18,650 nt of DNA from a virus. The position numbers were made by a program, and so were the translations under genes. The stretch lies in UHGV virus genome UHGV-0185506; one strand, 5' to 3'. Numbering within the stretch: the first letter of the stretch is position 1; each line of letters opens with the position of its first letter. Of the stretch, positions 1 through 18,650 are shown piece after piece. The notes beneath the pieces are model-generated. The model did not search any database. It worked only from the letters and a program-made list of their open reading frames with translations, and was not told the origin of the DNA.

Positions 1-2
1 CT

Positions 3-257
3 GGCCATCAGACGCTGGCCGATGTTCCGGCACCCGTAATTAACGGAGAAAGCGTCAATCTCTGGCACTGGCGTAATGCCGTTTATACCGCCACACGCGC
101 CCTGATTCTGGAGCGTTACCGCGATGCGGACACAACGGATAAAGGCGAGCGCCGGGCAGACGCACTGGACGCACAGGCTGCGGATCTGTGGCGCGATGTG
201 AGCTGGGCCATCTCTGACATTCTGGGACGACCGCGAATCTTTGCGGAGTTGTGCTGA
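3..257 (+). CDS. 3' fragment of head completion protein (P2 gpL-like); 5' end lies outside the window
   Basis: Open frame runs from the window edge to a TGA at 255-257 that overlaps the X start (TGATG). Position immediately upstream of X matches P2 order. Identity rests on synteny, not recognised motifs. Confidence 0.4.
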   Translation, partial: GHQTLADVPAPVINGESVNLWHWRNAVYTATRALILERYRDADTTDKGERRADALDAQAADLWRDVSWAISDILGRPRIFAELC

Positions 258-457
258 TGAAAGTGAAGGCACTGGAAGGCGACACCGTGGATTCGCTCTG
301 TTTCCGGTACTACGGCACGACGCAGGGCGTCACCGAAAAGGTGCTGGATGCCAACCCCGGACTCTGCCAGCAGGTATTTCTGGACGCCGGGCAGGAAGTG
401 GAGATGCCAGAGCCGGAGAAGAAGAAACGAGAAATGATTCAGTTGTGGGGGGAGTAG
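257..457 (+). CDS. X: Tail protein X (P2 gpX-like, LysM-type)
   Basis: Translation MKVKALEGDTVDSLCFRYYGTTQGVTEKVLDANPGL closely matches the remembered P2 gpX N-terminus. ATG at 257 overlaps the upstream stop. Confidence 0.8.
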   Translation: MKVKALEGDTVDSLCFRYYGTTQGVTEKVLDANPGLCQQVFLDAGQEVEMPEPEKKKREMIQLWGE

Positions 458-459
458 CA

Positions 460-783
460 GTGAGCACCATTCAAACAGGGATCACAGAGCAGGTTATTGC
501 GTGGCTCTTTGACCACCTGCCAACGGTGTATGCAGTAGGCGCGGCGGTCAGCATTTCCGCGCTGATGAGTCTTTATGACGGACGAACACTGGTTCAGACC
601 GTAACGGGATCGCTGGCGTGCGGCGTTCTTGCCATGGCCGTGGCCGGGTCGTTGCGCTTCTTCGGGTTTCCTGAAGATGCCGTGACGTTTATCGGCGCAT
701 CAATCGGTTTTATGGGTGCAGAGAAAGCACGCGACAAGGTTATTGCGGCCTTTAATCGCAGGGTGAAGGAGAAGGACGAATGA
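460..783 (+). CDS. Putative holin (not P2 gpY-like)
   Basis: GTG at 460 follows the X stop, with a G-rich SD (GGGGGGAG) upstream. Small protein with hydrophobic stretches and a charged C-terminus (RRVKEKDE). Sits directly upstream of the endolysin. The track ORF 241-783 is an upstream extension of the same frame. Confidence 0.55.
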   Translation: MSTIQTGITEQVIAWLFDHLPTVYAVGAAVSISALMSLYDGRTLVQTVTGSLACGVLAMAVAGSLRFFGFPEDAVTFIGASIGFMGAEKARDKVIAAFNRRVKEKDE

Positions 784-1172
784 GCAACACATTTAAATTC
801 AGCAGCCGGAGCGAAAAGAATTTGCAGGGCGTAAATCCTGATCTGGTGAAAGTAACCCGACGGGCACTGGAAATTTCGGAAGTGGATTTTGGTATCACCG
901 AAGGATTGCGCAGCCGTTACCGCCAGAAGCAACTTGTGGCCACAGGTAAGAGCCAGACCATGAACAGCCGCCACCTTACGGGACATGCCGTGGATGTTGT
1001 GGCTTATATCGGCAGCCAGGTGTCATGGGAATGGCCGCTGTACGAAAAAATCGCAGCAGCATTCAAACAGGCCAGCCGGGAACTGAATATTCCGGTGGAA
1101 TGGGGCGGCGACTGGAAGACCCTGAAAGACGGACCGCATTTTCAGTTACCACACGGAGCCTATCCGGCATGA
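780..1172 (+). CDS. Endolysin, peptidase M15 (VanY-like) type
   Basis: 130 aa with an HLTGHAVDV motif typical of zinc M15 peptidases. Occupies the lysis-cassette position between holin and spanins. Start overlaps the holin stop. Confidence 0.75.
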   Translation: MSNTFKFSSRSEKNLQGVNPDLVKVTRRALEISEVDFGITEGLRSRYRQKQLVATGKSQTMNSRHLTGHAVDVVAYIGSQVSWEWPLYEKIAAAFKQASRELNIPVEWGGDWKTLKDGPHFQLPHGAYPA

Positions 1173-1576
1173 AGCTCTGGCCCACGCTGGGTGTCGCTTT
1201 CCTTCTGATTGCCGCATGGGGAACATCCATGCGTCTGTCATGGTCGCTTGGCCGGGAGAACGCCAGAAACGAAGCGCAGGCCAGCGCCCTGAAAAGTACC
1301 GTCGACACCCTGAATATCATCAGCACCGGGGTACAGGATATGCAGCAGGTGCTGGCGCAACTCCGCGTGGAAAATCAACAGCGAAATCAGGACGGAGAGG
1401 CCAGACGTGAACAGCTACGCAACGATATTGCAAAAGATGAATGCGCCCACGCTTTGCCTGACGCTCGTTTTACTGACAGGCTGCGCAGGCACGCAGAACG
1501 CGCCACGGCCAGCGCCGTCAGTCCGGCTTATACCGCAGACGCTGACCATACCGGTAATGCCTCCCCCCTTCCCTGA
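1169..1576 (+). CDS. lysB: Spanin inner-membrane subunit (LysB / Rz-like)
   Basis: ATG at 1169 overlaps the endolysin stop. N-terminal TM segment (MKLWPTLGVAFLLIAAWG) followed by a Q/R/E-rich, coiled-coil-like periplasmic part. The track ORF 1025-1576 is an upstream extension of the same frame. Confidence 0.7.
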   Translation: MKLWPTLGVAFLLIAAWGTSMRLSWSLGRENARNEAQASALKSTVDTLNIISTGVQDMQQVLAQLRVENQQRNQDGEARREQLRNDIAKDECAHALPDARFTDRLRRHAERATASAVSPAYTADADHTGNASPLP

Positions 1577-1727
1577 CACTCCCACATGGGGAAATCTCGG
1601 TATATGGGGCGACCGCCTTCTGGATGCACTGGAAACCTGTAACGCGGATAAACGGGCCATTGAATTACTGGAACAGCGCAGGCTGCAACGACTGAACAAC
1701 GAGGACAACAACCATGCTGAAAACTGA
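1407..1727 (+). CDS. lysC: Spanin outer-membrane lipoprotein (LysC / Rz1-like), overlapping the lysB 3' end in another frame
   Basis: Lipobox LLTGC after a hydrophobic leader, then a proline-rich mature region. Classic Rz/Rz1 overlap. The true start may be the ATG at 1437 rather than 1407. Confidence 0.6.
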   Translation: MNSYATILQKMNAPTLCLTLVLLTGCAGTQNAPRPAPSVRLIPQTLTIPVMPPPFPDTPTWGNLGIWGDRLLDALETCNADKRAIELLEQRRLQRLNNEDNNHAEN

Positions 1728-2181
1728 TTCCCTGCGTGAAGCCATGACCCGTTCATGCCGATGGTGTCAGGCCAACCCGGAAAAATTCACCATTTTCGTG
1801 GAGAGCGGCAACATTGAAACGACCGGAGAAACTCCCTCGTTTGTTTACCGCTATCAGATGGTGATGTTTGTCATGGATTACGCCGGGGAGCTGGACGACC
1901 TCACGCTGCCGCTGCTGGCGTGGTTATCCGAAAATCAGCCGCAGTTGTTGCTCAATCCGGAGCGTAATCAGGACATCAAATTCTCCGCCGTTATCAATGA
2001 CGATGACAGCGCCGATCTCCTGTTTACGCTCCCCCTGCGGGAACGCGTTCGCATCACGCGCAGCAGTCAGGGCGCGCCGCAGGCAGAACACCTGCCGGAG
2101 CCAAAACCCCGCCTACCCTCTTCCGAAGGCGACTGGTCGCATGTATTCCAGGATGTGACGTGGGGTGAAAGCGATGGATAA
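1714..2181 (+). CDS. R: Tail completion protein R (P2 gpR-like)
   Basis: MLKTDSLREAMT...PLLAWLSENQP resembles the remembered P2 gpR. Position and length (155 aa) fit. Confidence 0.8.
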   Translation: MLKTDSLREAMTRSCRWCQANPEKFTIFVESGNIETTGETPSFVYRYQMVMFVMDYAGELDDLTLPLLAWLSENQPQLLLNPERNQDIKFSAVINDDDSADLLFTLPLRERVRITRSSQGAPQAEHLPEPKPRLPSSEGDWSHVFQDVTWGESDG

Positions 2182-2809
2182 GGCATTCACCCGCGTGGAT
2201 GAAACCTTTGAGGCCATCCGCGACAGCCTGAATCAGCAGGCCATCAATAACATCGCCAGAAAGCTGGCACAGGATTTACGCCGCGCCCAGCAGGCGCGTA
2301 TCCGGTCACAGAAAGCGCCGGACGGGACCGCGTGGACACCACGCAGACGCCGCGTAACCCGGATACAGGAGCGCATTCGCTTTATCTGGAATAACGAAGC
2401 ACGCACGCTGAAAAACTGGCATCACGACACGGGGAAATACGGGCGAACCATTACCGGGTGGGATGAGGATAAAAACAATATCCGCACGTTTTACCGGGAT
2501 GACATCGACCGTTTTCTGGAAATACGCACCCGGCGCATCAACCAGGACAGCACAAAGCGCGTCCCCATGTTCGTAAAACTGCGCACCGCCCGCTACCTGA
2601 AAGCCCGTGCAGATGCTTCCGGTGTGACGGTGGGTTACAGCGGCGTGGCCGCACGTATTGCCCGCGTTCATCAGTTCGGTGGGCGCGATCAGGTTGCGCC
2701 GGGCATTTTCACCGATTACCCGGTACGTGAGCTGCTGGGTATCAGCCAGGCAGATGAGCGCCTGATTTATAACACGGTGCTGGGCCGGATTGCGGAGGCT
2801 GTACGGTGA
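2174..2809 (+). CDS. S: Tail completion / virion morphogenesis protein S (P2 gpS-like)
   Basis: ATG at 2174 overlaps the R stop. Segment LAQDLRRAQQARIRSQKAPDGTAWTP is typical of the phage tail S family. Position fits. The track start at 2165 is a GTG three codons upstream. Confidence 0.7.
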   Translation: MDKAFTRVDETFEAIRDSLNQQAINNIARKLAQDLRRAQQARIRSQKAPDGTAWTPRRRRVTRIQERIRFIWNNEARTLKNWHHDTGKYGRTITGWDEDKNNIRTFYRDDIDRFLEIRTRRINQDSTKRVPMFVKLRTARYLKARADASGVTVGYSGVAARIARVHQFGGRDQVAPGIFTDYPVRELLGISQADERLIYNTVLGRIAEAVR

Positions 2810-3387
2810 GCGCAGAACTCATGCGGCTGCTGAGCAACATCATCCGCACCGGGATCATCTCTGAAGTTGATGAGGAATCCTGGCGCGTGCGCGTTCGCAG
2901 CGGCGAACTGGAAACAGGCTGGTTGCGCTGGAACACCACGCGCGCGGGAGCCTTCAATGTGTGGCTGCCGCCATCACCAGGCGAACAGGTGGTAATTGCC
3001 TGCATTGGCGGCAACCCGGAAACCGCCATGATAATTGGCAGCCTGTGGAGTGATGCCAGTCCGGCCCCCGGCAAAAGCCTGAAAGAAATCGTGGTCAGCG
3101 CGCCGGACGGCGCGGTGTTCCGCTACGACGCAGACGCTGGCGCACTGAGCGCCAGCGGCATGAAAACAGCCACCCTGCAGGCATCCGTCAGCGTGACACT
3201 GGATACGCCCGTCGTGGAATGCACAAACCTTCTGAGAACAGCGACGCTTGACGTCACAAAAGGGGGAAAGATGAGCGGCAATATCACGCACAGCGGCGGC
3301 GATTTCACCTCAAACGGCATCACAGTGCATACGCATAAGCACGGTGGCGTTAAAGGTGGCAGCGATTCGACAGGAGGCCCGCAGTGA
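2806..3387 (+). CDS. V: Baseplate spike / assembly protein V (P2 gpV-like)
   Basis: GTG start overlaps the S stop (GTGA). IRTGIISEVD...GWLRW and the C-terminal HTHKHGG...GGP motif match the remembered gpV. Confidence 0.85.
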   Translation: MSAELMRLLSNIIRTGIISEVDEESWRVRVRSGELETGWLRWNTTRAGAFNVWLPPSPGEQVVIACIGGNPETAMIIGSLWSDASPAPGKSLKEIVVSAPDGAVFRYDADAGALSASGMKTATLQASVSVTLDTPVVECTNLLRTATLDVTKGGKMSGNITHSGGDFTSNGITVHTHKHGGVKGGSDSTGGPQ

Positions 3388-3734
3388 CAACCCGCTACAC
3401 AGGAATGAACCCGGACGGAACGGGAAACCTGAACGATATGGAGCACCTGAAACAGTCAGTCAGGGACATCCTGACCACCCCGCTGGCCAGCCGGGTTATG
3501 CGACGGGAATATGGCAGCCTTGTGCCTGATTTGATTGACGAACCCATGAATAACACCACGCGTCTGCAATGCATGAGTGCTGCCGTGATTGCGCTGACAC
3601 GATGGGAACCCCGCATTGCCCTGGATGCCATCGACGTTGTCTGGAAAGCGGGAGGCCGCGCCGGGGTGACGCTGTCGGGCACTGTCATGCAGACCATGCA
3701 GAATGTTGAGTTAACCATCACGCTGAGGGAGTAA
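3384..3734 (+). CDS. W: Baseplate protein W (gp25-like)
   Basis: 116 aa, start overlaps the V stop. Position and size match P2 gpW. Confidence 0.8.
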   Translation: MTTRYTGMNPDGTGNLNDMEHLKQSVRDILTTPLASRVMRREYGSLVPDLIDEPMNNTTRLQCMSAAVIALTRWEPRIALDAIDVVWKAGGRAGVTLSGTVMQTMQNVELTITLRE

Positions 3735-3737
3735 ATC

Positions 3738-4634
3738 ATGCCCGCCGTTGACCTTTCCCAGTTACCGGAACCCGCCATCATCGCGGAGCCTGACTTTGAA
3801 GCAATTCTGGCTGACACAAAAGCCATGATGATTGCGTCCTATCCCGCCGAACAGCGTGAAGCCGTTTCCGCCGCGCTGGAGCTGGAATCGGAACCCCTGA
3901 ACGTTATCGCTCAAACCATGTCGTTTCGTGAAATGCTGTTACGCCAGCGGGTCAATGAGGGTGCACGCGCCTGCATGTTAAGCCACAGCGCCGGGACAGA
4001 CCTGGACAACCTCGCGGGCAATATGAACACAAAGCGCCTGGTTATCACTCCGGCAACGGATACCACCGACGCGGTGATGGAGAGCGACACCTCGCTGAGA
4101 CTGCGGGCGCAGCGGGCGTACGACGGCCTGAGTGTTGCTGGCCCGTCAGGTGCATACGAGTATTTTGCCCGCAGCGCCAGCGGTCTGGTGCGCGATGCGC
4201 GGGCTATCAGTCCGTCTCCGGCCTGTGTGACGGTTTCCATCCTGTCCACTGAAGGCGACGGCACAGCAACGGAGGCGTTGCTTAATACCGTTCGCGCCGT
4301 TCTGAATGCAGAGGATACCCGCCCGGTGGCCGACCGCCTGACCGTACAGAGCGCCAGAATCGTGACATGGCGGCTGAATGCAAAACTGTACTTTTACCCC
4401 GGCCCGGAATCCGAACCTATTCTGGCCGCGGCTGAATCGTCGTTCAGGAAGTGGCTGGCTGAGCAGGGGCTTATCGGTCAGGACGTGGCGTTGTCCGCCA
4501 TTGCTGCCGCACTGCATGTGCACGGTGTGCAACGCGTGGAGATAATCGAACCCACACAGAATATGGCCATCAGCGACATACAGGCGGCGCGCTGTGAGTC
4601 ATTCACCATCAGCGAAGGTGGGCGTAATGAGTAA
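3738..4634 (+). CDS. J: Baseplate protein J (P2 gpJ-like)
   Basis: 298 aa. SD GAGGGAG upstream of the ATG. Synteny W-J-I-H. Confidence 0.85.
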   Translation: MPAVDLSQLPEPAIIAEPDFEAILADTKAMMIASYPAEQREAVSAALELESEPLNVIAQTMSFREMLLRQRVNEGARACMLSHSAGTDLDNLAGNMNTKRLVITPATDTTDAVMESDTSLRLRAQRAYDGLSVAGPSGAYEYFARSASGLVRDARAISPSPACVTVSILSTEGDGTATEALLNTVRAVLNAEDTRPVADRLTVQSARIVTWRLNAKLYFYPGPESEPILAAAESSFRKWLAEQGLIGQDVALSAIAAALHVHGVQRVEIIEPTQNMAISDIQAARCESFTISEGGRNE

Positions 4635-5157
4635 TTCACTGTTACCGCCATCAGCCAGCAATTTCATGCGTTGTGCCGAAGCCGTCGGGACACGCATTAC
4701 AGACATTCCGGTAGACCTCAACACGCTGTGGTCGCCGGACACCTGCCCGGTACATCTGCTGCCTTATCTCGCCTGGGCGTTTTCCGTTGACCGCTGGGAT
4801 CGCAACTGGCCGGAAGAGACAAAGCGACAGGTGATTCGTGATGCATGGCTGATACACCGACACAAAGGAACCATCAGCGCCCTGCGACGAGCCATTGAAC
4901 CGCTGGGATACCTCATTCGCGTGTCTGAGTGGTGGGAGTTCGACGGAGAACCGGGAACATTTACCGTTGAAGTCGGCACGCTGGACAGCGGTGTGACGGA
5001 GGAAATGTATCTGGAAATGGAGCGGTTGATTGCTGATGCCCGCCCGGTCAGCCGCCACATGACAGGGCTGAATATCATTCAGGAGATCCAGGGGGATATT
5101 TTCGCGGCGGCGGCAACTTACGACGGTGAAGTTATTACCATTTATCCGGACGATTAA
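4627..5157 (+). CDS. I: Baseplate/tail protein I (P2 gpI-like)
   Basis: ATG at 4627 overlaps the J 3' end. 176 aa, the P2 gpI length as I recall it. The track start at 4594 is an upstream extension. Confidence 0.8.
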
Positions 5158-5159
5158 GC

Positions 5160-6815
5160 ATGAGTACCACAACACGAAAATTTAAAACCATTATCACTGA
5201 TACTGGTGCCCAAAAATTAGCTCAGGCCGCCGCGCCAGATGGTAAGCCTGTCCGCCTGACTCACATGGCCGTGGGCGACGGTGGCGGCACGTTGCCCACA
5301 CCAGACAGTAAGCAGACCTGTCTGGTGCATGAGGTGTGGCGACATACCGTTAATCGCGTCATCCTGGACGCAACACATCAGAACCGCATTATTGCGGAGC
5401 TGGTTATTCCTCCTGAAACGGGCGGATTCTGGGTCCGGGAAATTGGTGTGTTTGATGAGCACGGTGATTTAATTGCGGTGGGCAATACTGCCGAAAGTTA
5501 CAAGCCAACCGTTGCCGAAGGGTCCGGACGTGCGCAAACATTTCGTACCATCTTGACCGTATCCAGCACTGCCACCGTGGAGCTTACCGTGGATAACACC
5601 ATGGTTATGGCCACAGTGGATTACGTGGATGACAAACTGAAAGAGCATGAACAGTCACGACGTCACCCGGACGCCTCGTTGACCGCAAAAGGTTTTACTC
5701 AGTTAAGCAGCGCGACCAACAGTGAATCTGAAACGCTGGCTGCAACTCCGAAAGCGGTTAAGGCAGCGTATGACCTTGCTAACAGAAAATACACCGCTCA
5801 GGACGCCAGCACGGGGCGAAAAGGTCTTGTCCAGTTAAGCAGCGCCACTAACAGTGATTCGGAAACGCTTGCTGCGACTCCGAAAGCAGTGAAAGCAGCG
5901 AATGACAATGCAAACAAGCGAGTACCTAAAGGAGCGGGATTAAATGAGTACGCCGAAAATATAAGTGATATTGCTACTGATTTACGTACGCGTGGTGGCT
6001 TTTTTAATGCTCCCTCAGCAAAGAATGGAATGCCTGGAGGACACACCTGGAAGCACTACATCAACTCTGCACACAGCAATACTCAGGGATACAATACTGT
6101 TATTGGCATTGATTTTAATGGAGATGTAATCGGTTTTGCGGCAGTTTGCGCAGGTGTTTTTAAGGGGTGGAAGTTGATTCATCATGACGGGTATAGCAAC
6201 TTCCCGGTAGGCGCTGCGATCCCGTGGCCTTCTGATTCAGTACCAACAGGCTATGCAATTATGCAGGGGCAGACTTTTGATAAAGCAGCCTATCCCTTGC
6301 TCGCAGCAGCTTATCCGTCAGGGGTGATTCCAGATATGCGCGGCTGGATAATCAAGGGCAAGCCCGCCAGCGGGCGTGCTGTATTGTCACAGGAACAGGA
6401 CGGGATTAAATCGCATACTCACAGTGCCAGTGCGTCAAATACGGATTTAGGAACGAAAACGACCAGTTCATTTGATTACGGCACGAAGACAGTCAGTACG
6501 TTTAACCACGGAACAAAAACCACTAATACAACTGGTAACCATACACATACCATTTACAGAGGGAATGCCAATACTAATGGTGAAACCGGAAAAACAGGTT
6601 TTGACAACCCATCGTTTAATGGCACATCAGGAGCTGCCGGGAATCATGCCCACACGGTAGATATCGGCTCACATAATCATACGGTTGGTATTGGTGCCCA
6701 TACGCACACAGTGGCATTAGGTGCGCACGGGCACACCATCACGGTAAATGCTACGGGTAATTCAGAGAACACCGTAAAAAACATTGCATATAACTATATT
6801 GTGAGGCTCGCATGA
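5160..6815 (+). CDS. H: Tail fibre protein H: conserved P2-type N-terminus, mosaic C-terminus with HxH (gp37-like) repeats
   Basis: N-terminus [23 protein letters not shown]... and duplicated [22 protein letters not shown] motifs are hallmarks of P2-type fibres. C-terminus [36 protein letters not shown]...NYIVRLA matches the HxH-repeat ends of Stf/gp37-type fibres. Confidence 0.9.
5696..5898 (+). repeat. Imperfect tandem direct repeat of about 75-80 bp inside H, encoding the duplicated QLSSATNS(E/D)[14 protein letters not shown] motif
   Basis: Two near-identical DNA blocks starting near 5696 and 5819 (…cagttaagcagcgc…gaaacgct…gctgc…actccgaaagc…). Confidence 0.8.
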
Positions 6816-7678
6816 TTAAGTTAATTCTTTCAGAGCCAGTCCATGAAATGGCAGATGCGTTTAAACGCGTTTTTGGCAATACCGACAATGTGGACGTTGT
6901 AGAAAAACCATTTGAAGCAATCTCAGAATTTGACTGCATGGTAAGTGCGGCAAACAGTTTCGGGCTAATGGATGGCGGCGTGGATGCTGCCATTACCGCA
7001 TTTTTTGGTACTCAACTACAGACGCGTGTTCAGAATCATATTATTCGTGAATATCTTGGTGAACAGCCCGTAGGGTCTGCTTTTGTTATTGAAACGGGGC
7101 ATAATCATCACCCCTGGCTGGTACATGCGCCAACAATGCGTGTTCCGCTGACAATTGACGGAACAGACGCTGTATATAACGCCACGTGGGCCGCTCTGCT
7201 TGCCATCTTTCAGCACAATAAAAATGCAACGACAGACAGGAAAATAAAAACGGTGGTATTACCTGCAATGGGGGCCGGATGTGGTCAGGTGCCGTTTGAA
7301 AGTGTTGCCCGGCAGATGAAGCTGGCATGGGATAACTTTAATAAAACAGAATCAATTAACTGGGAATACGCATATTCCCGCCAGTGGGCGGTATTTAACA
7401 CATGTGCATACTGCCCCGGTAAATCTGGTTGTCGTTATGCTGATATTAAATATATTGGATGTGGTGATTACCGTACGTATTGCTTACGGTCAGGGCAGGT
7501 ATGTATTAACCCTGAACATCAGGTTGATGACGTGCTGACTAATAATCGCTCTCGCCCGGGGGCACATATACACCAGATTAATCCGGTAAAACCCGTAGGT
7601 AACGTTACCATTGGCGCACACAGCCACGGAAGGAATATCACCATTGGTGCTCATTCCCATACAACCAATAAACAATAA
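6812..7678 (+). CDS. Macro-domain (ADP-ribose binding/hydrolase fold) protein with a Cys-rich, HxH-repeat fibre-tip-like C-terminus
   Basis: ATG overlaps the H stop (ATGA), with SD GAGG upstream. Macro signature: [19 protein letters not shown] (compare NAAN..L..GGGV..AI), LVHAPTM (compare H-VGP), [14 protein letters not shown] (compare FPAISTGIYGYP). C-terminus carries CxxC...C...C and GAHIH/GAHSHG/GAHSHT repeats like the H tip. Confidence 0.6.
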
Positions 7679-7708
7679 TTCTGTCTCTGACATTAAGTAG
7701 AGGTGAAC

Positions 7709-8287
7709 ATGACTTTCAGAATGAGTGCTGAAGCACAAACCATTCGCGTATTTAATTATCTCGATGGTACAAATGAATTTATTGGTGAAAGCGATATGTA
7801 CATTCCACCACATACAGGCTTACCCGCAAACTGTACAGATATTGCACCTCCAGATATTCCGGCTGGCTATGCTGCCGTTTTCAATGCAGACGAAATGAAA
7901 TGGCATCTGATGGAAGACCATCGCGGAAAGACTGTATACGAAACGAAAACAGGAGCAGCAATTTATATTTCTGAGCTTGGAGCATTACCTCCTGACGTAA
8001 CAACAATTTCTCCGACTGGCAATTATCAGAAATGGAATGGTAATGTGTGGGTGGATGATGAAAATGCAGAGCATGATGCGCTTGTCAGAGCAGCTGAGTC
8101 TCAGAAAAAAGAACTACTCAGAAATGCAAGTGAAATAATCACTATCTTGCAGGATGCCGTTGATTTAAGCATTGCGACAAAGGAAGAAATAATGTTACTA
8201 AATGAGTGGAAGATGTATCGTATATTATTGAACAGGATTGATACATCAATGACACTAAATATCCAGTGGCCAACCTCCCCACAGTAA
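7709..8287 (+). CDS. Tail fibre assembly protein (gpG / Tfa family)
   Basis: Position directly after the fibre gene. C-terminal region (…[26 protein letters not shown]) matches the conserved tail-fibre-assembly C-terminal domain. SD GAGGTG before the ATG at 7709; the track start at 7703 is a GTG two codons upstream. Confidence 0.75.
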
Positions 8288-8294
8288 AAAAAAT

Positions 8295-8313
8295 AGCAGG
8301 CGATTCGCCTGCT
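8295..8313. terminator. Bidirectional intrinsic terminator between the convergent assembly and glycosyltransferase genes
   Basis: Hairpin agcaggcg-att-cgcctgct, flanked by an A8 run on the plus strand (a T8 run on the minus strand, directly after the minus-strand gene) and by ttaatt downstream. Confidence 0.7.
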
Positions 8314-8317
8314 TTAA

Positions 8318-9052
8318 TTAATTGCGGCTGGATAGTTTAAATTGTTTAATTTTTGCTTTTATGGTGTTTTTCAGCGAGTACGACGGCACCCATTTTAAAG
8401 CAACCTGCCAAGGACGAGGCGAGCCATGAAAACATACTATTCTGGCGTTTTCAGGCACTGACCCATTGGCCAAACCATCATGTAGTTCAGCATTGAAACC
8501 AATCATTTTAGGTGTGGCAATATTTGCTTTATAACTCACAATAAATCCGGGAAGAACATCCTGCCAACGTTCTGCGTCAGGATATATTTCACTGATAAAT
8601 CCCTGATCACCGTGATAAGGAGGTAATTTATTCCTGGACATTATCTGTTCAGCATTATCCTTGAAAGCATTCCAAGCACGGTATTTTTCCTTTGCTGGAA
8701 TAAACATAATACCAGAAGCAGCGGGAGCATTTTCTTTACCGACGCATGAGAAATCGGTAAGCATTGTCATATTCTGCAAATTGGTGAATTCATGTAGATC
8801 GCCCGTAATAACGGTATCGATATCTATATAAAGTATATCTTCCTTTCCAATAACAGGGTGTTCTGGATTGAATAATTCTATTTTCGCCCACCATCCCGGC
8901 CAATTATAAAGAAGCGGCGCAGTTTCTACTCCCTCAATGTAAACTGCGTCTGTTAAACATACTGAACGAATACCCCTGATTTGCTGGTGTAGCCATTGGG
9001 CATGCTTGGGGGTGAAATCTTTGCTACAACGAAGGACTGAAACAACCAGCAC
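8318..9052 (-). CDS. Putative GT-A fold glycosyltransferase, GT8-like (DxD motif); cargo (moron) gene
   Basis: GTG start at 9052 with SD AGGAG 6 nt upstream. WAKIEL...KEDILYIDIDTVITGDL parallels the remembered LgtC segment ARLKL...DKVLYLDIDVLVRDSL. ASGIMFIPAKEKYRAW parallels NAGVLLINLKKWRR. C-terminal FHGSPRPW resembles the GT8 HxxGxxKPW motif. AT-rich relative to the core phage genes. Confidence 0.5.
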   Translation of the reverse strand: MLVVSVLRCSKDFTPKHAQWLHQQIRGIRSVCLTDAVYIEGVETAPLLYNWPGWWAKIELFNPEHPVIGKEDILYIDIDTVITGDLHEFTNLQNMTMLTDFSCVGKENAPAASGIMFIPAKEKYRAWNAFKDNAEQIMSRNKLPPYHGDQGFISEIYPDAERWQDVLPGFIVSYKANIATPKMIGFNAELHDGLANGSVPENARIVCFHGSPRPWQVALKWVPSYSLKNTIKAKIKQFKLSSRN

Positions 9053-9080
9053 TACTTACTCCTAAATACACAACTGTAGA

Positions 9081-9108
9081 TATATAACTCGCGTTTATGA
9101 TATCACAA
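9081..9108 (-). promoter_or_regulatory. Candidate sigma70 promoter for the glycosyltransferase gene
   Basis: Minus-strand reading gives TTGTGA (-35; plus 9103-9108), a 16-nt spacer, then TATATA (-10; plus 9081-9086), about 25 nt upstream of the SD, in an AT-rich spacer. Confidence 0.35.
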
Positions 9109-9334
9109 ACAAAAGCATAAAACTTACCCACATAAGTAGAGTCATATAGTCTCTGCCAATATAATGAGTGACTATTTCACTAAGCTTTCATCGAAACAAT
9201 AGACCTAGAGTTAAGCTATTAATCACTCTAACAAGGTAGAGATATTGATTTTGCTATACCGACGTTTTGTCAGTACTTCCCCAGCAAGACACAACATGAA
9301 GTCGGCACAGTTTTTGAAGTTATTTAAGGAACAG

Positions 9335-9366
9335 AAAAACCGCTAATCTGATCATTAGCGGTTTTT
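9335..9366. terminator. Bidirectional intrinsic terminator 9 nt downstream of the U stop
   Basis: aaaaa-CCGCTAAT-ctgatc-ATTAGCGG-ttttt: 8-bp perfect stem with A-run and T-run on either side. Confidence 0.8.
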
Positions 9367-9374
9367 GCGTTAAA

Positions 9375-9869
9375 TCAGAACACCCCTTTAACTGAACTGG
9401 CTGCGCTGTTAAGGGATGACGTCACCTTATCTTTGAAGCCGGACAGCATATCACTGAACGATGAGGATTGCAGGCGCTCCCGCAAATCCTCATCACAGCG
9501 TTCAAGAGTCAGTGAAAATTCTATCTTTTTCGCCTTACCGTAGCGATCAAACTCGGAACGGGTCGTATTCGTTTCAGTCAGTACATACATGCCGTAAATC
9601 TGCCCAACACCATCAATCAGAGGCCAGGGGCGTCCTGTATATGCCTGCGTGGTCAGCAACGAAAGCGACACTTCGCCACCTGTAATTTCAGGATAAAGCA
9701 CGCCGGAAAGCACGATGCGATCATCACCTGCGCCGATATACTGCCAGCTTGCTGAACGGTTAACGCGTTCATTTTTCACATGCCGCCAGCTTTTGTTTTG
9801 CTGTAACAGCTGATGCGGCAATGTGCGCAGCTCAAAAACAAACATGCCGTAGATCATCATCATGGCCAT
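9375..9869 (-). CDS. U: Tail protein U (P2 gpU-like)
   Basis: …FVFELRTLPHQLLQQNKSWRHVKNERV…YPEITGG…WPLIDGVGQIYGMYVL matches the remembered gpU. Follows T on the same strand. Confidence 0.85.
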   Translation of the reverse strand: MAMMMIYGMFVFELRTLPHQLLQQNKSWRHVKNERVNRSASWQYIGAGDDRIVLSGVLYPEITGGEVSLSLLTTQAYTGRPWPLIDGVGQIYGMYVLTETNTTRSEFDRYGKAKKIEFSLTLERCDEDLRERLQSSSFSDMLSGFKDKVTSSLNSAASSVKGVF

Positions 9870-9875
9870 GACTCC

Positions 9876-12719
9876 TCAATCTTTATCGTAAAAACTGCCA
9901 CGTCCGGCACGGTCGCGTCGTTCCAATTCTGCCCTGACCATTTCACCGACCAGTTTCGCCAGTTCGCGGGGATTCTGCGTAACAACGTTATGCAGATGAA
10001 CATGAATTTCACCGCCAAATCCGGAGACAACAGGCTCCCGGTTACGGGAAGTTGCAGGAACTGATGCCACTGGCGATCGTATGGCCTCCGCCACCGGGCG
10101 GGAGCTGGCCGCAACAACAGGGACCAGCGCCGGAGGCAGAGGAGTCTGGACCACGGGTGTGATGTTGATTGCGGAAGCAGGCTTACTGACCTGCGCAATC
10201 TTCCGCTCCTGCCACTCCCCACGAACAGCAAGTGCGCGGGGCAGGTTCTTAAAGACAATATCGCCGGGGCCAATGCGTTTTTTCGTCTCATCAACCAGCT
10301 TACCTGTGTTATCAGCAATTTTGCTGAGTCTGCGTAGCGTACCGGTATTGCTGTCTGTGAGCGGTTTGTTGTCTTTGGGTTTATCACCTCCGGTGCCATT
10401 GCCATTTTCCACAAGCTTCGGCGGATTGATTTTCGCCAGGTCCCCCTGAAGCAAGGCAACCTTGTCCTGAAGAATGGCCGCACGCTGTGCGTCTTCGATT
10501 TTCTTGCGCGCCCTTTCCGCTTCATCCGGAAGCACACCGAGCTTTTCAAGTATCCACGCCAGCGTATCCAGCAACATTTTTGCAGGTGTCAGAACAAGTT
10601 GTAACGCACCACCAAGAACGTTACCGAATATCTCGCCAGCACTGGTACATTTATCCAGCGTTTCCTTGCTGGACTCCATCGGTGACAGCAGCGATTTAAA
10701 CCAGTTAAACACCTGGCTTATCCCGCTTCCGATTGCGTCAAAAACAGGACCAAACCGTTCAAAGGTTTCGCGCAACGGGGTCAGCCTTTCCATAATCCCG
10801 CTGAACACCCCGGCAAAAAATGCCCTGATGGGATCCCAGTATTTCCAGATAAGAACGGCAGCTCCGGCAAGCGCAGCCACGATAAGACCAACCGGACTGA
10901 ACAGCGCCCCGATAGCGCCTCCCAGCAAAGAAACGGAACCCGTCACCATTCCCCATAGTGCTGGCAGGAGCCTGACAGCATTCATTGATCTGGTCAGGAG
11001 GGAAAAACCAAGACGCAGTTTTGCCAGTGGACCAGCAAGCACACCAAGAGCAAGCGACAACGAGCCTACGGTTGCAGTCACTGCCAGCAGCGCACCGCCT
11101 GCAATCAGTAGCTGGCGCGTCAGTACAGGATGGGCCTGCGCCAGTGCCGTCACCTTTGAGACCACCCGCGTTAGCCACTGCGTGACAGAACGCAGCGAAC
11201 CGTCAACCAGATCACTGATGCGAATACGAAGACCTTCCCATGCGCTGTCGAGATTTTTCAGGTCGCCATCAAGGTTGTCGGCCATAACCTTTGCTGTGCG
11301 TTCAGCCTCACCGCGTGCGCCCTCAAGTTCTTTTCTCAGTTTGGGTAAGGAACCGTCACCCGCCGCATCAACGAGCGCCATAAACGATGTGAAAGCCTCT
11401 TCCCCGGCGATGTCCTTAAAGAAGGATACCCGGTCAACTTCCCCGTATTTGCGGGTAGCTTTATAAAGGTCAGCCAGCAGATCTTCCATCGGGCGCATTT
11501 TGCCCCCGGCATCCGAGACGGACACGCCCAGCTCTTTCAGAGCTTCTGCCGCCGCCTTTGGCGGTGATGCCAGACGAGCCAGGCTGGCACGCATTGCCGT
11601 CCCGGCATCACTCCCCCTGATGCCCATATTCGCCAGCACGCCCGCCATAGCTGCGGCCTGCTCCAGCGATATTCCCAGCTTACCCGCCACCGGACCTGCA
11701 TATTTCATGGTTTCGCCCAGTGCGCGAAGGTCAGTGTTGGTACGGGTAAACGCTGCGGTGAGTGTGTCACCGACCCGGTCCATCTGGTCAGCAGAAAGGC
11801 CGAACTGCGTCAGGATATTTGAGCCAATATCCGCCGTCTCGCCGAGATCCATACCGCCAGCCGTTGCCATGCTCAGCACGCCGGGAAGCGCAGCCTGAAT
11901 GGCCTGCGGAGTGAAGCCAGCCATTGCAAGAAATGCCTGTCCACTGGCGGCATCGCCTGCGGTGAACTGCGTTTCAGAGCCAAGTTTTAACGCCTGCTCA
12001 CGCAGCGCCTTAAACTGCGGGCTGTTTTTGTCGATTCGCGTCAGTGCCTGAACGCGGGACATCTCTTTCCCGAACCCGATCGCGGGCTGTAAAAAACGCC
12101 CGGCAGCATAGCCGCCCGCCGCTGCCGCACCAATTGCCAGCGCACCACCTGTTTTCAGTTTTCCCGCTGTTTCCTGCGCGCGCGAATACCGCTCACGCGC
12201 CTGCGTTACACGTGCAAGCGCCTGCCGTTCGCGTTCAAGCTGGTTGTTGTATTGTTCGGTGCGTCTGATGGCCTGCTGGATGGTGTTATCACTGCCTGTC
12301 AGGGAAATGCCGTGGCGTTTCAGCTCTCCGCCAAGCTCCCGCATTTTCTGAATTTCCCGTGCGCGCGATTCATTCAGGCGTTCAAGCCGGGTGCTTAACT
12401 GCTGCATCAGCTTTTGTTGTTTTTCGCTGAGCACTGCCCCCGTGCGTTGTAACTGATTAAGGGCGTTAAGTTGGCGTCGTGCTTTCACGATGCCAGCATC
12501 CGCTTTACTGACAGCGTCGCGGGCGCGCTCAAATGATCGCGCCTGACGCTCGAGATTTTTGATCGCCCCCTGCGTTCGCTGGATGGAGTCACCAAACTGC
12601 CCCATCAGGCGGCGTGCGTTTTCGGCAGGTCGGGTCAGCCTGTCAACGGCGCTGAAAGCGACCCGGATATCAAGAGTCTTCATCGTCTGCATTCCCACTG
12701 CGAAGTGCCGCCCGCTCAC
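9876..12719 (-). CDS. T: Tail tape measure protein T
   Basis: 947 aa, Ala/Gln/Arg-rich and coiled-coil-like, with internal hydrophobic segments. Position after E/E' and before U. Confidence 0.9.
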   Translation of the reverse strand: MSGRHFAVGMQTMKTLDIRVAFSAVDRLTRPAENARRLMGQFGDSIQRTQGAIKNLERQARSFERARDAVSKADAGIVKARRQLNALNQLQRTGAVLSEKQQKLMQQLSTRLERLNESRAREIQKMRELGGELKRHGISLTGSDNTIQQAIRRTEQYNNQLERERQALARVTQARERYSRAQETAGKLKTGGALAIGAAAAGGYAAGRFLQPAIGFGKEMSRVQALTRIDKNSPQFKALREQALKLGSETQFTAGDAASGQAFLAMAGFTPQAIQAALPGVLSMATAGGMDLGETADIGSNILTQFGLSADQMDRVGDTLTAAFTRTNTDLRALGETMKYAGPVAGKLGISLEQAAAMAGVLANMGIRGSDAGTAMRASLARLASPPKAAAEALKELGVSVSDAGGKMRPMEDLLADLYKATRKYGEVDRVSFFKDIAGEEAFTSFMALVDAAGDGSLPKLRKELEGARGEAERTAKVMADNLDGDLKNLDSAWEGLRIRISDLVDGSLRSVTQWLTRVVSKVTALAQAHPVLTRQLLIAGGALLAVTATVGSLSLALGVLAGPLAKLRLGFSLLTRSMNAVRLLPALWGMVTGSVSLLGGAIGALFSPVGLIVAALAGAAVLIWKYWDPIRAFFAGVFSGIMERLTPLRETFERFGPVFDAIGSGISQVFNWFKSLLSPMESSKETLDKCTSAGEIFGNVLGGALQLVLTPAKMLLDTLAWILEKLGVLPDEAERARKKIEDAQRAAILQDKVALLQGDLAKINPPKLVENGNGTGGDKPKDNKPLTDSNTGTLRRLSKIADNTGKLVDETKKRIGPGDIVFKNLPRALAVRGEWQERKIAQVSKPASAINITPVVQTPLPPALVPVVAASSRPVAEAIRSPVASVPATSRNREPVVSGFGGEIHVHLHNVVTQNPRELAKLVGEMVRAELERRDRAGRGSFYDKD

Positions 12720-12888
12720 GCCAGCTAACCACTTCGCCGGGCGTCATCATGAAGATTTCGGCGGGCGACCAGTTAAAAATAACGGCAATATCTGCCACAA
12801 AGTCTTCTATGTGCTCAAAGCACACAACCGTGATCAGGCTTCCGTCGCCTGTTCGTTCTTCCCGCCAGAGTCCGCACCGCTCAAAAAA
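12670..12888 (-). CDS. E': E' extension: -1 frame segment fused to E by programmed frameshift to give E+E', overlapping the T start
   Basis: The -1 frame is open from 12918 to 12670 and bridges the E stop to the T start. Slippery heptamer T TTT TTG on the minus strand at 12888-12882, read as N-F-L in frame 0 and as F-F-E after slippage. Confidence 0.7.
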   Translation of the reverse strand, partial: FFERCGLWREERTGDGSLITVVCFEHIEDFVADIAVIFNWSPAEIFMMTPGEVVSWRERAALRSGNADDEDS

Positions 12889-13202
12889 TTTACGGCAACC
12901 ACACATAACTGAATAAAGTCACGGGATGCCATTTTTTTGATCGTCACTTCATCCAGTCGCGGTGATGTCACGCGCGACAACAGCGTAAACATGGATTCCG
13001 CTTTCAGATTCAGCACATCAGACAGCGACAGACCACGCAGGGATCCAGCCTGCTCAATAGCCCCGGTGATCTCCACATACGTGATTTTTTCGTCGCCTCG
13101 CTCAATTGGTTGGGTAAGTTTTACGCCGCGCTCGCTGGTTTCTTTCGCAGTATCAGCAACCACCACAGCGTTTTCAGTATCGGTATTTTTCGTCTCTTTC
13201 AT
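12834..13202 (-). CDS. E: Tail assembly chaperone E (P2 gpE-like)
   Basis: 122 aa, acidic, between the tube gene and T. Contains the T TTT TTG slip site near its 3' end. Confidence 0.8.
   Translation of the reverse strand: MKETKNTDTENAVVVADTAKETSERGVKLTQPIERGDEKITYVEITGAIEQAGSLRGLSLSDVLNLKAESMFTLLSRVTSPRLDEVTIKKMASRDFIQLCVVAVNFLSGADSGGKNEQATEA
12882..12888 (-). other. Programmed -1 ribosomal frameshift slippery heptamer T TTT TTG
   Basis: Plus strand caaaaaa at 12882-12888 gives minus-strand TTTTTTG in the X XXY YYZ register of the E frame. Confidence 0.7.
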
Positions 13203-13256
13203 CAGAAAACTCCTTTCAGTCAGAGGCGACGCACTGCGCCGCCTGCATATTACTTA

Positions 13257-13769
13257 TCAGCCAAGCCCAAGCGCGGAACGGATGCGATCGGGCACAATGT
13301 CCTTGCCGTCCTTCCGGTAAATAAAGTTCAGCAGGTCAATCTCCCACAACGGGCGATCGTTAACACTCAGCTTGTAGTAGGTGTTTTTAATGGCGTAAGT
13401 GTGTGATGTGGCTTCGCCCTGTTTGGCTTCCCCCATATCAATTTCCGTCACACGTCCGCGCATTTCGACTTCATACAGGTCGCTTTCTGCATCGGTGTAG
13501 TATTCACCCGCAAAACGCAGCAGCGTGCCGTCAATCGTGCCACCATACTTAAGGAACAGCTCACGAACTGCGCCCCCCATGACAAAGCTCGCATCAAGCG
13601 CGGAGTCGTCCAGACCGAGATCAATACTTACCGCACCCATCATGCCGCCCCCCCGGTAGCTGTCGGTTTTGCGCGTCAGCTTAGGCAGAGTGACGGACGT
13701 CACCTTACCCACTTCGTTTTCACCATCCACAAACAGCGTAAAAAAGCGAAGATGTTTTGGCACAGCCAT
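13257..13769 (-). CDS. FII: Tail tube protein FII
   Basis: MAVPKHLRF…VTLPKLTRKTDSYRGGGM…LGLDD matches the remembered P2 FII. Start overlaps the FI stop (TGATG). Confidence 0.9.
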   Translation of the reverse strand: MAVPKHLRFFTLFVDGENEVGKVTSVTLPKLTRKTDSYRGGGMMGAVSIDLGLDDSALDASFVMGGAVRELFLKYGGTIDGTLLRFAGEYYTDAESDLYEVEMRGRVTEIDMGEAKQGEATSHTYAIKNTYYKLSVNDRPLWEIDLLNFIYRKDGKDIVPDRIRSALGLG

Positions 13770-14953
13770 CAGGCACCTCCCAACACCGCAAATGCGGGTT
13801 CAAAGTATTCATCAGTAAACGTCTGGTAAAGCTCCATGTCTTCCAGTGGCGGAACGGGCGTATATTTGTAGCGAATACGCACACGCCCCTGACGTAAATC
13901 CGTGGTGCTGTTATCCACCACGTCATACCAGCACTCCGCGCCAATCAGTTTCCCGGCAGTAACCAGTGAATCCAGCTTTGCCCTGATGGCACTGATAACA
14001 TCCTTCACGTTCGCAGGCGTCAGTGGACTGTCGATGGTTTCAAACTGCGCTTCCGCAATTGAATCAGCCAGCACCTGTGCGGTTCGGGTATACACCTCAA
14101 AGATGTAGGCGTTCGTTTCCGGTGTGCGATTGCCCCAGAAGCGGAACCCGTTGCGACGAATAATGGTCGTGATTTCTTTGTTGTTGAGGCTGTTGGCATC
14201 ACTGTCTTCGGCCTGCAACGACCAGAACACATGCCTGGACATTCCCAGCACATTTTTAACCGGAACGTTGGACAGCGATTTGTGCCAGCCCTGCTCATGG
14301 TCAATGTACGCACGAAGGCCGCACGCATAGGCAGGCGCGGGGAACGTTTCGTTTTCGCCACTTTTCGGGTTGTAGGCGATGAAGTCCGGCCATAAGAGCA
14401 TCACTTCACGTTCGTTGAATTTCTGGCGGTAGGTAATCGCTTCAGCCATCGTGTTACAGCCGTGACATGAGGCATACACAAACGCGCGCAGTTTACCCGC
14501 AATCACGCACAGGGATTTTGTCACCGCCTCCGTGTCCAGCTCCGGCGCGGCCAGAATACGCGGACGGTATCCGATGCTTTCATCCTGCTCTGCAACAAGC
14601 AGCGCATACATCCCCGTATAGCTGCCGTCATCCTCAGAACCACCGATAACCAGTTGATCCTGCGTCTTACCGTCTTCTTCTTTGTGTTCAGCCACGCGAA
14701 CGACGATCACCTTTGTGCTCACCTGGTCTGCGATGGCCTTAAGCGCACGATAAAGCGTCCCCGTTGTTCCGCATTTTCCCAGCACGTCATTGACGCGGGT
14801 CAGCAGTGTGGGCTTGTTCAGCGGGAACAGCTTCGCGTCCGCATCATCCGCCGTTGCCACGATACCGATAACGCTGGAATCAACATCGTTAATCGCTGTT
14901 ACCAGGTCGGTATTTTCCGTAACACGGGCACCATGAAAACGAGTTTCACTCAT
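13769..14953 (-). CDS. FI: Tail sheath protein FI
   Basis: Strong match to the remembered P2 FI across its length (…DADAKLFPLNKP…AIADQ…CGLRAYIDHEQGWHKSLSNV…RRNGFRFWGNRT…YTPVPPLE). SD AAGGGG upstream. Confidence 0.95.
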   Translation of the reverse strand: MSETRFHGARVTENTDLVTAINDVDSSVIGIVATADDADAKLFPLNKPTLLTRVNDVLGKCGTTGTLYRALKAIADQVSTKVIVVRVAEHKEEDGKTQDQLVIGGSEDDGSYTGMYALLVAEQDESIGYRPRILAAPELDTEAVTKSLCVIAGKLRAFVYASCHGCNTMAEAITYRQKFNEREVMLLWPDFIAYNPKSGENETFPAPAYACGLRAYIDHEQGWHKSLSNVPVKNVLGMSRHVFWSLQAEDSDANSLNNKEITTIIRRNGFRFWGNRTPETNAYIFEVYTRTAQVLADSIAEAQFETIDSPLTPANVKDVISAIRAKLDSLVTAGKLIGAECWYDVVDNSTTDLRQGRVRIRYKYTPVPPLEDMELYQTFTDEYFEPAFAVLGGA

Positions 14954-15034
14954 AGCTTCAGCCCCTTGTATCCGTTAAATGATTCGGCAACAATCATCAC
15001 CCACCACGCGCGTAATCTCACCCCTGCGCCGTTC

Positions 15035-15051
15035 TTGTCGCCCGGCGACAA
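15035..15051. promoter_or_regulatory. Perfect 17-bp palindrome TTGTCGCCCGGCGACAA in the divergent FI/D intergenic region; candidate activator site
   Basis: Seen directly in the sequence. Centred about 90 nt upstream of the FI ATG and about 68 nt upstream of the D ATG. The function is inferred, not shown. Confidence 0.3.
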
Positions 15052-15110
15052 CAAAAAGCAGTAACCCCGCCCGCACACACATGCGACCATGCCGCACAGG
15101 GAGGGAGCAG

Positions 15111-16220
15111 ATGACCGATACCACCATGCAATTGCTCAGTCAGGGCACAGACCCCGTGAAAATGCCGGATTTTGATATTCTTGCGGAGGGTAAAACGCTG
15201 TCAGGCGTGGCAGAGCGCCTGATGAGCCTGTCACTGACCGACAACCGGGGATTTGAGGCGGACCAGCTCACCATCACGCTGGATGATGCGGATGGTCAGT
15301 TGCAGCTACCGCCACGGGGCGCGCGCCTGACGGTTCTCATTGGCTGGAAAGGAGAACCGCTGACAGAAAAAGGCACTTACATTGTTGATGAAATCGCTCA
15401 CGAAGGACCGCCAGACAGGCTGACAGTTTCAGCCAGAAGCGCAGATTTTCGGGATGAATTTAACGTTAAACGTGAGGTGTCCTGGCATGATGTGACCGTT
15501 GAGCGTGTGGTATCCGCCATCGCTCATCGGTATGGTCTGAAACCGCAAATCAGCGAAATGCTGATGGATATCGAAATCGACCACGCCGACCAGACCGAAG
15601 AAAGCGACATGTCCTTCCTTACGCGCATGGCGGAAATGCTGGGCGCAATCACTACGGTAAAAAGCGGTAATCTGTTATTCATCATGCCAGGCGGTGGCGT
15701 GAACGCGCAGGGCCAGCCGTTGCCCTCGTTCGCCATCACACGCAGCAGCGGCGATCGCCATCAGTTCCGCATTGCTGACCGAGAGGCGTATACGGGGGTA
15801 CGCGCTTACTGGCTTGATCTTAATTACGGGAAAAAGAAAAAAGTCAGCGTGAAACGCCGCAAACCGCAAAAACCCAAAAAGGAGAAAAGCAGCAGCCGTG
15901 AAGGTGATTATATGGAAGGCGCGGAAGGCAATGTGTTTGTGTTACGCAAGACTTATCAGAACGAGCAGGCAGCAAGACGCGCAGCGGCGGCAAAGTGGCA
16001 GCAGCTACAACGCGGAGCCGCATCATTCTCCATCACGCTGGCGCGTGGACGCGCAGAACTCTATCCCGAAATGCATGGCACGGTAGCAGGCTTTAAAAGC
16101 GAGATTGATAATCAGGACTGGATTATTGCAAAAGCCGAGCACACCATTGATAACAGCGGCTTTACCACGCAGCTTGAGCTTGAGGCAAAAATCCCGGAAT
16201 GGATAGCGGAAACAGAGTGA
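15111..16220 (+). CDS. D: Late tail gene D product (P2 gpD-like)
   Basis: ATG at 15111 with SD GAGGGAG. …LSLTDNRGFEADQLTITLDDADG…RSADFRDEFNVKREVSWHD…ITRSSGDRHQFRIADREAYTGVRA…WLDLN… matches the remembered gpD throughout. The track ORF start at 14979 is an upstream extension. Confidence 0.9.
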   Translation: MTDTTMQLLSQGTDPVKMPDFDILAEGKTLSGVAERLMSLSLTDNRGFEADQLTITLDDADGQLQLPPRGARLTVLIGWKGEPLTEKGTYIVDEIAHEGPPDRLTVSARSADFRDEFNVKREVSWHDVTVERVVSAIAHRYGLKPQISEMLMDIEIDHADQTEESDMSFLTRMAEMLGAITTVKSGNLLFIMPGGGVNAQGQPLPSFAITRSSGDRHQFRIADREAYTGVRAYWLDLNYGKKKKVSVKRRKPQKPKKEKSSSREGDYMEGAEGNVFVLRKTYQNEQAARRAAAAKWQQLQRGAASFSITLARGRAELYPEMHGTVAGFKSEIDNQDWIIAKAEHTIDNSGFTTQLELEAKIPEWIAETE

Positions 16221-16261
16221 GCAACTTAGAATAGCGGCAGCACTACGTTAAGGGGGTTGCC

Positions 16262-16522
16262 ATGTTCCGTTGTCCGCTTTGTGGCGCATCTGCCCGTATC
16301 CGCACCAGTCGTTCGGAAAATGATTCAGATACCGTACGGAAAAAATATTACCAGTGTAACAACCTGGAATGCGGCGTATGCTTCTCAACACTGGAAGCTT
16401 TCCATAAATTCACATCGAAACACGCCTCCGGCGTTCACTCTTCAGATGGTATCCCGTGGCATGAGCTGCCAGCTTCACACAGGGGAAACAATCAGATGAG
16501 TTTGCCTTTACCTCAGAATTAA
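16262..16522 (+). CDS. ogr: Late gene transcription activator, Ogr/Delta zinc-finger family
   Basis: MFRCPLCGASARIRTSR…YYQCNNLECGVCF carries the CxxC…CxxC arrangement and N-terminal similarity to the remembered P2 Ogr. SD AAGGGGG upstream. Confidence 0.85.
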   Translation: MFRCPLCGASARIRTSRSENDSDTVRKKYYQCNNLECGVCFSTLEAFHKFTSKHASGVHSSDGIPWHELPASHRGNNQMSLPLPQN

Positions 16523-16712
16523 CAGGCAGAATTGCCGGAGCAACAAAAAAGCGATAGATTACGCGCGGGTGCCTTTCGGCTGATGGTCGGAGGGAATACC
16601 CGAAGGCCAGATGTGGAAAGGCCCCGGAAAACATTTTTGTTTAACCGAGGCCCTAACCGTCTACCCTAAGCAAGTGATAGGTTAGCGCCTCCCCGAAAAA
16701 GGAGCAAGCGCT

Positions 16713-16853
16713 ATGTCGCAAAAATCGCTTATGGCCATCACGTTCTGCGTGACGGCAATCCTCATCATCTGGATGCTGCACGGTTCGCTGTGCGAAATAC
16801 GGATGAGCTTCTGGGGAGCGGAGTTTGCGGCGTTCTTACAGTGTAAGCAGTAA
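16713..16853 (+). CDS. Hok/Gef-family type I toxin (46 aa); absent from the ORF track because of its length
   Basis: Translation MSQKSLMAITFCVTAILIIWMLHGSLCEIRMSFWGAEFAAFLQCKQ. One TM helix followed by the SLCEIR…AAF signature, as in Hok (…[23 protein letters not shown]). SD AAGGAG 6 nt upstream of the ATG. Confidence 0.65.
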   Translation: MSQKSLMAITFCVTAILIIWMLHGSLCEIRMSFWGAEFAAFLQCKQ

Positions 16854-16942
16854 GGAAACCGCGACGGGGGAGCAATCCCCCGTCAATCGGTTGCCAGGGT
16901 AAGGTCGATAAGGCACCCTATCTCACAGACATGAACAACAAA

Positions 16943-16974
16943 CCCGCAGCATAAAAACTGCGGGTTTTCTTTTT
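16943..16974 (+). terminator. Intrinsic terminator downstream of the hok-like gene
   Basis: CCCGCAG-cataaaaa-CTGCGGG followed by ttttcttttt. Confidence 0.7.
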
Positions 16975-17120
16975 GGTGTCCTCACCGACTTGAAACAGTG
17001 ATCAGACTATAAGACAAAGCCCACAATGTAGCGGGCTTACTCCCCTCCCCCCACTAAATGTGGACACATCGTGGAACGAAGAGATATAAAACATTATAAA
17101 TCAATTGGTTATTGAAAGAA

Positions 17121-17150
17121 AAAAGGCCGCAGAGCGGCCTTTTTAGTTAG
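17121..17150 (-). terminator. ihfA intrinsic terminator (bidirectional hairpin)
   Basis: aaaaaa-GGCCGC-agag-GCGGCC-ttttt immediately downstream of the ihfA stop. Confidence 0.75.
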
Positions 17151-17156
17151 ATCAGA

Positions 17157-17456
17157 TTACTCGTCTTTGGGCGAAGCGTTTTCGACCCGGCTTTTTAACT
17201 TCTGCCCTGGTCTGAAGGTCACCACGCGCCGTGCTGTAATGGGAATATCTTCGCCCGTTTTCGGGTTACGTCCCGGACGTTGATTCTTATCACGCAGATC
17301 GAAGTTACCAAAGCCAGAGAGTTTTACCTGCTCGCCGTTTTCCAGAGCGCGACGGATCTCTTCGAAAAACAGTTCAACCAGTTCTTTGGCATCCCGCTTG
17401 CTAAGCCCAAGCTTATCAAACAGATATTCTGACATTTCAGCTTTTGTAAGCGCCAT
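17157..17456 (-). CDS. ihfA: Integration host factor alpha subunit
   Basis: 99-aa translation ([99 protein letters not shown]) matches E. coli IhfA as I recall it. Confidence 0.95.
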
Positions 17457-17460
17457 AGGT

Positions 17461-18650
<1,190 letters not shown>

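What the first reader, a model, noticed from the sequence alone, without database searches (positions are those of the whole stretch)
6812..7678. Macro-domain protein fused to a fibre-tip-like HxH module, inserted between tail fibre H and its assembly gene
The H-then-assembly-gene pair is normally contiguous. Here a 288-aa ORF, translationally coupled to H (ATGA overlap), sits between them. Its N-terminal ~175 aa carry the three macro-domain signature blocks ([17 protein letters not shown]; LVHAPTM; [14 protein letters not shown]). Its C-terminal ~110 aa carry a Cys cluster ([10 protein letters not shown]…GCGDYRTYC) and GAH(S/I)H repeats that resemble the metal-binding HxH repeats at the end of H. 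A late-expressed ADP-ribose-binding or hydrolase fold joined to a fibre-tip-like domain suggests a virion-associated enzyme. It could reverse ADP-ribosylation-based host immunity on entry, or act as an accessory adhesin. I do not know of an established phage module of this architecture.
Basis: partly seen in the sequence, partly recalled or inferred. Interest (0 to 1): 0.8.

Follow-up and report, generated by a model that had tools for sequence, protein, structure and literature searches.

The report
Macro-domain gene in tail-fibre cassette
Between a prophage's tail-fibre gene and the fibre's chaperone gene sits an intact, well-conserved gene for an ADP-ribose-processing (macro-domain) enzyme with a metal-binding tail that copies the fibre's own histidine repeats; it is common and already catalogued in enterobacterial prophages, including Gifsy-1, but I found no study of its function.

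Summary
ORF 6812-7678 (288 aa) overlaps the stop of fibre gene H (ATGA). It encodes a confident macro domain (Pfam E=4e-18; fold closest to yeast Ymx7), then a Cys4 zinc-ribbon-like knuckle and three GAHxH boxes. These boxes align with the iron-binding His boxes of the adjacent T4-gp37-type fibre tip (hhalign 95%).

It is a clean ~0.9 kb optional insert: other E. coli prophages have the same fibre tip and chaperone directly abutting.

It is not rare. About 1,700 homologue clusters exist, 128 of 5,426 complete E. coli genomes carry it, and it is in Gifsy-1. RefSeq calls it "macro domain-containing protein"; PHROG 2613 gives no function. It occupied the fibre/chaperone slot in every locus I examined (78 of 78 assessable viral contigs), across at least four tail types.

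The macro domain is under strong purifying selection (dN/dS ~0.1). The His tail is variable, and rare variants lack it.

Best reading (inferred): a late, fibre-co-translated cytoplasmic ADP-ribose hydrolase or binder. It rides the recombining fibre-tip/chaperone cassette and most likely acts in counter-defence. Catalogued but uncharacterised; moderate interest.

The parts
5160..6815 (+). Tail fibre gene H (551 aa). N-terminal P2-type tail-collar fibre domain, two fibre repeats and a Collar domain.
   Evidence: Pfam PF12571, PF03406 and PF07484; PHROG 295 tail fibre.
6180..6812 (+). T4-gp37-type receptor-binding tip of H (res 341-551). It has a collar, descending and ascending GxHxH boxes around a very short head, and the C-terminal ..[11 protein letters not shown] motif.
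   Evidence: phmmer against PDB 2XGF (T4 gp37 tip), E=3.2e-77. Fibre C-termini aligned.
6803..6806 (+). GAGG Shine-Dalgarno-like motif inside the last H codons, 5 nt before the macro ATG. In macro-less loci the same conserved codons precede the tfa ATG.
   Evidence: Read from the sequence and the junction alignment with L004. The ribosome-binding role is inferred.
6812..7678 (+). Macro-domain ORF, 288 aa, with an ATGA overlap on the H stop. This is the inserted gene: the insert relative to macro-less loci runs from about 6814 to 7708.
   Evidence: and 28-29 for the clean indel.
6812..7396 (+). Macro domain (res 1-195), Ymx7/YMR087W-like. Conserved ADP-ribose-loop residues are N48, G55-G56-V-D58 and G154-A-G156-x-G158.
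   Evidence: Pfam E=4.3e-18; AF2 pLDDT >90; Foldseek 1njr E=8e-12; profile against PDB E=1.1e-16. D58, P107 and G158 are invariant and N48, G55 and G56 are >=90% conserved in 79 diverse sequences. dN/dS is 0.09-0.15 in most pairs.
7397..7531 (+). Cys4 zinc-ribbon-like knuckle (res 196-240): AYC201-P-x4-C207 ... C224-x6-C231-I..H236-Q. Two beta-hairpins are predicted.
   Evidence: The four Cys and H236 are invariant or near-invariant in alignments A1 and A7. AF2 predicts strands at 210-216 and 219-224 with pLDDT 60-70. dN/dS is 0.2-0.35. Metal binding is inferred.
7532..7675 (+). Variable His-box tail (res 241-288) with three GAHxH boxes at nt 7559-7573, 7613-7627 and 7646-7660.
   Evidence: hhalign against fibre His boxes, 95% probability, E=3.5e-8. 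Weak PHROG 295 and 2097 tail-fibre hits, E~0.01. There are 72 distinct C-terminal (Zn-ribbon plus tail) sequences among 105 homologues. dN/dS is 0.36-0.76. AF2 monomer pLDDT is <50.
7700..8287 (+). Tail fibre assembly gene (tfa, a P2 G / lambda Tfa / Mu U homologue) with its own GAGG at 7700-7703. The likely start is ATG 7709, not the GTG 7703 that the ORF listing gives.
   Evidence: Pfam Caudo_TAP E=1.3e-38; PHROG 105; PDB 5YVQ_B Mu TfaU E=6.9e-9. The N-terminus MTFRMS matches homologues.
8295..8313 (.). GC-rich hairpin followed by a T run, lying between the convergent tfa and the minus-strand cargo gene. It is the likely end of the H-macro-tfa transcription unit.
   Evidence: Terminator-like site found on the minus strand in the scan. 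Function on both strands is inferred.

Best explanation
Shown: ORF 6812-7678 is an intact gene under purifying selection. It encodes a Ymx7-type macro domain, a fold that binds or hydrolyses ADP-ribose derivatives. This is followed by a Cys4 zinc-ribbon-like knuckle and a short tail of GxHxH boxes homologous to those of the adjacent T4-gp37-type fibre tip. It is an optional ~0.9 kb cargo gene in a fixed slot. Its ATG overlaps the stop of the fibre gene, and its end abuts or overlaps the start of the fibre chaperone gene. Together with the last 45-60 fibre codons and the first ~55 chaperone codons, it moves among P2-like, apparently P1-like, lambdoid and another contractile-tail prophage type.

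Inferred: it is made late, in step with fibre and chaperone, and works in the cytoplasm of the phage-producing cell rather than on the virion. There it removes or sequesters an ADP-ribose-derived modification or signal. The most likely role is counter-defence against ADP-ribosylation-based or ADPR-signal-based immunity, by analogy with the macrodomain anti-DarT2 factor AdfM of T4. The Cys/His tail most likely oligomerises the protein, or docks it to the fibre-tip/chaperone assembly, through the same metal-stapled His-box chemistry. It is not essential, since a macro-only variant exists. The strict position is explained at least partly by hitch-hiking: the flanking fibre 3' end and tfa 5' end are the homologous sequences through which fibre tips recombine.
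For: Identity: Pfam Macro 65.8 bits; AF2 pLDDT >90 for res 1-190; fold and profile closest to 1njr, an ADP-ribose-1''-monophosphatase. The ADP-ribose-loop residues are the most conserved columns across 79 diverse homologues.

Selection: dN/dS is ~0.1 for the macro domain, 0.2-0.35 for the Zn knuckle and 0.4-0.8 for the tail. 73 of 78 viral-contig copies are intact.

Optional insert: L004 has the same H tip (91% aa) and tfa (79%) abutting.

Fixed slot: in 78 of 78 assessable IMG/VR loci the macro ATG overlaps the stop of a fibre ending ..NYIVRLA*, and tfa follows within -10 to +31 nt in 75 of 78. The same arrangement occurs in phage Chuche, ~95-kb P1-like plasmids, an E. coli lambdoid prophage, Gifsy-1, Salmonella contractile-tail and lambdoid prophages, Erwinia and Izhakiella.

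No own promoter or terminator: promoter-like sites are not enriched, none lies immediately upstream of the macro ATG, and the terminator-like hairpin comes only after tfa.

The nearest standalone relative (64% identity, 207 aa) lies in a phage accessory region beside ParB and methyltransferase genes, so the macro domain is an independently mobile phage cargo.

Precedents: T4 Tk.4/AdfM is a macrodomain that counters DarTG2 (bioRxiv 10.1101/2025.11.20.689424). Phages also carry orphan DarG-like antitoxins (PMC11825919 and PMC13309987).

Tail: hhalign gives 95% probability against fibre His boxes. His boxes are retained in 74 of 78 copies despite rapid turnover, and in the otherwise unrelated Cys/His-rich Izhakiella tail.
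Against: No biochemical, expression or virion data exist for any member. The substrate is unknown. Ymx7-type macro domains are annotated as Appr-1''-p phosphatases, not protein or DNA de-ADP-ribosylases. It is not a DarG orthologue: NCBIfam DarG scores 13 bits against a cut-off of 250, and PADLOC DarG gives E=0.009 on a partial match. Late expression is poor timing against defences that act on early DNA replication. Hitch-hiking alone does not explain why the Zn knuckle is under purifying selection, or why His boxes persist. Conversely, the macro-only variant L175, the His-less variant L171 and occasional frameshifts (L009, L169, L173, and a Salmonella lineage with a disrupted 5' half) show that neither the tail nor the whole gene is indispensable. 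Cellular homologues have no conserved gene neighbour that would point to a pathway.
Confidence: 0.45

Rival explanations
1. Fibre-tip-associated virion protein. The His-box tail, folded with help from Tfa, trimerises and docks the macro domain onto the fibre tip or onto tip-bound Tfa. The virion then carries an ADP-ribose-binding or hydrolysing module that acts at the cell surface or on entry.
For: The slot between fibre and chaperone is invariant, with overlapping start and stop codons, over >45% protein divergence. The His boxes are homologous to those that staple the trimeric gp37-type needle. The Zn knuckle is specific to the slot version and is under purifying selection. The position mirrors T2-type gp38 adhesins, which are encoded directly after gene 37 (own knowledge).
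Against: Fibre and Tfa exist and presumably function without it. A macro-only variant sits in the same slot. The tail is weakly constrained and sometimes frameshifted. The macro domain evolves slowly across hosts, unlike adhesins. ADP-ribose substrates are intracellular, and fibre tips are not known to enter the cell (own knowledge). There is no homology to gp38 or any fibre-attachment domain. The AF2 monomer gives no confident tail fold.
Confidence: 0.15
2. Pure hitch-hiker with a relic tail. A standalone phage macro gene landed once between the fibre and tfa genes. It has since spread passively with the recombining cassette. The His boxes are a decaying remnant of a fibre 3' fragment, or a recombination scar, with no function of their own. 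The enzyme's role, whatever it is, has nothing to do with fibres.
For: The indel is clean and the shared flanks end inside the fibre 3' end and the tfa 5' end. There is intragenic mosaicism: between the window and L002, dS is 0.30 in the 5' part and 0.03 in the 3' part. Tail dN/dS reaches 0.76, with 72 distinct C-terminal (Zn-ribbon plus tail) sequences among 105 homologues, variable box number, and truncations. L175 has the macro domain only. GxHxH-coding DNA is a known recombination hotspot in fibre genes (own knowledge; Sandmeier 1994, Tetart 1998).
Against: The Zn knuckle is conserved (dN/dS 0.2-0.35) and is found in no fibre protein. His boxes persist at the extreme C-terminus even in the unrelated Izhakiella tail. 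Tight translational coupling on both sides is maintained.
Confidence: 0.25
3. Trigger-linked antidote. The folded fibre-tip/chaperone complex is what an ADPR-signalling immune system senses. The macro protein is made in the same operon and docked by its fibre-like tail. It hydrolyses or sponges the ADPR-derived signal, or masks the trigger.
For: [quoted passage not shown] Its signal, His-ADPR, is read by a macro domain in ThsA (bioRxiv 10.64898/2026.06.04.730250). Here a macro domain is encoded exactly between fibre tip and chaperone and carries a fibre-mimicking tail.
Against: This rests entirely on analogy with a different phage group, host and fibre type. There is no evidence that gp37-type tips trigger Thoeris in enterobacteria. 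No binding data exist. It does not explain the macro-only variant's lack of a tail.
Confidence: 0.1
4. Housekeeping nucleotide clean-up. The enzyme removes ADP-ribose-1''-phosphate, O-acetyl-ADP-ribose or free ADPR produced in the dying host late in infection. There is no specific immune target.
For: The closest solved relative is an Appr-1''-p phosphatase. The family is a widespread solitary cellular gene with no conserved partner.
Against: Such a role gives little reason for long-term retention in a temperate-phage late operon, or for acquiring a Cys/His extension. E. coli already has its own macro enzyme, YmdB (own knowledge).
Confidence: 0.05

Closest known systems
Gifsy-1 STM2588.1n and RefSeq 'macro domain-containing protein' / PHROG 2613
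   Same: Same protein family and same slot (stf-macro-tfa): 67.5% identity over res 1-276. PHROG 2613 matches at E=2e-135 over res 1-263. An identical protein is already in NCBI and JGI.
   Different: Nothing essential differs. The window copy sits in a P2-like rather than a lambdoid prophage, and it has three irregularly spaced His boxes where Salmonella copies have one to three at 9-residue spacing. None of these entries has a tested function.
Yeast Ymx7 (YMR087W; PDB 1njr), an ADP-ribose-1''-monophosphatase (Pfam Macro_2)
   Same: It is the best structural and profile match for res 1-195. It shares the (S/P)(A/G)NS(F/Y)G..GG(V/F)D and PG(L/M)(G/C)TG loops.
   Different: Identity is only ~19%. 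The Pfam Macro_2 score (26.2) falls just under its cut-off (27). Ymx7 is a eukaryotic cellular enzyme with no Cys/His extension.
T4 Tk.4 / AdfM, the macrodomain anti-DarTG2 factor (bioRxiv 10.1101/2025.11.20.689424)
   Same: A phage-encoded macro-domain accessory protein. A tk.4 homologue appears among the structural matches (BFVD Q6J2P1, E=4.9e-5). It is a functional precedent for counter-defence.
   Different: It belongs to a different macro subfamily and PHROG. It has no Cys/His tail and is not in a fibre operon; T4 tk.4 lies among the early genes (own knowledge). DarG models score far below threshold here.
T4 gp37 receptor-binding tip (PDB 2XGF) His boxes
   Same: The macro tail's GAHxH boxes align with the ascending His boxes of the neighbouring H tip, which is itself a close homologue of 2XGF. 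In 2XGF these boxes coordinate iron in a trimeric needle (own knowledge; Bartual 2010).
   Different: The tail has only 1-4 boxes. It has no collar, no head, no descending strand and no ..NYIVRLA end. Spacing in the window copy is irregular (18 and 11 residues, against 9). Trimer formation is untested.
T2/S16-type gp38 adhesin
   Same: It is encoded immediately after a gp37-type fibre gene, as an extra protein alongside the fibre.
   Different: There is no sequence or profile similarity and no glycine-rich motifs. A separate Tfa chaperone is present. The macro domain is slow-evolving rather than hypervariable.

Membership tests
Macro domain (Pfam PF01661) | Profile score above the curated gathering threshold | tested here: met
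   65.8 bits against a cut-off of 22, E=4.3e-18, res 44-169 covering profile positions 1-118 of 118.
Macro domain (Pfam PF01661) | Three-layer alpha/beta/alpha macro fold | tested here: met
   AF2 pLDDT is >90 over res 1-190. Foldseek gives 202 PDB matches at E<=0.001, and the 50 best listed are macro domains or proteins designed on a macro-domain scaffold. The top match is 1njr at E=8e-12.
Macro domain (Pfam PF01661) | Conserved ADP-ribose-binding loops (the Asn of the xAAN motif, GGxD, and the second Gly-rich loop) | tested here: met
   N48, G55, G56, D58 and G154-A-G156-x-G158 are present. D58 and G158 are invariant, and N48, G55 and G56 are >=90% conserved in 79 sequences.
Macro domain (Pfam PF01661) | Binding or hydrolysis of ADP-ribose derivatives | not testable with these tools
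   Needs biochemistry.
Ymx7 / Macro_2 subfamily (Pfam PF14519) | Profile score above the gathering threshold, and closest solved relative | tested here: inconclusive
   26.2 bits against a cut-off of 27. However, 1njr is the best hit both by family profile (E=1.1e-16) and by fold.
DarG antitoxin / anti-DarT macrodomain | Match to the DarG equivalog or defence-system models | tested here: not met
   NCBIfam NF048014 scores 13.3 bits against a cut-off of 250. PADLOC DarG gives E=0.009 over 39 residues.
DarG antitoxin / anti-DarT macrodomain | Adjacent DarT toxin gene, or a DarT-binding C-terminal domain | tested here: not met
   The neighbours are the fibre and chaperone genes. The major ORFs of the window that I scanned are lysis, tail and baseplate genes or host genes, with no ADP-ribosyltransferase among them.
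DarG antitoxin / anti-DarT macrodomain | Removal of ADP-ribose from DNA | not testable with these tools
   Needs an assay on DarT-modified DNA.
gp37-type fibre tip (His-box needle) | GxHxH boxes homologous to those of fibre needles | tested here: met
   hhalign 95% probability, E=3.5e-8 over 29 columns; BLASTP E=4e-6; PHROG 295 at E=0.009.
gp37-type fibre tip (His-box needle) | Collar domain, head domain, and the C-terminal ..NIAxNYIVRLA motif | tested here: not met
   All are absent from the macro protein.
gp37-type fibre tip (His-box needle) | Metal-stapled homotrimer | not testable with these tools
   Only monomer prediction was available, and the tail has pLDDT <50.
Tail fibre assembly chaperone (Caudo_TAP) or gp38 adhesin | Profile or sequence similarity | tested here: not met
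   There is no Pfam, PHROG or NCBIfam hit other than macro families. The separate tfa gene downstream carries Caudo_TAP.
Moron (independently transcribed prophage cargo) | Own promoter and terminator; presence or absence between otherwise syntenic phages | tested here: inconclusive
   Presence/absence is met. An own promoter or terminator was not seen: the start overlaps the H stop, and the first terminator-like site lies after tfa.

The most novel reading that the evidence does not exclude
The macro protein is a 'trigger-linked antidote'. Its fibre-mimicking His-box and zinc tail docks it, as a metal-stapled oligomer, to the assembling gp37-type fibre tip/Tfa complex. That complex is itself what an ADP-ribose-based immune system senses (type II Thoeris-like His-ADPR signalling, or an ADP-ribosyltransferase toxin). 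The macro domain destroys or sequesters the ADPR-derived product at its source. A related unexcluded version is that the protein stays on the fibre tip in the virion.
Probability: 0.12. Interest if true: 0.85.

Novelty: new variant of a known kind. Interest (0 to 1): 0.45.

Why it matters
Phage macro domains are emerging as counter-defence enzymes; T4 AdfM against DarTG2 is one example. This family is carried by model prophages (Gifsy-1) and by about 2% of complete E. coli genomes. It always sits in one slot of the most frequently exchanged phage module, the fibre tip and its chaperone.

If it is a counter-defence factor, host-range cassettes carry an immune-evasion function together with receptor specificity. 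That matters for predicting and engineering phage host range. If instead the His-box tail docks it to the fibre or chaperone, it would be the first enzyme known to use fibre-needle chemistry as an attachment or oligomerisation device.

Either way it is an easily testable gene. Natural plus and minus alleles exist, as do a macro-only allele and inducible prophages.

Tried and rejected
- The first AF2 run used 14 close homologues and gave pLDDT 54, which was unusable. I repeated it with 79 diverse sequences.
- Frameshifted-remnant idea: rejected for the window copy. The ORF is intact, dN/dS is ~0.1 and 73 of 78 copies are intact. Sporadic frameshifted copies do exist (L009, L169, L173, L176).
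- Tail as an out-of-frame translation of fibre DNA, or the Izhakiella tail as a frameshift of the E. coli one: three-frame translations show neither.
- Independent C-terminal module: the SEN34 hit to res 183-254 and the 72-106 aa Salmonella 'hypothetical proteins' looked like a free-standing Zn/His module. They are 3' fragments of disrupted macro genes, called from the internal Met169.
- Zn knuckle as a fibre 'head' domain: a profile search of 5.8 billion proteins found it only in this family's fragments, and in no fibre protein.
- Conserved neighbours of 63 cellular standalone homologues: none recurred in more than 5 loci, so this gave no pathway hint.
- Own promoter: promoter-like sites are not enriched, and none lies immediately upstream of the macro ATG.
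- An ADP-ribosyltransferase partner in the window: none among the scanned ORFs.
- Literature: searches combining macro domain or macrodomain with tail fiber, with Gifsy-1, and 'macro domain-containing protein' with prophage found nothing on this family. The SEN4/5 paper has no virion proteomics. STM2587 appears once, in an operon list STM2586-2587-2588 of an MX-treatment (mutagen) microarray study. I could not confirm that this locus tag is the macro gene.
- H-macro fusion by programmed frameshift: I saw no slippery heptamer at the junction when reading the sequence. I did not pursue this further.
Full report
**What is in the window**

The window is the late region of a P2-like prophage. Reading along the + strand it carries:
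- holin, endolysin and spanin;
- tail completion genes;
- baseplate genes V, W, J and I;
- fibre gene H (5160-6815);
- the ORF in question (6812-7678);
- a tail fibre assembly gene (7709-8287).

Then comes a convergent minus-strand block: a glycosyltransferase-like cargo gene, gpU, tape measure, tube and sheath. After that lie gpD and ogr on the + strand, followed by the host genes ihfA and pheT. The ORF's DNA is 97.9% identical to Escherichia phage Chuche.

**Check of the observation**

The 288-codon ORF, its ATGA overlap with the H stop and every quoted motif are present.

The macro assignment is secure:
- Pfam PF01661 scores 65.8 bits against a cut-off of 22.
- A profile of 79 diverse homologues matches yeast Ymx7 (PDB 1njr, deposited as an ADP-ribose-1''-monophosphatase) at E=1.1e-16.
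- An AlphaFold2 model built on that alignment has pLDDT above 90 for residues 1-190. Foldseek returns 1njr at E=8e-12, followed by TTHA0132, MacroD2, YmdB and DarG macro domains.
- The residues that line the ADP-ribose site in characterised macro domains are the most conserved columns of the family. These are N48, G55-G56-V-D58 and the G154-A-G156-x-G158 loop.

**The C-terminal extension**

Residues 196-240 form a C-x5-C ... C-x6-C knuckle. The four cysteines and H236 are invariant or nearly so across Escherichia, Salmonella, Erwinia, Citrobacter and Enterobacter copies. Two beta-hairpins are predicted at moderate confidence, so it looks like a zinc ribbon. Metal binding is inferred.

Residues 241-288 carry three GAHxH boxes. 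The last 211 residues of H are a close homologue of the solved T4 gp37 receptor-binding tip (PDB 2XGF, E=3.2e-77). In that structure such boxes coordinate iron along a trimeric needle (own knowledge; Bartual et al. 2010).

A profile-profile comparison of macro tails against fibre C-termini aligns the tail boxes with the fibre's last three boxes, at 95% probability and E=3.5e-8. Salmonella tails even keep the fibre's 9-residue period: IGAHTHTID-TGAHNHTIQ, compared with [18 protein letters not shown] in the fibre.

The tail is nevertheless the least constrained part of the protein:
- There are 72 distinct C-terminal (Zn-ribbon plus tail) sequences among 105 homologues.
- Copies carry from zero to four boxes.
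- dN/dS is 0.36-0.76. It is 0.2-0.35 for the knuckle and 0.09-0.15 for the macro domain in most pairs.
- In the monomer model the tail is disordered.

**It is an insertion**

E. coli prophage locus L004 has the same H tip (91% amino-acid identity over residues 348-551) and the same chaperone (79%). There the H stop and the tfa start are adjacent (..GCATAATGGCTTTCAGAATGAGT..). The window has about 0.9 kb (roughly 6814-7708) in exactly that place.

The GAGG inside the conserved last codons of H serves whichever gene follows it. The insert brings a second GAGG for tfa.

In macro-carrying E. coli loci, nucleotide similarity to the window begins 125-180 nt before the H stop and ends about 160-220 nt into tfa. 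The mobile unit is therefore the fibre 3' end, the macro gene and the tfa 5' end.

GC content falls from 52-57% in the baseplate genes to 36-48% from mid-H through the cargo gene. This fits a horizontally exchanged distal module.

**How common, and where**

The family is large and already catalogued:
- 1,725 protein clusters at E<=0.001, including a 100% identical protein already in NCBI and JGI.
- 128 of 5,426 complete E. coli genomes carry it, with 108 copies on chromosomes and 22 on plasmids.
- PHROG 2613, function unknown, matches at E=2e-135.
- RefSeq uses the names 'macro domain-containing protein' and 'phage tail protein'.
- The Gifsy-1 record annotates STM2588.1n as 'contains pfam01661'.

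Every copy I examined lies between a gp37-type fibre gene and tfa. This holds in:
- P2-like phages (the window, Chuche, SEN4/5);
- ~95-kb plasmids with a P1-like tail region (the P1 assignment is my inference from the gene content);
- an E. coli lambdoid prophage, Gifsy-1 and other Salmonella lambdoid prophages;
- a Salmonella contractile-tail prophage with an E217/Baseplate_J/Wedge1 baseplate;
- Erwinia and Izhakiella, at 52-65% identity.

In IMG/VR, all 78 assessable loci have the macro ATG overlapping the stop of a fibre ending ..NYIVRLA*. In 75 of them tfa follows within -10 to +31 nt, often with overlapping stop and start codons.

Exceptions to the architecture are informative:
- L175 has a 203-residue macro-only protein in the same slot.
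- L171 has the knuckle but no His box.
- Izhakiella replaces the knuckle with another Cys/His-rich sequence but keeps the terminal His boxes.
- A few copies are frameshifted or 5'-disrupted.

**Where the macro domain comes from**

Residues 1-195 belong to a widespread family of ~200-residue solitary proteins. It has 2,386 representative clusters and occurs in Chloroflexota, cyanobacteria and Bacteroidota, with eukaryotic fusions. These genes have no conserved neighbour.

The nearest standalone relative (64% identity, 207 aa) lies in a phage accessory region beside ParB-like and methyltransferase genes. The macro domain is therefore a mobile phage cargo in its own right. The Cys/His extension is almost entirely confined to the fibre-slot lineage.

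**Most likely mechanism**

Shown:
- The gene is intact and under purifying selection.
- It is optional.
- It is embedded in the fibre-chaperone transcription unit. No promoter-like site lies directly upstream of its start, and the first terminator-like hairpin comes after tfa.

Inferred:
- It is made late, together with fibre and chaperone.
- It acts in the cytoplasm on an ADP-ribose-derived substrate.
- The most plausible purpose is counter-defence. T4 Tk.4/AdfM is a macrodomain that protects T4 from DarTG2 (bioRxiv 10.1101/2025.11.20.689424). Other phages carry orphan DarG-like antitoxins (PMC11825919, PMC13309987).

This protein is not a DarG orthologue, because the DarG models score far below threshold. 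The claim is therefore 'works like', not 'is a member of'.

The tail most likely oligomerises the protein or docks it to the fibre-tip/chaperone assembly. The macro-only variant shows that the tail is dispensable for occupying the slot.

Hitch-hiking through the homologous flanks is sufficient to explain the strict synteny. It does not explain the conservation of the knuckle or the persistence of the His boxes.

**Rivals**

1. The synteny and the His boxes are compatible with it. Against it stand the optional presence of the gene, the slow evolution of the macro domain across hosts, the extracellular fate of fibre tips and the macro-only variant.
2. A pure hitch-hiker with a relic tail.
3. A 'trigger-linked antidote'. 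In Pseudomonas N4-like phages, side-tail-fibre plus chaperone alleles set sensitivity to type II Thoeris. Its His-ADPR signal is read by a macro domain (bioRxiv 10.64898/2026.06.04.730250). A macro domain encoded between fibre tip and chaperone could neutralise such a signal. This is analogy only.
4. Housekeeping clean-up of small ADPR derivatives.

**Novelty and score**

The gene itself is already in databases and is annotated by domain. I found no paper on its function, on its invariant slot or on its fibre-like tail. I rate it a new variant of a known kind: a phage macro-domain accessory gene with an unusual extension and a fixed slot. Interest is moderate (0.45). The experiments that would settle it are simple and are listed under next steps.

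Noticed in passing
window 8318-9052 (-): A 243-aa convergent cargo gene right after tfa. It has no Pfam hit but matches PHROG 1962 (category 'moron...', annotated glycosyltransferase) at E=1e-83. Other loci carry different surface-modifying or virulence cargo at the same place after tfa. Examples are an LPS GlcNAc-transferase plus an acetyltransferase (L002), a methyltransferase and the cdtABC genes (L003), a hexapeptide acetyltransferase (L091-93), and PagK, NleG and GogB (Gifsy-1, L086-89).
   Followed up: partly
window 6180-6812: The tip of H is a close homologue of the solved T4 gp37 tip (2XGF, E=3e-77). Its 'head' between the descending and ascending His boxes is very short, about 29 residues ([29 protein letters not shown]). 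The head is the segment that varies most between the fibres compared.
   Followed up: partly
window 6812-7678 compared with L002 6001-6870: Mosaicism inside the macro gene. The 5' 585 nt differ at dS 0.30 from the P1-like plasmid copy, while the 3' 280 nt (knuckle plus tail) differ at dS ~0.03. A recombination breakpoint therefore lies within the gene.
   Followed up: partly
window 7703-7711: the ORF listing starts tfa at GTG 7703. The homologues' N-terminus (MTFRMS / MAFRMS) and the GAGG at 7700-7703 indicate ATG 7709 as the real start.
   Followed up: yes
window 8318-16522: The tail sheath, tube, tape-measure and gpU genes are on the minus strand, convergent with the baseplate and fibre block. 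gpD and ogr are back on the plus strand. This differs from the co-linear P2 order (own knowledge) and matches the SEN4/5-Chuche subgroup. The prophage ends near ihfA and pheT (17157-18540).
   Followed up: no
window ~5850: GC content drops from 52-57% (baseplate genes, proximal H) to 36-48% (distal H, macro, tfa, cargo gene). This marks the boundary of the exchanged distal-fibre module.
   Followed up: no
L002 6001-6892 (NZ_CP046005): RefSeq flags this copy as 'frameshifted', yet it translates as an intact 289-aa ORF ending at the same stop as the window copy. The flag probably comes from comparison with the longer 296-300 aa tail variant.
   Followed up: yes
L175 3001-3612 (IMG/VR UViG_2916255364_000002): A macro-only allele: 203 aa with no Cys knuckle and no His boxes. 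It sits in the same fibre/tfa slot, with its stop abutting the tfa start (TAATG).
   Followed up: partly
phage records (Noxifer, FBKp24, RTH11, phiRSL1, P106B): Distant macro homologues (32-47% identity over the macro domain) in jumbo and other phages are annotated 'tail protein' or 'tail assembly-like protein'. This probably spread from the context-based naming of the enterobacterial family rather than from evidence.
   Followed up: no
L176 4500-5306 and proteins P0270-P0280: A widespread Salmonella lineage (over 100 contigs) has the macro gene's 5' half disrupted. Gene callers then report a 72-106 aa 'hypothetical protein' starting at the internal Met169.
   Followed up: partly

Follow-up and report, generated by a model that had tools for sequence, protein, structure and literature searches.

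The question raised by this locus is how a strongly AT-rich stretch came to lie among the GC-rich tail genes of a prophage, and what was carried in with it. The window, that is, the whole 18,650-nucleotide stretch analysed, belongs to a P2-family prophage of the P88-like (Xuanwuvirus) type, which lies beside ihfA/pheT in an Escherichia host. The preliminary description had placed an AT-rich island at 5900-9374 and ascribed it to one or more horizontally transferred cassettes. The results indicated that the island is very probably the hypervariable tail-fibre and cargo hotspot of the prophage, a nested mosaic drawn from a shared low-GC gene pool. The GC content was 0.4305 within 5900-9374 compared to 0.571 at 1-5899 and 0.537 at 9375-18650, confirming the island. 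The sliding-window profile fell from 0.55-0.62 at 1-5600 to 0.37-0.50 over 5800-9400 and returned to 0.50-0.60 past 9400. A two-breakpoint maximum-likelihood fit of the prophage part placed the low-GC segment at 5900..9590 (GC 0.433 inside, 0.557 outside), with a gain of 90 nats of log-likelihood over no island; composition leaves the right edge poorly defined, since U, although a conserved core gene, has a GC of only 0.495. The drop had been described as sharp; the drop itself was recovered but not as a single step, since GC declines block by block (H C-terminus 0.47, macro ORF 0.456, G 0.407, cargo gene 0.412, intergenic 9053-9374 0.35). The dip is family-wide, with 0.44-0.50 in the slot against 0.54-0.58 in the cores of P88, P24A7b, SEN5 and the O157 prophage, where cargo genes have 0.34-0.36. 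An AT-rich island is ordinary for P2-family phages. The features are summarized in Table 1.

Table 1. Features of the island and its borders (positions in the window)
Feature	Position	Strand	Basis or remark
Tail fibre gene H, 551 aa	5160..6815	+	Pfam Phage_tail_fib 6.6e-54, Phage_fiber_2 1.2e-41, Collar 3.3e-10
Fibre repeat, two 98-nt copies	5687-5784, 5819-5916	+	Repeat search; 83% identical
Linker segment of H, aa 253-347	5916..6200	+	Private; blastn comparison with relatives
Exchangeable fibre-tip cassette, lambda Stf / T4 gp37 type	6201..6815	+	Collar domain and HxH 'needle'
Macro-domain ORF, 288 aa	6812..7678	+	Pfam Macro 4.3e-18
Macro core, cellular-type, aa 1-194	6812-7393	+	Cellular homologues 50-55% identical, ending at residue ~194
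Phage-only tail of macro ORF, aa 195-288	7394-7675	+	Four invariant Cys and three GAHxH motifs
Tail fibre assembly chaperone G, P2 G / lambda Tfa type, 192 aa	7709..8287	+	Pfam Caudo_TAP 1.3e-38, PHROG 105
GC-rich hairpin between A-run and T-run	8295..8313		Terminator scan, sequence
Cargo gene, 244-aa predicted GT-A / GT8-like glycosyltransferase, PmgQ/HdmD family	8318..9052	-	PHROG 1962
Upstream region of cargo gene, ~35% GC	9053..9250	-	Presumed regulatory region
Probable decayed 3' remnant of DNA invertase gene	9231..9334	+	DNA match to 500465-2
Bidirectional terminator, 13-bp stem, downstream of U	9335..9366		Terminator scan, inverted repeat, alignment with P88 and 500465-2
Tail gene U, first conserved core gene right of the island	9375..9869	-	Pfam Phage_P2_GpU 4.7e-38

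The limits of the island were also analysed by alignment with P2-family relatives. Outside it, identity to P88 and Chuche is 96-97%. The blastn match to P88 covers 1-5915 at 96.5% and resumes at 9330; the left end point is 5915 in Chuche and the O157 prophage as well, and on the right the match resumes at 9251 in phage 500465-2 and at 9368 in the O157 prophage. These breakpoints (5915/5916 inside H; 9251-9368 on the right) agree with the composition, and the edges first proposed for the accessory module lie within 16 bases of them on the left and 6-123 bases on the right. The left breakpoint in P88, Chuche and the O157 prophage is the exact end of the second 98-nt repeat copy. H residues 1-252, the conserved baseplate-proximal part, lie in the GC-rich core and the remainder lies inside the island. 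On the right, U is 94-96% identical to that of P88, 500465-2 and the O157 prophage, and the terminator downstream of it is kept in P88-like phages as the right anchor of the island. As the FI-U block is inverted in the P88-like lineage, the slot lies between the conserved H N-terminal part and U, whereas in P2 the downstream neighbour is FI.

By its place, the island corresponds to a known tail-fibre hotspot of P2-family phages, which in P2 is named the H-G / Z-fun region or "moron position 2". At moron position 2, after G, an oppositely oriented gene that is AT-rich and unameliorated was described (PMC3573123), and the Z/fun hotspot was described as mixed-purpose, with fibre/chaperone swaps, cargo and often invertases (10.1101/2024.10.15.618418). 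The site studied here likewise follows directly after the assembly gene G, as do the P2 Z/fun slot and neaT of the CFT073 prophage phi-b0847. As in those hotspots (PMC3573123; 10.1101/2024.10.15.618418), it holds one gene transcribed opposite to the tail genes, which is strongly AT-rich, deviates in codon usage from both phage and host and varies among close relatives. The cargo differs, being a GT8-like glycosyltransferase by its predicted structure instead of an acyltransferase or a Z/fun gene.

Comparison of the island with its relatives resolved it, at the sequence level, into at least five blocks with different closest relatives, so that more than one cassette is indicated. These are the linker, the fibre tip, the macro block (6817-7708), the Tfa gene and the cargo unit between two terminators. 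The linker is 100% identical in two metagenome copies, which are identical to the window, and gave no blastn match in P88, Chuche or any other relative fetched; it is the sole part of the island private to this prophage. Tip homology starts at 6201-6222 in Chuche, the O157 prophage, a P1-like plasmid, P24A7b, Gifsy-1 and SEN5. P24A7b (tip 88.7% and G 82.5% identical) has tip and G directly adjacent without the macro ORF, SEN5 has tip-macro-Tfa with an empty cargo slot, and in the lambdoid Gifsy-1 a pagK-like gene on the reverse strand comes after Stf-macro-Tfa. The cargo slot holds a serine O-acetyltransferase in O157 prophages, and an LPS GlcNAc-transferase with an acetyltransferase in the P1-like plasmid. 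The stretch 7100-7800 is 97-100% identical to this plasmid and its flanks 50-89%. The hairpin at 8295-8313 serves as a bidirectional terminator where G and the cargo gene converge; it forms the left edge of the cargo block, and homology to Chuche and the O157 prophage changes at 8287-8297. The low-GC pool would be common to unrelated enterobacterial phages, namely lambda, Gifsy-1, P1-like phage-plasmids and other P2-like phages. Exchange may proceed by recombination at short conserved anchors: on the left the repeated fibre motif ending at 5916 and the start of the collar/tip cassette at ~6201-6222, and further along the H-stop / Tfa-start junction and the two bidirectional terminators.

The four genes named in the preliminary description were identified as expected, as the fibre gene H, a Macro domain, a Caudo_TAP assembly protein and, by AlphaFold/Foldseek, a GT8-like glycosyltransferase. 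H is a P2-type fibre, and in P88-like coliphages no gene varies more than that of the tail fibre, which determines host range (PMC5285337). Its tip carries six HxH motifs in the needle, and the identity profile placed the hypervariable portion at 6501-6700. At the DNA level, 6201-6815 and G share ~76% identity with lambda stf/tfa, and the C-terminal HxH repeats are of the iron-coordinating kind found in the T4 gp37 tip (PMC11705849). Residues 348-551 probably form an HxH metal-stapled trimeric receptor-binding tip, which the Tfa chaperone G, preceded by a ribosome-binding site GAGGTGA, would fold. As with lambda Stf/Tfa and T4 gp37/gp38, the Caudo_TAP chaperone gene lies downstream of the fibre; unlike in those systems, the N-terminus that bears the tip is that of a P2-type H, and an inserted macro ORF separates the fibre gene from the chaperone gene.

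The macro ORF is the one notable feature of the island, owing to its unusual fibre-like tail. By its sequence, the protein joins a macro enzyme of the cellular type to a phage-only tail with fibre-needle GAHxH motifs. The H stop codon and the ATG of the ORF overlap (ATGA), a translational coupling to the fibre gene that was found in 11/11 loci, and against P24A7b the ORF is a precise gene-sized indel at 6817-7708. Gifsy-1 STM2588.1n and the 'macro domain-containing protein' of SEN4/SEN5 belong to the same family (core 75-77% identical) and likewise separate the fibre gene from Tfa. They have shorter tails with one or two HxH motifs, and their backbones are a lambdoid siphovirus (Gifsy-1) and Senquatrovirus (SEN4/SEN5). 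It is possible, though doubtful, that the ORF is instead the main adaptive content of the island, a counter-defence ADP-ribosyl hydrolase not associated with the fibre, which would reverse host ADP-ribosylation of DNA/RNA by DarT-like or CmdT-like systems. The T4 macrodomain protein AdfM is such an anti-DarTG2 factor, and the macro core, which is close to cellular enzymes, is complete and strongly conserved, with an invariant N48, GGVD motif (55-58) and GAGCG loop (154-158). Further, P2 hotspots are known to house defence and counter-defence genes (10.1101/2024.10.15.618418), and the ORF is dispensable for a fibre, as P24A7b and lambda are without it. The DarG models, however, scored well short of their thresholds (13 bits in NCBIfam, where the cutoff is 250; E=0.009 in PADLOC), a place in the late structural operon implies that the enzyme would come late against an early-acting defence, and the fibre-type tail recombines together with the chaperone N-terminus. 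The island had been credited with receptor-facing and cargo functions; owing to the late fibre operon, the coupling to H and the HxH tail, the macro ORF is unlikely to be free-standing cargo. In the mosaic reading, it would be an optional insertion in the late operon of H and G.

Among the closest known relatives is the isolated P88-like phage Chuche (PP925824), a free phage, whereas the window is an integrated prophage. With a backbone ~96-97% identical, Chuche matches 6201-9374 at 95-97%, including the tip, macro ORF, Tfa, glycosyltransferase, AT-rich upstream region and U terminator; its reverse-strand glycosyltransferase is 99.2% identical at the protein level. This colinearity, together with the two clean junctions at the outer limits, would suit the arrival of all of 5916-9374 as a single cassette in one event. 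That is unlikely, as Chuche is without 5916-6200 (its H of 609 aa has another segment there, with more fibre repeats), the macro ORF is a precise indel and the cargo slot varies apart from tip-macro-Tfa, being GT8-like, acetyltransferase, GlcNAc-transferase, pagK-like, empty or an invertase module. The block-by-block GC steps and a discontinuous identity profile within the macro-G stretch also oppose it. Since the same composite is already present in Chuche, its assembly predates this prophage, and most of the island was inherited here as a unit and not freshly assembled. The content of the island is therefore not new in kind.

Codon usage was compared between the island and the core tail genes. 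GC3 was 0.34-0.47 in the island (H 0.47, macro 0.40, G 0.34, cargo gene 0.35) against 0.55-0.69 in the core (J 0.67, I 0.60, U 0.545, T 0.58), and within H it falls at codon ~250 (position 5910). Synonymous codon usage differed strongly (chi2=257, df 41, p=4e-33), with A/T-ending codons preferred by the island for 17 of 18 amino acids, so both the composition and the codon usage deviate from the flanking genes. The GC loss sits mainly at synonymous third codon sites. For comparison, GC3 is 0.50 in ihfA and 0.54 in pheT, the host genes contained in the window; compared with the host as well, the island is thus AT-rich, and the phage core GC-rich. An origin in place, with the low GC due to fibre amino-acid constraint or selection for AT-rich DNA, is very improbable: Asn, Thr, Ser and Gly are abundant in fibre tips, GC1 is somewhat below that of core genes in H, G and the cargo gene, and U is itself fairly low in GC, but GC2 of H (0.495) is no lower than in core genes, the ~96% identity to sister phages is lost exactly at the composition boundaries and the nearest relatives of the blocks lie in unrelated phage types, so that the GC3 and breakpoint results largely refute it.

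In P88 and 500465-2, the slot between H and U is an invertible double-fibre segment with a DNA invertase, arranged as H C-terminus, TAP, inverted TAP, inverted fibre tip and invertase. The Mu G segment and P1 C segment are invertible tail-fibre segments of this kind, with a Hin/Gin/Cin-family invertase. The blastn match to 500465-2 reaches 9251, within its invertase gene, and the remnant of ~100 nt scored z=4.6 in a global DNA alignment, a score reached by 0 of 2000 shuffles, with no significance at the protein level. This suggests that an invertible tip-chaperone module with a Hin/Gin-type invertase was replaced here. As in those phages, the slot lies between the constant fibre part and U and its purpose is a change of receptor-binding tip and chaperone. 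The window contains no invertase gene, second inverted tip/chaperone pair or convincing crossover repeats; unlike in the invertible-segment phages, the host range is fixed and not switchable.

The cargo protein is below the detection limit of the Glyco_transf_8 model and gave no Pfam or NCBIfam match. Its AlphaFold model (pLDDT 94.8) matched LgtC, glycogenin, WbbM and GT8 in Foldseek at probability 1.0 with TM of 0.5-0.6. The profile alignment placed its DxD, GDQG and HxGxxKPW-like motifs on those of glycogenin. From this modelled fold, it is predicted to be a GT-A/GT8-like glycosyltransferase, sharing the GT-A fold, DxD, GDQG and H-x-G-x-x-(K/R)-P-W with GT8 (LgtC, glycogenin) and PmgQ/HdmD; at 244 aa it is shorter than GT8 retaining glycosyltransferases, among which WaaO/WaaR/WaaJ are LPS outer-core enzymes. 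It is 36-37% identical to P1 PmgQ (36.7%) and P7 HdmD. One homologue, at 46% identity, is part of a Klebsiella/Raoultella waa LPS-core cluster, by waaL and heptosyltransferase genes, and further copies are phage morons. The context of this one chromosomal homologue and the fold neighbours suggest that the LPS core is the probable target of the enzyme. When produced by the prophage, the enzyme would most likely add a hexose to this core, and the altered cell surface may result in lysogenic conversion and receptor masking against superinfecting phages. Promoter scans of the region upstream of the gene found no canonical sigma-70 promoter, and the block 9053-9250 is common only to Chuche and the identical metagenome copies. 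P1 PmgQ, 37% identical, was first labelled with a morphogenetic function, so the enzyme could conceivably serve some purpose besides modifying host LPS.

The base composition of the AT-rich stretch between the fibre gene H and the conserved tail gene U was computed along with its codon usage. The preliminary description had placed this island at 5900-9374 between GC-rich flanks, and the computed values are in accordance with it, as the GC content is 0.4305 for 5900-9374 compared to 0.571 on the left side and 0.537 on the right side. The sliding window gave 0.55-0.62 for the first 5.6 kb, 0.37-0.50 for 5800-9400 and 0.50-0.60 beyond, and when two breakpoints were fitted to the prophage part by likelihood, the low-GC segment came out at 5900..9590 (0.433 inside vs 0.557 outside, gain 90 nats). 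The drop is real, but it is not the single sharp one that had been described, since GC declines stepwise through 0.47, 0.456, 0.407 and 0.412 to 0.35 in the spacer 9053-9374. The third codon positions revealed the same pattern. The genes V, W, J and I have GC3 values of 0.60-0.69, and U, T, E, FII, FI and D of 0.54-0.61. For H the value is 0.47, with the fall at codon ~250 (position 5910), and it is 0.40 for the macro-domain ORF and 0.34 for the chaperone gene G. GC2 of H showed no reduction, and the composition shift is mainly synonymous; the synonymous codons of the island differed from those of the core tail genes (chi2=257, df 41, p=4e-33). The host genes ihfA and pheT at the end of the window have GC3 values of 0.50 and 0.54, and thus, measured against the host, the island is rich in AT and the phage core rich in GC.

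The limits of the island were located by alignment with relatives. Phage P88 matched 1-5915 with 96.5% identity and its alignment resumed at 9330 with 95.9%, and the isolated phage Chuche aligned over 1-5915, 6201-8287 and 8288-16984, all at ~95-97%. The alignment restarted at 9251 for phage 500465-2 and at 9368 for the O157:H7 prophage. Since the breakpoints fall at 5915 and 9251-9368, the limits proposed earlier for the accessory module are off by no more than 16 bases on the left side and by 6-123 bases on the right side, and for annotation of the prophage they are now fixed at 5916 to about 9330. The left breakpoint lies exactly where the second of two copies of a 98-nt fibre repeat ends (5687-5784 / 5819-5916); the motif of this repeat recurs in P2-type fibres and clearly lends itself to homologous recombination. 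On the right side, the breakpoints group around a bidirectional terminator with a 13-bp stem (9335-9366), common to all P88-like relatives. The P2-family tail module was recognised by Pfam and PHROG searches, and its genes are listed in the table together with the blocks of the island.

Genes of the prophage and blocks of the island (positions in the window)
Feature	Position	Strand	Content or relationship
V	2806-3387	+	
W	3384-3734	+	
J	3738-4634	+	
I	4627-5157	+	
H	5160-6815	+	
Macro-domain ORF	6812-7678	+	
G (Caudo_TAP chaperone)	7709-8287	+	
244-aa ORF (cargo gene)	8318-9052	-	
U, T, E/E', FII, FI	9375-14953	-	
D	15111-16220	+	
Block (a)	5916-6200		H residues 253-347, private to the prophage and its identical copies
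Block (b)	6201-6815		Exchangeable tip, Collar domain and six HxH motifs
Block (c)	6817-7708		Macro ORF and 30-nt spacer, precise gene-sized indel
Block (d)			G (Tfa), first ~170 nt travel with the macro tail
Block (e)	8288-9250		Cargo unit between two terminators, shared only with Chuche

The suggestion that the island was acquired as one or more horizontally transferred cassettes was supported and refined, as the comparison of sequences indicates that the island is a nested mosaic, composed of five or more blocks with separate relatives. The homology of the fibre tip begins at 6201-6222 in six carriers, namely Chuche, the O157 prophage, a P1-like phage-plasmid, Peduovirus P24A7b (tip identity 88.7%), the lambdoid Gifsy-1 and SEN5. 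Lambda stf/tfa showed ~76% DNA identity to the tip and G. The HxH motifs lie within H residues 419-525, and G matched Caudo_TAP at 1.3e-38; with these motifs, the downstream chaperone and the stf/tfa homology, tip and G form a tip-with-Tfa pair of the lambda Stf / T4 gp37 type. In the T4 gp37 tip, the HxH motifs coordinate iron (PMC11705849). The most variable part of the tip, even in comparison with Chuche, is 6501-6700, between the HxH motifs. P24A7b carries the same tip with the same chaperone gene directly adjacent, the macro ORF being absent. The segment 7100-7800, which covers the C-terminal half of the macro ORF and the first ~100 nt of G, is 97-100% identical to the P1-like plasmid p1919D3-2, compared to 50-89% for the neighbouring segments; this points to a P2-like prophage and a phage-plasmid having recently exchanged DNA, with a breakpoint inside the macro gene. 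The host-range determinants are the tip (6201-6815) and Tfa, and the predicted GT8-like glycosyltransferase gene is the proposed lysogenic-conversion cargo.

The island itself is ordinary for P2-family phages and is an instance of a well-described phenomenon. The gene order J-I-H-(macro)-G-[cargo]-U puts the slot directly after the fibre genes H and G and before the next conserved tail gene, and its flanks are 94-97% identical where the backbone is the same. Six different slot contents were found across P88, 500465-2, the O157 prophage, SEN5, Chuche and the window. The cargo gene is AT-rich (GC 0.41), codon-deviant (GC3 0.35) and opposite to the tail genes. Wiles et al. described the site after G as 'moron position 2' of P2-like phages, which in CFT073 holds neaT, AT-rich, codon-deviant and oppositely oriented (PMC3573123). 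For the Z/fun hotspot a 2024 preprint describes mixed purposes, namely swaps of fibre and chaperone genes, frequent invertases and further cargo (10.1101/2024.10.15.618418), and in P88-like coliphages the tail fibre is the most variable gene and determines host range (PMC5285337). The GC dip at the slot is family-wide, and the composite is already present in the isolated phage Chuche.

GC content of the slot, the core and the cargo in relatives
Relative	Slot	Core	Cargo	Remark
P88	0.468	0.569 / 0.547		
P24A7b	0.463	0.542	0.358	Moron region
SEN5	0.503	0.576 / 0.546		Slot empty of cargo
O157 prophage	0.443	0.578 / 0.546	0.340	
P1-like plasmid	0.381		0.337	

The order FI-FII-E/E'-T-U is inverted relative to P2, with D still on the plus strand. 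An island-linked rearrangement as the source of this inversion was rejected, as the same orientation is standard in Xuanwuvirus (P88), Gemsvirus (500465-2) and Senquatrovirus, and in Chuche and SEN5. Downstream of E, a GpE-like ORF of 51 aa and the start of the tape-measure gene overlap (12670-12906 and 12834-13202, minus strand), an arrangement that would be expected of the P2 E/E' programmed frameshift pair.

The same interval in P88 and 500465-2 differs from that of the window, as the variable H C-terminus and its chaperone are followed there by a second chaperone and a second fibre tip, both inverted, and by a DNA invertase, which makes it a switchable double-tip module. The window has a single tip, a single Tfa and no invertase gene. 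Its inverted repeats are at most 18 nt, the only strong one being the terminator, and the repeat search gave no hix/gix-like crossover sites. The inverted repeat I2 (5895-5911 / 8761-8777, 17 nt, 82% complementary) touches the left breakpoint and is within chance expectation. The DNA of 9231-9334 matched the invertase gene of 500465-2 at its 3' end with z=4.6, better than all 2000 shuffles, but tblastn with this invertase gave no significant match in 9053-9374 or in the whole window. As the signal stands out at the DNA level and the protein level gives nothing, this segment, just upstream of the shared U terminator, is kept only as a probable relic of a decayed Hin/Gin-type invertase module. 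Rfam and tRNA scans gave no RNA genes inside the island.

The function of the cargo protein was analysed by family, fold and context. The cargo unit is flanked by terminator hairpins at 8295-8313 and 9335-9366, and the promoter scans upstream of 9052 gave no sigma-70 site with >=8/12 consensus matches. The protein had no match in Pfam (E<=0.01; Glyco_transf_8 included), NCBIfam (E<=0.1) or, by sequence, the PDB, and PHROG 1962 labels it 'glycosyltransferase'. Since no Pfam or NCBIfam family recognises it, it is filed as GT8-like and not as a curated member. The AlphaFold model (pLDDT 94.8, pTM 0.92) predicted a GT-A Rossmann-like fold. The top 50 Foldseek matches in the PDB were all GT-A glycosyltransferases with E down to 4e-8, nearly all of GT8 type (LgtC, glycogenin, GlyE, 3tzt) or GT8-like (UGGT catalytic domain, WbbM, Skp1 galactosyltransferase), and LgtC, glycogenin, UGGT, WbbM, GlyE and a GT8 protein matched with a probability of 1.0 and TM of 0.5-0.6. 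The alignment of 44 family sequences revealed D76, D78, G147, D148, F207, H208, G209 and P211 as invariant, with Q149, R212, P213 and W214 conserved in >=90%. The family profile matched glycogenin at E=2.5e-4, placing DxD on DAD, GDQG on GDQG and FHGkPrPW on HFLGQTKPW. The earlier assignment of the reverse-strand gene to a glycosyltransferase is borne out by this fold and by the aligned DxD, GDQG and HxGxxKPW-type motifs, and it is concluded that the protein is a predicted GT8-like retaining glycosyltransferase.

The relatives of the cargo protein give insight into its possible target. A 46% identical homologue (positions 5001-5642 of its locus), which belongs to the same unannotated GT8-like family, lies inside a Klebsiella/Raoultella waa cluster, where its neighbours are waaL, three heptosyltransferase genes and a WaaZ-like gene. 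A P2-like prophage of E. albertii carries a 64%-identical homologue after its fibre and chaperone genes, and C. rodentium a 43%-identical one in a lambdoid late-region slot. Among the 5426 complete genomes of E. coli, only 6 contain a ~83%-identical gene; most of these copies are on plasmids, and none has the flanks seen here. The LPS core is most likely the target; we infer the substrate and the phenotype, and the predicted transferase activity on the core is read from the waa context of the homologue. P1 PmgQ and P7 HdmD are 36-37% identical to the cargo protein; P1 pmgQ (NC_005856 81449-82123) and P7 HdmD have historically been labelled 'putative morphogenetic function'. The PmgQ/HdmD-like family, which is without a Pfam or NCBIfam model, thus gains a predicted function based on fold and context.

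Other carriers of the tip-macro-Tfa arrangement hold different genes in the same place: O157 prophages, like many other E. coli, have a serine O-acetyltransferase there, and the P1-like plasmid has an LPS GlcNAc-transferase with a hexapeptide acetyltransferase; there is a pagK-like gene in Gifsy-1 and nothing in SEN5. A receptor-binding cassette is thus repeatedly paired with a convergent LPS-modifying gene (glycosyltransferase in the window, O-acetyltransferase in O157 prophages, GlcNAc-transferase with acetyltransferase on the P1-like plasmid), which suggests a tendency of phages to keep an enzyme for surface remodelling beside the receptor-binding module. This pairing of tip and LPS modifier bears on host-range engineering for phage therapy and on serotype variation.

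The macro ORF is widespread in enterobacterial prophages (1725 homologues at E <= 0.001). Residues 1-194 matched Pfam Macro (PF01661) with 65.8 bits vs a cutoff of 22, and the invariant residues N48, G55-G56-V57-D58 and G154-A-G-x-G158 fall in what we take to be the known ADP-ribose-binding (ligand-binding) loops. This core shares 50-55% identity with stand-alone proteins of 197-233 aa from Chloroflexota, Cyanobacteria, Acidobacteriota, Bacteroidota and Planctomycetota. The gene context of these cellular homologues gives no functional clue, because no neighbour gene is conserved in more than 9 of 43 loci. Residues 195-288 (7394-7675) are a phage-specific tail, which an exhaustive HMMER search of 1.8 billion proteins located in no more than 4 representative clusters; this search gave no other N-terminal domain joined to the tail, and a word-index search gave only fragments. 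The tail has four invariant cysteines and three G-A-H-x-H motifs. Among the 16 proteins of the window, GxHxH occurs only in H (5 times) and in the macro protein (3 times), and 0 of 100,000 shuffled tails reached three motifs. As the cellular matches end at residue ~194, and the tail is phage-only and aligns to the needle repeat of H (E=8e-4), the macro protein is a fusion of a cellular macro enzyme with a tail resembling the fibre needle. Along with the function of the PmgQ/HdmD-like family, this fibre-linked fusion architecture is a side result of some value. The AlphaFold model of the macro protein (pLDDT 48.7, shallow alignment of 22 sequences) was too poor for a fold search.

The needle-like tail suggests Tfa-assisted trimerisation of the macro protein and possibly an association with the fibre. 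In 11 of 11 loci, spanning P2-like, lambdoid and P1-like phages, the macro ORF lies between fibre tip and Tfa with its start abutting the fibre stop, which in the window is an ATGA overlap with the stop of H. Because of this order and coupling, and because the tail is restricted to these phages and recombines as a unit with the chaperone N-terminus, the macro ORF may be not cargo but a captured ADP-ribose-processing enzyme with a Cys-rich, HxH metal-stapled trimerisation tail, folded by Tfa and attached to or delivered by the fibre. We put this forward tentatively, as a rather improbable reading in its full form. If true, it would be the first virion- or fibre-linked macrodomain, and an ADP-ribose-type substrate would be expected at, or just after, the adsorption step.

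The main rival reading, by analogy with T4 AdfM, is that the macro ORF would be a counter-defence enzyme. Against it, in a comparison that covered the DarG models, NCBIfam antitoxin_DarG scored 13.3 bits vs a cutoff of 250, and the PADLOC DarG match was marginal (E=0.009 over 39 residues). Expression from the late operon also fits counter-defence poorly. The PADLOC defence models gave nothing for the glycosyltransferase or Tfa. An Escherichia-type tip-macro-Tfa arrangement was also seen in a 'Bacillota bacterium' MAG (JAEWTL010000041.1), with the macro core 90% and the whole ORF 83% identical; this fragment probably entered the bin as a contaminant.

The window is a gut-metagenome contig, and two other assemblies hold identical copies. 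The prophage ends near 16984, where the Chuche homology stops and ihfA and pheT adjoin, and this position is likely the attachment junction. The host flank 16900-18650 (ihfA, pheT) has a best identity of 96.5% to each of the 5426 complete E. coli genomes; as this is below the typical within-species identity, the host may be a divergent Escherichia lineage. The right end of the prophage carries an ogr/delta-type activator gene (16262-16522) and a hok/gef-like 46-aa toxin ORF (16713-16853). An Rfam STnc540 sRNA was found at 17071-17215 (39 bits, gathering score 38); it overlaps the host ihfA at the 3' end and also the region that follows downstream.

Follow-up and report, generated by a model that had tools for sequence, protein, structure and literature searches.

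Temperate phages frequently carry accessory genes that alter the surface of their hosts. Gtr systems (GtrABC, O-antigen glucosylation) and O-acetyltransferases are encoded near receptor-binding genes or at prophage ends, and such cargo is thought to change the phage receptor and thereby bring about superinfection exclusion. Gtr systems require a set of three membrane proteins, and they modify the O-antigen in the periplasm. When a phage-borne enzyme alters LPS, it changes the range of phages able to infect the strain and the serotype-like properties of the cell surface, and it may also affect the interaction with a host; receptor modification by temperate phages is already a well-established concept. 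Conversion cargo has been described near receptor-binding genes, with a presumed receptor change leading to superinfection exclusion (PMC11990801), and exclusion factors encoded beside receptor-binding genes, such as T1 Cor and T5 Llp, are likewise an established pattern (PMC11990801).

Among the known systems that come closest to the gene considered here is PmgQ of phage P1 (HdmD in P7; PHROG 1962). The P1 gene is the last in the pmgN-pmgO-pmgP-ppp-pmgQ operon, where it has two MptE-like partners, and the annotation of this operon includes C1 operators as well as a late promoter. Neither lytic growth nor plaque formation of P1 requires pmgQ (PMC10695390). Our search of the pmgQ literature yielded essentiality and expression data, with no function reported.

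Here we analyzed an 18,650-nt stretch of the virus genome UHGV-0185506 (hereafter the window, meaning this entire stretch), in which a gene of the same family lies between a tail-fibre assembly gene and an inverted sheath operon. The gene encodes an intact GT8-like enzyme of the GT-A fold, and we propose, at roughly even odds, that this prophage enzyme modifies the LPS core of the host, leading to exclusion or receptor masking.

The glycosyltransferase gene lies in a variable segment of a P88-like prophage

The gene resides in a prophage of the P88-like (Xuanwuvirus) type that is inserted beside ihfA. Its sheath operon (FI to U, 9375..14953, minus strand) is convergent with the V-W-J-I-H-G genes. 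The last gene of the inverted operon encodes a gpU-like tail protein (9375..9869, minus strand; phrog_76 tail protein, E 2.3e-73; annotated as GpU in PhiR44_2) and is located upstream of the glycosyltransferase gene on the same strand, and the tail-fibre assembly gene equivalent to P2 G (7703..8287, plus strand; phrog_105 tail fiber assembly, E 2.8e-88) is convergent with the glycosyltransferase gene. Using blastn against P88, PhiR44_2 and Chuche together with the annotated regions, we delimited a variable segment at 5916..9329, as homology to P88 and PhiR44_2 ended at 5915 and returned at about 9327–9330, at the gpU terminator. This segment contains the C-terminal part of the tail fibre, a macro-domain gene, the fibre-assembly gene G, the glycosyltransferase gene and its leader. 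The glycosyltransferase gene is present in Chuche and absent from P88 and PhiR44_2; P88 has different versions of the fibre parts in place of the segment, with a DNA invertase following G, and PhiR44_2 has a mere 253-bp gap between G and U.

An earlier reading of the sequence alone (the sequence-only reading) had placed the gene in a slot equivalent to the Z/fun locus of P2. This held insofar as both are variable loci immediately downstream of G in a P2-type genome. However, the P2 locus lies in front of FI, whereas the inverted FI–U operon of P88-like phages puts the 3′ end of the gpU gene at this place, so that the gene is bordered by G on one side and by the 3′ end of gpU on the other, and strict positional equivalence to Z/fun is not supported. 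The locus further differs from Z/fun in that this gene matched no defence model and in that the same locus in P88 is an invertible fibre segment.

The 244-aa ORF that had been reported on the minus strand is present at 8318..9052, with a GTG start codon at 9052..9050 and a stop codon at 8318..8320, and the strong Shine–Dalgarno sequence claimed for it can be read straight off the sequence as AGGAG (9059..9063, minus strand), 6 nt upstream of the GTG. This choice of start codon is favoured because the first residues are shared by the homologues (M/V-L-I-V-S-V-L) in a comparison of their N-termini. The GC content is 41% in the ORF and 35% in the leader, as against 53% in the whole window; this low GC content and the location in a variable fibre-tip segment indicate that the gene was acquired horizontally, and its description as a moron is supported by the low GC content, the terminators on both flanks and the variable locus. 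Comparison with relatives that are 85–89% identical gave dN/dS values of 0.075–0.078, and the glycosyltransferase is 99.6% identical in a viable phage that was isolated independently. Purifying selection (dN/dS about 0.08) acts on this ORF, which is uninterrupted and of full length. The gene is an ordinary kind of phage cargo, and the label "glycosyltransferase" is already attached to it publicly in the near-identical phage Chuche, and to the P1 gene in RefSeq.

The leader and the flanking terminators

The terminator of the FI-FII-E-T-U late operon (hereafter the gpU terminator; 9335..9366, minus strand), detected by a terminator scan, has a predicted folding energy of −19 kcal/mol (z −5.79) and is predicted to insulate the glycosyltransferase gene from late transcription. 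Between this terminator and the start codon lies an AT-rich leader (9053..9334, minus strand, 35% GC); measured up to the gpU gene (9053..9374), it spans 322 bp at 35% GC, in good agreement with the approximately 320 bp given previously. Because the strong gpU terminator is located upstream of the gene, a promoter would be expected inside 9053..9334. A plausible sigma70 promoter had been proposed there, but no site scored above chance: the top score of a weighted hexamer scan in the leader was 8.6, below the mean maximum of 10.3 for shuffled leaders, with 86% of the shuffles scoring equally well or better, and a sigma-70 consensus scan returned zero sites in the leader. The best local candidate, TTGTGA (9108..9103) and TATATA (9086..9081) separated by 16 nt, was not above chance. 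The leader also lacked a P2 late promoter–type (Ogr) TGT-N12-ACA box; the one relevant box of this type lies between FI and D (15036..15053), and variants with one mismatch near 9094–9111 belong to the TGATATCA palindrome. A search of complete E. coli genomes and plasmids found no DNA relatives of the leader, and the upstream regions of the homologues are not conserved among them. The leader contains no ORF of at least 36 aa, and a small CDS annotated there in Chuche was rejected as a gene, its frame not being open in the window.

On the other side, the tight terminator noted earlier is an intrinsic hairpin (8295..8313, minus strand; terminator scan) that begins 5 nt past the glycosyltransferase stop codon and sits between the convergent G and glycosyltransferase genes. 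It has an 8-bp stem with 6 GC pairs and a 3-nt loop, followed by A and 8 T, and its predicted folding energy is −13.9 kcal/mol (z −4.07), a stability reached by 0 of 200 shuffled sequences. With terminators on both sides the gene is solitary, in contrast to pmgQ in its P1 operon. An Rfam scan of 8100..9600 gave only a sub-threshold IS009 match in gene G and, at the gpU terminator, a miRNA match attributable to chance. In other E. coli prophages, DNA matching the gpU terminator forms the 3′ end of invertase ("recombinase family") genes.

The protein is a compact GT8-like enzyme of the PmgQ family

The protein matched the PHROG 1962 profile with an E value of 2.8e-84, with residues 1–233 aligned to profile positions 1–229 of 230, and tblastn gave 36.6% identity to P1 pmgQ over 92% of the length. 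PmgQ/HdmD and the window protein, both products of phage-borne accessory genes, are also similar in size (233 and 244 aa, respectively). In an alignment of 48 homologues with the window protein as the first row, 14 residues were invariant (C31, W53, K56, F60, D76, D78, G147, D148, P167, S172, P199, H208, G209 and P211), all of which are present in the window protein. The DxD and FHGSPRPW motifs singled out by the sequence-only reading were thereby borne out: the former is D76-I-D78, and D76, D78, H208, G209 and P211 are all among the invariant positions.

Searches with the single sequence were insufficient to establish a link to GT8. Pfam PF01501 (Glyco_transf_8) scored 11.8 bits against a gathering cut-off of 24.3, with only residues 72–95 around the DxD aligned; the Glyco_transf_8C domain was not detected in the protein by Pfam, NCBIfam had no model for it, and phmmer with the single protein gave no matches among the PDB sequences. 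The family profile was required for this purpose and reached GT8 structures by sequence (6mw5, E 8e-6; glycogenin, E 4e-4). These alignments span the Lys (K56), DxD (D76/D78), GDQG (D148/Q149) and xxPW motifs, residues that are invariant or nearly so in the 48 homologues. K56, D76xD78 and G147-D148-Q149 align with their GT8 counterparts, whereas the C-terminal motif is compressed (H208-G-S-P-R-P-W214): GT8 enzymes have H-x-x-G-x-x-K-P-W, and the window protein has H-G-x-P-R-P-W with the His offset by two in the HMM alignment. HMMER pairs the Mn-binding His of glycogenin with C206, and the invariant His208, two residues later, is a candidate metal ligand.

An AlphaFold model of the protein (pLDDT 94.6, pTM 0.92) had a GT-A fold, and Foldseek against the PDB placed it closest to solved GT8 structures, with LgtC first (E 5e-8); the top structural relatives include the protein-modifying GT8 enzymes glycogenin, Skp1 GalT and GlyE, as well as the O-antigen enzyme WbbM. 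Fold, motifs and profile matches thus support the earlier assignment to GT8-like, retaining-type GT-A enzymes, even though PF01501 itself stayed below its threshold. The protein resembles GT8 enzymes such as LgtC and glycogenin in its fold and in the catalytic motifs that align, but it is about 60–90 residues shorter than the WaaJ/WaaO-type LPS alpha-hexosyltransferases. Its relatives have 200–250 aa, align over their full length and share the same N-terminus, in keeping with the suggestion of a compact, distinct GT8 subfamily. In view of these full-length relatives and the purifying selection, we rejected the idea that the ORF is a degraded fragment of a longer gene. Transmembrane segments were sought in the protein and not found; its C-terminal 22 residues include 6 basic and 0 acidic residues, and the C-terminal helix does not stand out in its hydrophobic moment.

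Relatives occur in waa loci, in prophages and outside phages

The relatives of the window protein in waa loci are 40–55% identical to it. A 55%-identical homologue is encoded in a Pectobacterium waa operon between the genes for a WaaZ-type Kdo transferase and a GT25 enzyme, with GT9, GT4, Kdo kinase and GT8 genes close by; a paper on Pectobacterium LPS does not cover this gene. Homologues with 46% identity adjoin waaL in the waa clusters of Klebsiella and Raoultella, and, of 80 loci counted at the species level, 8 have WaaL (Wzy_C) as a direct neighbour. In Halomonas, the homologue is paired with a WaaZ-like gene and adjoins a UDP-glucose dehydrogenase gene.

Other relatives reside outside phages. 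A 71%-identical relative stands alone in the Shimwellia chromosome with no phage around it, E. coli plasmids carry close relatives without a phage context, and an 89%-identical relative is located in an effector island. In these phage-free cases, the acceptor cannot be a virion protein.

Relatives closer than those in waa loci are found in prophages, where a tail-fibre assembly gene directly adjoins the homologue in six lineages (the window and Chuche; E. albertii/fergusonii; Salmonella; K. aerogenes; Citrobacter; and phage Chlobot). Some relatives with about 40–47% identity are found inside phage late operons; in one HK97-like prophage, such a gene is flanked by those for capsid and connector and is accompanied by an FkbM methyltransferase gene. 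These late-operon members and the annotation of P1 fit a role in the lytic cycle, and virion glycosylation is possible for those members.

Modification of the LPS core as the proposed function

Because the relatives in waa loci are 40–55% identical to the window protein, the LPS core is the best-supported candidate for its target. The view of the sequence-only reading that this is an LPS-type glycosyltransferase is thus plausible in respect of the target, but no promoter of its own could be identified. The enzyme would be a cytoplasmic, probably membrane-peripheral, metal-dependent retaining glycosyltransferase with a GT8-like GT-A fold. It is predicted to use a UDP-hexose donor with Mn2+ and would probably attach a hexose in alpha linkage to a lipid-linked glycan of the envelope, working from the inner face of the membrane that surrounds the cytoplasm; the LPS core oligosaccharide would be the likeliest acceptor. 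An altered core may then change the receptor of LPS-core-binding phages, resulting in superinfection exclusion or receptor masking; such an alteration would explain why the gene travels beside the fibre and fibre-assembly genes. The gene would resemble Gtr and O-acetyltransferase cargo in its position, but unlike the Gtr proteins, its product appears to be one soluble or peripheral GT-A enzyme in the cytoplasm, where it would most likely modify the core prior to export.

The enzyme could instead act on another acceptor of the host (an O-antigen unit on undecaprenyl-PP, enterobacterial common antigen, capsule or a surface adhesin), which would still amount to surface conversion. The glycogenin, Skp1 GalT, GlyE and WbbM matches among the top fold relatives are consistent with this, as are a Pseudescherichia gene between large Big_1/invasin adhesin genes, the proximity of the gene on E. 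coli plasmids to genes for an ESPR autotransporter and an FkbM methyltransferase, and a hexapeptide-repeat acyltransferase gene, of a type often linked to O-antigen modification, that follows the gene in one Salmonella prophage. However, the waa core loci are the only contexts with a clear pathway, the Pseudescherichia loci represent a single syntenic arrangement that entered the count through several closely related species, and wzx, wzy and O-unit genes are not recurrent neighbours; we therefore regard another host acceptor as rather unlikely. In our judgement, it is quite unlikely that the enzyme acts in the lytic cycle on proteins of the phage particle itself (tail fibre or capsid), to the benefit of stability, host range or immune evasion. 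Close relatives exist where there is no virion (the Shimwellia chromosome, plasmids, waa operons and the effector island), the strong gpU terminator parts the gene from the late operon, the gene is usually convergent with the fibre operon, and P1 forms plaques without pmgQ; the GC content, too, marks foreign cargo and not a core structural function.

P2-type phages carry defence systems at variable loci, which would agree with a role in anti-phage defence or counter-defence in which DNA, nucleotides or signalling molecules are glycosylated. Among phages, GT-A enzymes acting on 5hmC DNA do exist, but they are JGT/TarP-like with another motif set and need an adjacent methyltransferase and a dioxygenase or ThyS pathway (bioRxiv 10.1101/2023.12.21.572611). 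DNA glycosylation was rejected for the window protein, as the phage DNA glycosyltransferases belong to a different GT-A clade and the 5hmC pathway that they require is absent here. The fold matches are to GT8 enzymes that transfer sugars to glycans or proteins, family members occur in LPS loci, and the glycosyltransferase matched no PADLOC family at E values up to 1. The glycosylation-based anti-phage function considered earlier is consequently very improbable. A decaying or inactive remnant without current function seems equally far-fetched: the failure to find a promoter and the presence of truncated or partial copies (86–181 aa) in a cluster at about 84% identity would fit it, but the frame is unbroken and of full length, 14 of 14 invariant family residues are retained, dN/dS is about 0.08, and a viable phage obtained independently carries the 99.6%-identical protein.

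Wider distribution of the family

Modification of the LPS core by the window enzyme may be one instance of a broader pattern. We tentatively suggest, as a possibility that is more doubtful than not, that the PmgQ family is a widespread, unnamed GT8-like clade that is used by bacteria in LPS-core loci and has been captured repeatedly by phages (P2-like, Mu-like, lambdoid, P1 and HK97-like), often with an FkbM methyltransferase or a ulosonic-acid transferase of the WaaZ/MptE-like type as partner, to remodel the receptor that is read by the neighbouring fibres. If true, this would provide a function for the long-unexplained pmgO-pmgP-pmgQ genes of P1. The present analysis joins three sets of "hypothetical" proteins into one testable family, namely P1 PmgQ, those encoded in the waa loci of Pectobacterium, Klebsiella and Raoultella, and the fibre-adjacent prophage cargo. 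A one-gene cytoplasmic core modifier that moves together with the fibre modules would offer a compact way of determining phage host range, with a bearing on phage therapy and phage typing. The family comprises about 4,800 clusters at 50% identity, and among ten of its fusion proteins analyzed with Pfam, partner domains were recognized in two, one being MptE-like and the other a methyltransferase.

A GT8-like glycosyltransferase candidate

When the 244-aa protein was searched as a single sequence, its Pfam match to GT8, around the DxD motif, fell below threshold (11.8 vs 24.3 bits), and searches of NCBIfam, PADLOC, and PDB sequences gave no match. It is a full-length member of PHROG 1962 ("glycosyltransferase"; E 2.8e-84), a label already carried by the 99.6% identical CDS of the near-identical phage Chuche, and is homologous to P1 PmgQ and P7 HdmD (36.6% identity, 92% of the length). 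In a 90%-clustered database 597 relatives were found, and 4,795 representatives of 50%-identity clusters scored E up to 1e-3; the representatives listed were mostly 200–220 aa, with a few longer fusion proteins, and nearly all relatives are labelled "hypothetical protein."

A profile of a 48-sequence alignment, in which K56, D76, D78, G147, D148, H208, G209, and P211 are invariant, matched the solved GT8 enzymes Skp1 alpha-galactosyltransferase (E 8e-6) and glycogenin (E 4e-4) in alignments spanning the Lys, DxD, GDQG, and (K/R)PW motifs. HMMER paired the metal-binding His of glycogenin with C206, two residues ahead of the invariant H208; the C-terminal motif is a compressed variant, and we infer that H208 serves as a metal ligand. 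These profile matches and invariant motifs bear out the earlier, sequence-only reading of the protein as GT8-like and predict a retaining-type enzyme; it belongs to a distinct subfamily for which Pfam has no model. The enzyme is predicted to work like the GT8 LPS alpha-hexosyltransferases (LgtC and WaaJ/WaaO), but differs from GT8 in lying below the Pfam membership threshold and in having no detectable Glyco_transf_8C domain. The protein has a strongly basic C-terminal tail, and a search for transmembrane segments found none. Comparison with relatives at 85–89% identity gave a dN/dS of 0.075–0.078, indicating purifying selection. Together with the full-length relatives, this shows that the gene is not a degraded fragment of a longer one, a possibility raised earlier.

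Gene anatomy and leader

The minus-strand ORF (8318..9052) starts with GTG, 6 nt downstream of a Shine–Dalgarno sequence, AGGAG (9059..9063, minus strand). Its terminator (8295..8313), which starts 5 nt past the stop codon, consists of a GC-rich hairpin with an 8-bp stem, then A and eight T, and folds at -13.9 kcal/mol (z -4.1 against shuffles). A strong hairpin terminator of its own (9335..9366; z -5.8) closes the preceding gene, gpU (9375..9869), leaving a leader of about 280–320 bp, counted from this terminator or from gpU itself. GC content is 35% in the leader and 41% in the ORF vs 53% in the whole window. The coordinates, fold z-scores, and GC values thus agree with the anatomy first described, with its Shine–Dalgarno sequence, tight terminator, and AT-rich leader. 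Both the start and the short N-terminus are confirmed by homologues in other genomes, which begin with the same residues (M/V-L-I-V-S-V-L).

The plausible sigma70 promoter proposed for the leader did not hold up, as no site there rose above chance. A consensus scan of the leader found no sigma-70 site, and in a weighted scan the top score was 8.6 vs a mean best of 10.3 in shuffled leaders, 86% of which scored at least as high as the real one. The best local candidate, TTGTGA-16-TATATA (9108..9081), is only a 4+4 match, and the leader contains no P2-type Ogr box (TGT-N12-ACA). Because the gpU terminator upstream is strong, a promoter for the gene is implied, and we predict that it lies in the leader.

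A variable locus after gene G

The window is a P88-like prophage (Xuanwuvirus, Peduoviridae) whose FI-FII-E-E'-T-U tail operon (9375..14953, minus strand) runs opposite to that of P2, a trait shared with other P88-like phages; the operon converges with V-W-J-I-H-G and diverges from D. Between FI and D (14954..15110) lies an Ogr-type TGT-N12-ACA box (15036..15053), the only one in the window outside the fibre gene. As a consequence of this inversion, the gene is flanked by G and by the 3' end of gpU rather than placed ahead of FI. Its earlier equation with the Z/fun cargo site of P2 was therefore correct as to a variable locus after G but not as to geometry; a further difference from Z/fun is that no PADLOC defence model matches the gene.

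In blastn comparisons, homology of the related phages P88 and PhiR44_2 with the window ends at 5915, within the fibre gene, and restarts at 9327–9330. Past its fibre-assembly gene, P88 carries alternative fibre parts and a DNA invertase; in PhiR44_2 the G-to-U gap is just 253 bp; and the window and Chuche share a macro-domain gene, G, and the glycosyltransferase gene. The gpU terminator region (9335..9373) matches, at 97% identity, the 3' end of genes labelled "recombinase family protein" (fibre invertases) in other E. coli prophages. Since the P88 invertase sits at this same spot, one junction serves different cargo.

Genomic contexts and partners of the family

A Pectobacterium homologue (55% identity) lies within a co-directional waa operon, in the order GT9, GT4, Kdo kinase, sulfatase-type transferase, GT8, WaaZ-type Kdo transferase, PmgQ-family gene, and GT25. 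Klebsiella and Raoultella homologues (46% identity) adjoin waaL within the hldD-waaF-waaC...waaA-waaE-coaD cluster, and WaaL is an immediate neighbour in 8 of 80 species-level loci. Other relatives occur apart from any phage: a Shimwellia copy (71% identity) alone in the chromosome, copies on E. coli plasmids, and the closest database relative (89% identity) in an island (L101, 5773..10923) beside rsmF/yebV. In such phage-free settings, the enzyme must act on a bacterial acceptor. The island also encodes an NleF caspase-inhibitor effector, an AvrPphF-ORF2 (HopF)-like protein, and a metallophosphatase, and looks like a prophage-remnant effector locus.

In six prophage lineages the family directly adjoins fibre-assembly genes; the encoding of exclusion factors beside receptor-binding genes is a known pattern (PMC11990801). 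In a Salmonella Mu-like prophage (L096, 7741..8277), a hexapeptide-repeat acyltransferase gene follows the homologue, the pair being wedged between fibre and fibre-assembly genes as a possible two-gene surface-modification cassette.

MptE/WaaZ-like genes are immediate neighbours in 10 of the 80 loci, and FkbM methyltransferases in 8. MptE-like or WaaZ-type (CMP-ulosonic-acid transferase-like) partners flank the family in P1 (pmgO and pmgP) and phiNP (phiNP_031) and recur in Pectobacterium and in Halomonas, where a copy paired with a WaaZ-like gene stands beside UDP-glucose dehydrogenase; one fusion protein unites both domains. Pairing is exemplified by loci L015 (P1, 78.6–82.2 kb), L014 (phiNP), L097, and L104 and by protein P0191. 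Such repeated pairing suggests that these enzymes form a glycan module of two or three members, only one of which is encoded in the window.

Likely acceptor

Taken together, the waa loci, phage-free copies, fibre-adjacent cargo, and recurrent partners point to a role of the family in building or decorating an envelope glycan. The LPS core is the sole target with direct locus support, and we put the chance that the enzyme modifies it and so alters a receptor at about even; action on another envelope or protein acceptor is distinctly less probable. The presumed logic resembles Gtr-type lysogenic conversion, although Gtr is a three-protein periplasmic system whereas this is a single, predicted cytoplasmic enzyme.

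For part of the family a lytic-cycle role is plausible, since members at 40–47% identity also lie within phage late operons (in one HK97-like prophage, between capsid and connector genes with an FkbM methyltransferase), Phage_HCP and Phage_capsid are recurrent neighbours, and annotations of the P1 pmgQ operon include C1 operators and a late promoter. P1 pmgQ is dispensable for lytic growth (PMC10695390). Such a role could consist of masking receptors on lysed-cell debris or of glycosylating virions; we regard virion glycosylation by this enzyme as unlikely. A function in defence or DNA glycosylation, to which the PADLOC result runs counter, is highly improbable, and decay to a pseudogene, at odds with the purifying selection, equally so.

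Public phage records already name the gene as a "glycosyltransferase," and receptor modification by prophages is a well-known concept. The gain is modest: an unnamed GT8-like family ties together P1 PmgQ, waa-locus genes, and fibre-adjacent prophage cargo.

Other features of the window

A gene for a 288-aa macro-domain protein (6812..7678, plus strand; Pfam Macro E 4e-18; phrog_2613, "unknown function") separates tail-fibre gene H from fibre-assembly gene G, and its ATG start overlaps the stop codon of H (ATGA). In Gifsy-1 and in Salmonella phages SEN4/SEN5, relatives likewise neighbour fibre genes, and several jumbo phages have relatives labelled "tail protein"; a domain that binds or hydrolyses ADP-ribose, encoded within a fibre module, could be injected to act in counter-defence. 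A sub-threshold Rfam IS009 match within G (8100..8250, plus strand; 40 bits vs a gathering score of 117, E 1.5e-7) probably stems from homology to a prophage tfa region and not from an RNA gene.

Chuche homology stops at 16984, and the far end (16985..18540) comprises the prophage end and a flank of host DNA with ihfA (17157..17456) and the 3' part of pheT (17461..18540), both on the minus strand, so that the window represents an integrated prophage. Within this far end, 16993..17104 is 76% identical to the integrase-proximal region of Chuche. Among 5,426 complete E. coli genomes, the best match to the host flank reaches just 96.5% identity, so a non-coli Escherichia may be the host. Near the prophage end, ogr (16262..16522) is followed downstream by a putative Hok/MokW-like host-killing gene (about 16713..16853, plus strand), placed by alignment with Chuche.

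Follow-up and report, generated by a model that had tools for sequence, protein, structure and literature searches.

The late promoters of phage P2 have the consensus TGT-N12-ACA, as quoted in PMC3931495, and the inverted repeats to which the activator Ogr binds are centred near -55, with Ogr contacting the alpha subunit of RNA polymerase (PMC3152322). In the P2 GenBank record (NC_001895), a single activator site between positions 3057 and 3087 serves the divergent promoters pP and pO, whose transcription start sites are at 3016 and 3127, respectively. This site reads TGT-N12-CCA, is centred at 3071.5, and lies 55.5 bp from each start. No papers on the late promoters of P88-like phages were found.

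The window (the whole stretch of 18,650 nucleotides analysed here, from UHGV virus genome UHGV-0185506) contains a P88-like prophage (Xuanwuvirus, Peduoviridae) adjoining ihfA/pheT, and its region 14400-15700 showed 98% DNA identity to Escherichia phage P88. The leftward late operon on the minus strand starts with FI, the tail sheath gene (13769-14953; Pfam Phage_sheath_1), followed by FII (13257-13769; Phage_tube), E (12834-13202), the tape-measure gene T (9876-12719; PhageMin_Tail), and U (9375-9869; Phage_P2_GpU). The rightward unit on the plus strand starts with D, encoding the baseplate hub / late control D protein (15111-16220; Phage_GPD, E=4e-17), and continues with ogr, encoding a zinc-finger late activator of the Ogr/Delta family (16262-16522; Ogr_Delta PF04606, E=2.4e-14). 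The FI-U block is inverted relative to D-ogr. The 86-aa Ogr protein of the window was 35% identical to P2 Ogr, with the four zinc-finger cysteines (C4, C7, C32, and C37) aligned, and by analogy with P2 it is presumably the protein that binds the site between FI and D.

The 157-bp gap between the divergent genes FI (minus strand) and D (plus strand) contains the exact 17-mer TTGTCGCCCGGCGACAA at positions 15035-15051, a perfect dyad composed of two 8-bp arms (TTGTCGCC and GGCGACAA) around one central C. The initial annotation had reported this palindrome and described its spacing as TGT-N9-ACA, not N12. The sequence of the palindrome was confirmed, and the N9 reading of its bases is correct, but N12 spacing is present as well: the right side reads ACAACA, and thus the same bases give both TGT-N9-ACA and an exact match to the P2 consensus, TGT-N12-ACA (TGTCGCCCGGCGACAACA, 15036-15053). 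TGT-N12-ACA by itself gave no signal in the window (2 matches versus 4.6 expected) and is therefore uninformative alone, so that the question of spacing was settled by comparing relatives. In the whole window, two perfect palindromes had arms of 8 bp or more and a spacer no longer than 1, versus 0.77 expected; this is not a significant enrichment, as 17% of dinucleotide shuffles also reached two. The only other palindrome of this class, AGCAGGCGATTCGCCTGCT at 8295-8313, has 9-bp arms and is located between the end of a plus-strand tail-fibre assembly gene and the minus-strand ORF 8318-9052; because it lies between convergent genes, it is probably a terminator-like element.

The perfect 17-mer was found in none of 81 close relatives, and among 240 related loci no arms longer than 5 bp were detected at the F/D site, the window being the sole exception. 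Of 5,426 complete E. coli genomes, 1,370 contained the FI/D intergenic region itself, whereas the exact 60-mer around the palindrome was found in a single one (strain AH19B041). The window allele differs by a single C-to-T change at 15038 from the allele TTGCCGCCCGGCGACAA, which is carried by phage Chuche, APEC E12053, RM9088, and 94-3024; this change completes the palindrome, and the TGT at 15036-15038 that the window allele creates is absent from the common alleles. In the register of the conserved site described below, the TTGCCGCCCGGCGACAA-type allele reads TCT-TGCCGCCCGGCG-ACAAC and is less common than the commonest allele of the close relatives, TCT-CCCGCCACGGCG-ACAAC. The right arm of the palindrome is a conserved half-site plus adjoining spacer, while the left arm is variable spacer. 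The C-to-T change would thus have fallen in an unconstrained spacer and made it complementary to the conserved right half GGCGACAA. An allele so rare, one nucleotide away from a commoner allele without TGT, suggests neutral drift of the spacer. As judged from these alleles, the palindrome is an accident of one allele and not a functional unit, with only the outer half-sites conserved.

The close-relative set comprised eighty IMG/VR contigs with a 99% identical D protein, together with P88, Shae_phiSM, and Chuche. When the 42 distinct versions of the 157-bp gap were compared, variation clustered at 15030-15046, covering the palindrome's left arm and centre, whereas TTCT (15032-15035) and the block GACAACAAAAAGCAGTAACC (15047-15066, plus strand), consisting of the right half-site and an A-tract facing D, were invariant. 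The conserved bases delimit a putative Ogr-type activator site, TCT-N12-ACAAC, at 15033-15052 (plus strand) with its centre at 15041.5, in which the left half TCT (15033-15035) and the right half ACAAC (15048-15052) flank a spacer at 15036-15047. In this family register, TCT-N12-ACA (15033-15050) has one mismatch to the P2 consensus, and the exact TGT-N12-ACA match of the window allele lies 3 bp to its right.

A distant set of 160 further loci was collected by searching with the D protein of 3LV2017 and that of phiT5282H. The divergent FI/D arrangement was found in all 160, and it is also present in Novemvirus (phiT5282H), Reginaelenavirus (3LV2017), and Serratia phage KSP20. T[GC]T-N12-ACAAC was detected upstream of D in 159 of the 160 loci, with a distance from the site centre to the D start of mostly 66-76 bp and, in a few cases, 82-105 bp (69.5 bp in the window). 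The spacers of these distant sites numbered dozens and were unrelated in sequence. The half-sites are fully symmetric, GTTGT-N12-ACAAC, in KSP20-like and 3LV2017-like phages, and the left half is (G)TTCT or GGTCT in Xuanwuvirus and Novemvirus. The conserved element with canonical N12 spacing therefore spans four Peduoviridae genera, which contradicts the initial proposal of an activator site with variant spacing.

The late-promoter region between P and O lies outside the window and was examined in AH19B041, P88, 3LV2017, phiT5282H, and the paired IMG/VR contigs. In the AH19B041 prophage, whose F/D allele is that of the window, the P/O site is TGTTCT-GGCCGTTTTCTT-ACAACAAAAGCC, a bipartite site without a palindrome. 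The P/O sites of P88-like, Novemvirus, and Reginaelenavirus phages (e.g., P88 14216-14235) resembled the F/D sites in the motif T(C/G)T-N12-ACAAC(AAAA), in orientation, and in the left-half variant of each phage; however, their spacers were unrelated to those at F/D, and none was palindromic with its own half-sites. The sequence ACAACAAAA(A/G) recurred facing O at the P/O sites of P88, phiT5282H, and AH19B041. The element was present at both F/D and P/O in all 61 IMG/VR contigs where both regions could be paired, and its left-half type matched within each contig (34 TGT/TGT, 27 TCT/TCT, and none mixed), although the spacers differed. Since the paired lineages are not independent and the half-site match rests on two or three clades with few independent lineages, this result supports one shared binding protein per phage and is not a formal covariation statistic. 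T[GC]T-N12-ACAAC has low information, with about 2 chance matches expected per 36-kb genome; in whole-genome scans, 3LV2017 and phiT5282H gave matches only at the F/D and P/O divergent regions, and P88 gave these and two intragenic matches. The initial annotation was borne out in taking the FI/D gap as the sole control region for the FI operon and D/ogr and in placing a P2-type (Ogr) activator element there. Its suggestion that the same dyad should recur at other late promoters held for the N12 element, found at both regions, but not for the 17-bp palindrome, which is absent from the P/O region of AH19B041.

A third, pV-like site was sought in the window using GTTST-N12-ACAAC with at most 1 mismatch, and only an intragenic match in T and one in pheT were found. 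The genes O through G appear to form one long plus-strand block in window 1-8300, P88, 3LV2017, and phiT5282H, and in these sequences neither a pV-like site nor an S-V intergenic gap was detected; accordingly, the four late promoters of the clade may be served by just two bidirectional activator sites. Inside T, an exact TCT-N12-ACAAC match in sense orientation (window 10598-10617, minus strand) is conserved in P88 (28823-28842, minus strand). It is probably a chance match, given the number expected per genome and its absence from 3LV2017 and phiT5282H. A 22-mer in the lysB-like (DUF2570) gene is located at 1240-1261 of the window and at 18642-18663 of P88 (both minus strand); its P88 version, GTTCTCCCGGCCCAGCGACCAC, matches some F/D alleles at 20 of 22 positions including the spacer. 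This 22-mer is accompanied by neither ACAAC, an A-tract, nor a -10-like hexamer at the right distance.

All four promoter directions of the window prophage, P88, 3LV2017, and phiT5282H were aligned on the site centre. In every direction and in each of the four phages, a -10-like hexamer ended 48.5 bp from the centre. For the leftward promoter PF (FI-FII-E-T-U), the predicted -10 is GATGAT (14993-14998, minus strand), with a predicted start at about 14986 ahead of the FI ATG at 14953. For the rightward promoter PD (D-ogr), the predicted -10 is GACCAT (15085-15090, plus strand), with a predicted start at about 15097 and a leader of only about 14 nt, which includes the Shine-Dalgarno sequence GGGAGGGAG (15099-15107, plus strand) before the D ATG at 15111. 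Both predicted starts would be some 55.5 bp away from the centre (15041.5). The corresponding hexamers at the P/O region, outside the window, are CATCAT for PO and TAATCT for PP. In the PF column, GATGAT was also found in 3LV2017, and GATTAT in phiT5282H; in the PD column, 3LV2017 has AACCAT versus GACCAT in the window, and a conserved CGCGCGCG/CGCACACA block precedes (A/G)ACCAT in both, although GACCAT and GATGAT are weak hexamers chosen by position. A promoter scan of the gap found no match to the sigma-70 -35/-10 consensus, as would be expected if the promoters depend on an activator.

Two further observations concern these promoter regions. The 12-mer AGATTACGCGCG occurred twice in the window versus 0.07 expected, once in the PF core region (15007-15018, minus strand) and once just after ogr (16556-16567, plus strand), behind GCAACAAAAAAGC and upstream of a hok-like gene. 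A third copy with 1 mismatch is located in the P/O gap of P88 (14176-14187, plus strand), where its reverse complement supplies the PP -10 TAATCT; the 12-mer may belong to a promoter core that these regions have in common, or another factor may bind it. In phiT5282H, the annotated FI start (NC_049429 gpFI; locus 2016-2057) is 37.5 bp from the site centre, and the FI protein exceeds its homologues by 14 amino acids; translation probably begins 42 bp downstream of the annotated start.

The features by which an Ogr site is recognised were found together at this locus: an inverted repeat TGT-N12-ACA (exact at 15036-15053), a cognate Ogr/Delta zinc-finger gene in the same phage (16262-16522), a position upstream of the late morphogenetic genes FI and D without a recognisable sigma-70 -35, and the same element at other late promoters, as tested in the P/O regions of relatives. 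We consider it likely that the locus is a P2-type late activator site common to the two divergent promoters PF and PD, with the palindrome as an accidental feature. The prophage's own Ogr would presumably bind T(C/G)T-N12-ACAAC at 15033-15052 and, by analogy with P2, recruit RNA polymerase via its alpha subunit to weak promoters without a -35 element, with transcription starting about 55 bp from the middle of the site. Given its rough symmetry and its position between divergent genes, this one site most likely serves both promoters, driving PF leftward and PD rightward.

An unlikely alternative is that the site activates PF only, with D and ogr transcribed otherwise, for example from a promoter in the gap that needs no activator or, in the case of ogr, from one of its own. 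The predicted PD -10 GACCAT is indeed poor and its leader very short, and the -10-like sequence AACTTAGAAT (16223-16232) in the D-ogr gap resembles the P2 ogr -10, so that ogr need not depend on PD. However, D has no other upstream region, no sigma-70 consensus promoter was detected in the gap, and almost all of the 159 loci, across genera, keep the D ATG 66-76 bp from the centre of the site. The (A/G)ACCAT hexamer at the same column of 3LV2017 and the window, behind its conserved block, and the P2 precedent of one site for two divergent promoters likewise argue for activation in both directions. A rightward shift of the register is less probable still: Ogr would then use the new TGT-N12-ACA (15036-15053) or the palindromic TGT-N9-ACA in this allele, and the shift of 1.5-3 bp would alter the balance between PF and PD. 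The exact consensus match at 15036-15053 and the occurrence of TGT as the half-site of related clades are consistent with such a shift, but this phage group has TCT at both sites, including the P/O site of the same-allele prophage AH19B041, the N9 spacing was found in no relative, and the allele is a single-nucleotide variant, seen in just one of the 5,426 genomes, of a commoner allele without TGT.

It is very improbable that the palindrome serves as the operator of another dimeric regulator (a phage repressor, Cox, or a host factor) or as a structural element such as a cruciform, hairpin, terminator, or insulator, although it has perfect 8-bp arms inside a regulatory gap and a predicted stem of 7 bp with a 3-nt loop (dG -6.4 kcal/mol). 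The left arm occupies the most variable columns and was conserved in none of the 240 relatives, which argues against a separate operator, and no second copy of the 17-mer within 3 mismatches was found in the window; the proposal of a site for another regulator in the initial annotation was therefore not supported. Its proposal of a structural insulator fared no better. The hairpin was no more stable than those of shuffled sequences (z = -0.95), and no T-run follows the stem on either strand. A terminator scan gave one match, a weak stem beside the palindrome (15056-15072) that overlaps it only by its tail. Two units that diverge need neither a terminator nor an insulator in between, and with the predicted starts outside the palindrome the element would not be transcribed. 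An intrinsic terminator, a structural hairpin, and a conserved palindromic operator were all rejected on these grounds.

Further features of the right part of the window and of the AH19B041 prophage were recorded. The 41-bp D-ogr gap contains AACTTAGAAT on the plus strand, similar to the annotated P2 ogr -10 AACTAAAAT (NC_001895 23996-24002), and from this similarity ogr probably keeps its own promoter besides read-through from PD. Downstream of ogr is an ORF for a Hok/Gef-type small toxin (16713-16853, plus strand; MokW-like in the P88 annotation), followed by strong hairpin terminators at 16863-16884 and 16940-16967. The prophage end falls between ogr and ihfA. An Rfam search gave nothing at the palindrome locus, and its sole match in the window was the STnc540 sRNA (17071-17215, minus strand) at the prophage/ihfA junction. 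In the AH19B041 prophage (locus 20428-24259), D is disrupted, with a VgrG/Pvc8-annotated fragment and an inserted ORF, and an IS481 element follows ogr; this prophage is likely defective. The tail-fibre region of the window (approximately 5775-9334) did not align to AH19B041, which is 94-97% identical elsewhere, indicating mosaicism.

These results matter little beyond annotation: they locate the element controlling the late genes in a prophage family that is very common in E. coli. The rule known from P2, with TGT-N12-ACA near -55 and one site able to serve two divergent promoters, would carry over to a rearranged order of tail genes, and the natural series of spacer alleles could be used to test which bases are read by Ogr. 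The locus also gives a caution, as drift beside a conserved half-site can leave a promoter region with a perfect palindrome. Taken together, the observations allow a broader picture, which we offer tentatively as plausible but somewhat short of probable. The late regulon of Xuanwuvirus, Novemvirus, Reginaelenavirus, and KSP20-like phages would be run by two bidirectional Ogr sites, P/O and F/D, without a separate pV; F/D would derive from inversion of the pF-FI...U block beside an orphaned D; Ogr specificity would have shifted to the TCT left half in Xuanwuvirus and Novemvirus; and the window allele would be a natural point mutant that adds a consensus register shifted by 3 bp.

The F/D element is an ordinary addition to the well-characterised P2-type late activator sites. 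Like the pP/pO site of P2, it is a single N12 inverted repeat between divergent late operons, with an Ogr-family activator encoded in the same genome and no -35 consensus. The P2 site lies about 55 bp from each annotated transcription start, and both -10-like hexamers of the window, which would specify the predicted starts at F/D, end 48.5 bp from the centre of the F/D site, where Ogr would presumably bind. The two sites differ in their halves, with TCT on the left in the window versus TGT in P2 and a right half extended as ACAACAAAA in the window, and in the operons paired, P/O in P2 and FI/D in the window. Without the inversion of the FI-U block relative to P2, FI and D would not be paired. 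In P2, the homologous FI-FII-E-T-U-D operon is driven by pF (activator site 17555-17583; transcription start site 17626-17628), and the distal half-site GTTGT is found in both, as GGTTGTG at P2 pF and as TTTTTGTTGT on the FI sense strand of the window. We infer that the F/D site arose by inversion of the pF-FI...U block, which put the roughly symmetric site of pF beside D. P2 pF is unidirectional, with D as the last gene of its operon, whereas D of the window is split off and would be read divergently from the same site.

Follow-up and report, generated by a model that had tools for sequence, protein, structure and literature searches.

The region from position 16532 to position 16976 of the 18,650-nucleotide stretch of viral DNA analyzed here (UHGV virus genome UHGV-0185506; the whole stretch is referred to as the window) is very probably a phage-carried type I toxin-antitoxin cassette of the hok/sok type. 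In such type I modules, the toxin mRNA is stable and pre-folded, the antisense RNA is labile, and the peptide depolarizes the membrane. A preliminary description of the sequence had proposed a Hok-family type I toxin locus at the edge of the prophage, and this proposal is now supported by protein profiles, by RNA structure, and by comparison with related copies.

The last part of the window contains the right arm of a P2-like prophage. A gene D homologue (positions 14979 to 16220) is followed by ogr (16262 to 16522), which encodes a zinc-finger activator with a match to Pfam Ogr_Delta, and the host genes ihfA (17157 to 17456, minus strand) and then pheT lie beyond the hok cassette. The cassette is the last gene before the junction, only ∼260 nt from host sequence. 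Among diverged copies, similarity starts exactly at the −35 box of hok, and homology with the copy of an Stx2 phage stops just past GCACCC at position 16918. An intrinsic terminator lies 3' of most copies; it is present in the P88, Chuche, and island copies and is replaced in lambdoid copies. In the window, the terminator that had first been placed at 16943 to 16974 was recovered as a stem followed by a T tract. A PADLOC search, which has no model for the peptide, gave no defense-system match, and a search of Rfam at the gathering threshold returned only STnc540 and no hok/sok family.

Table. Elements of the hok cassette and their positions in the window
Feature	Position	Strand	Description
hok cassette	∼16532-16976	+	Promoter, mRNA body to fbi at 16918, terminator
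Predicted hok promoter	16532-16560	+	−35 TTGCCG (16532-16537), 17-nt spacer, −10 TAGATT (16555-16560)
Predicted hok transcription start	G16567	+	6 nt from the −10 pattern to GGGTGCC
tac	16567-16581	+	mRNA 5' end, GGGUGCCUUUCGGCU; near-invariant in 29 sequences
Non-conserved 24-codon leader ORF	16611-16685	+	ATG 16611, TAG 16683-16685; probably not a mok equivalent
Predicted Sok-like antisense RNA	∼16671 to ∼16611	−	∼61 nt; placed by alignment with annotated K-12 sokB and sokC, ends approximate
ucb-like box	16616-16627	+	GGAAAGGCCCCG; alternative tac partner; in the closed fold, partner of the GAGG region
Counterpart of R1 mok Shine-Dalgarno/Sok target	16645-16657	+	CCGAGGCCCUAAC; aligns to GaGGC of the Rfam consensus; no start codon follows
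Predicted sok promoter	16679-16707	−	−35 TTGCTC (16707-16702), 17-nt spacer, −10 TAACCT (16684-16679), 7 nt, G16671
dcb-like box and hok anti-Shine-Dalgarno	16680-16692	+	GGUUAGCGCCUCC
hok Shine-Dalgarno	16700-16705	+	AAGGAG, read from the sequence; 8 nt between GGAG and ATG
hok	16713-16853	+	ATG-started 46-codon ORF; Hok/Gef-family membrane toxin (predicted from family membership)
3' stem-loop	16863-16884	+	9-bp G+C hairpin; 98.9% of cells paired, 4 compensatory pairs
fbi	16903-16918	+	GGUCGAUAAGGCACCC; fold-back partner of tac; GCACC invariant
Terminator	16940-16976	+ (scores on both strands)	Stem 16940-16967, then T tract; predicted end of the primary hok transcript

Judged by comparison of genomes, the cassette is phage-borne and not host-resident. 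The preliminary description had considered that the locus might be host DNA of the ihfA-btuC interval lying outside the prophage, a reading to which its place directly before the host junction lends itself, and had proposed a comparison with prophage-free strains. However, the ihfA-btuC interval of K-12 is 100 nt long and contains no hok, and homology with K-12 resumes only at position 17115 of the window, directly past the ihfA terminator. The locus thus belongs to the phage. Furthermore, an identical ogr-hok arrangement is found in sequenced phage genomes, and the cassette is located next to ihfA in 324 of 5426 complete E. coli genomes, compared to 5190 in which the ihfA flank is present. 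The phage copies and the empty K-12 site refute a host-resident origin, the probability of which we consider negligible.

The cassette follows ogr in phage Chuche and a homologue of tail gene D in phage P88, has the same post-ogr position in P88-like (Xuanwuvirus) phages, and is also present as DNA in the records of four more P2-like phages (P884B11, 500465-2, PhiR44_2, and Citrobacter phage Shae_phiSM). In Chuche it is followed by com, a DNA methyltransferase gene, and int, and the cassette is therefore terminal cargo beside the attachment site.

Relatives of the cassette with 75 to 99.5% identity were found in 1750 of the 5426 complete E. coli genomes, and the full-length cassette, over the same range of identity, in 1740. 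The locus had initially been called unannotated, which is correct for the raw window; in public data, near-identical copies are annotated, as is every full-length E. coli match listed. The RefSeq protein WP_000078916.1 (strain VG38-53E1), which differs by one residue, is named "Hok/Gef family protein," like all listed matches, and the phage records, where annotated, name the gene "MokW-like host killing" or "hok/gef family protein." PHROG 251 is the source of the misnomer "MokW-like" in the P88 and Chuche records. The cassette is already catalogued in RefSeq, in phage records, and in a 2025-26 survey of Hok proteins.

Diverged copies are located in Stx2a-converting and other lambdoid phages, either downstream of lom or flanked by gene J and the tail-fiber gene, and in genomic islands, where they adjoin a type B L31 gene; one further setting is a triple tandem array beside serS, and diverged copies are also found in Salmonella. 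A scan of genome contigs yielded only five loci with little extra diversity, and three of these, labelled Planococcaceae, Vagococcus, and Xanthomonas, which are outside the Enterobacteriaceae, are probably contamination. The 80 loci found in IMG/VR had 98 to 100% protein identity, with some leader variants and little divergence. In the copy of Salmonella diarizonae (L018), the promoter, part of the leader, and the Shine-Dalgarno sequence are gone, indicating that decay of such cassettes does occur.

The 46-codon ORF and its good Shine-Dalgarno sequence were confirmed as first described, and so was its Hok/Gef signature. The Pfam profile PF01848 (HOK_GEF) matched residues 7 to 44 with 30.2 bits (E value, 3.5e-7; curated cutoff, 22 bits), and the ORF also matched PHROG 251 (80.3 bits; E value, 1.6e-22). 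The best NCBIfam match was HokA, with 33 bits compared to an equivalog cutoff of 89, and the peptide has 43% identity to K-12 HokA. Residues 5 to 22 are strongly hydrophobic (Kyte-Doolittle mean, ∼2.5), with the motifs SLCEIR and AAF located downstream. Cys12, Thr14, Leu26-Cys27-Glu28, and Glu37 align with HokA to HokE and with R1 Hok, and these are the conserved positions listed in a survey of Hok proteins (bioRxiv 10.1101/2025.08.07.668861).

That survey (Escalera-Maurer et al., bioRxiv 10.1101/2025.08.07.668861) assigned WP_000078916.1 and P88 gp52 (YP_009113095.1) to Hok "cluster 72," which it listed as a high-abundance cluster. Its member 72_1621, which comes from the same cassette, has Thr at residue 7 where the window peptide has Met and is otherwise identical. 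There is no difference of substance between cluster 72 and the locus analyzed here. The survey analyzed only the coding sequence and set mok, Sok, and mRNA structure aside. Its test of toxicity by overexpression included 72_1621 and the Stx2-phage variant 72_1589, and only 19_179, 60_1482, and 69_1540 were named as non-toxic; the text of the survey thereby implies that 72_1621 is toxic when overexpressed. Purifying selection acts on the Hok peptide: over the 46 codons, dN/dS was mostly 0.1 to 0.6 between copies that differ at up to half of their residues, and the peptide is therefore evidently made and selected.

A generic sigma-70 scan of positions 16200 to 17300 returned no site, with the hok and sok promoters both under the threshold, and both promoters were therefore placed by conservation and homology. 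For hok, the spacing between the pattern TTGCN(17)TANATT and GGGTGCC is constant in 16 of 17 copies taken from unrelated settings, while these copies differ in the spacer and in the DNA upstream. A search for homology to hok/sok RNA structure had been proposed at the outset. In E-value mode, RF01794, a model named "sok" that represents the sense-strand hok leader, matched positions 16567 to 16726 of the plus strand over its full length (E value, 2.6e-9), with a score of 47 bits that lies below the gathering score of 59.

The predicted 355-nt RNA folds at −162 kcal/mol (z = −6.8 versus shuffled sequences). In the closed fold, which is the minimum-free-energy structure of a single sequence, tac pairs with fbi in a helix of 15 pairs that is 93.8% paired across 29 sequences, with variation that is mostly G-U compatible. 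In the same fold, GGCC.CGG (16620 to 16627) pairs with CCG.GGCC (16645 to 16652), and the hok Shine-Dalgarno sequence and AUG are shut by the pairing of UAGCGC-CUCC with GGAG-GCGCUA (16683 to 16692 with 16701 to 16713); the helices that sequester these two elements are 97 to 99% paired among the 29 relatives. Over the 29 distinct relatives, 93.2% of the cells of the closed fold were paired, compared to 37 to 45% when the partners were slid, a margin that is partly built in because the fold was taken from one of the 29 sequences. The counts of compensatory changes, 25 pairs versus 6 to 14 in the slid controls, are less affected. These changes cluster in the helix between the leader and the 3' untranslated region, in a coding-region hairpin, and in the 3' stem-loop. 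The last of these is the GC stem-loop that had been noted at 16861 to 16885, and its compensatory pairs bear it out; by analogy with R1 (PMC9841398), it would form the protective end of the processed, active mRNA.

The RNAalifold consensus of the same alignment gave an open fold, in which tac pairs with GGAAAGGCCCC (16616 to 16626) in ucb. This pairing joins alignment columns 1 to 14 to columns 47 to 59 and is kept in 27 to 29 of the 29 sequences, so near-invariant that covariation is uninformative there. Also in the open fold, GAGGCCCUAAC (16647 to 16657) pairs with GGUUAGCGCCUC (16680 to 16691), the dcb element. The finding of both the tac/fbi and the tac/ucb fold indicates that both alternative states of the R1 model are encoded.

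The minus strand probably encodes a Sok-like antisense RNA with its own promoter. Whereas the preliminary description could place neither sok nor mok with confidence, sok can now be placed by its homology to sokB and sokC, and this copy lacks mok. In K-12, the RNAs annotated as sokC and sokB start 48 to 49 nt and end ∼104 to 107 nt upstream of the hok start codons. The minus strand of the window aligns with both over the RNA body and the promoter, and the ends are equidistant from the hok ATG. A minus-strand promoter had been named as something to look for; the generic scan was blank, and it is the alignment with sokB, whose promoter reads TTGCCG, 17 nt, TAAGAT, 7 nt, G, that positions TTGCTC-17-TAACCT. 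The promoter pattern matches once in the window, compared to 0.01 matches expected by chance, and AGGTTAG, the complement of the sok −10 box, is invariant in all 29 copies. By consensus the promoter is weak, with three of six positions matching in each box and a poor −10 box, TAACCT. The predicted Sok begins with a single-stranded 5' tail of 17 nt, followed by a long hairpin and a UUUCC end (−25.6 kcal/mol; z = −3.7), which is the typical form of a Sok RNA.

A mok frame is absent from the window copy and, as far as the aligned sequences indicate, is not a conserved trait of the subfamily. The mok gene of R1 starts 57 to 58 nt before hok (PMC9841398), as do mokB and mokC of K-12; no ATG, GTG, or TTG start codon is present at −57/−58 in any of the 29 copies, and no canonical or near-cognate start in the window copy gives an ORF that reaches the hok Shine-Dalgarno sequence. 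A TAG at 16683 to 16685, which is invariant because it lies inside the sok −10 box, closes the frame of hok upstream, and stop codons repeatedly interrupt the +1 frame. The +2 frame has no interruption between 16670 and 16849 but lacks a start codon before hok, and a TAA at 16667 to 16669 closes it upstream. Neither this long frame nor the ORF that starts at ATG 16611 is conserved, and both were rejected as mok. Since no mok was found, the locus is classified not as a canonical three-gene module but as a Hok-family toxin that has a hok-type mRNA and an antisense RNA of the Sok type.

It is nevertheless conceivable that the locus is a canonical hok/mok/sok module in which the ORF from ATG 16611 (or 16583) serves as mok and is coupled to hok by terminating just upstream of its Shine-Dalgarno sequence. 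ATG 16611 follows a GAAGG and is found in 28 of the 29 copies; its stop codon lies 15 nt before GGAG, where a terminating ribosome would melt the hairpin that sequesters the hok start; and the predicted Sok covers the ORF. In 10 of the 29 relatives, an ORF of 60 to 78 codons from one of the two ATGs runs through the hok start. However, among relatives the leader ORF varies from 1 to 29 codons and in frame, the ends of the ORFs of the two conserved ATGs (16583 and 16611) are scattered over −79 to −16 relative to hok, the 2015C copy has a bare ATG-TGA, and S. diarizonae lacks the ATG. ATG 16611 is engaged in base pairs in the closed fold and in the open fold alike, and its position is the 3' end of the Sok target, whereas the starts of mokB, mokC, and R1 mok are located at the 5' end (−57/−58). 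Both ATGs lie in structurally conserved helices, which explains their conservation. It thus seems unlikely that this ORF is a coupled mok.

Another explanation is that the window carries a translationally silent or decaying copy of hok, which without mok would yield no toxin from its native transcript and would be functionless in the phage. In R1, hok depends on mok being translated as far as the hok Shine-Dalgarno sequence, a coupling described as "absolutely required" (PMC9841398), and the window has no ORF that leads from the leader to the start of hok. The Shine-Dalgarno sequence of hok is paired in full-length and truncated folds alike, chromosomal hok loci have been reported as inactive (bioRxiv 10.1101/2025.08.07.668861), and the L018 relative provides an example of loss. 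A silent copy is difficult to reconcile with the dN/dS values of the peptide, with the 1740 genomes that carry the full-length cassette, and with the retention of both promoters, tac, ucb, the anti-Shine-Dalgarno sequence, and fbi across P2-like, lambdoid, Stx2, and island contexts. Furthermore, a mok-type ORF is missing from 19 of the 29 diverged copies, so that its absence looks like a family trait and not like a recent lesion. We therefore regard a silent copy as quite improbable.

For a functional hok/sok-type cassette with no mok frame running into hok, the target of activation must be the hok ribosome-binding site, reached directly or via a non-overlapping leader ORF. One tentative possibility, which we consider worth stating although the odds do not favor it, is that the cassettes of cluster 72 have dispensed with mok and that an RNA-only relay lets Sok control Hok synthesis. 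The dcb box overlaps the hok anti-Shine-Dalgarno sequence, and the open fold would therefore expose the Shine-Dalgarno sequence without mok. In such a relay, 3' trimming would allow tac to capture ucb, which would free GAGGCCCUAAC; this segment would then pair with GGUUAGCGCCUC, which is also part of the hok anti-Shine-Dalgarno sequence, and the hok ribosome-binding site would be exposed directly. Sok bound to 16611 to 16671 would block the relay. In partition-function folding, 3' truncation raised the unpaired probability of the hok Shine-Dalgarno sequence just from 0.02 to 0.05 in the window copy, and it was at most 0.38 in any relative. The Shine-Dalgarno sequence hardly opens on truncation, and so this copy could be poorly translatable and the relay is offered as a hypothesis.

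The transcripts and their ends, 3' processing, cleavage by RNase III, action at the membrane, and the biological role of the cassette are modelled here on R1, on hokW, and on knowledge of the family. According to this model, a constitutive promoter would produce a stable mRNA of ∼350 to 410 nt, the full-length form of which would have tac locked to fbi. In the locked form, the Sok target would be folded away and the hok ribosome-binding site paired with the upstream anti-Shine-Dalgarno sequence, so that the full-length mRNA is proposed to be neither translated nor attacked. Slow 3' trimming back to the stem-loop downstream of hok would remove fbi, whereupon tac would switch to ucb and the leader would refold. 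The short, unstable Sok-like RNA could then pair with the refolded leader, prevent Hok synthesis, and mark the duplex for RNase III. If the supply of Sok were stopped, or if Sok were outcompeted during induction, the 46-amino-acid Hok would be made, would insert in the inner membrane, and would depolarize or lyse the cell.

The cassette resembles hok/mok/sok (parB) of plasmid R1 in its Hok-family toxin, in its tac, ucb, dcb, and fbi boxes, and in its two alternative folds. It also shares with R1 a C·A mismatch in the stem between ucb and GAGG (C74/A106 in R1; PMC9841398), a 3' protective hairpin, and a cis-antisense RNA to the leader with a 5' tail and a hairpin, the last two of which are predicted here. 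It differs from R1 in that it is carried by a phage and not a plasmid, in that it has no mok ORF at −58 and none that runs into hok, and in that its Rfam leader match is below the gathering score. The peptide has 46 residues, compared to 52 in R1, and 30% identity to R1 Hok, as determined with an R1 Hok sequence that matches Table S2 of bioRxiv 10.1101/2025.08.07.668861.

The closest named paralogue is hokA/sokA of the E. coli chromosome, with which the peptide has in common an MxQK start, a W-M motif, and an AAFLxCK tail. HokA has 50 residues, however, and the score of the window peptide is far below the HokA equivalog cutoff. In K-12, the annotated mokA and hokA share their stop coordinate, from which an upstream extension in the frame of hokA can be deduced; in the family of the window, that upstream frame is closed by the invariant TAG.

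The locus hokW-sokW of the Stx2 prophage Sp5 is, like the cassette, a prophage-borne hok/sok locus, and it alone has been shown to confer a phage phenotype. After treatment with mitomycin C, Sok vanishes, Hok precedes the endolysin, lysis comes earlier, and progeny are ∼2-fold more numerous, with deletion halving the phage released (PMC8621323). Identity of the cassette with hokW was ruled out: HokW is a HokD-like paralogue of 51 residues that belongs to cluster 35 of the survey (35_712), and Stx2a phages carry the cluster 72 cassette as a locus separate from hokW.

By analogy with these systems, plausible roles of the cassette in a P2-like prophage are retention by post-segregational killing, exclusion of other phages, and help in lysis. 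The hok/sok locus of R1 reportedly excludes T4. The Hok survey states that post-segregational killing was not mediated by the chromosomal hokA, hokB, and hokC loci (bioRxiv 10.1101/2025.08.07.668861).

No published regulatory analysis of this subfamily was found in the literature, and the apparently mok-independent control is the only aspect of the locus that is mildly novel. The map of promoters, tac, ucb, dcb/anti-Shine-Dalgarno, fbi, and Sok covers a subfamily that is present in about one-third of complete E. coli genomes. Purifying selection on a Hok peptide without a conserved mok frame bears on how general mok coupling is across Hok loci. If the RNA-only relay is correct, these cassettes would represent a mok-independent variant of the textbook hok/sok system, with P2-like, lambdoid, and Stx2 phages and genomic islands as its vehicles. 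The cassette has a fixed position as the terminal cargo of P2-like prophages and also occurs in Stx2a phages alongside hokW, which makes it a candidate for roles in retention, exclusion, or the timing of lysis.

Homology to E. coli K-12, whose ihfA-btuC interval lacks the hok/sok-type cassette, begins at position 17115 of the window, and the prophage was therefore inserted immediately 3' of the ihfA terminator. The terminator and the end of ihfA are overlapped by a match to STnc540, an enterobacterial small RNA. The final ~60 positions of this Rfam model now align poorly, to prophage DNA. The ~130 nt at 16985-17114, between the end of homology to the P2-like phages P88 and Chuche and the start of K-12 homology, matched neither these phages nor K-12. 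This stretch, which includes a C-rich run as well as a terminator-like hairpin, is presumably an attachment-site arm particular to this integrase type.

Features at the prophage-host junction and cassette relatives at other loci (coordinates are those of each sequence)
Feature	Sequence	Position	Strand	Remark
STnc540 (Rfam)	window	17071-17215	-	39 bits versus gathering score of 38; narrow pass
Prophage/host junction	window	17114/17115		start of K-12 homology
ihfA terminator	window	17116-17144		
Terminator-like hairpin	window	17017-17038	-	inside 16985-17114
hok cassette	L008-L010	2589-2858		genomic islands: an ICE, O157 urease island
Three complete hok cassettes in tandem	L012	1820-3369		E. coli 2013C-3033, adjoining serS; window subfamily
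Cassette relative	L018	2374-2708		Salmonella enterica subsp. diarizonae
Cassette of 46-aa subfamily	L004	1521-1875		Stx2a-type phage Lyz12581Vzw

Many predicted prophage contigs stop exactly 3 nt past the hok stop codon (L021, L036, L038 and ~40 other IMG/VR loci, length 3141), so that the hok 3' untranslated region, with the fold-back element fbi and the terminator, was lost to gene-based boundary calling. Hok open reading frames of the window subfamily (72 to 96% protein identity) were also detected in assemblies labelled Planococcaceae MAG, Vagococcus sp. and Xanthomonas pisi (L014, L015 and L017), most likely as a result of enterobacterial contamination of those assemblies. At L001 1-2601 (E. 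coli VG38-53E1), a 3.1-kb coding sequence directly upstream of ogr carries the PGAP name 'MFS transporter', an odd name for a site within the P2-like tail gene region. Either the naming is an error, or the sequence preceding ogr in the VG38-53E1 prophage is not that of the window.

In the genomic-island copies, a gene for ribosomal protein L31 of the type B (zinc-independent) form was always found ~300 nt upstream of the cassette. The tandem peptides of E. coli 2013C-3033 have diverged (48 to 96% identity to the window peptide), and each of the three cassettes has its own promoter, tac (the 5' end of the hok mRNA) and fbi. The Salmonella relative is a cassette copy in decay: the hok promoter boxes are missing, a 15-nt deletion in the leader has taken out the conserved ATG, and the Shine-Dalgarno sequence has changed from GGAG to CGAG. 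Despite these losses, the hok open reading frame is intact.

Stx2a-converting phages (L004 and many Stx2a phage records) carry a cassette of the 46-aa subfamily with 82% DNA identity, which is without annotation in most LC6454xx records. It seems that the phages have this cassette in addition to hokW (51 aa, HokD-like), the locus reported for Stx2 prophage Sp5 and studied there by experiment.

Follow-up and report, generated by a model that had tools for sequence, protein, structure and literature searches.

Evidence for a P2-like Prophage Right End beside ihfA in Escherichia coli, with the ihfA Intrinsic Terminator as Its Attachment Core

Genes and Features at the Locus

The stretch of viral DNA considered here, UHGV-0185506 (hereafter 'the window'), is 18,650 nucleotides in length and carries P2-type late genes, i.e., those for tail sheath, tube, and tape measure along with gpD and ogr, in conserved order. 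Toward its right end the gene order is gpD (ending at 16220), ogr, a hok ORF, and then, on the minus strand, ihfA and pheT. The late-gene activator ogr (16262-16522, plus strand; Pfam Ogr_Delta, E 2.4e-14) is approximately 96-97% identical, at the nucleotide level, to its equivalents in phages P88, Chuche, and P884B11. The hok toxin ORF which follows it (16713-16853, plus strand) is 46 amino acids in length. The host gene ihfA (17157-17456, minus strand) carries the Pfam domain Bac_DNA_binding and is part of a longer region of host DNA. That is, homology to E. coli K-12 starts exactly at 17115, from which point a single BLAST alignment (query 16400-17600) extends at 98.8% nucleotide identity through ihfA and pheT, covering 17115-17600. 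In K-12 the order of genes is btuD-btuE-btuC-ihfA-pheT, with a spacer of 100 bp between btuC and ihfA. From the window btuC is absent, and phage DNA occupies its place beside ihfA.

The reading for which I argue, and which I hold to be nearly certain, is that a tyrosine integrase inserted a P2-like (P88/Xuanwuvirus-like) prophage between ihfA and btuC, and that positions 16523-17139 constitute the right end (attR) of that prophage. Within that interval 16523-17114 is all phage, and 17115-17139 is the attachment core. A preliminary description of this DNA had placed a prophage-host junction inside of 16523-17156, immediately downstream of ihfA and at the position of btuC in K-12. Both points stand, the first given the K-12 alignment as well as comparison of lysogen attachment sites, which put the junction at the far right end of that interval, and the second given K-12 gene order in combination with the same alignment. 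Alignment to the prophage-free ihfA-btuC region of K-12 indeed breaks at 17115, and the interval is not ordinary host DNA.

It had been proposed as well that no tRNA is involved, and ARAGORN found none across 15500-18650. As the target moreover is the terminator of a protein gene, this thus is not integration of the tRNA- or tmRNA-targeting type, in which a tRNA or tmRNA gene would have its 3' end within the core. Two other elements of the preliminary description require revision. Phage genes do not end with ogr at 16522, as hok follows it as the final phage gene and the phage arm extends beyond, to 17114. Nor does the attachment core lie between ogr and the ihfA terminator, since the core is that terminator itself, which in related lysogens is duplicated at the btuC end. 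For purposes of annotation, the prophage boundary is here set to the base, hok is counted as part of the phage, and attB is recognised in the ihfA terminator.

The Attachment Core

The attR core, AAAGAAAAAAGGCCGCAGAGCGGCC, is 25 bp in length (17115-17139) and is identical to that seen at both attL and attR of the lysogens STEC1589 and SE11, as well as at the empty K-12 site. It is somewhere within these 25 bp that the crossover between phage and host is located. The window holds attR only, with the core there in single copy, so that it was correct to say that the core could not be identified from one end. Duplication is demonstrated in related lysogens, which are 94-97% identical over the window, and the other prophage end along with the direct repeat has been located in three of these, namely STEC1589, SE11, and O104:H4. 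In SE11 the core copies are found at record positions 1,928,706 and 1,964,508, while between the two O104:H4 core copies 23 of 25 positions agree. The order at attL is btuC side, core, and then ATAAACAC; at attR it is GGTTATTG, core, and then TTTTTAGTTAG, the latter being the ihfA side; and at attB it is btuC side, core, and then ihfA side.

As read on the ihfA strand, the core consists of GGCCGCTCTGCGGCC and then TTTTTTCTTT, that is, of a hairpin followed by a T-tract, and the 25-bp core is shown in this manner to be the ihfA intrinsic terminator. This rho-independent terminator covers 17115-17144 (minus strand), with its hairpin, GGCCGC-AGA-GCGGCC, at 17125-17139, its minus-strand T-tract at 17115-17124, and a flanking A-run from 17119. 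The corresponding RNA fold is of -18.4 kcal/mol (z -3.95). A terminator scan called the K-12 copy of this terminator but missed that of the window, where the attR tail, following an extended A/T stem, has four T in eight bases while the scan needs five. As both copies agree in their hairpin and first ten T-tract bases, the missed call is an effect of the scan threshold and is no sign of terminator loss. Indeed, since the same 25 bases are present in the phage, ihfA at attR retains the hairpin along with ten bases of the T-tract. At attL, btuC keeps its whole upstream region, which includes a promoter-like sequence, TTTTCA-17-TAAAAT, that is a prediction and whose -35 would overlap the first three bases of the core. 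What is seen, that is, is another temperate phage which uses a conserved hairpin, in this case that of an intrinsic terminator rather than of a tRNA, and which rebuilds that hairpin, with neither flanking gene damaged.

The region also resembles a described RNA. The Rfam model STnc540 matches 17071-17215 (minus strand) with 39 bits versus a gathering score of 38, and in Salmonella STnc540 is a ProQ-dependent sRNA, derived from the ihfA 3'UTR, which represses mgtB (PMC6315103). It is precisely with the terminator of an STnc540-type ihfA 3'UTR RNA that the phage att core coincides. Alignment to the model breaks down past that terminator, owing to the presence there of phage arm in place of host sequence.

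The hairpin loop comes in more than one form. It is AGA in K-12 and in the window, AAA at the empty site of strain 7/2, and, at the O104:H4 locus (L007; cores at 2797-2821 and 40612-40636), AGA at attL and TAA at attR, while at a further locus, L013, the attL loop is TAA. At 100% identity, neither an empty site with a TAA loop nor an attR with an AAA loop was found. Such terminator-loop polymorphism could serve to map the crossover. As used here to place the crossover within the core, however, the observed loops favour neither direction and mark neither copy as phage-derived.

Occupancy of the Site and Related Lysogens

Of 5426 complete E. coli genomes, 5118 have the empty K-12 site as one contiguous stretch and 308 have it split, i.e., occupancy of the ihfA terminator attB is approximately 5.7%. 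This population pattern, of occupied versus empty sites, suggests that integration and excision may take place at the 25-bp core. The best matches to the window as a whole within the E. coli collection (82-88% coverage, 94-97% identity) are P2-like prophages found at the same site. In STEC1589, O104:H4, and SE11 an integrase is found at the far end of the prophage, separated from btuC by one or two small ORFs. The integrase, which previously had been expected to lie outside of the window, is in all three a 324-amino acid tyrosine integrase (Pfam Int_N, 1.5e-28; Phage_integrase, 5.3e-20) situated near btuC, 0.5-1 kb from attL.

Searching 50,697 deposited phage genomes for this integrase gave a best match of 56% identity, with P2-type Int at approximately 47%. 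In GTDB, just two species representatives possess it at 97-98% identity, the next best match being 51% identical. In both of these records the integrase adjoins a btuC which is only 76% identical to that of K-12, and the core is the same, so the conserved terminator is used as a site outside of E. coli too. As an aside, one of these two records (contigs L012 and L013) is titled 'Vagococcus sp. WN89Y', which is a Gram-positive name on a contig that looks enterobacterial, suggesting contamination or mislabelling.

One can ask whether the prophage might be a decayed, immobile remnant, with its att features representing nonfunctional relics. No free phage, nor any circular attP form, was found with this int/attP module, and the left end of the prophage is outside of the window, as such a view would allow. 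In related lysogens, however, the P2-type gene sets are complete, the integrase is intact, and the 25-bp repeats are exact. The same module furthermore is present in diverse E. coli lineages along with the two other genome records, a spread which points to recent mobility. That the prophage is a relic is for these reasons considered unlikely.

The P Arm of attP

If 16523-17139 is read as the attR of a P2-like prophage, then the phage P arm occupies 16976-17114, forming an attP arm of 140 bp. Its first portion is a phage spacer which separates the hok terminator from the attP arm sites (16976-17058), as delimited by comparison with TUM1886 and Chuche and by P2 annotation. In other phages this spacer is a point of cargo insertion, with Chuche possessing com/dam genes there. 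The spacer is followed by tandem integrase arm-type repeats, TGTGGACA cat CGTGGAAC (17059-17077, plus strand; sequence TGTGGACAcatCGTGGAAC), which are in an 11-bp register. The arm pattern, YGTGGWCANNNYGTGGA, was derived from the sites themselves, so that what counts as independent is that it is otherwise unique and that it coincides with P2 Int annotation. It has one match in the window (17059-17075) versus 0.01 expected, and elsewhere matches solely the P and P' arms of O104:H4 (L007), Chuche, and P2, including annotated P2 Int sites. Closer still to the host is a predicted IHF site, AATCAATTGGTTA (17099-17111, plus strand), which is a perfect match to the consensus, WATCAANNNNTTR, and is the sole such match within the 18.65-kb window. 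This predicted site ends 3 bp before the core and is placed as is the annotated IHF site of P2 attP.

Within the spacer is also a hairpin, AAGCCCACAATGTAGCGGGCTT (17017-17038), which, based on its position, may correspond to the P2 ogr terminator. It is found approximately 20 bp before the Int arm sites and is without a plus-strand T-tract. Its counterpart position in P2 is occupied by the ogr/F-operon terminator, and in Chuche the same hairpin is found directly after the dam stop codon. This hairpin may be a vestigial terminator or, instead, may act on the opposite strand.

The segment 16975-17145, which includes the P arm, has no match in the phage collection beyond a 76% identical one in Chuche, and in IMG/VR an exact 41-mer spanning P arm, core, and P' arm likewise gave no match. 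With intact attP thus absent from deposited phage genomes and IMG/VR contigs alike, attP is reconstructed from attL and attR rather than observed. From this dearth of deposited arms, and from the stopping of homology to all deposited phage records, P2-like ones included, at 16926-16981, i.e., just past the hok terminator, it could be argued that the prophage ends at approximately 16975, with its true core nearby and with 16976-17114 representing strain-specific host DNA or the remnant of some other element. Against this, a 166-bp stretch consisting of arm plus core (16960-17125) is found in just 392 of the 5426 complete E. coli genomes, with at least 80% of it present in 308, and these 308 full-length copies are equal in number to the split sites. 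In addition, the segment carries Int arm repeats and an IHF consensus in P2 geometry, its homologue in Chuche is found inside of the phage genome, between dam and int, and K-12 sequence resumes only at 17115, where the 25-mer that is repeated at attL is found. An end to the prophage immediately past hok is thus very improbable.

Considered as a phage arm, the segment can be followed into a further relative, a prophage of TUM1886 located near serS, with which it is common up to the arm and then divergent. Given that divergence past the arm, together with the Chuche arm, the int/att module is exchangeable.

The hok Locus

The hok ORF matches Pfam HOK_GEF (PF01848) with 30.2 bits versus a cut-off of 22, and in lysogen as well as phage records is labelled Hok/Gef or 'MokW-like host killing'. 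Phages P88, Chuche, P884B11, Shae_phiSM, PhiR44_2, and 500465-2 are approximately 95-97% identical to the window over the region that extends from gpD, by way of ogr, to the hok locus. As hok is found downstream of ogr in P88, Chuche, P884B11, and others, the locus is phage cargo and indeed is the last phage gene. To which side of the junction hok belongs had previously been left open, and the ogr-hok order of sequenced phages places it on the phage side. Virtually no probability remains for the interval being ordinary host sequence instead, with a chromosomal hok (loci of which do exist in E. coli, hence the possibility having been left open in the preliminary description) beside ihfA and the prophage boundary elsewhere, e.g., at the end of ogr, as K-12 and the 5118 genomes with an empty site have btuC directly after the ihfA terminator, without hok, whereas the ogr-hok arrangement is that of phages P88, Chuche, P884B11, 500465-2, and PhiR44_2.

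As phage cargo, hok has the appearance of a type I toxin locus. A hok mRNA of 409 nt would extend from a predicted transcription start near 16567 to 16975 (plus strand; MFE -178.4 kcal/mol, z -8.1), terminating at an intrinsic terminator found at 16940-16967, whose T-run continues to 16975. A relaxed hexamer scan predicts a sigma-70 promoter for this mRNA, TTGCCG-17-TAGATT (16532-16560, plus strand), which agrees with the consensus at 8 of 12 positions, while a stricter scan found no promoter at hok. In the predicted fold, the 5' end, 16567-16581, would pair with 16902-16918 in a tac/fbi-like manner. A hok cassette of 83% identity is present in Stx2a phages, spanning 16546-16918 of the window.

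The locus resembles the hok/sok loci of plasmid R1 and Stx phages in possessing a Hok/Gef toxin, a long mRNA with (here predicted) 5'-3' pairing, and its own terminator. It differs from these loci in several respects, however. The match to the Rfam sok/hok-leader model, RF01794 (16567-16726), is of 47 bits, which is below the gathering score of 59. Promoter scans found no Sok (minus-strand) promoter at the locus. Lastly, the frame found at the position of mok (16670-16843, plus strand), which is open for 58 codons and overlaps hok, has no canonical mok start (ATG, GTG, or TTG).

Comparison with Known Systems

The closest described relative of this junction is that of PP_SE11-4, a P2-like prophage of E. 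coli SE11 which is listed as being 'between btuC and ihfA', with a 25-nt duplication (Oshima et al. 2008, PMC2608844, Table 2). The SE11 core positions given above agree exactly with the PP_SE11-4 ends and 25-nt duplication as published there. Integration site and repeat size, that is, were already in print in 2008, at least as table entries, and the junction as such is an ordinary and already known one. That SE11 table was the only literature found on this site, and its entry is without mention of the repeat being the ihfA terminator or of a P2-like arm architecture. Both of the latter follow directly from routine comparison, and current understanding is not changed by them. The ihfA-terminator-targeting integrase/attP module is absent from the 50,697 deposited phage genomes, though that it should be viewed as one never characterised seems quite doubtful.

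PP_SE11-4 and the window share the site, the 25-nt duplication, and the ogr-hok-attR-ihfA right end, and are 96.6% identical over the 1.3-kb junction region. PP_SE11-4 differs in its cargo, D being separated from ogr by an additional gene and int from attL by two ORFs, and in a few bases of the P arm, where its second arm repeat is AGTGGA.

As judged from its sequence, the junction appears to fit a heterobivalent attachment site of the P2/lambda type, there being a repeat, arm sites, a predicted IHF site, and an integrase. The likeness to phage P2 (NC_001895) extends to a terminator, tandem Int arm repeats (of TGTGGNCA type and in 11-bp register), an IHF site, and then the core, with an arm-to-core spacing of 40 bp in P2 versus 37 bp in the window. 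The order in the P2 record is ogr terminator, Int P-arm sites, IHF site, attP core, Cox sites, Int P'-arm sites, and int, and P2 is like this prophage group as well in possessing a second repeat pair near int along with a tyrosine integrase. The P2 core, by contrast, is AAAAAATAAGCCCGTGTAAGGGAGATT, as found at its loc sites, and because of that different core the host target also differs. The integrases of the two, as noted, share only approximately 47% identity. Unlike P2, furthermore, the prophage group considered here has a hok cassette separating ogr from attP, as well as one additional ORF that separates int from the P' arm.

P88/Xuanwuvirus phages, as well as Chuche and P884B11, present a different pattern of likeness. 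Nucleotide identity to the window is 95-97% across the structural genes, D, ogr, and hok, as far as the hok terminator, whereas the int/attP modules differ, homology having by then come to its end. In Chuche what follows is an arm that is 76% alike with a core that is different.

Possible Integration Mechanism and Consequences

Integration may be pictured as follows. Phage and host copies of the core would recombine, with the terminator duplicated as a result. At attL of the related lysogens the second core copy indeed lies between the phage int operon and btuC, and at the left end in the source genome a second copy of AAAGAAAAAAGGCCGCNNNGCGGCC and then btuC should likewise be found. By analogy with P2, Int would bind to arm as well as core sites, IHF would bend the P arm and thereby give rise to the intasome, and a Cox-like protein would direct excision.

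The predicted phage IHF and Int sites would directly adjoin the IHF-alpha gene at its 3' end. One could imagine that lysogeny subtly alters the formation of the 3' ends of ihfA or of its 3'UTR RNA, or alters expression of btuCED, thereby coupling the phage to a needed host factor. This seems rather far-fetched as a possibility, though were it so then the phage would be coupled to IHF, a host factor which it requires.

Variable Cargo

The junction between D and ogr differs in content among these prophages. Nothing separates gpD from ogr in the window, where they adjoin each other (16220-16262), in O104:H4 (L007, 37068-39761) a DUF3800 gene and an IS5-family element are found in between, and in SE11 (L008, 35661-37154) there is an unknown gene of 1.15 kb. 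As contents differ among the three, the D-ogr junction is a variable cargo site in this P2-like phage group. A PADLOC scan of neighbouring cargo ORFs and of the ORF beside int gave no matches.

Two further ORFs elsewhere in the window may also be pointed out. The first, 288 amino acids in length (6812-7678, plus strand), encodes a Macro domain (PF01661, E 4e-18), has no PADLOC match, and is found between a tail-fibre gene (5160-6815) and a tail-fibre assembly gene (7703-8287), which is an unusual position for an ADP-ribose-binding or -hydrolase domain. The second, of 244 amino acids (8318-9052, minus strand) and with no Pfam or PADLOC match, is oppositely oriented and separates the tail-fibre assembly gene from gpU, a position which in related prophages is one of varied cargo, i.e., GmrSD, HxsB, DUF6645, or serine acetyltransferase.
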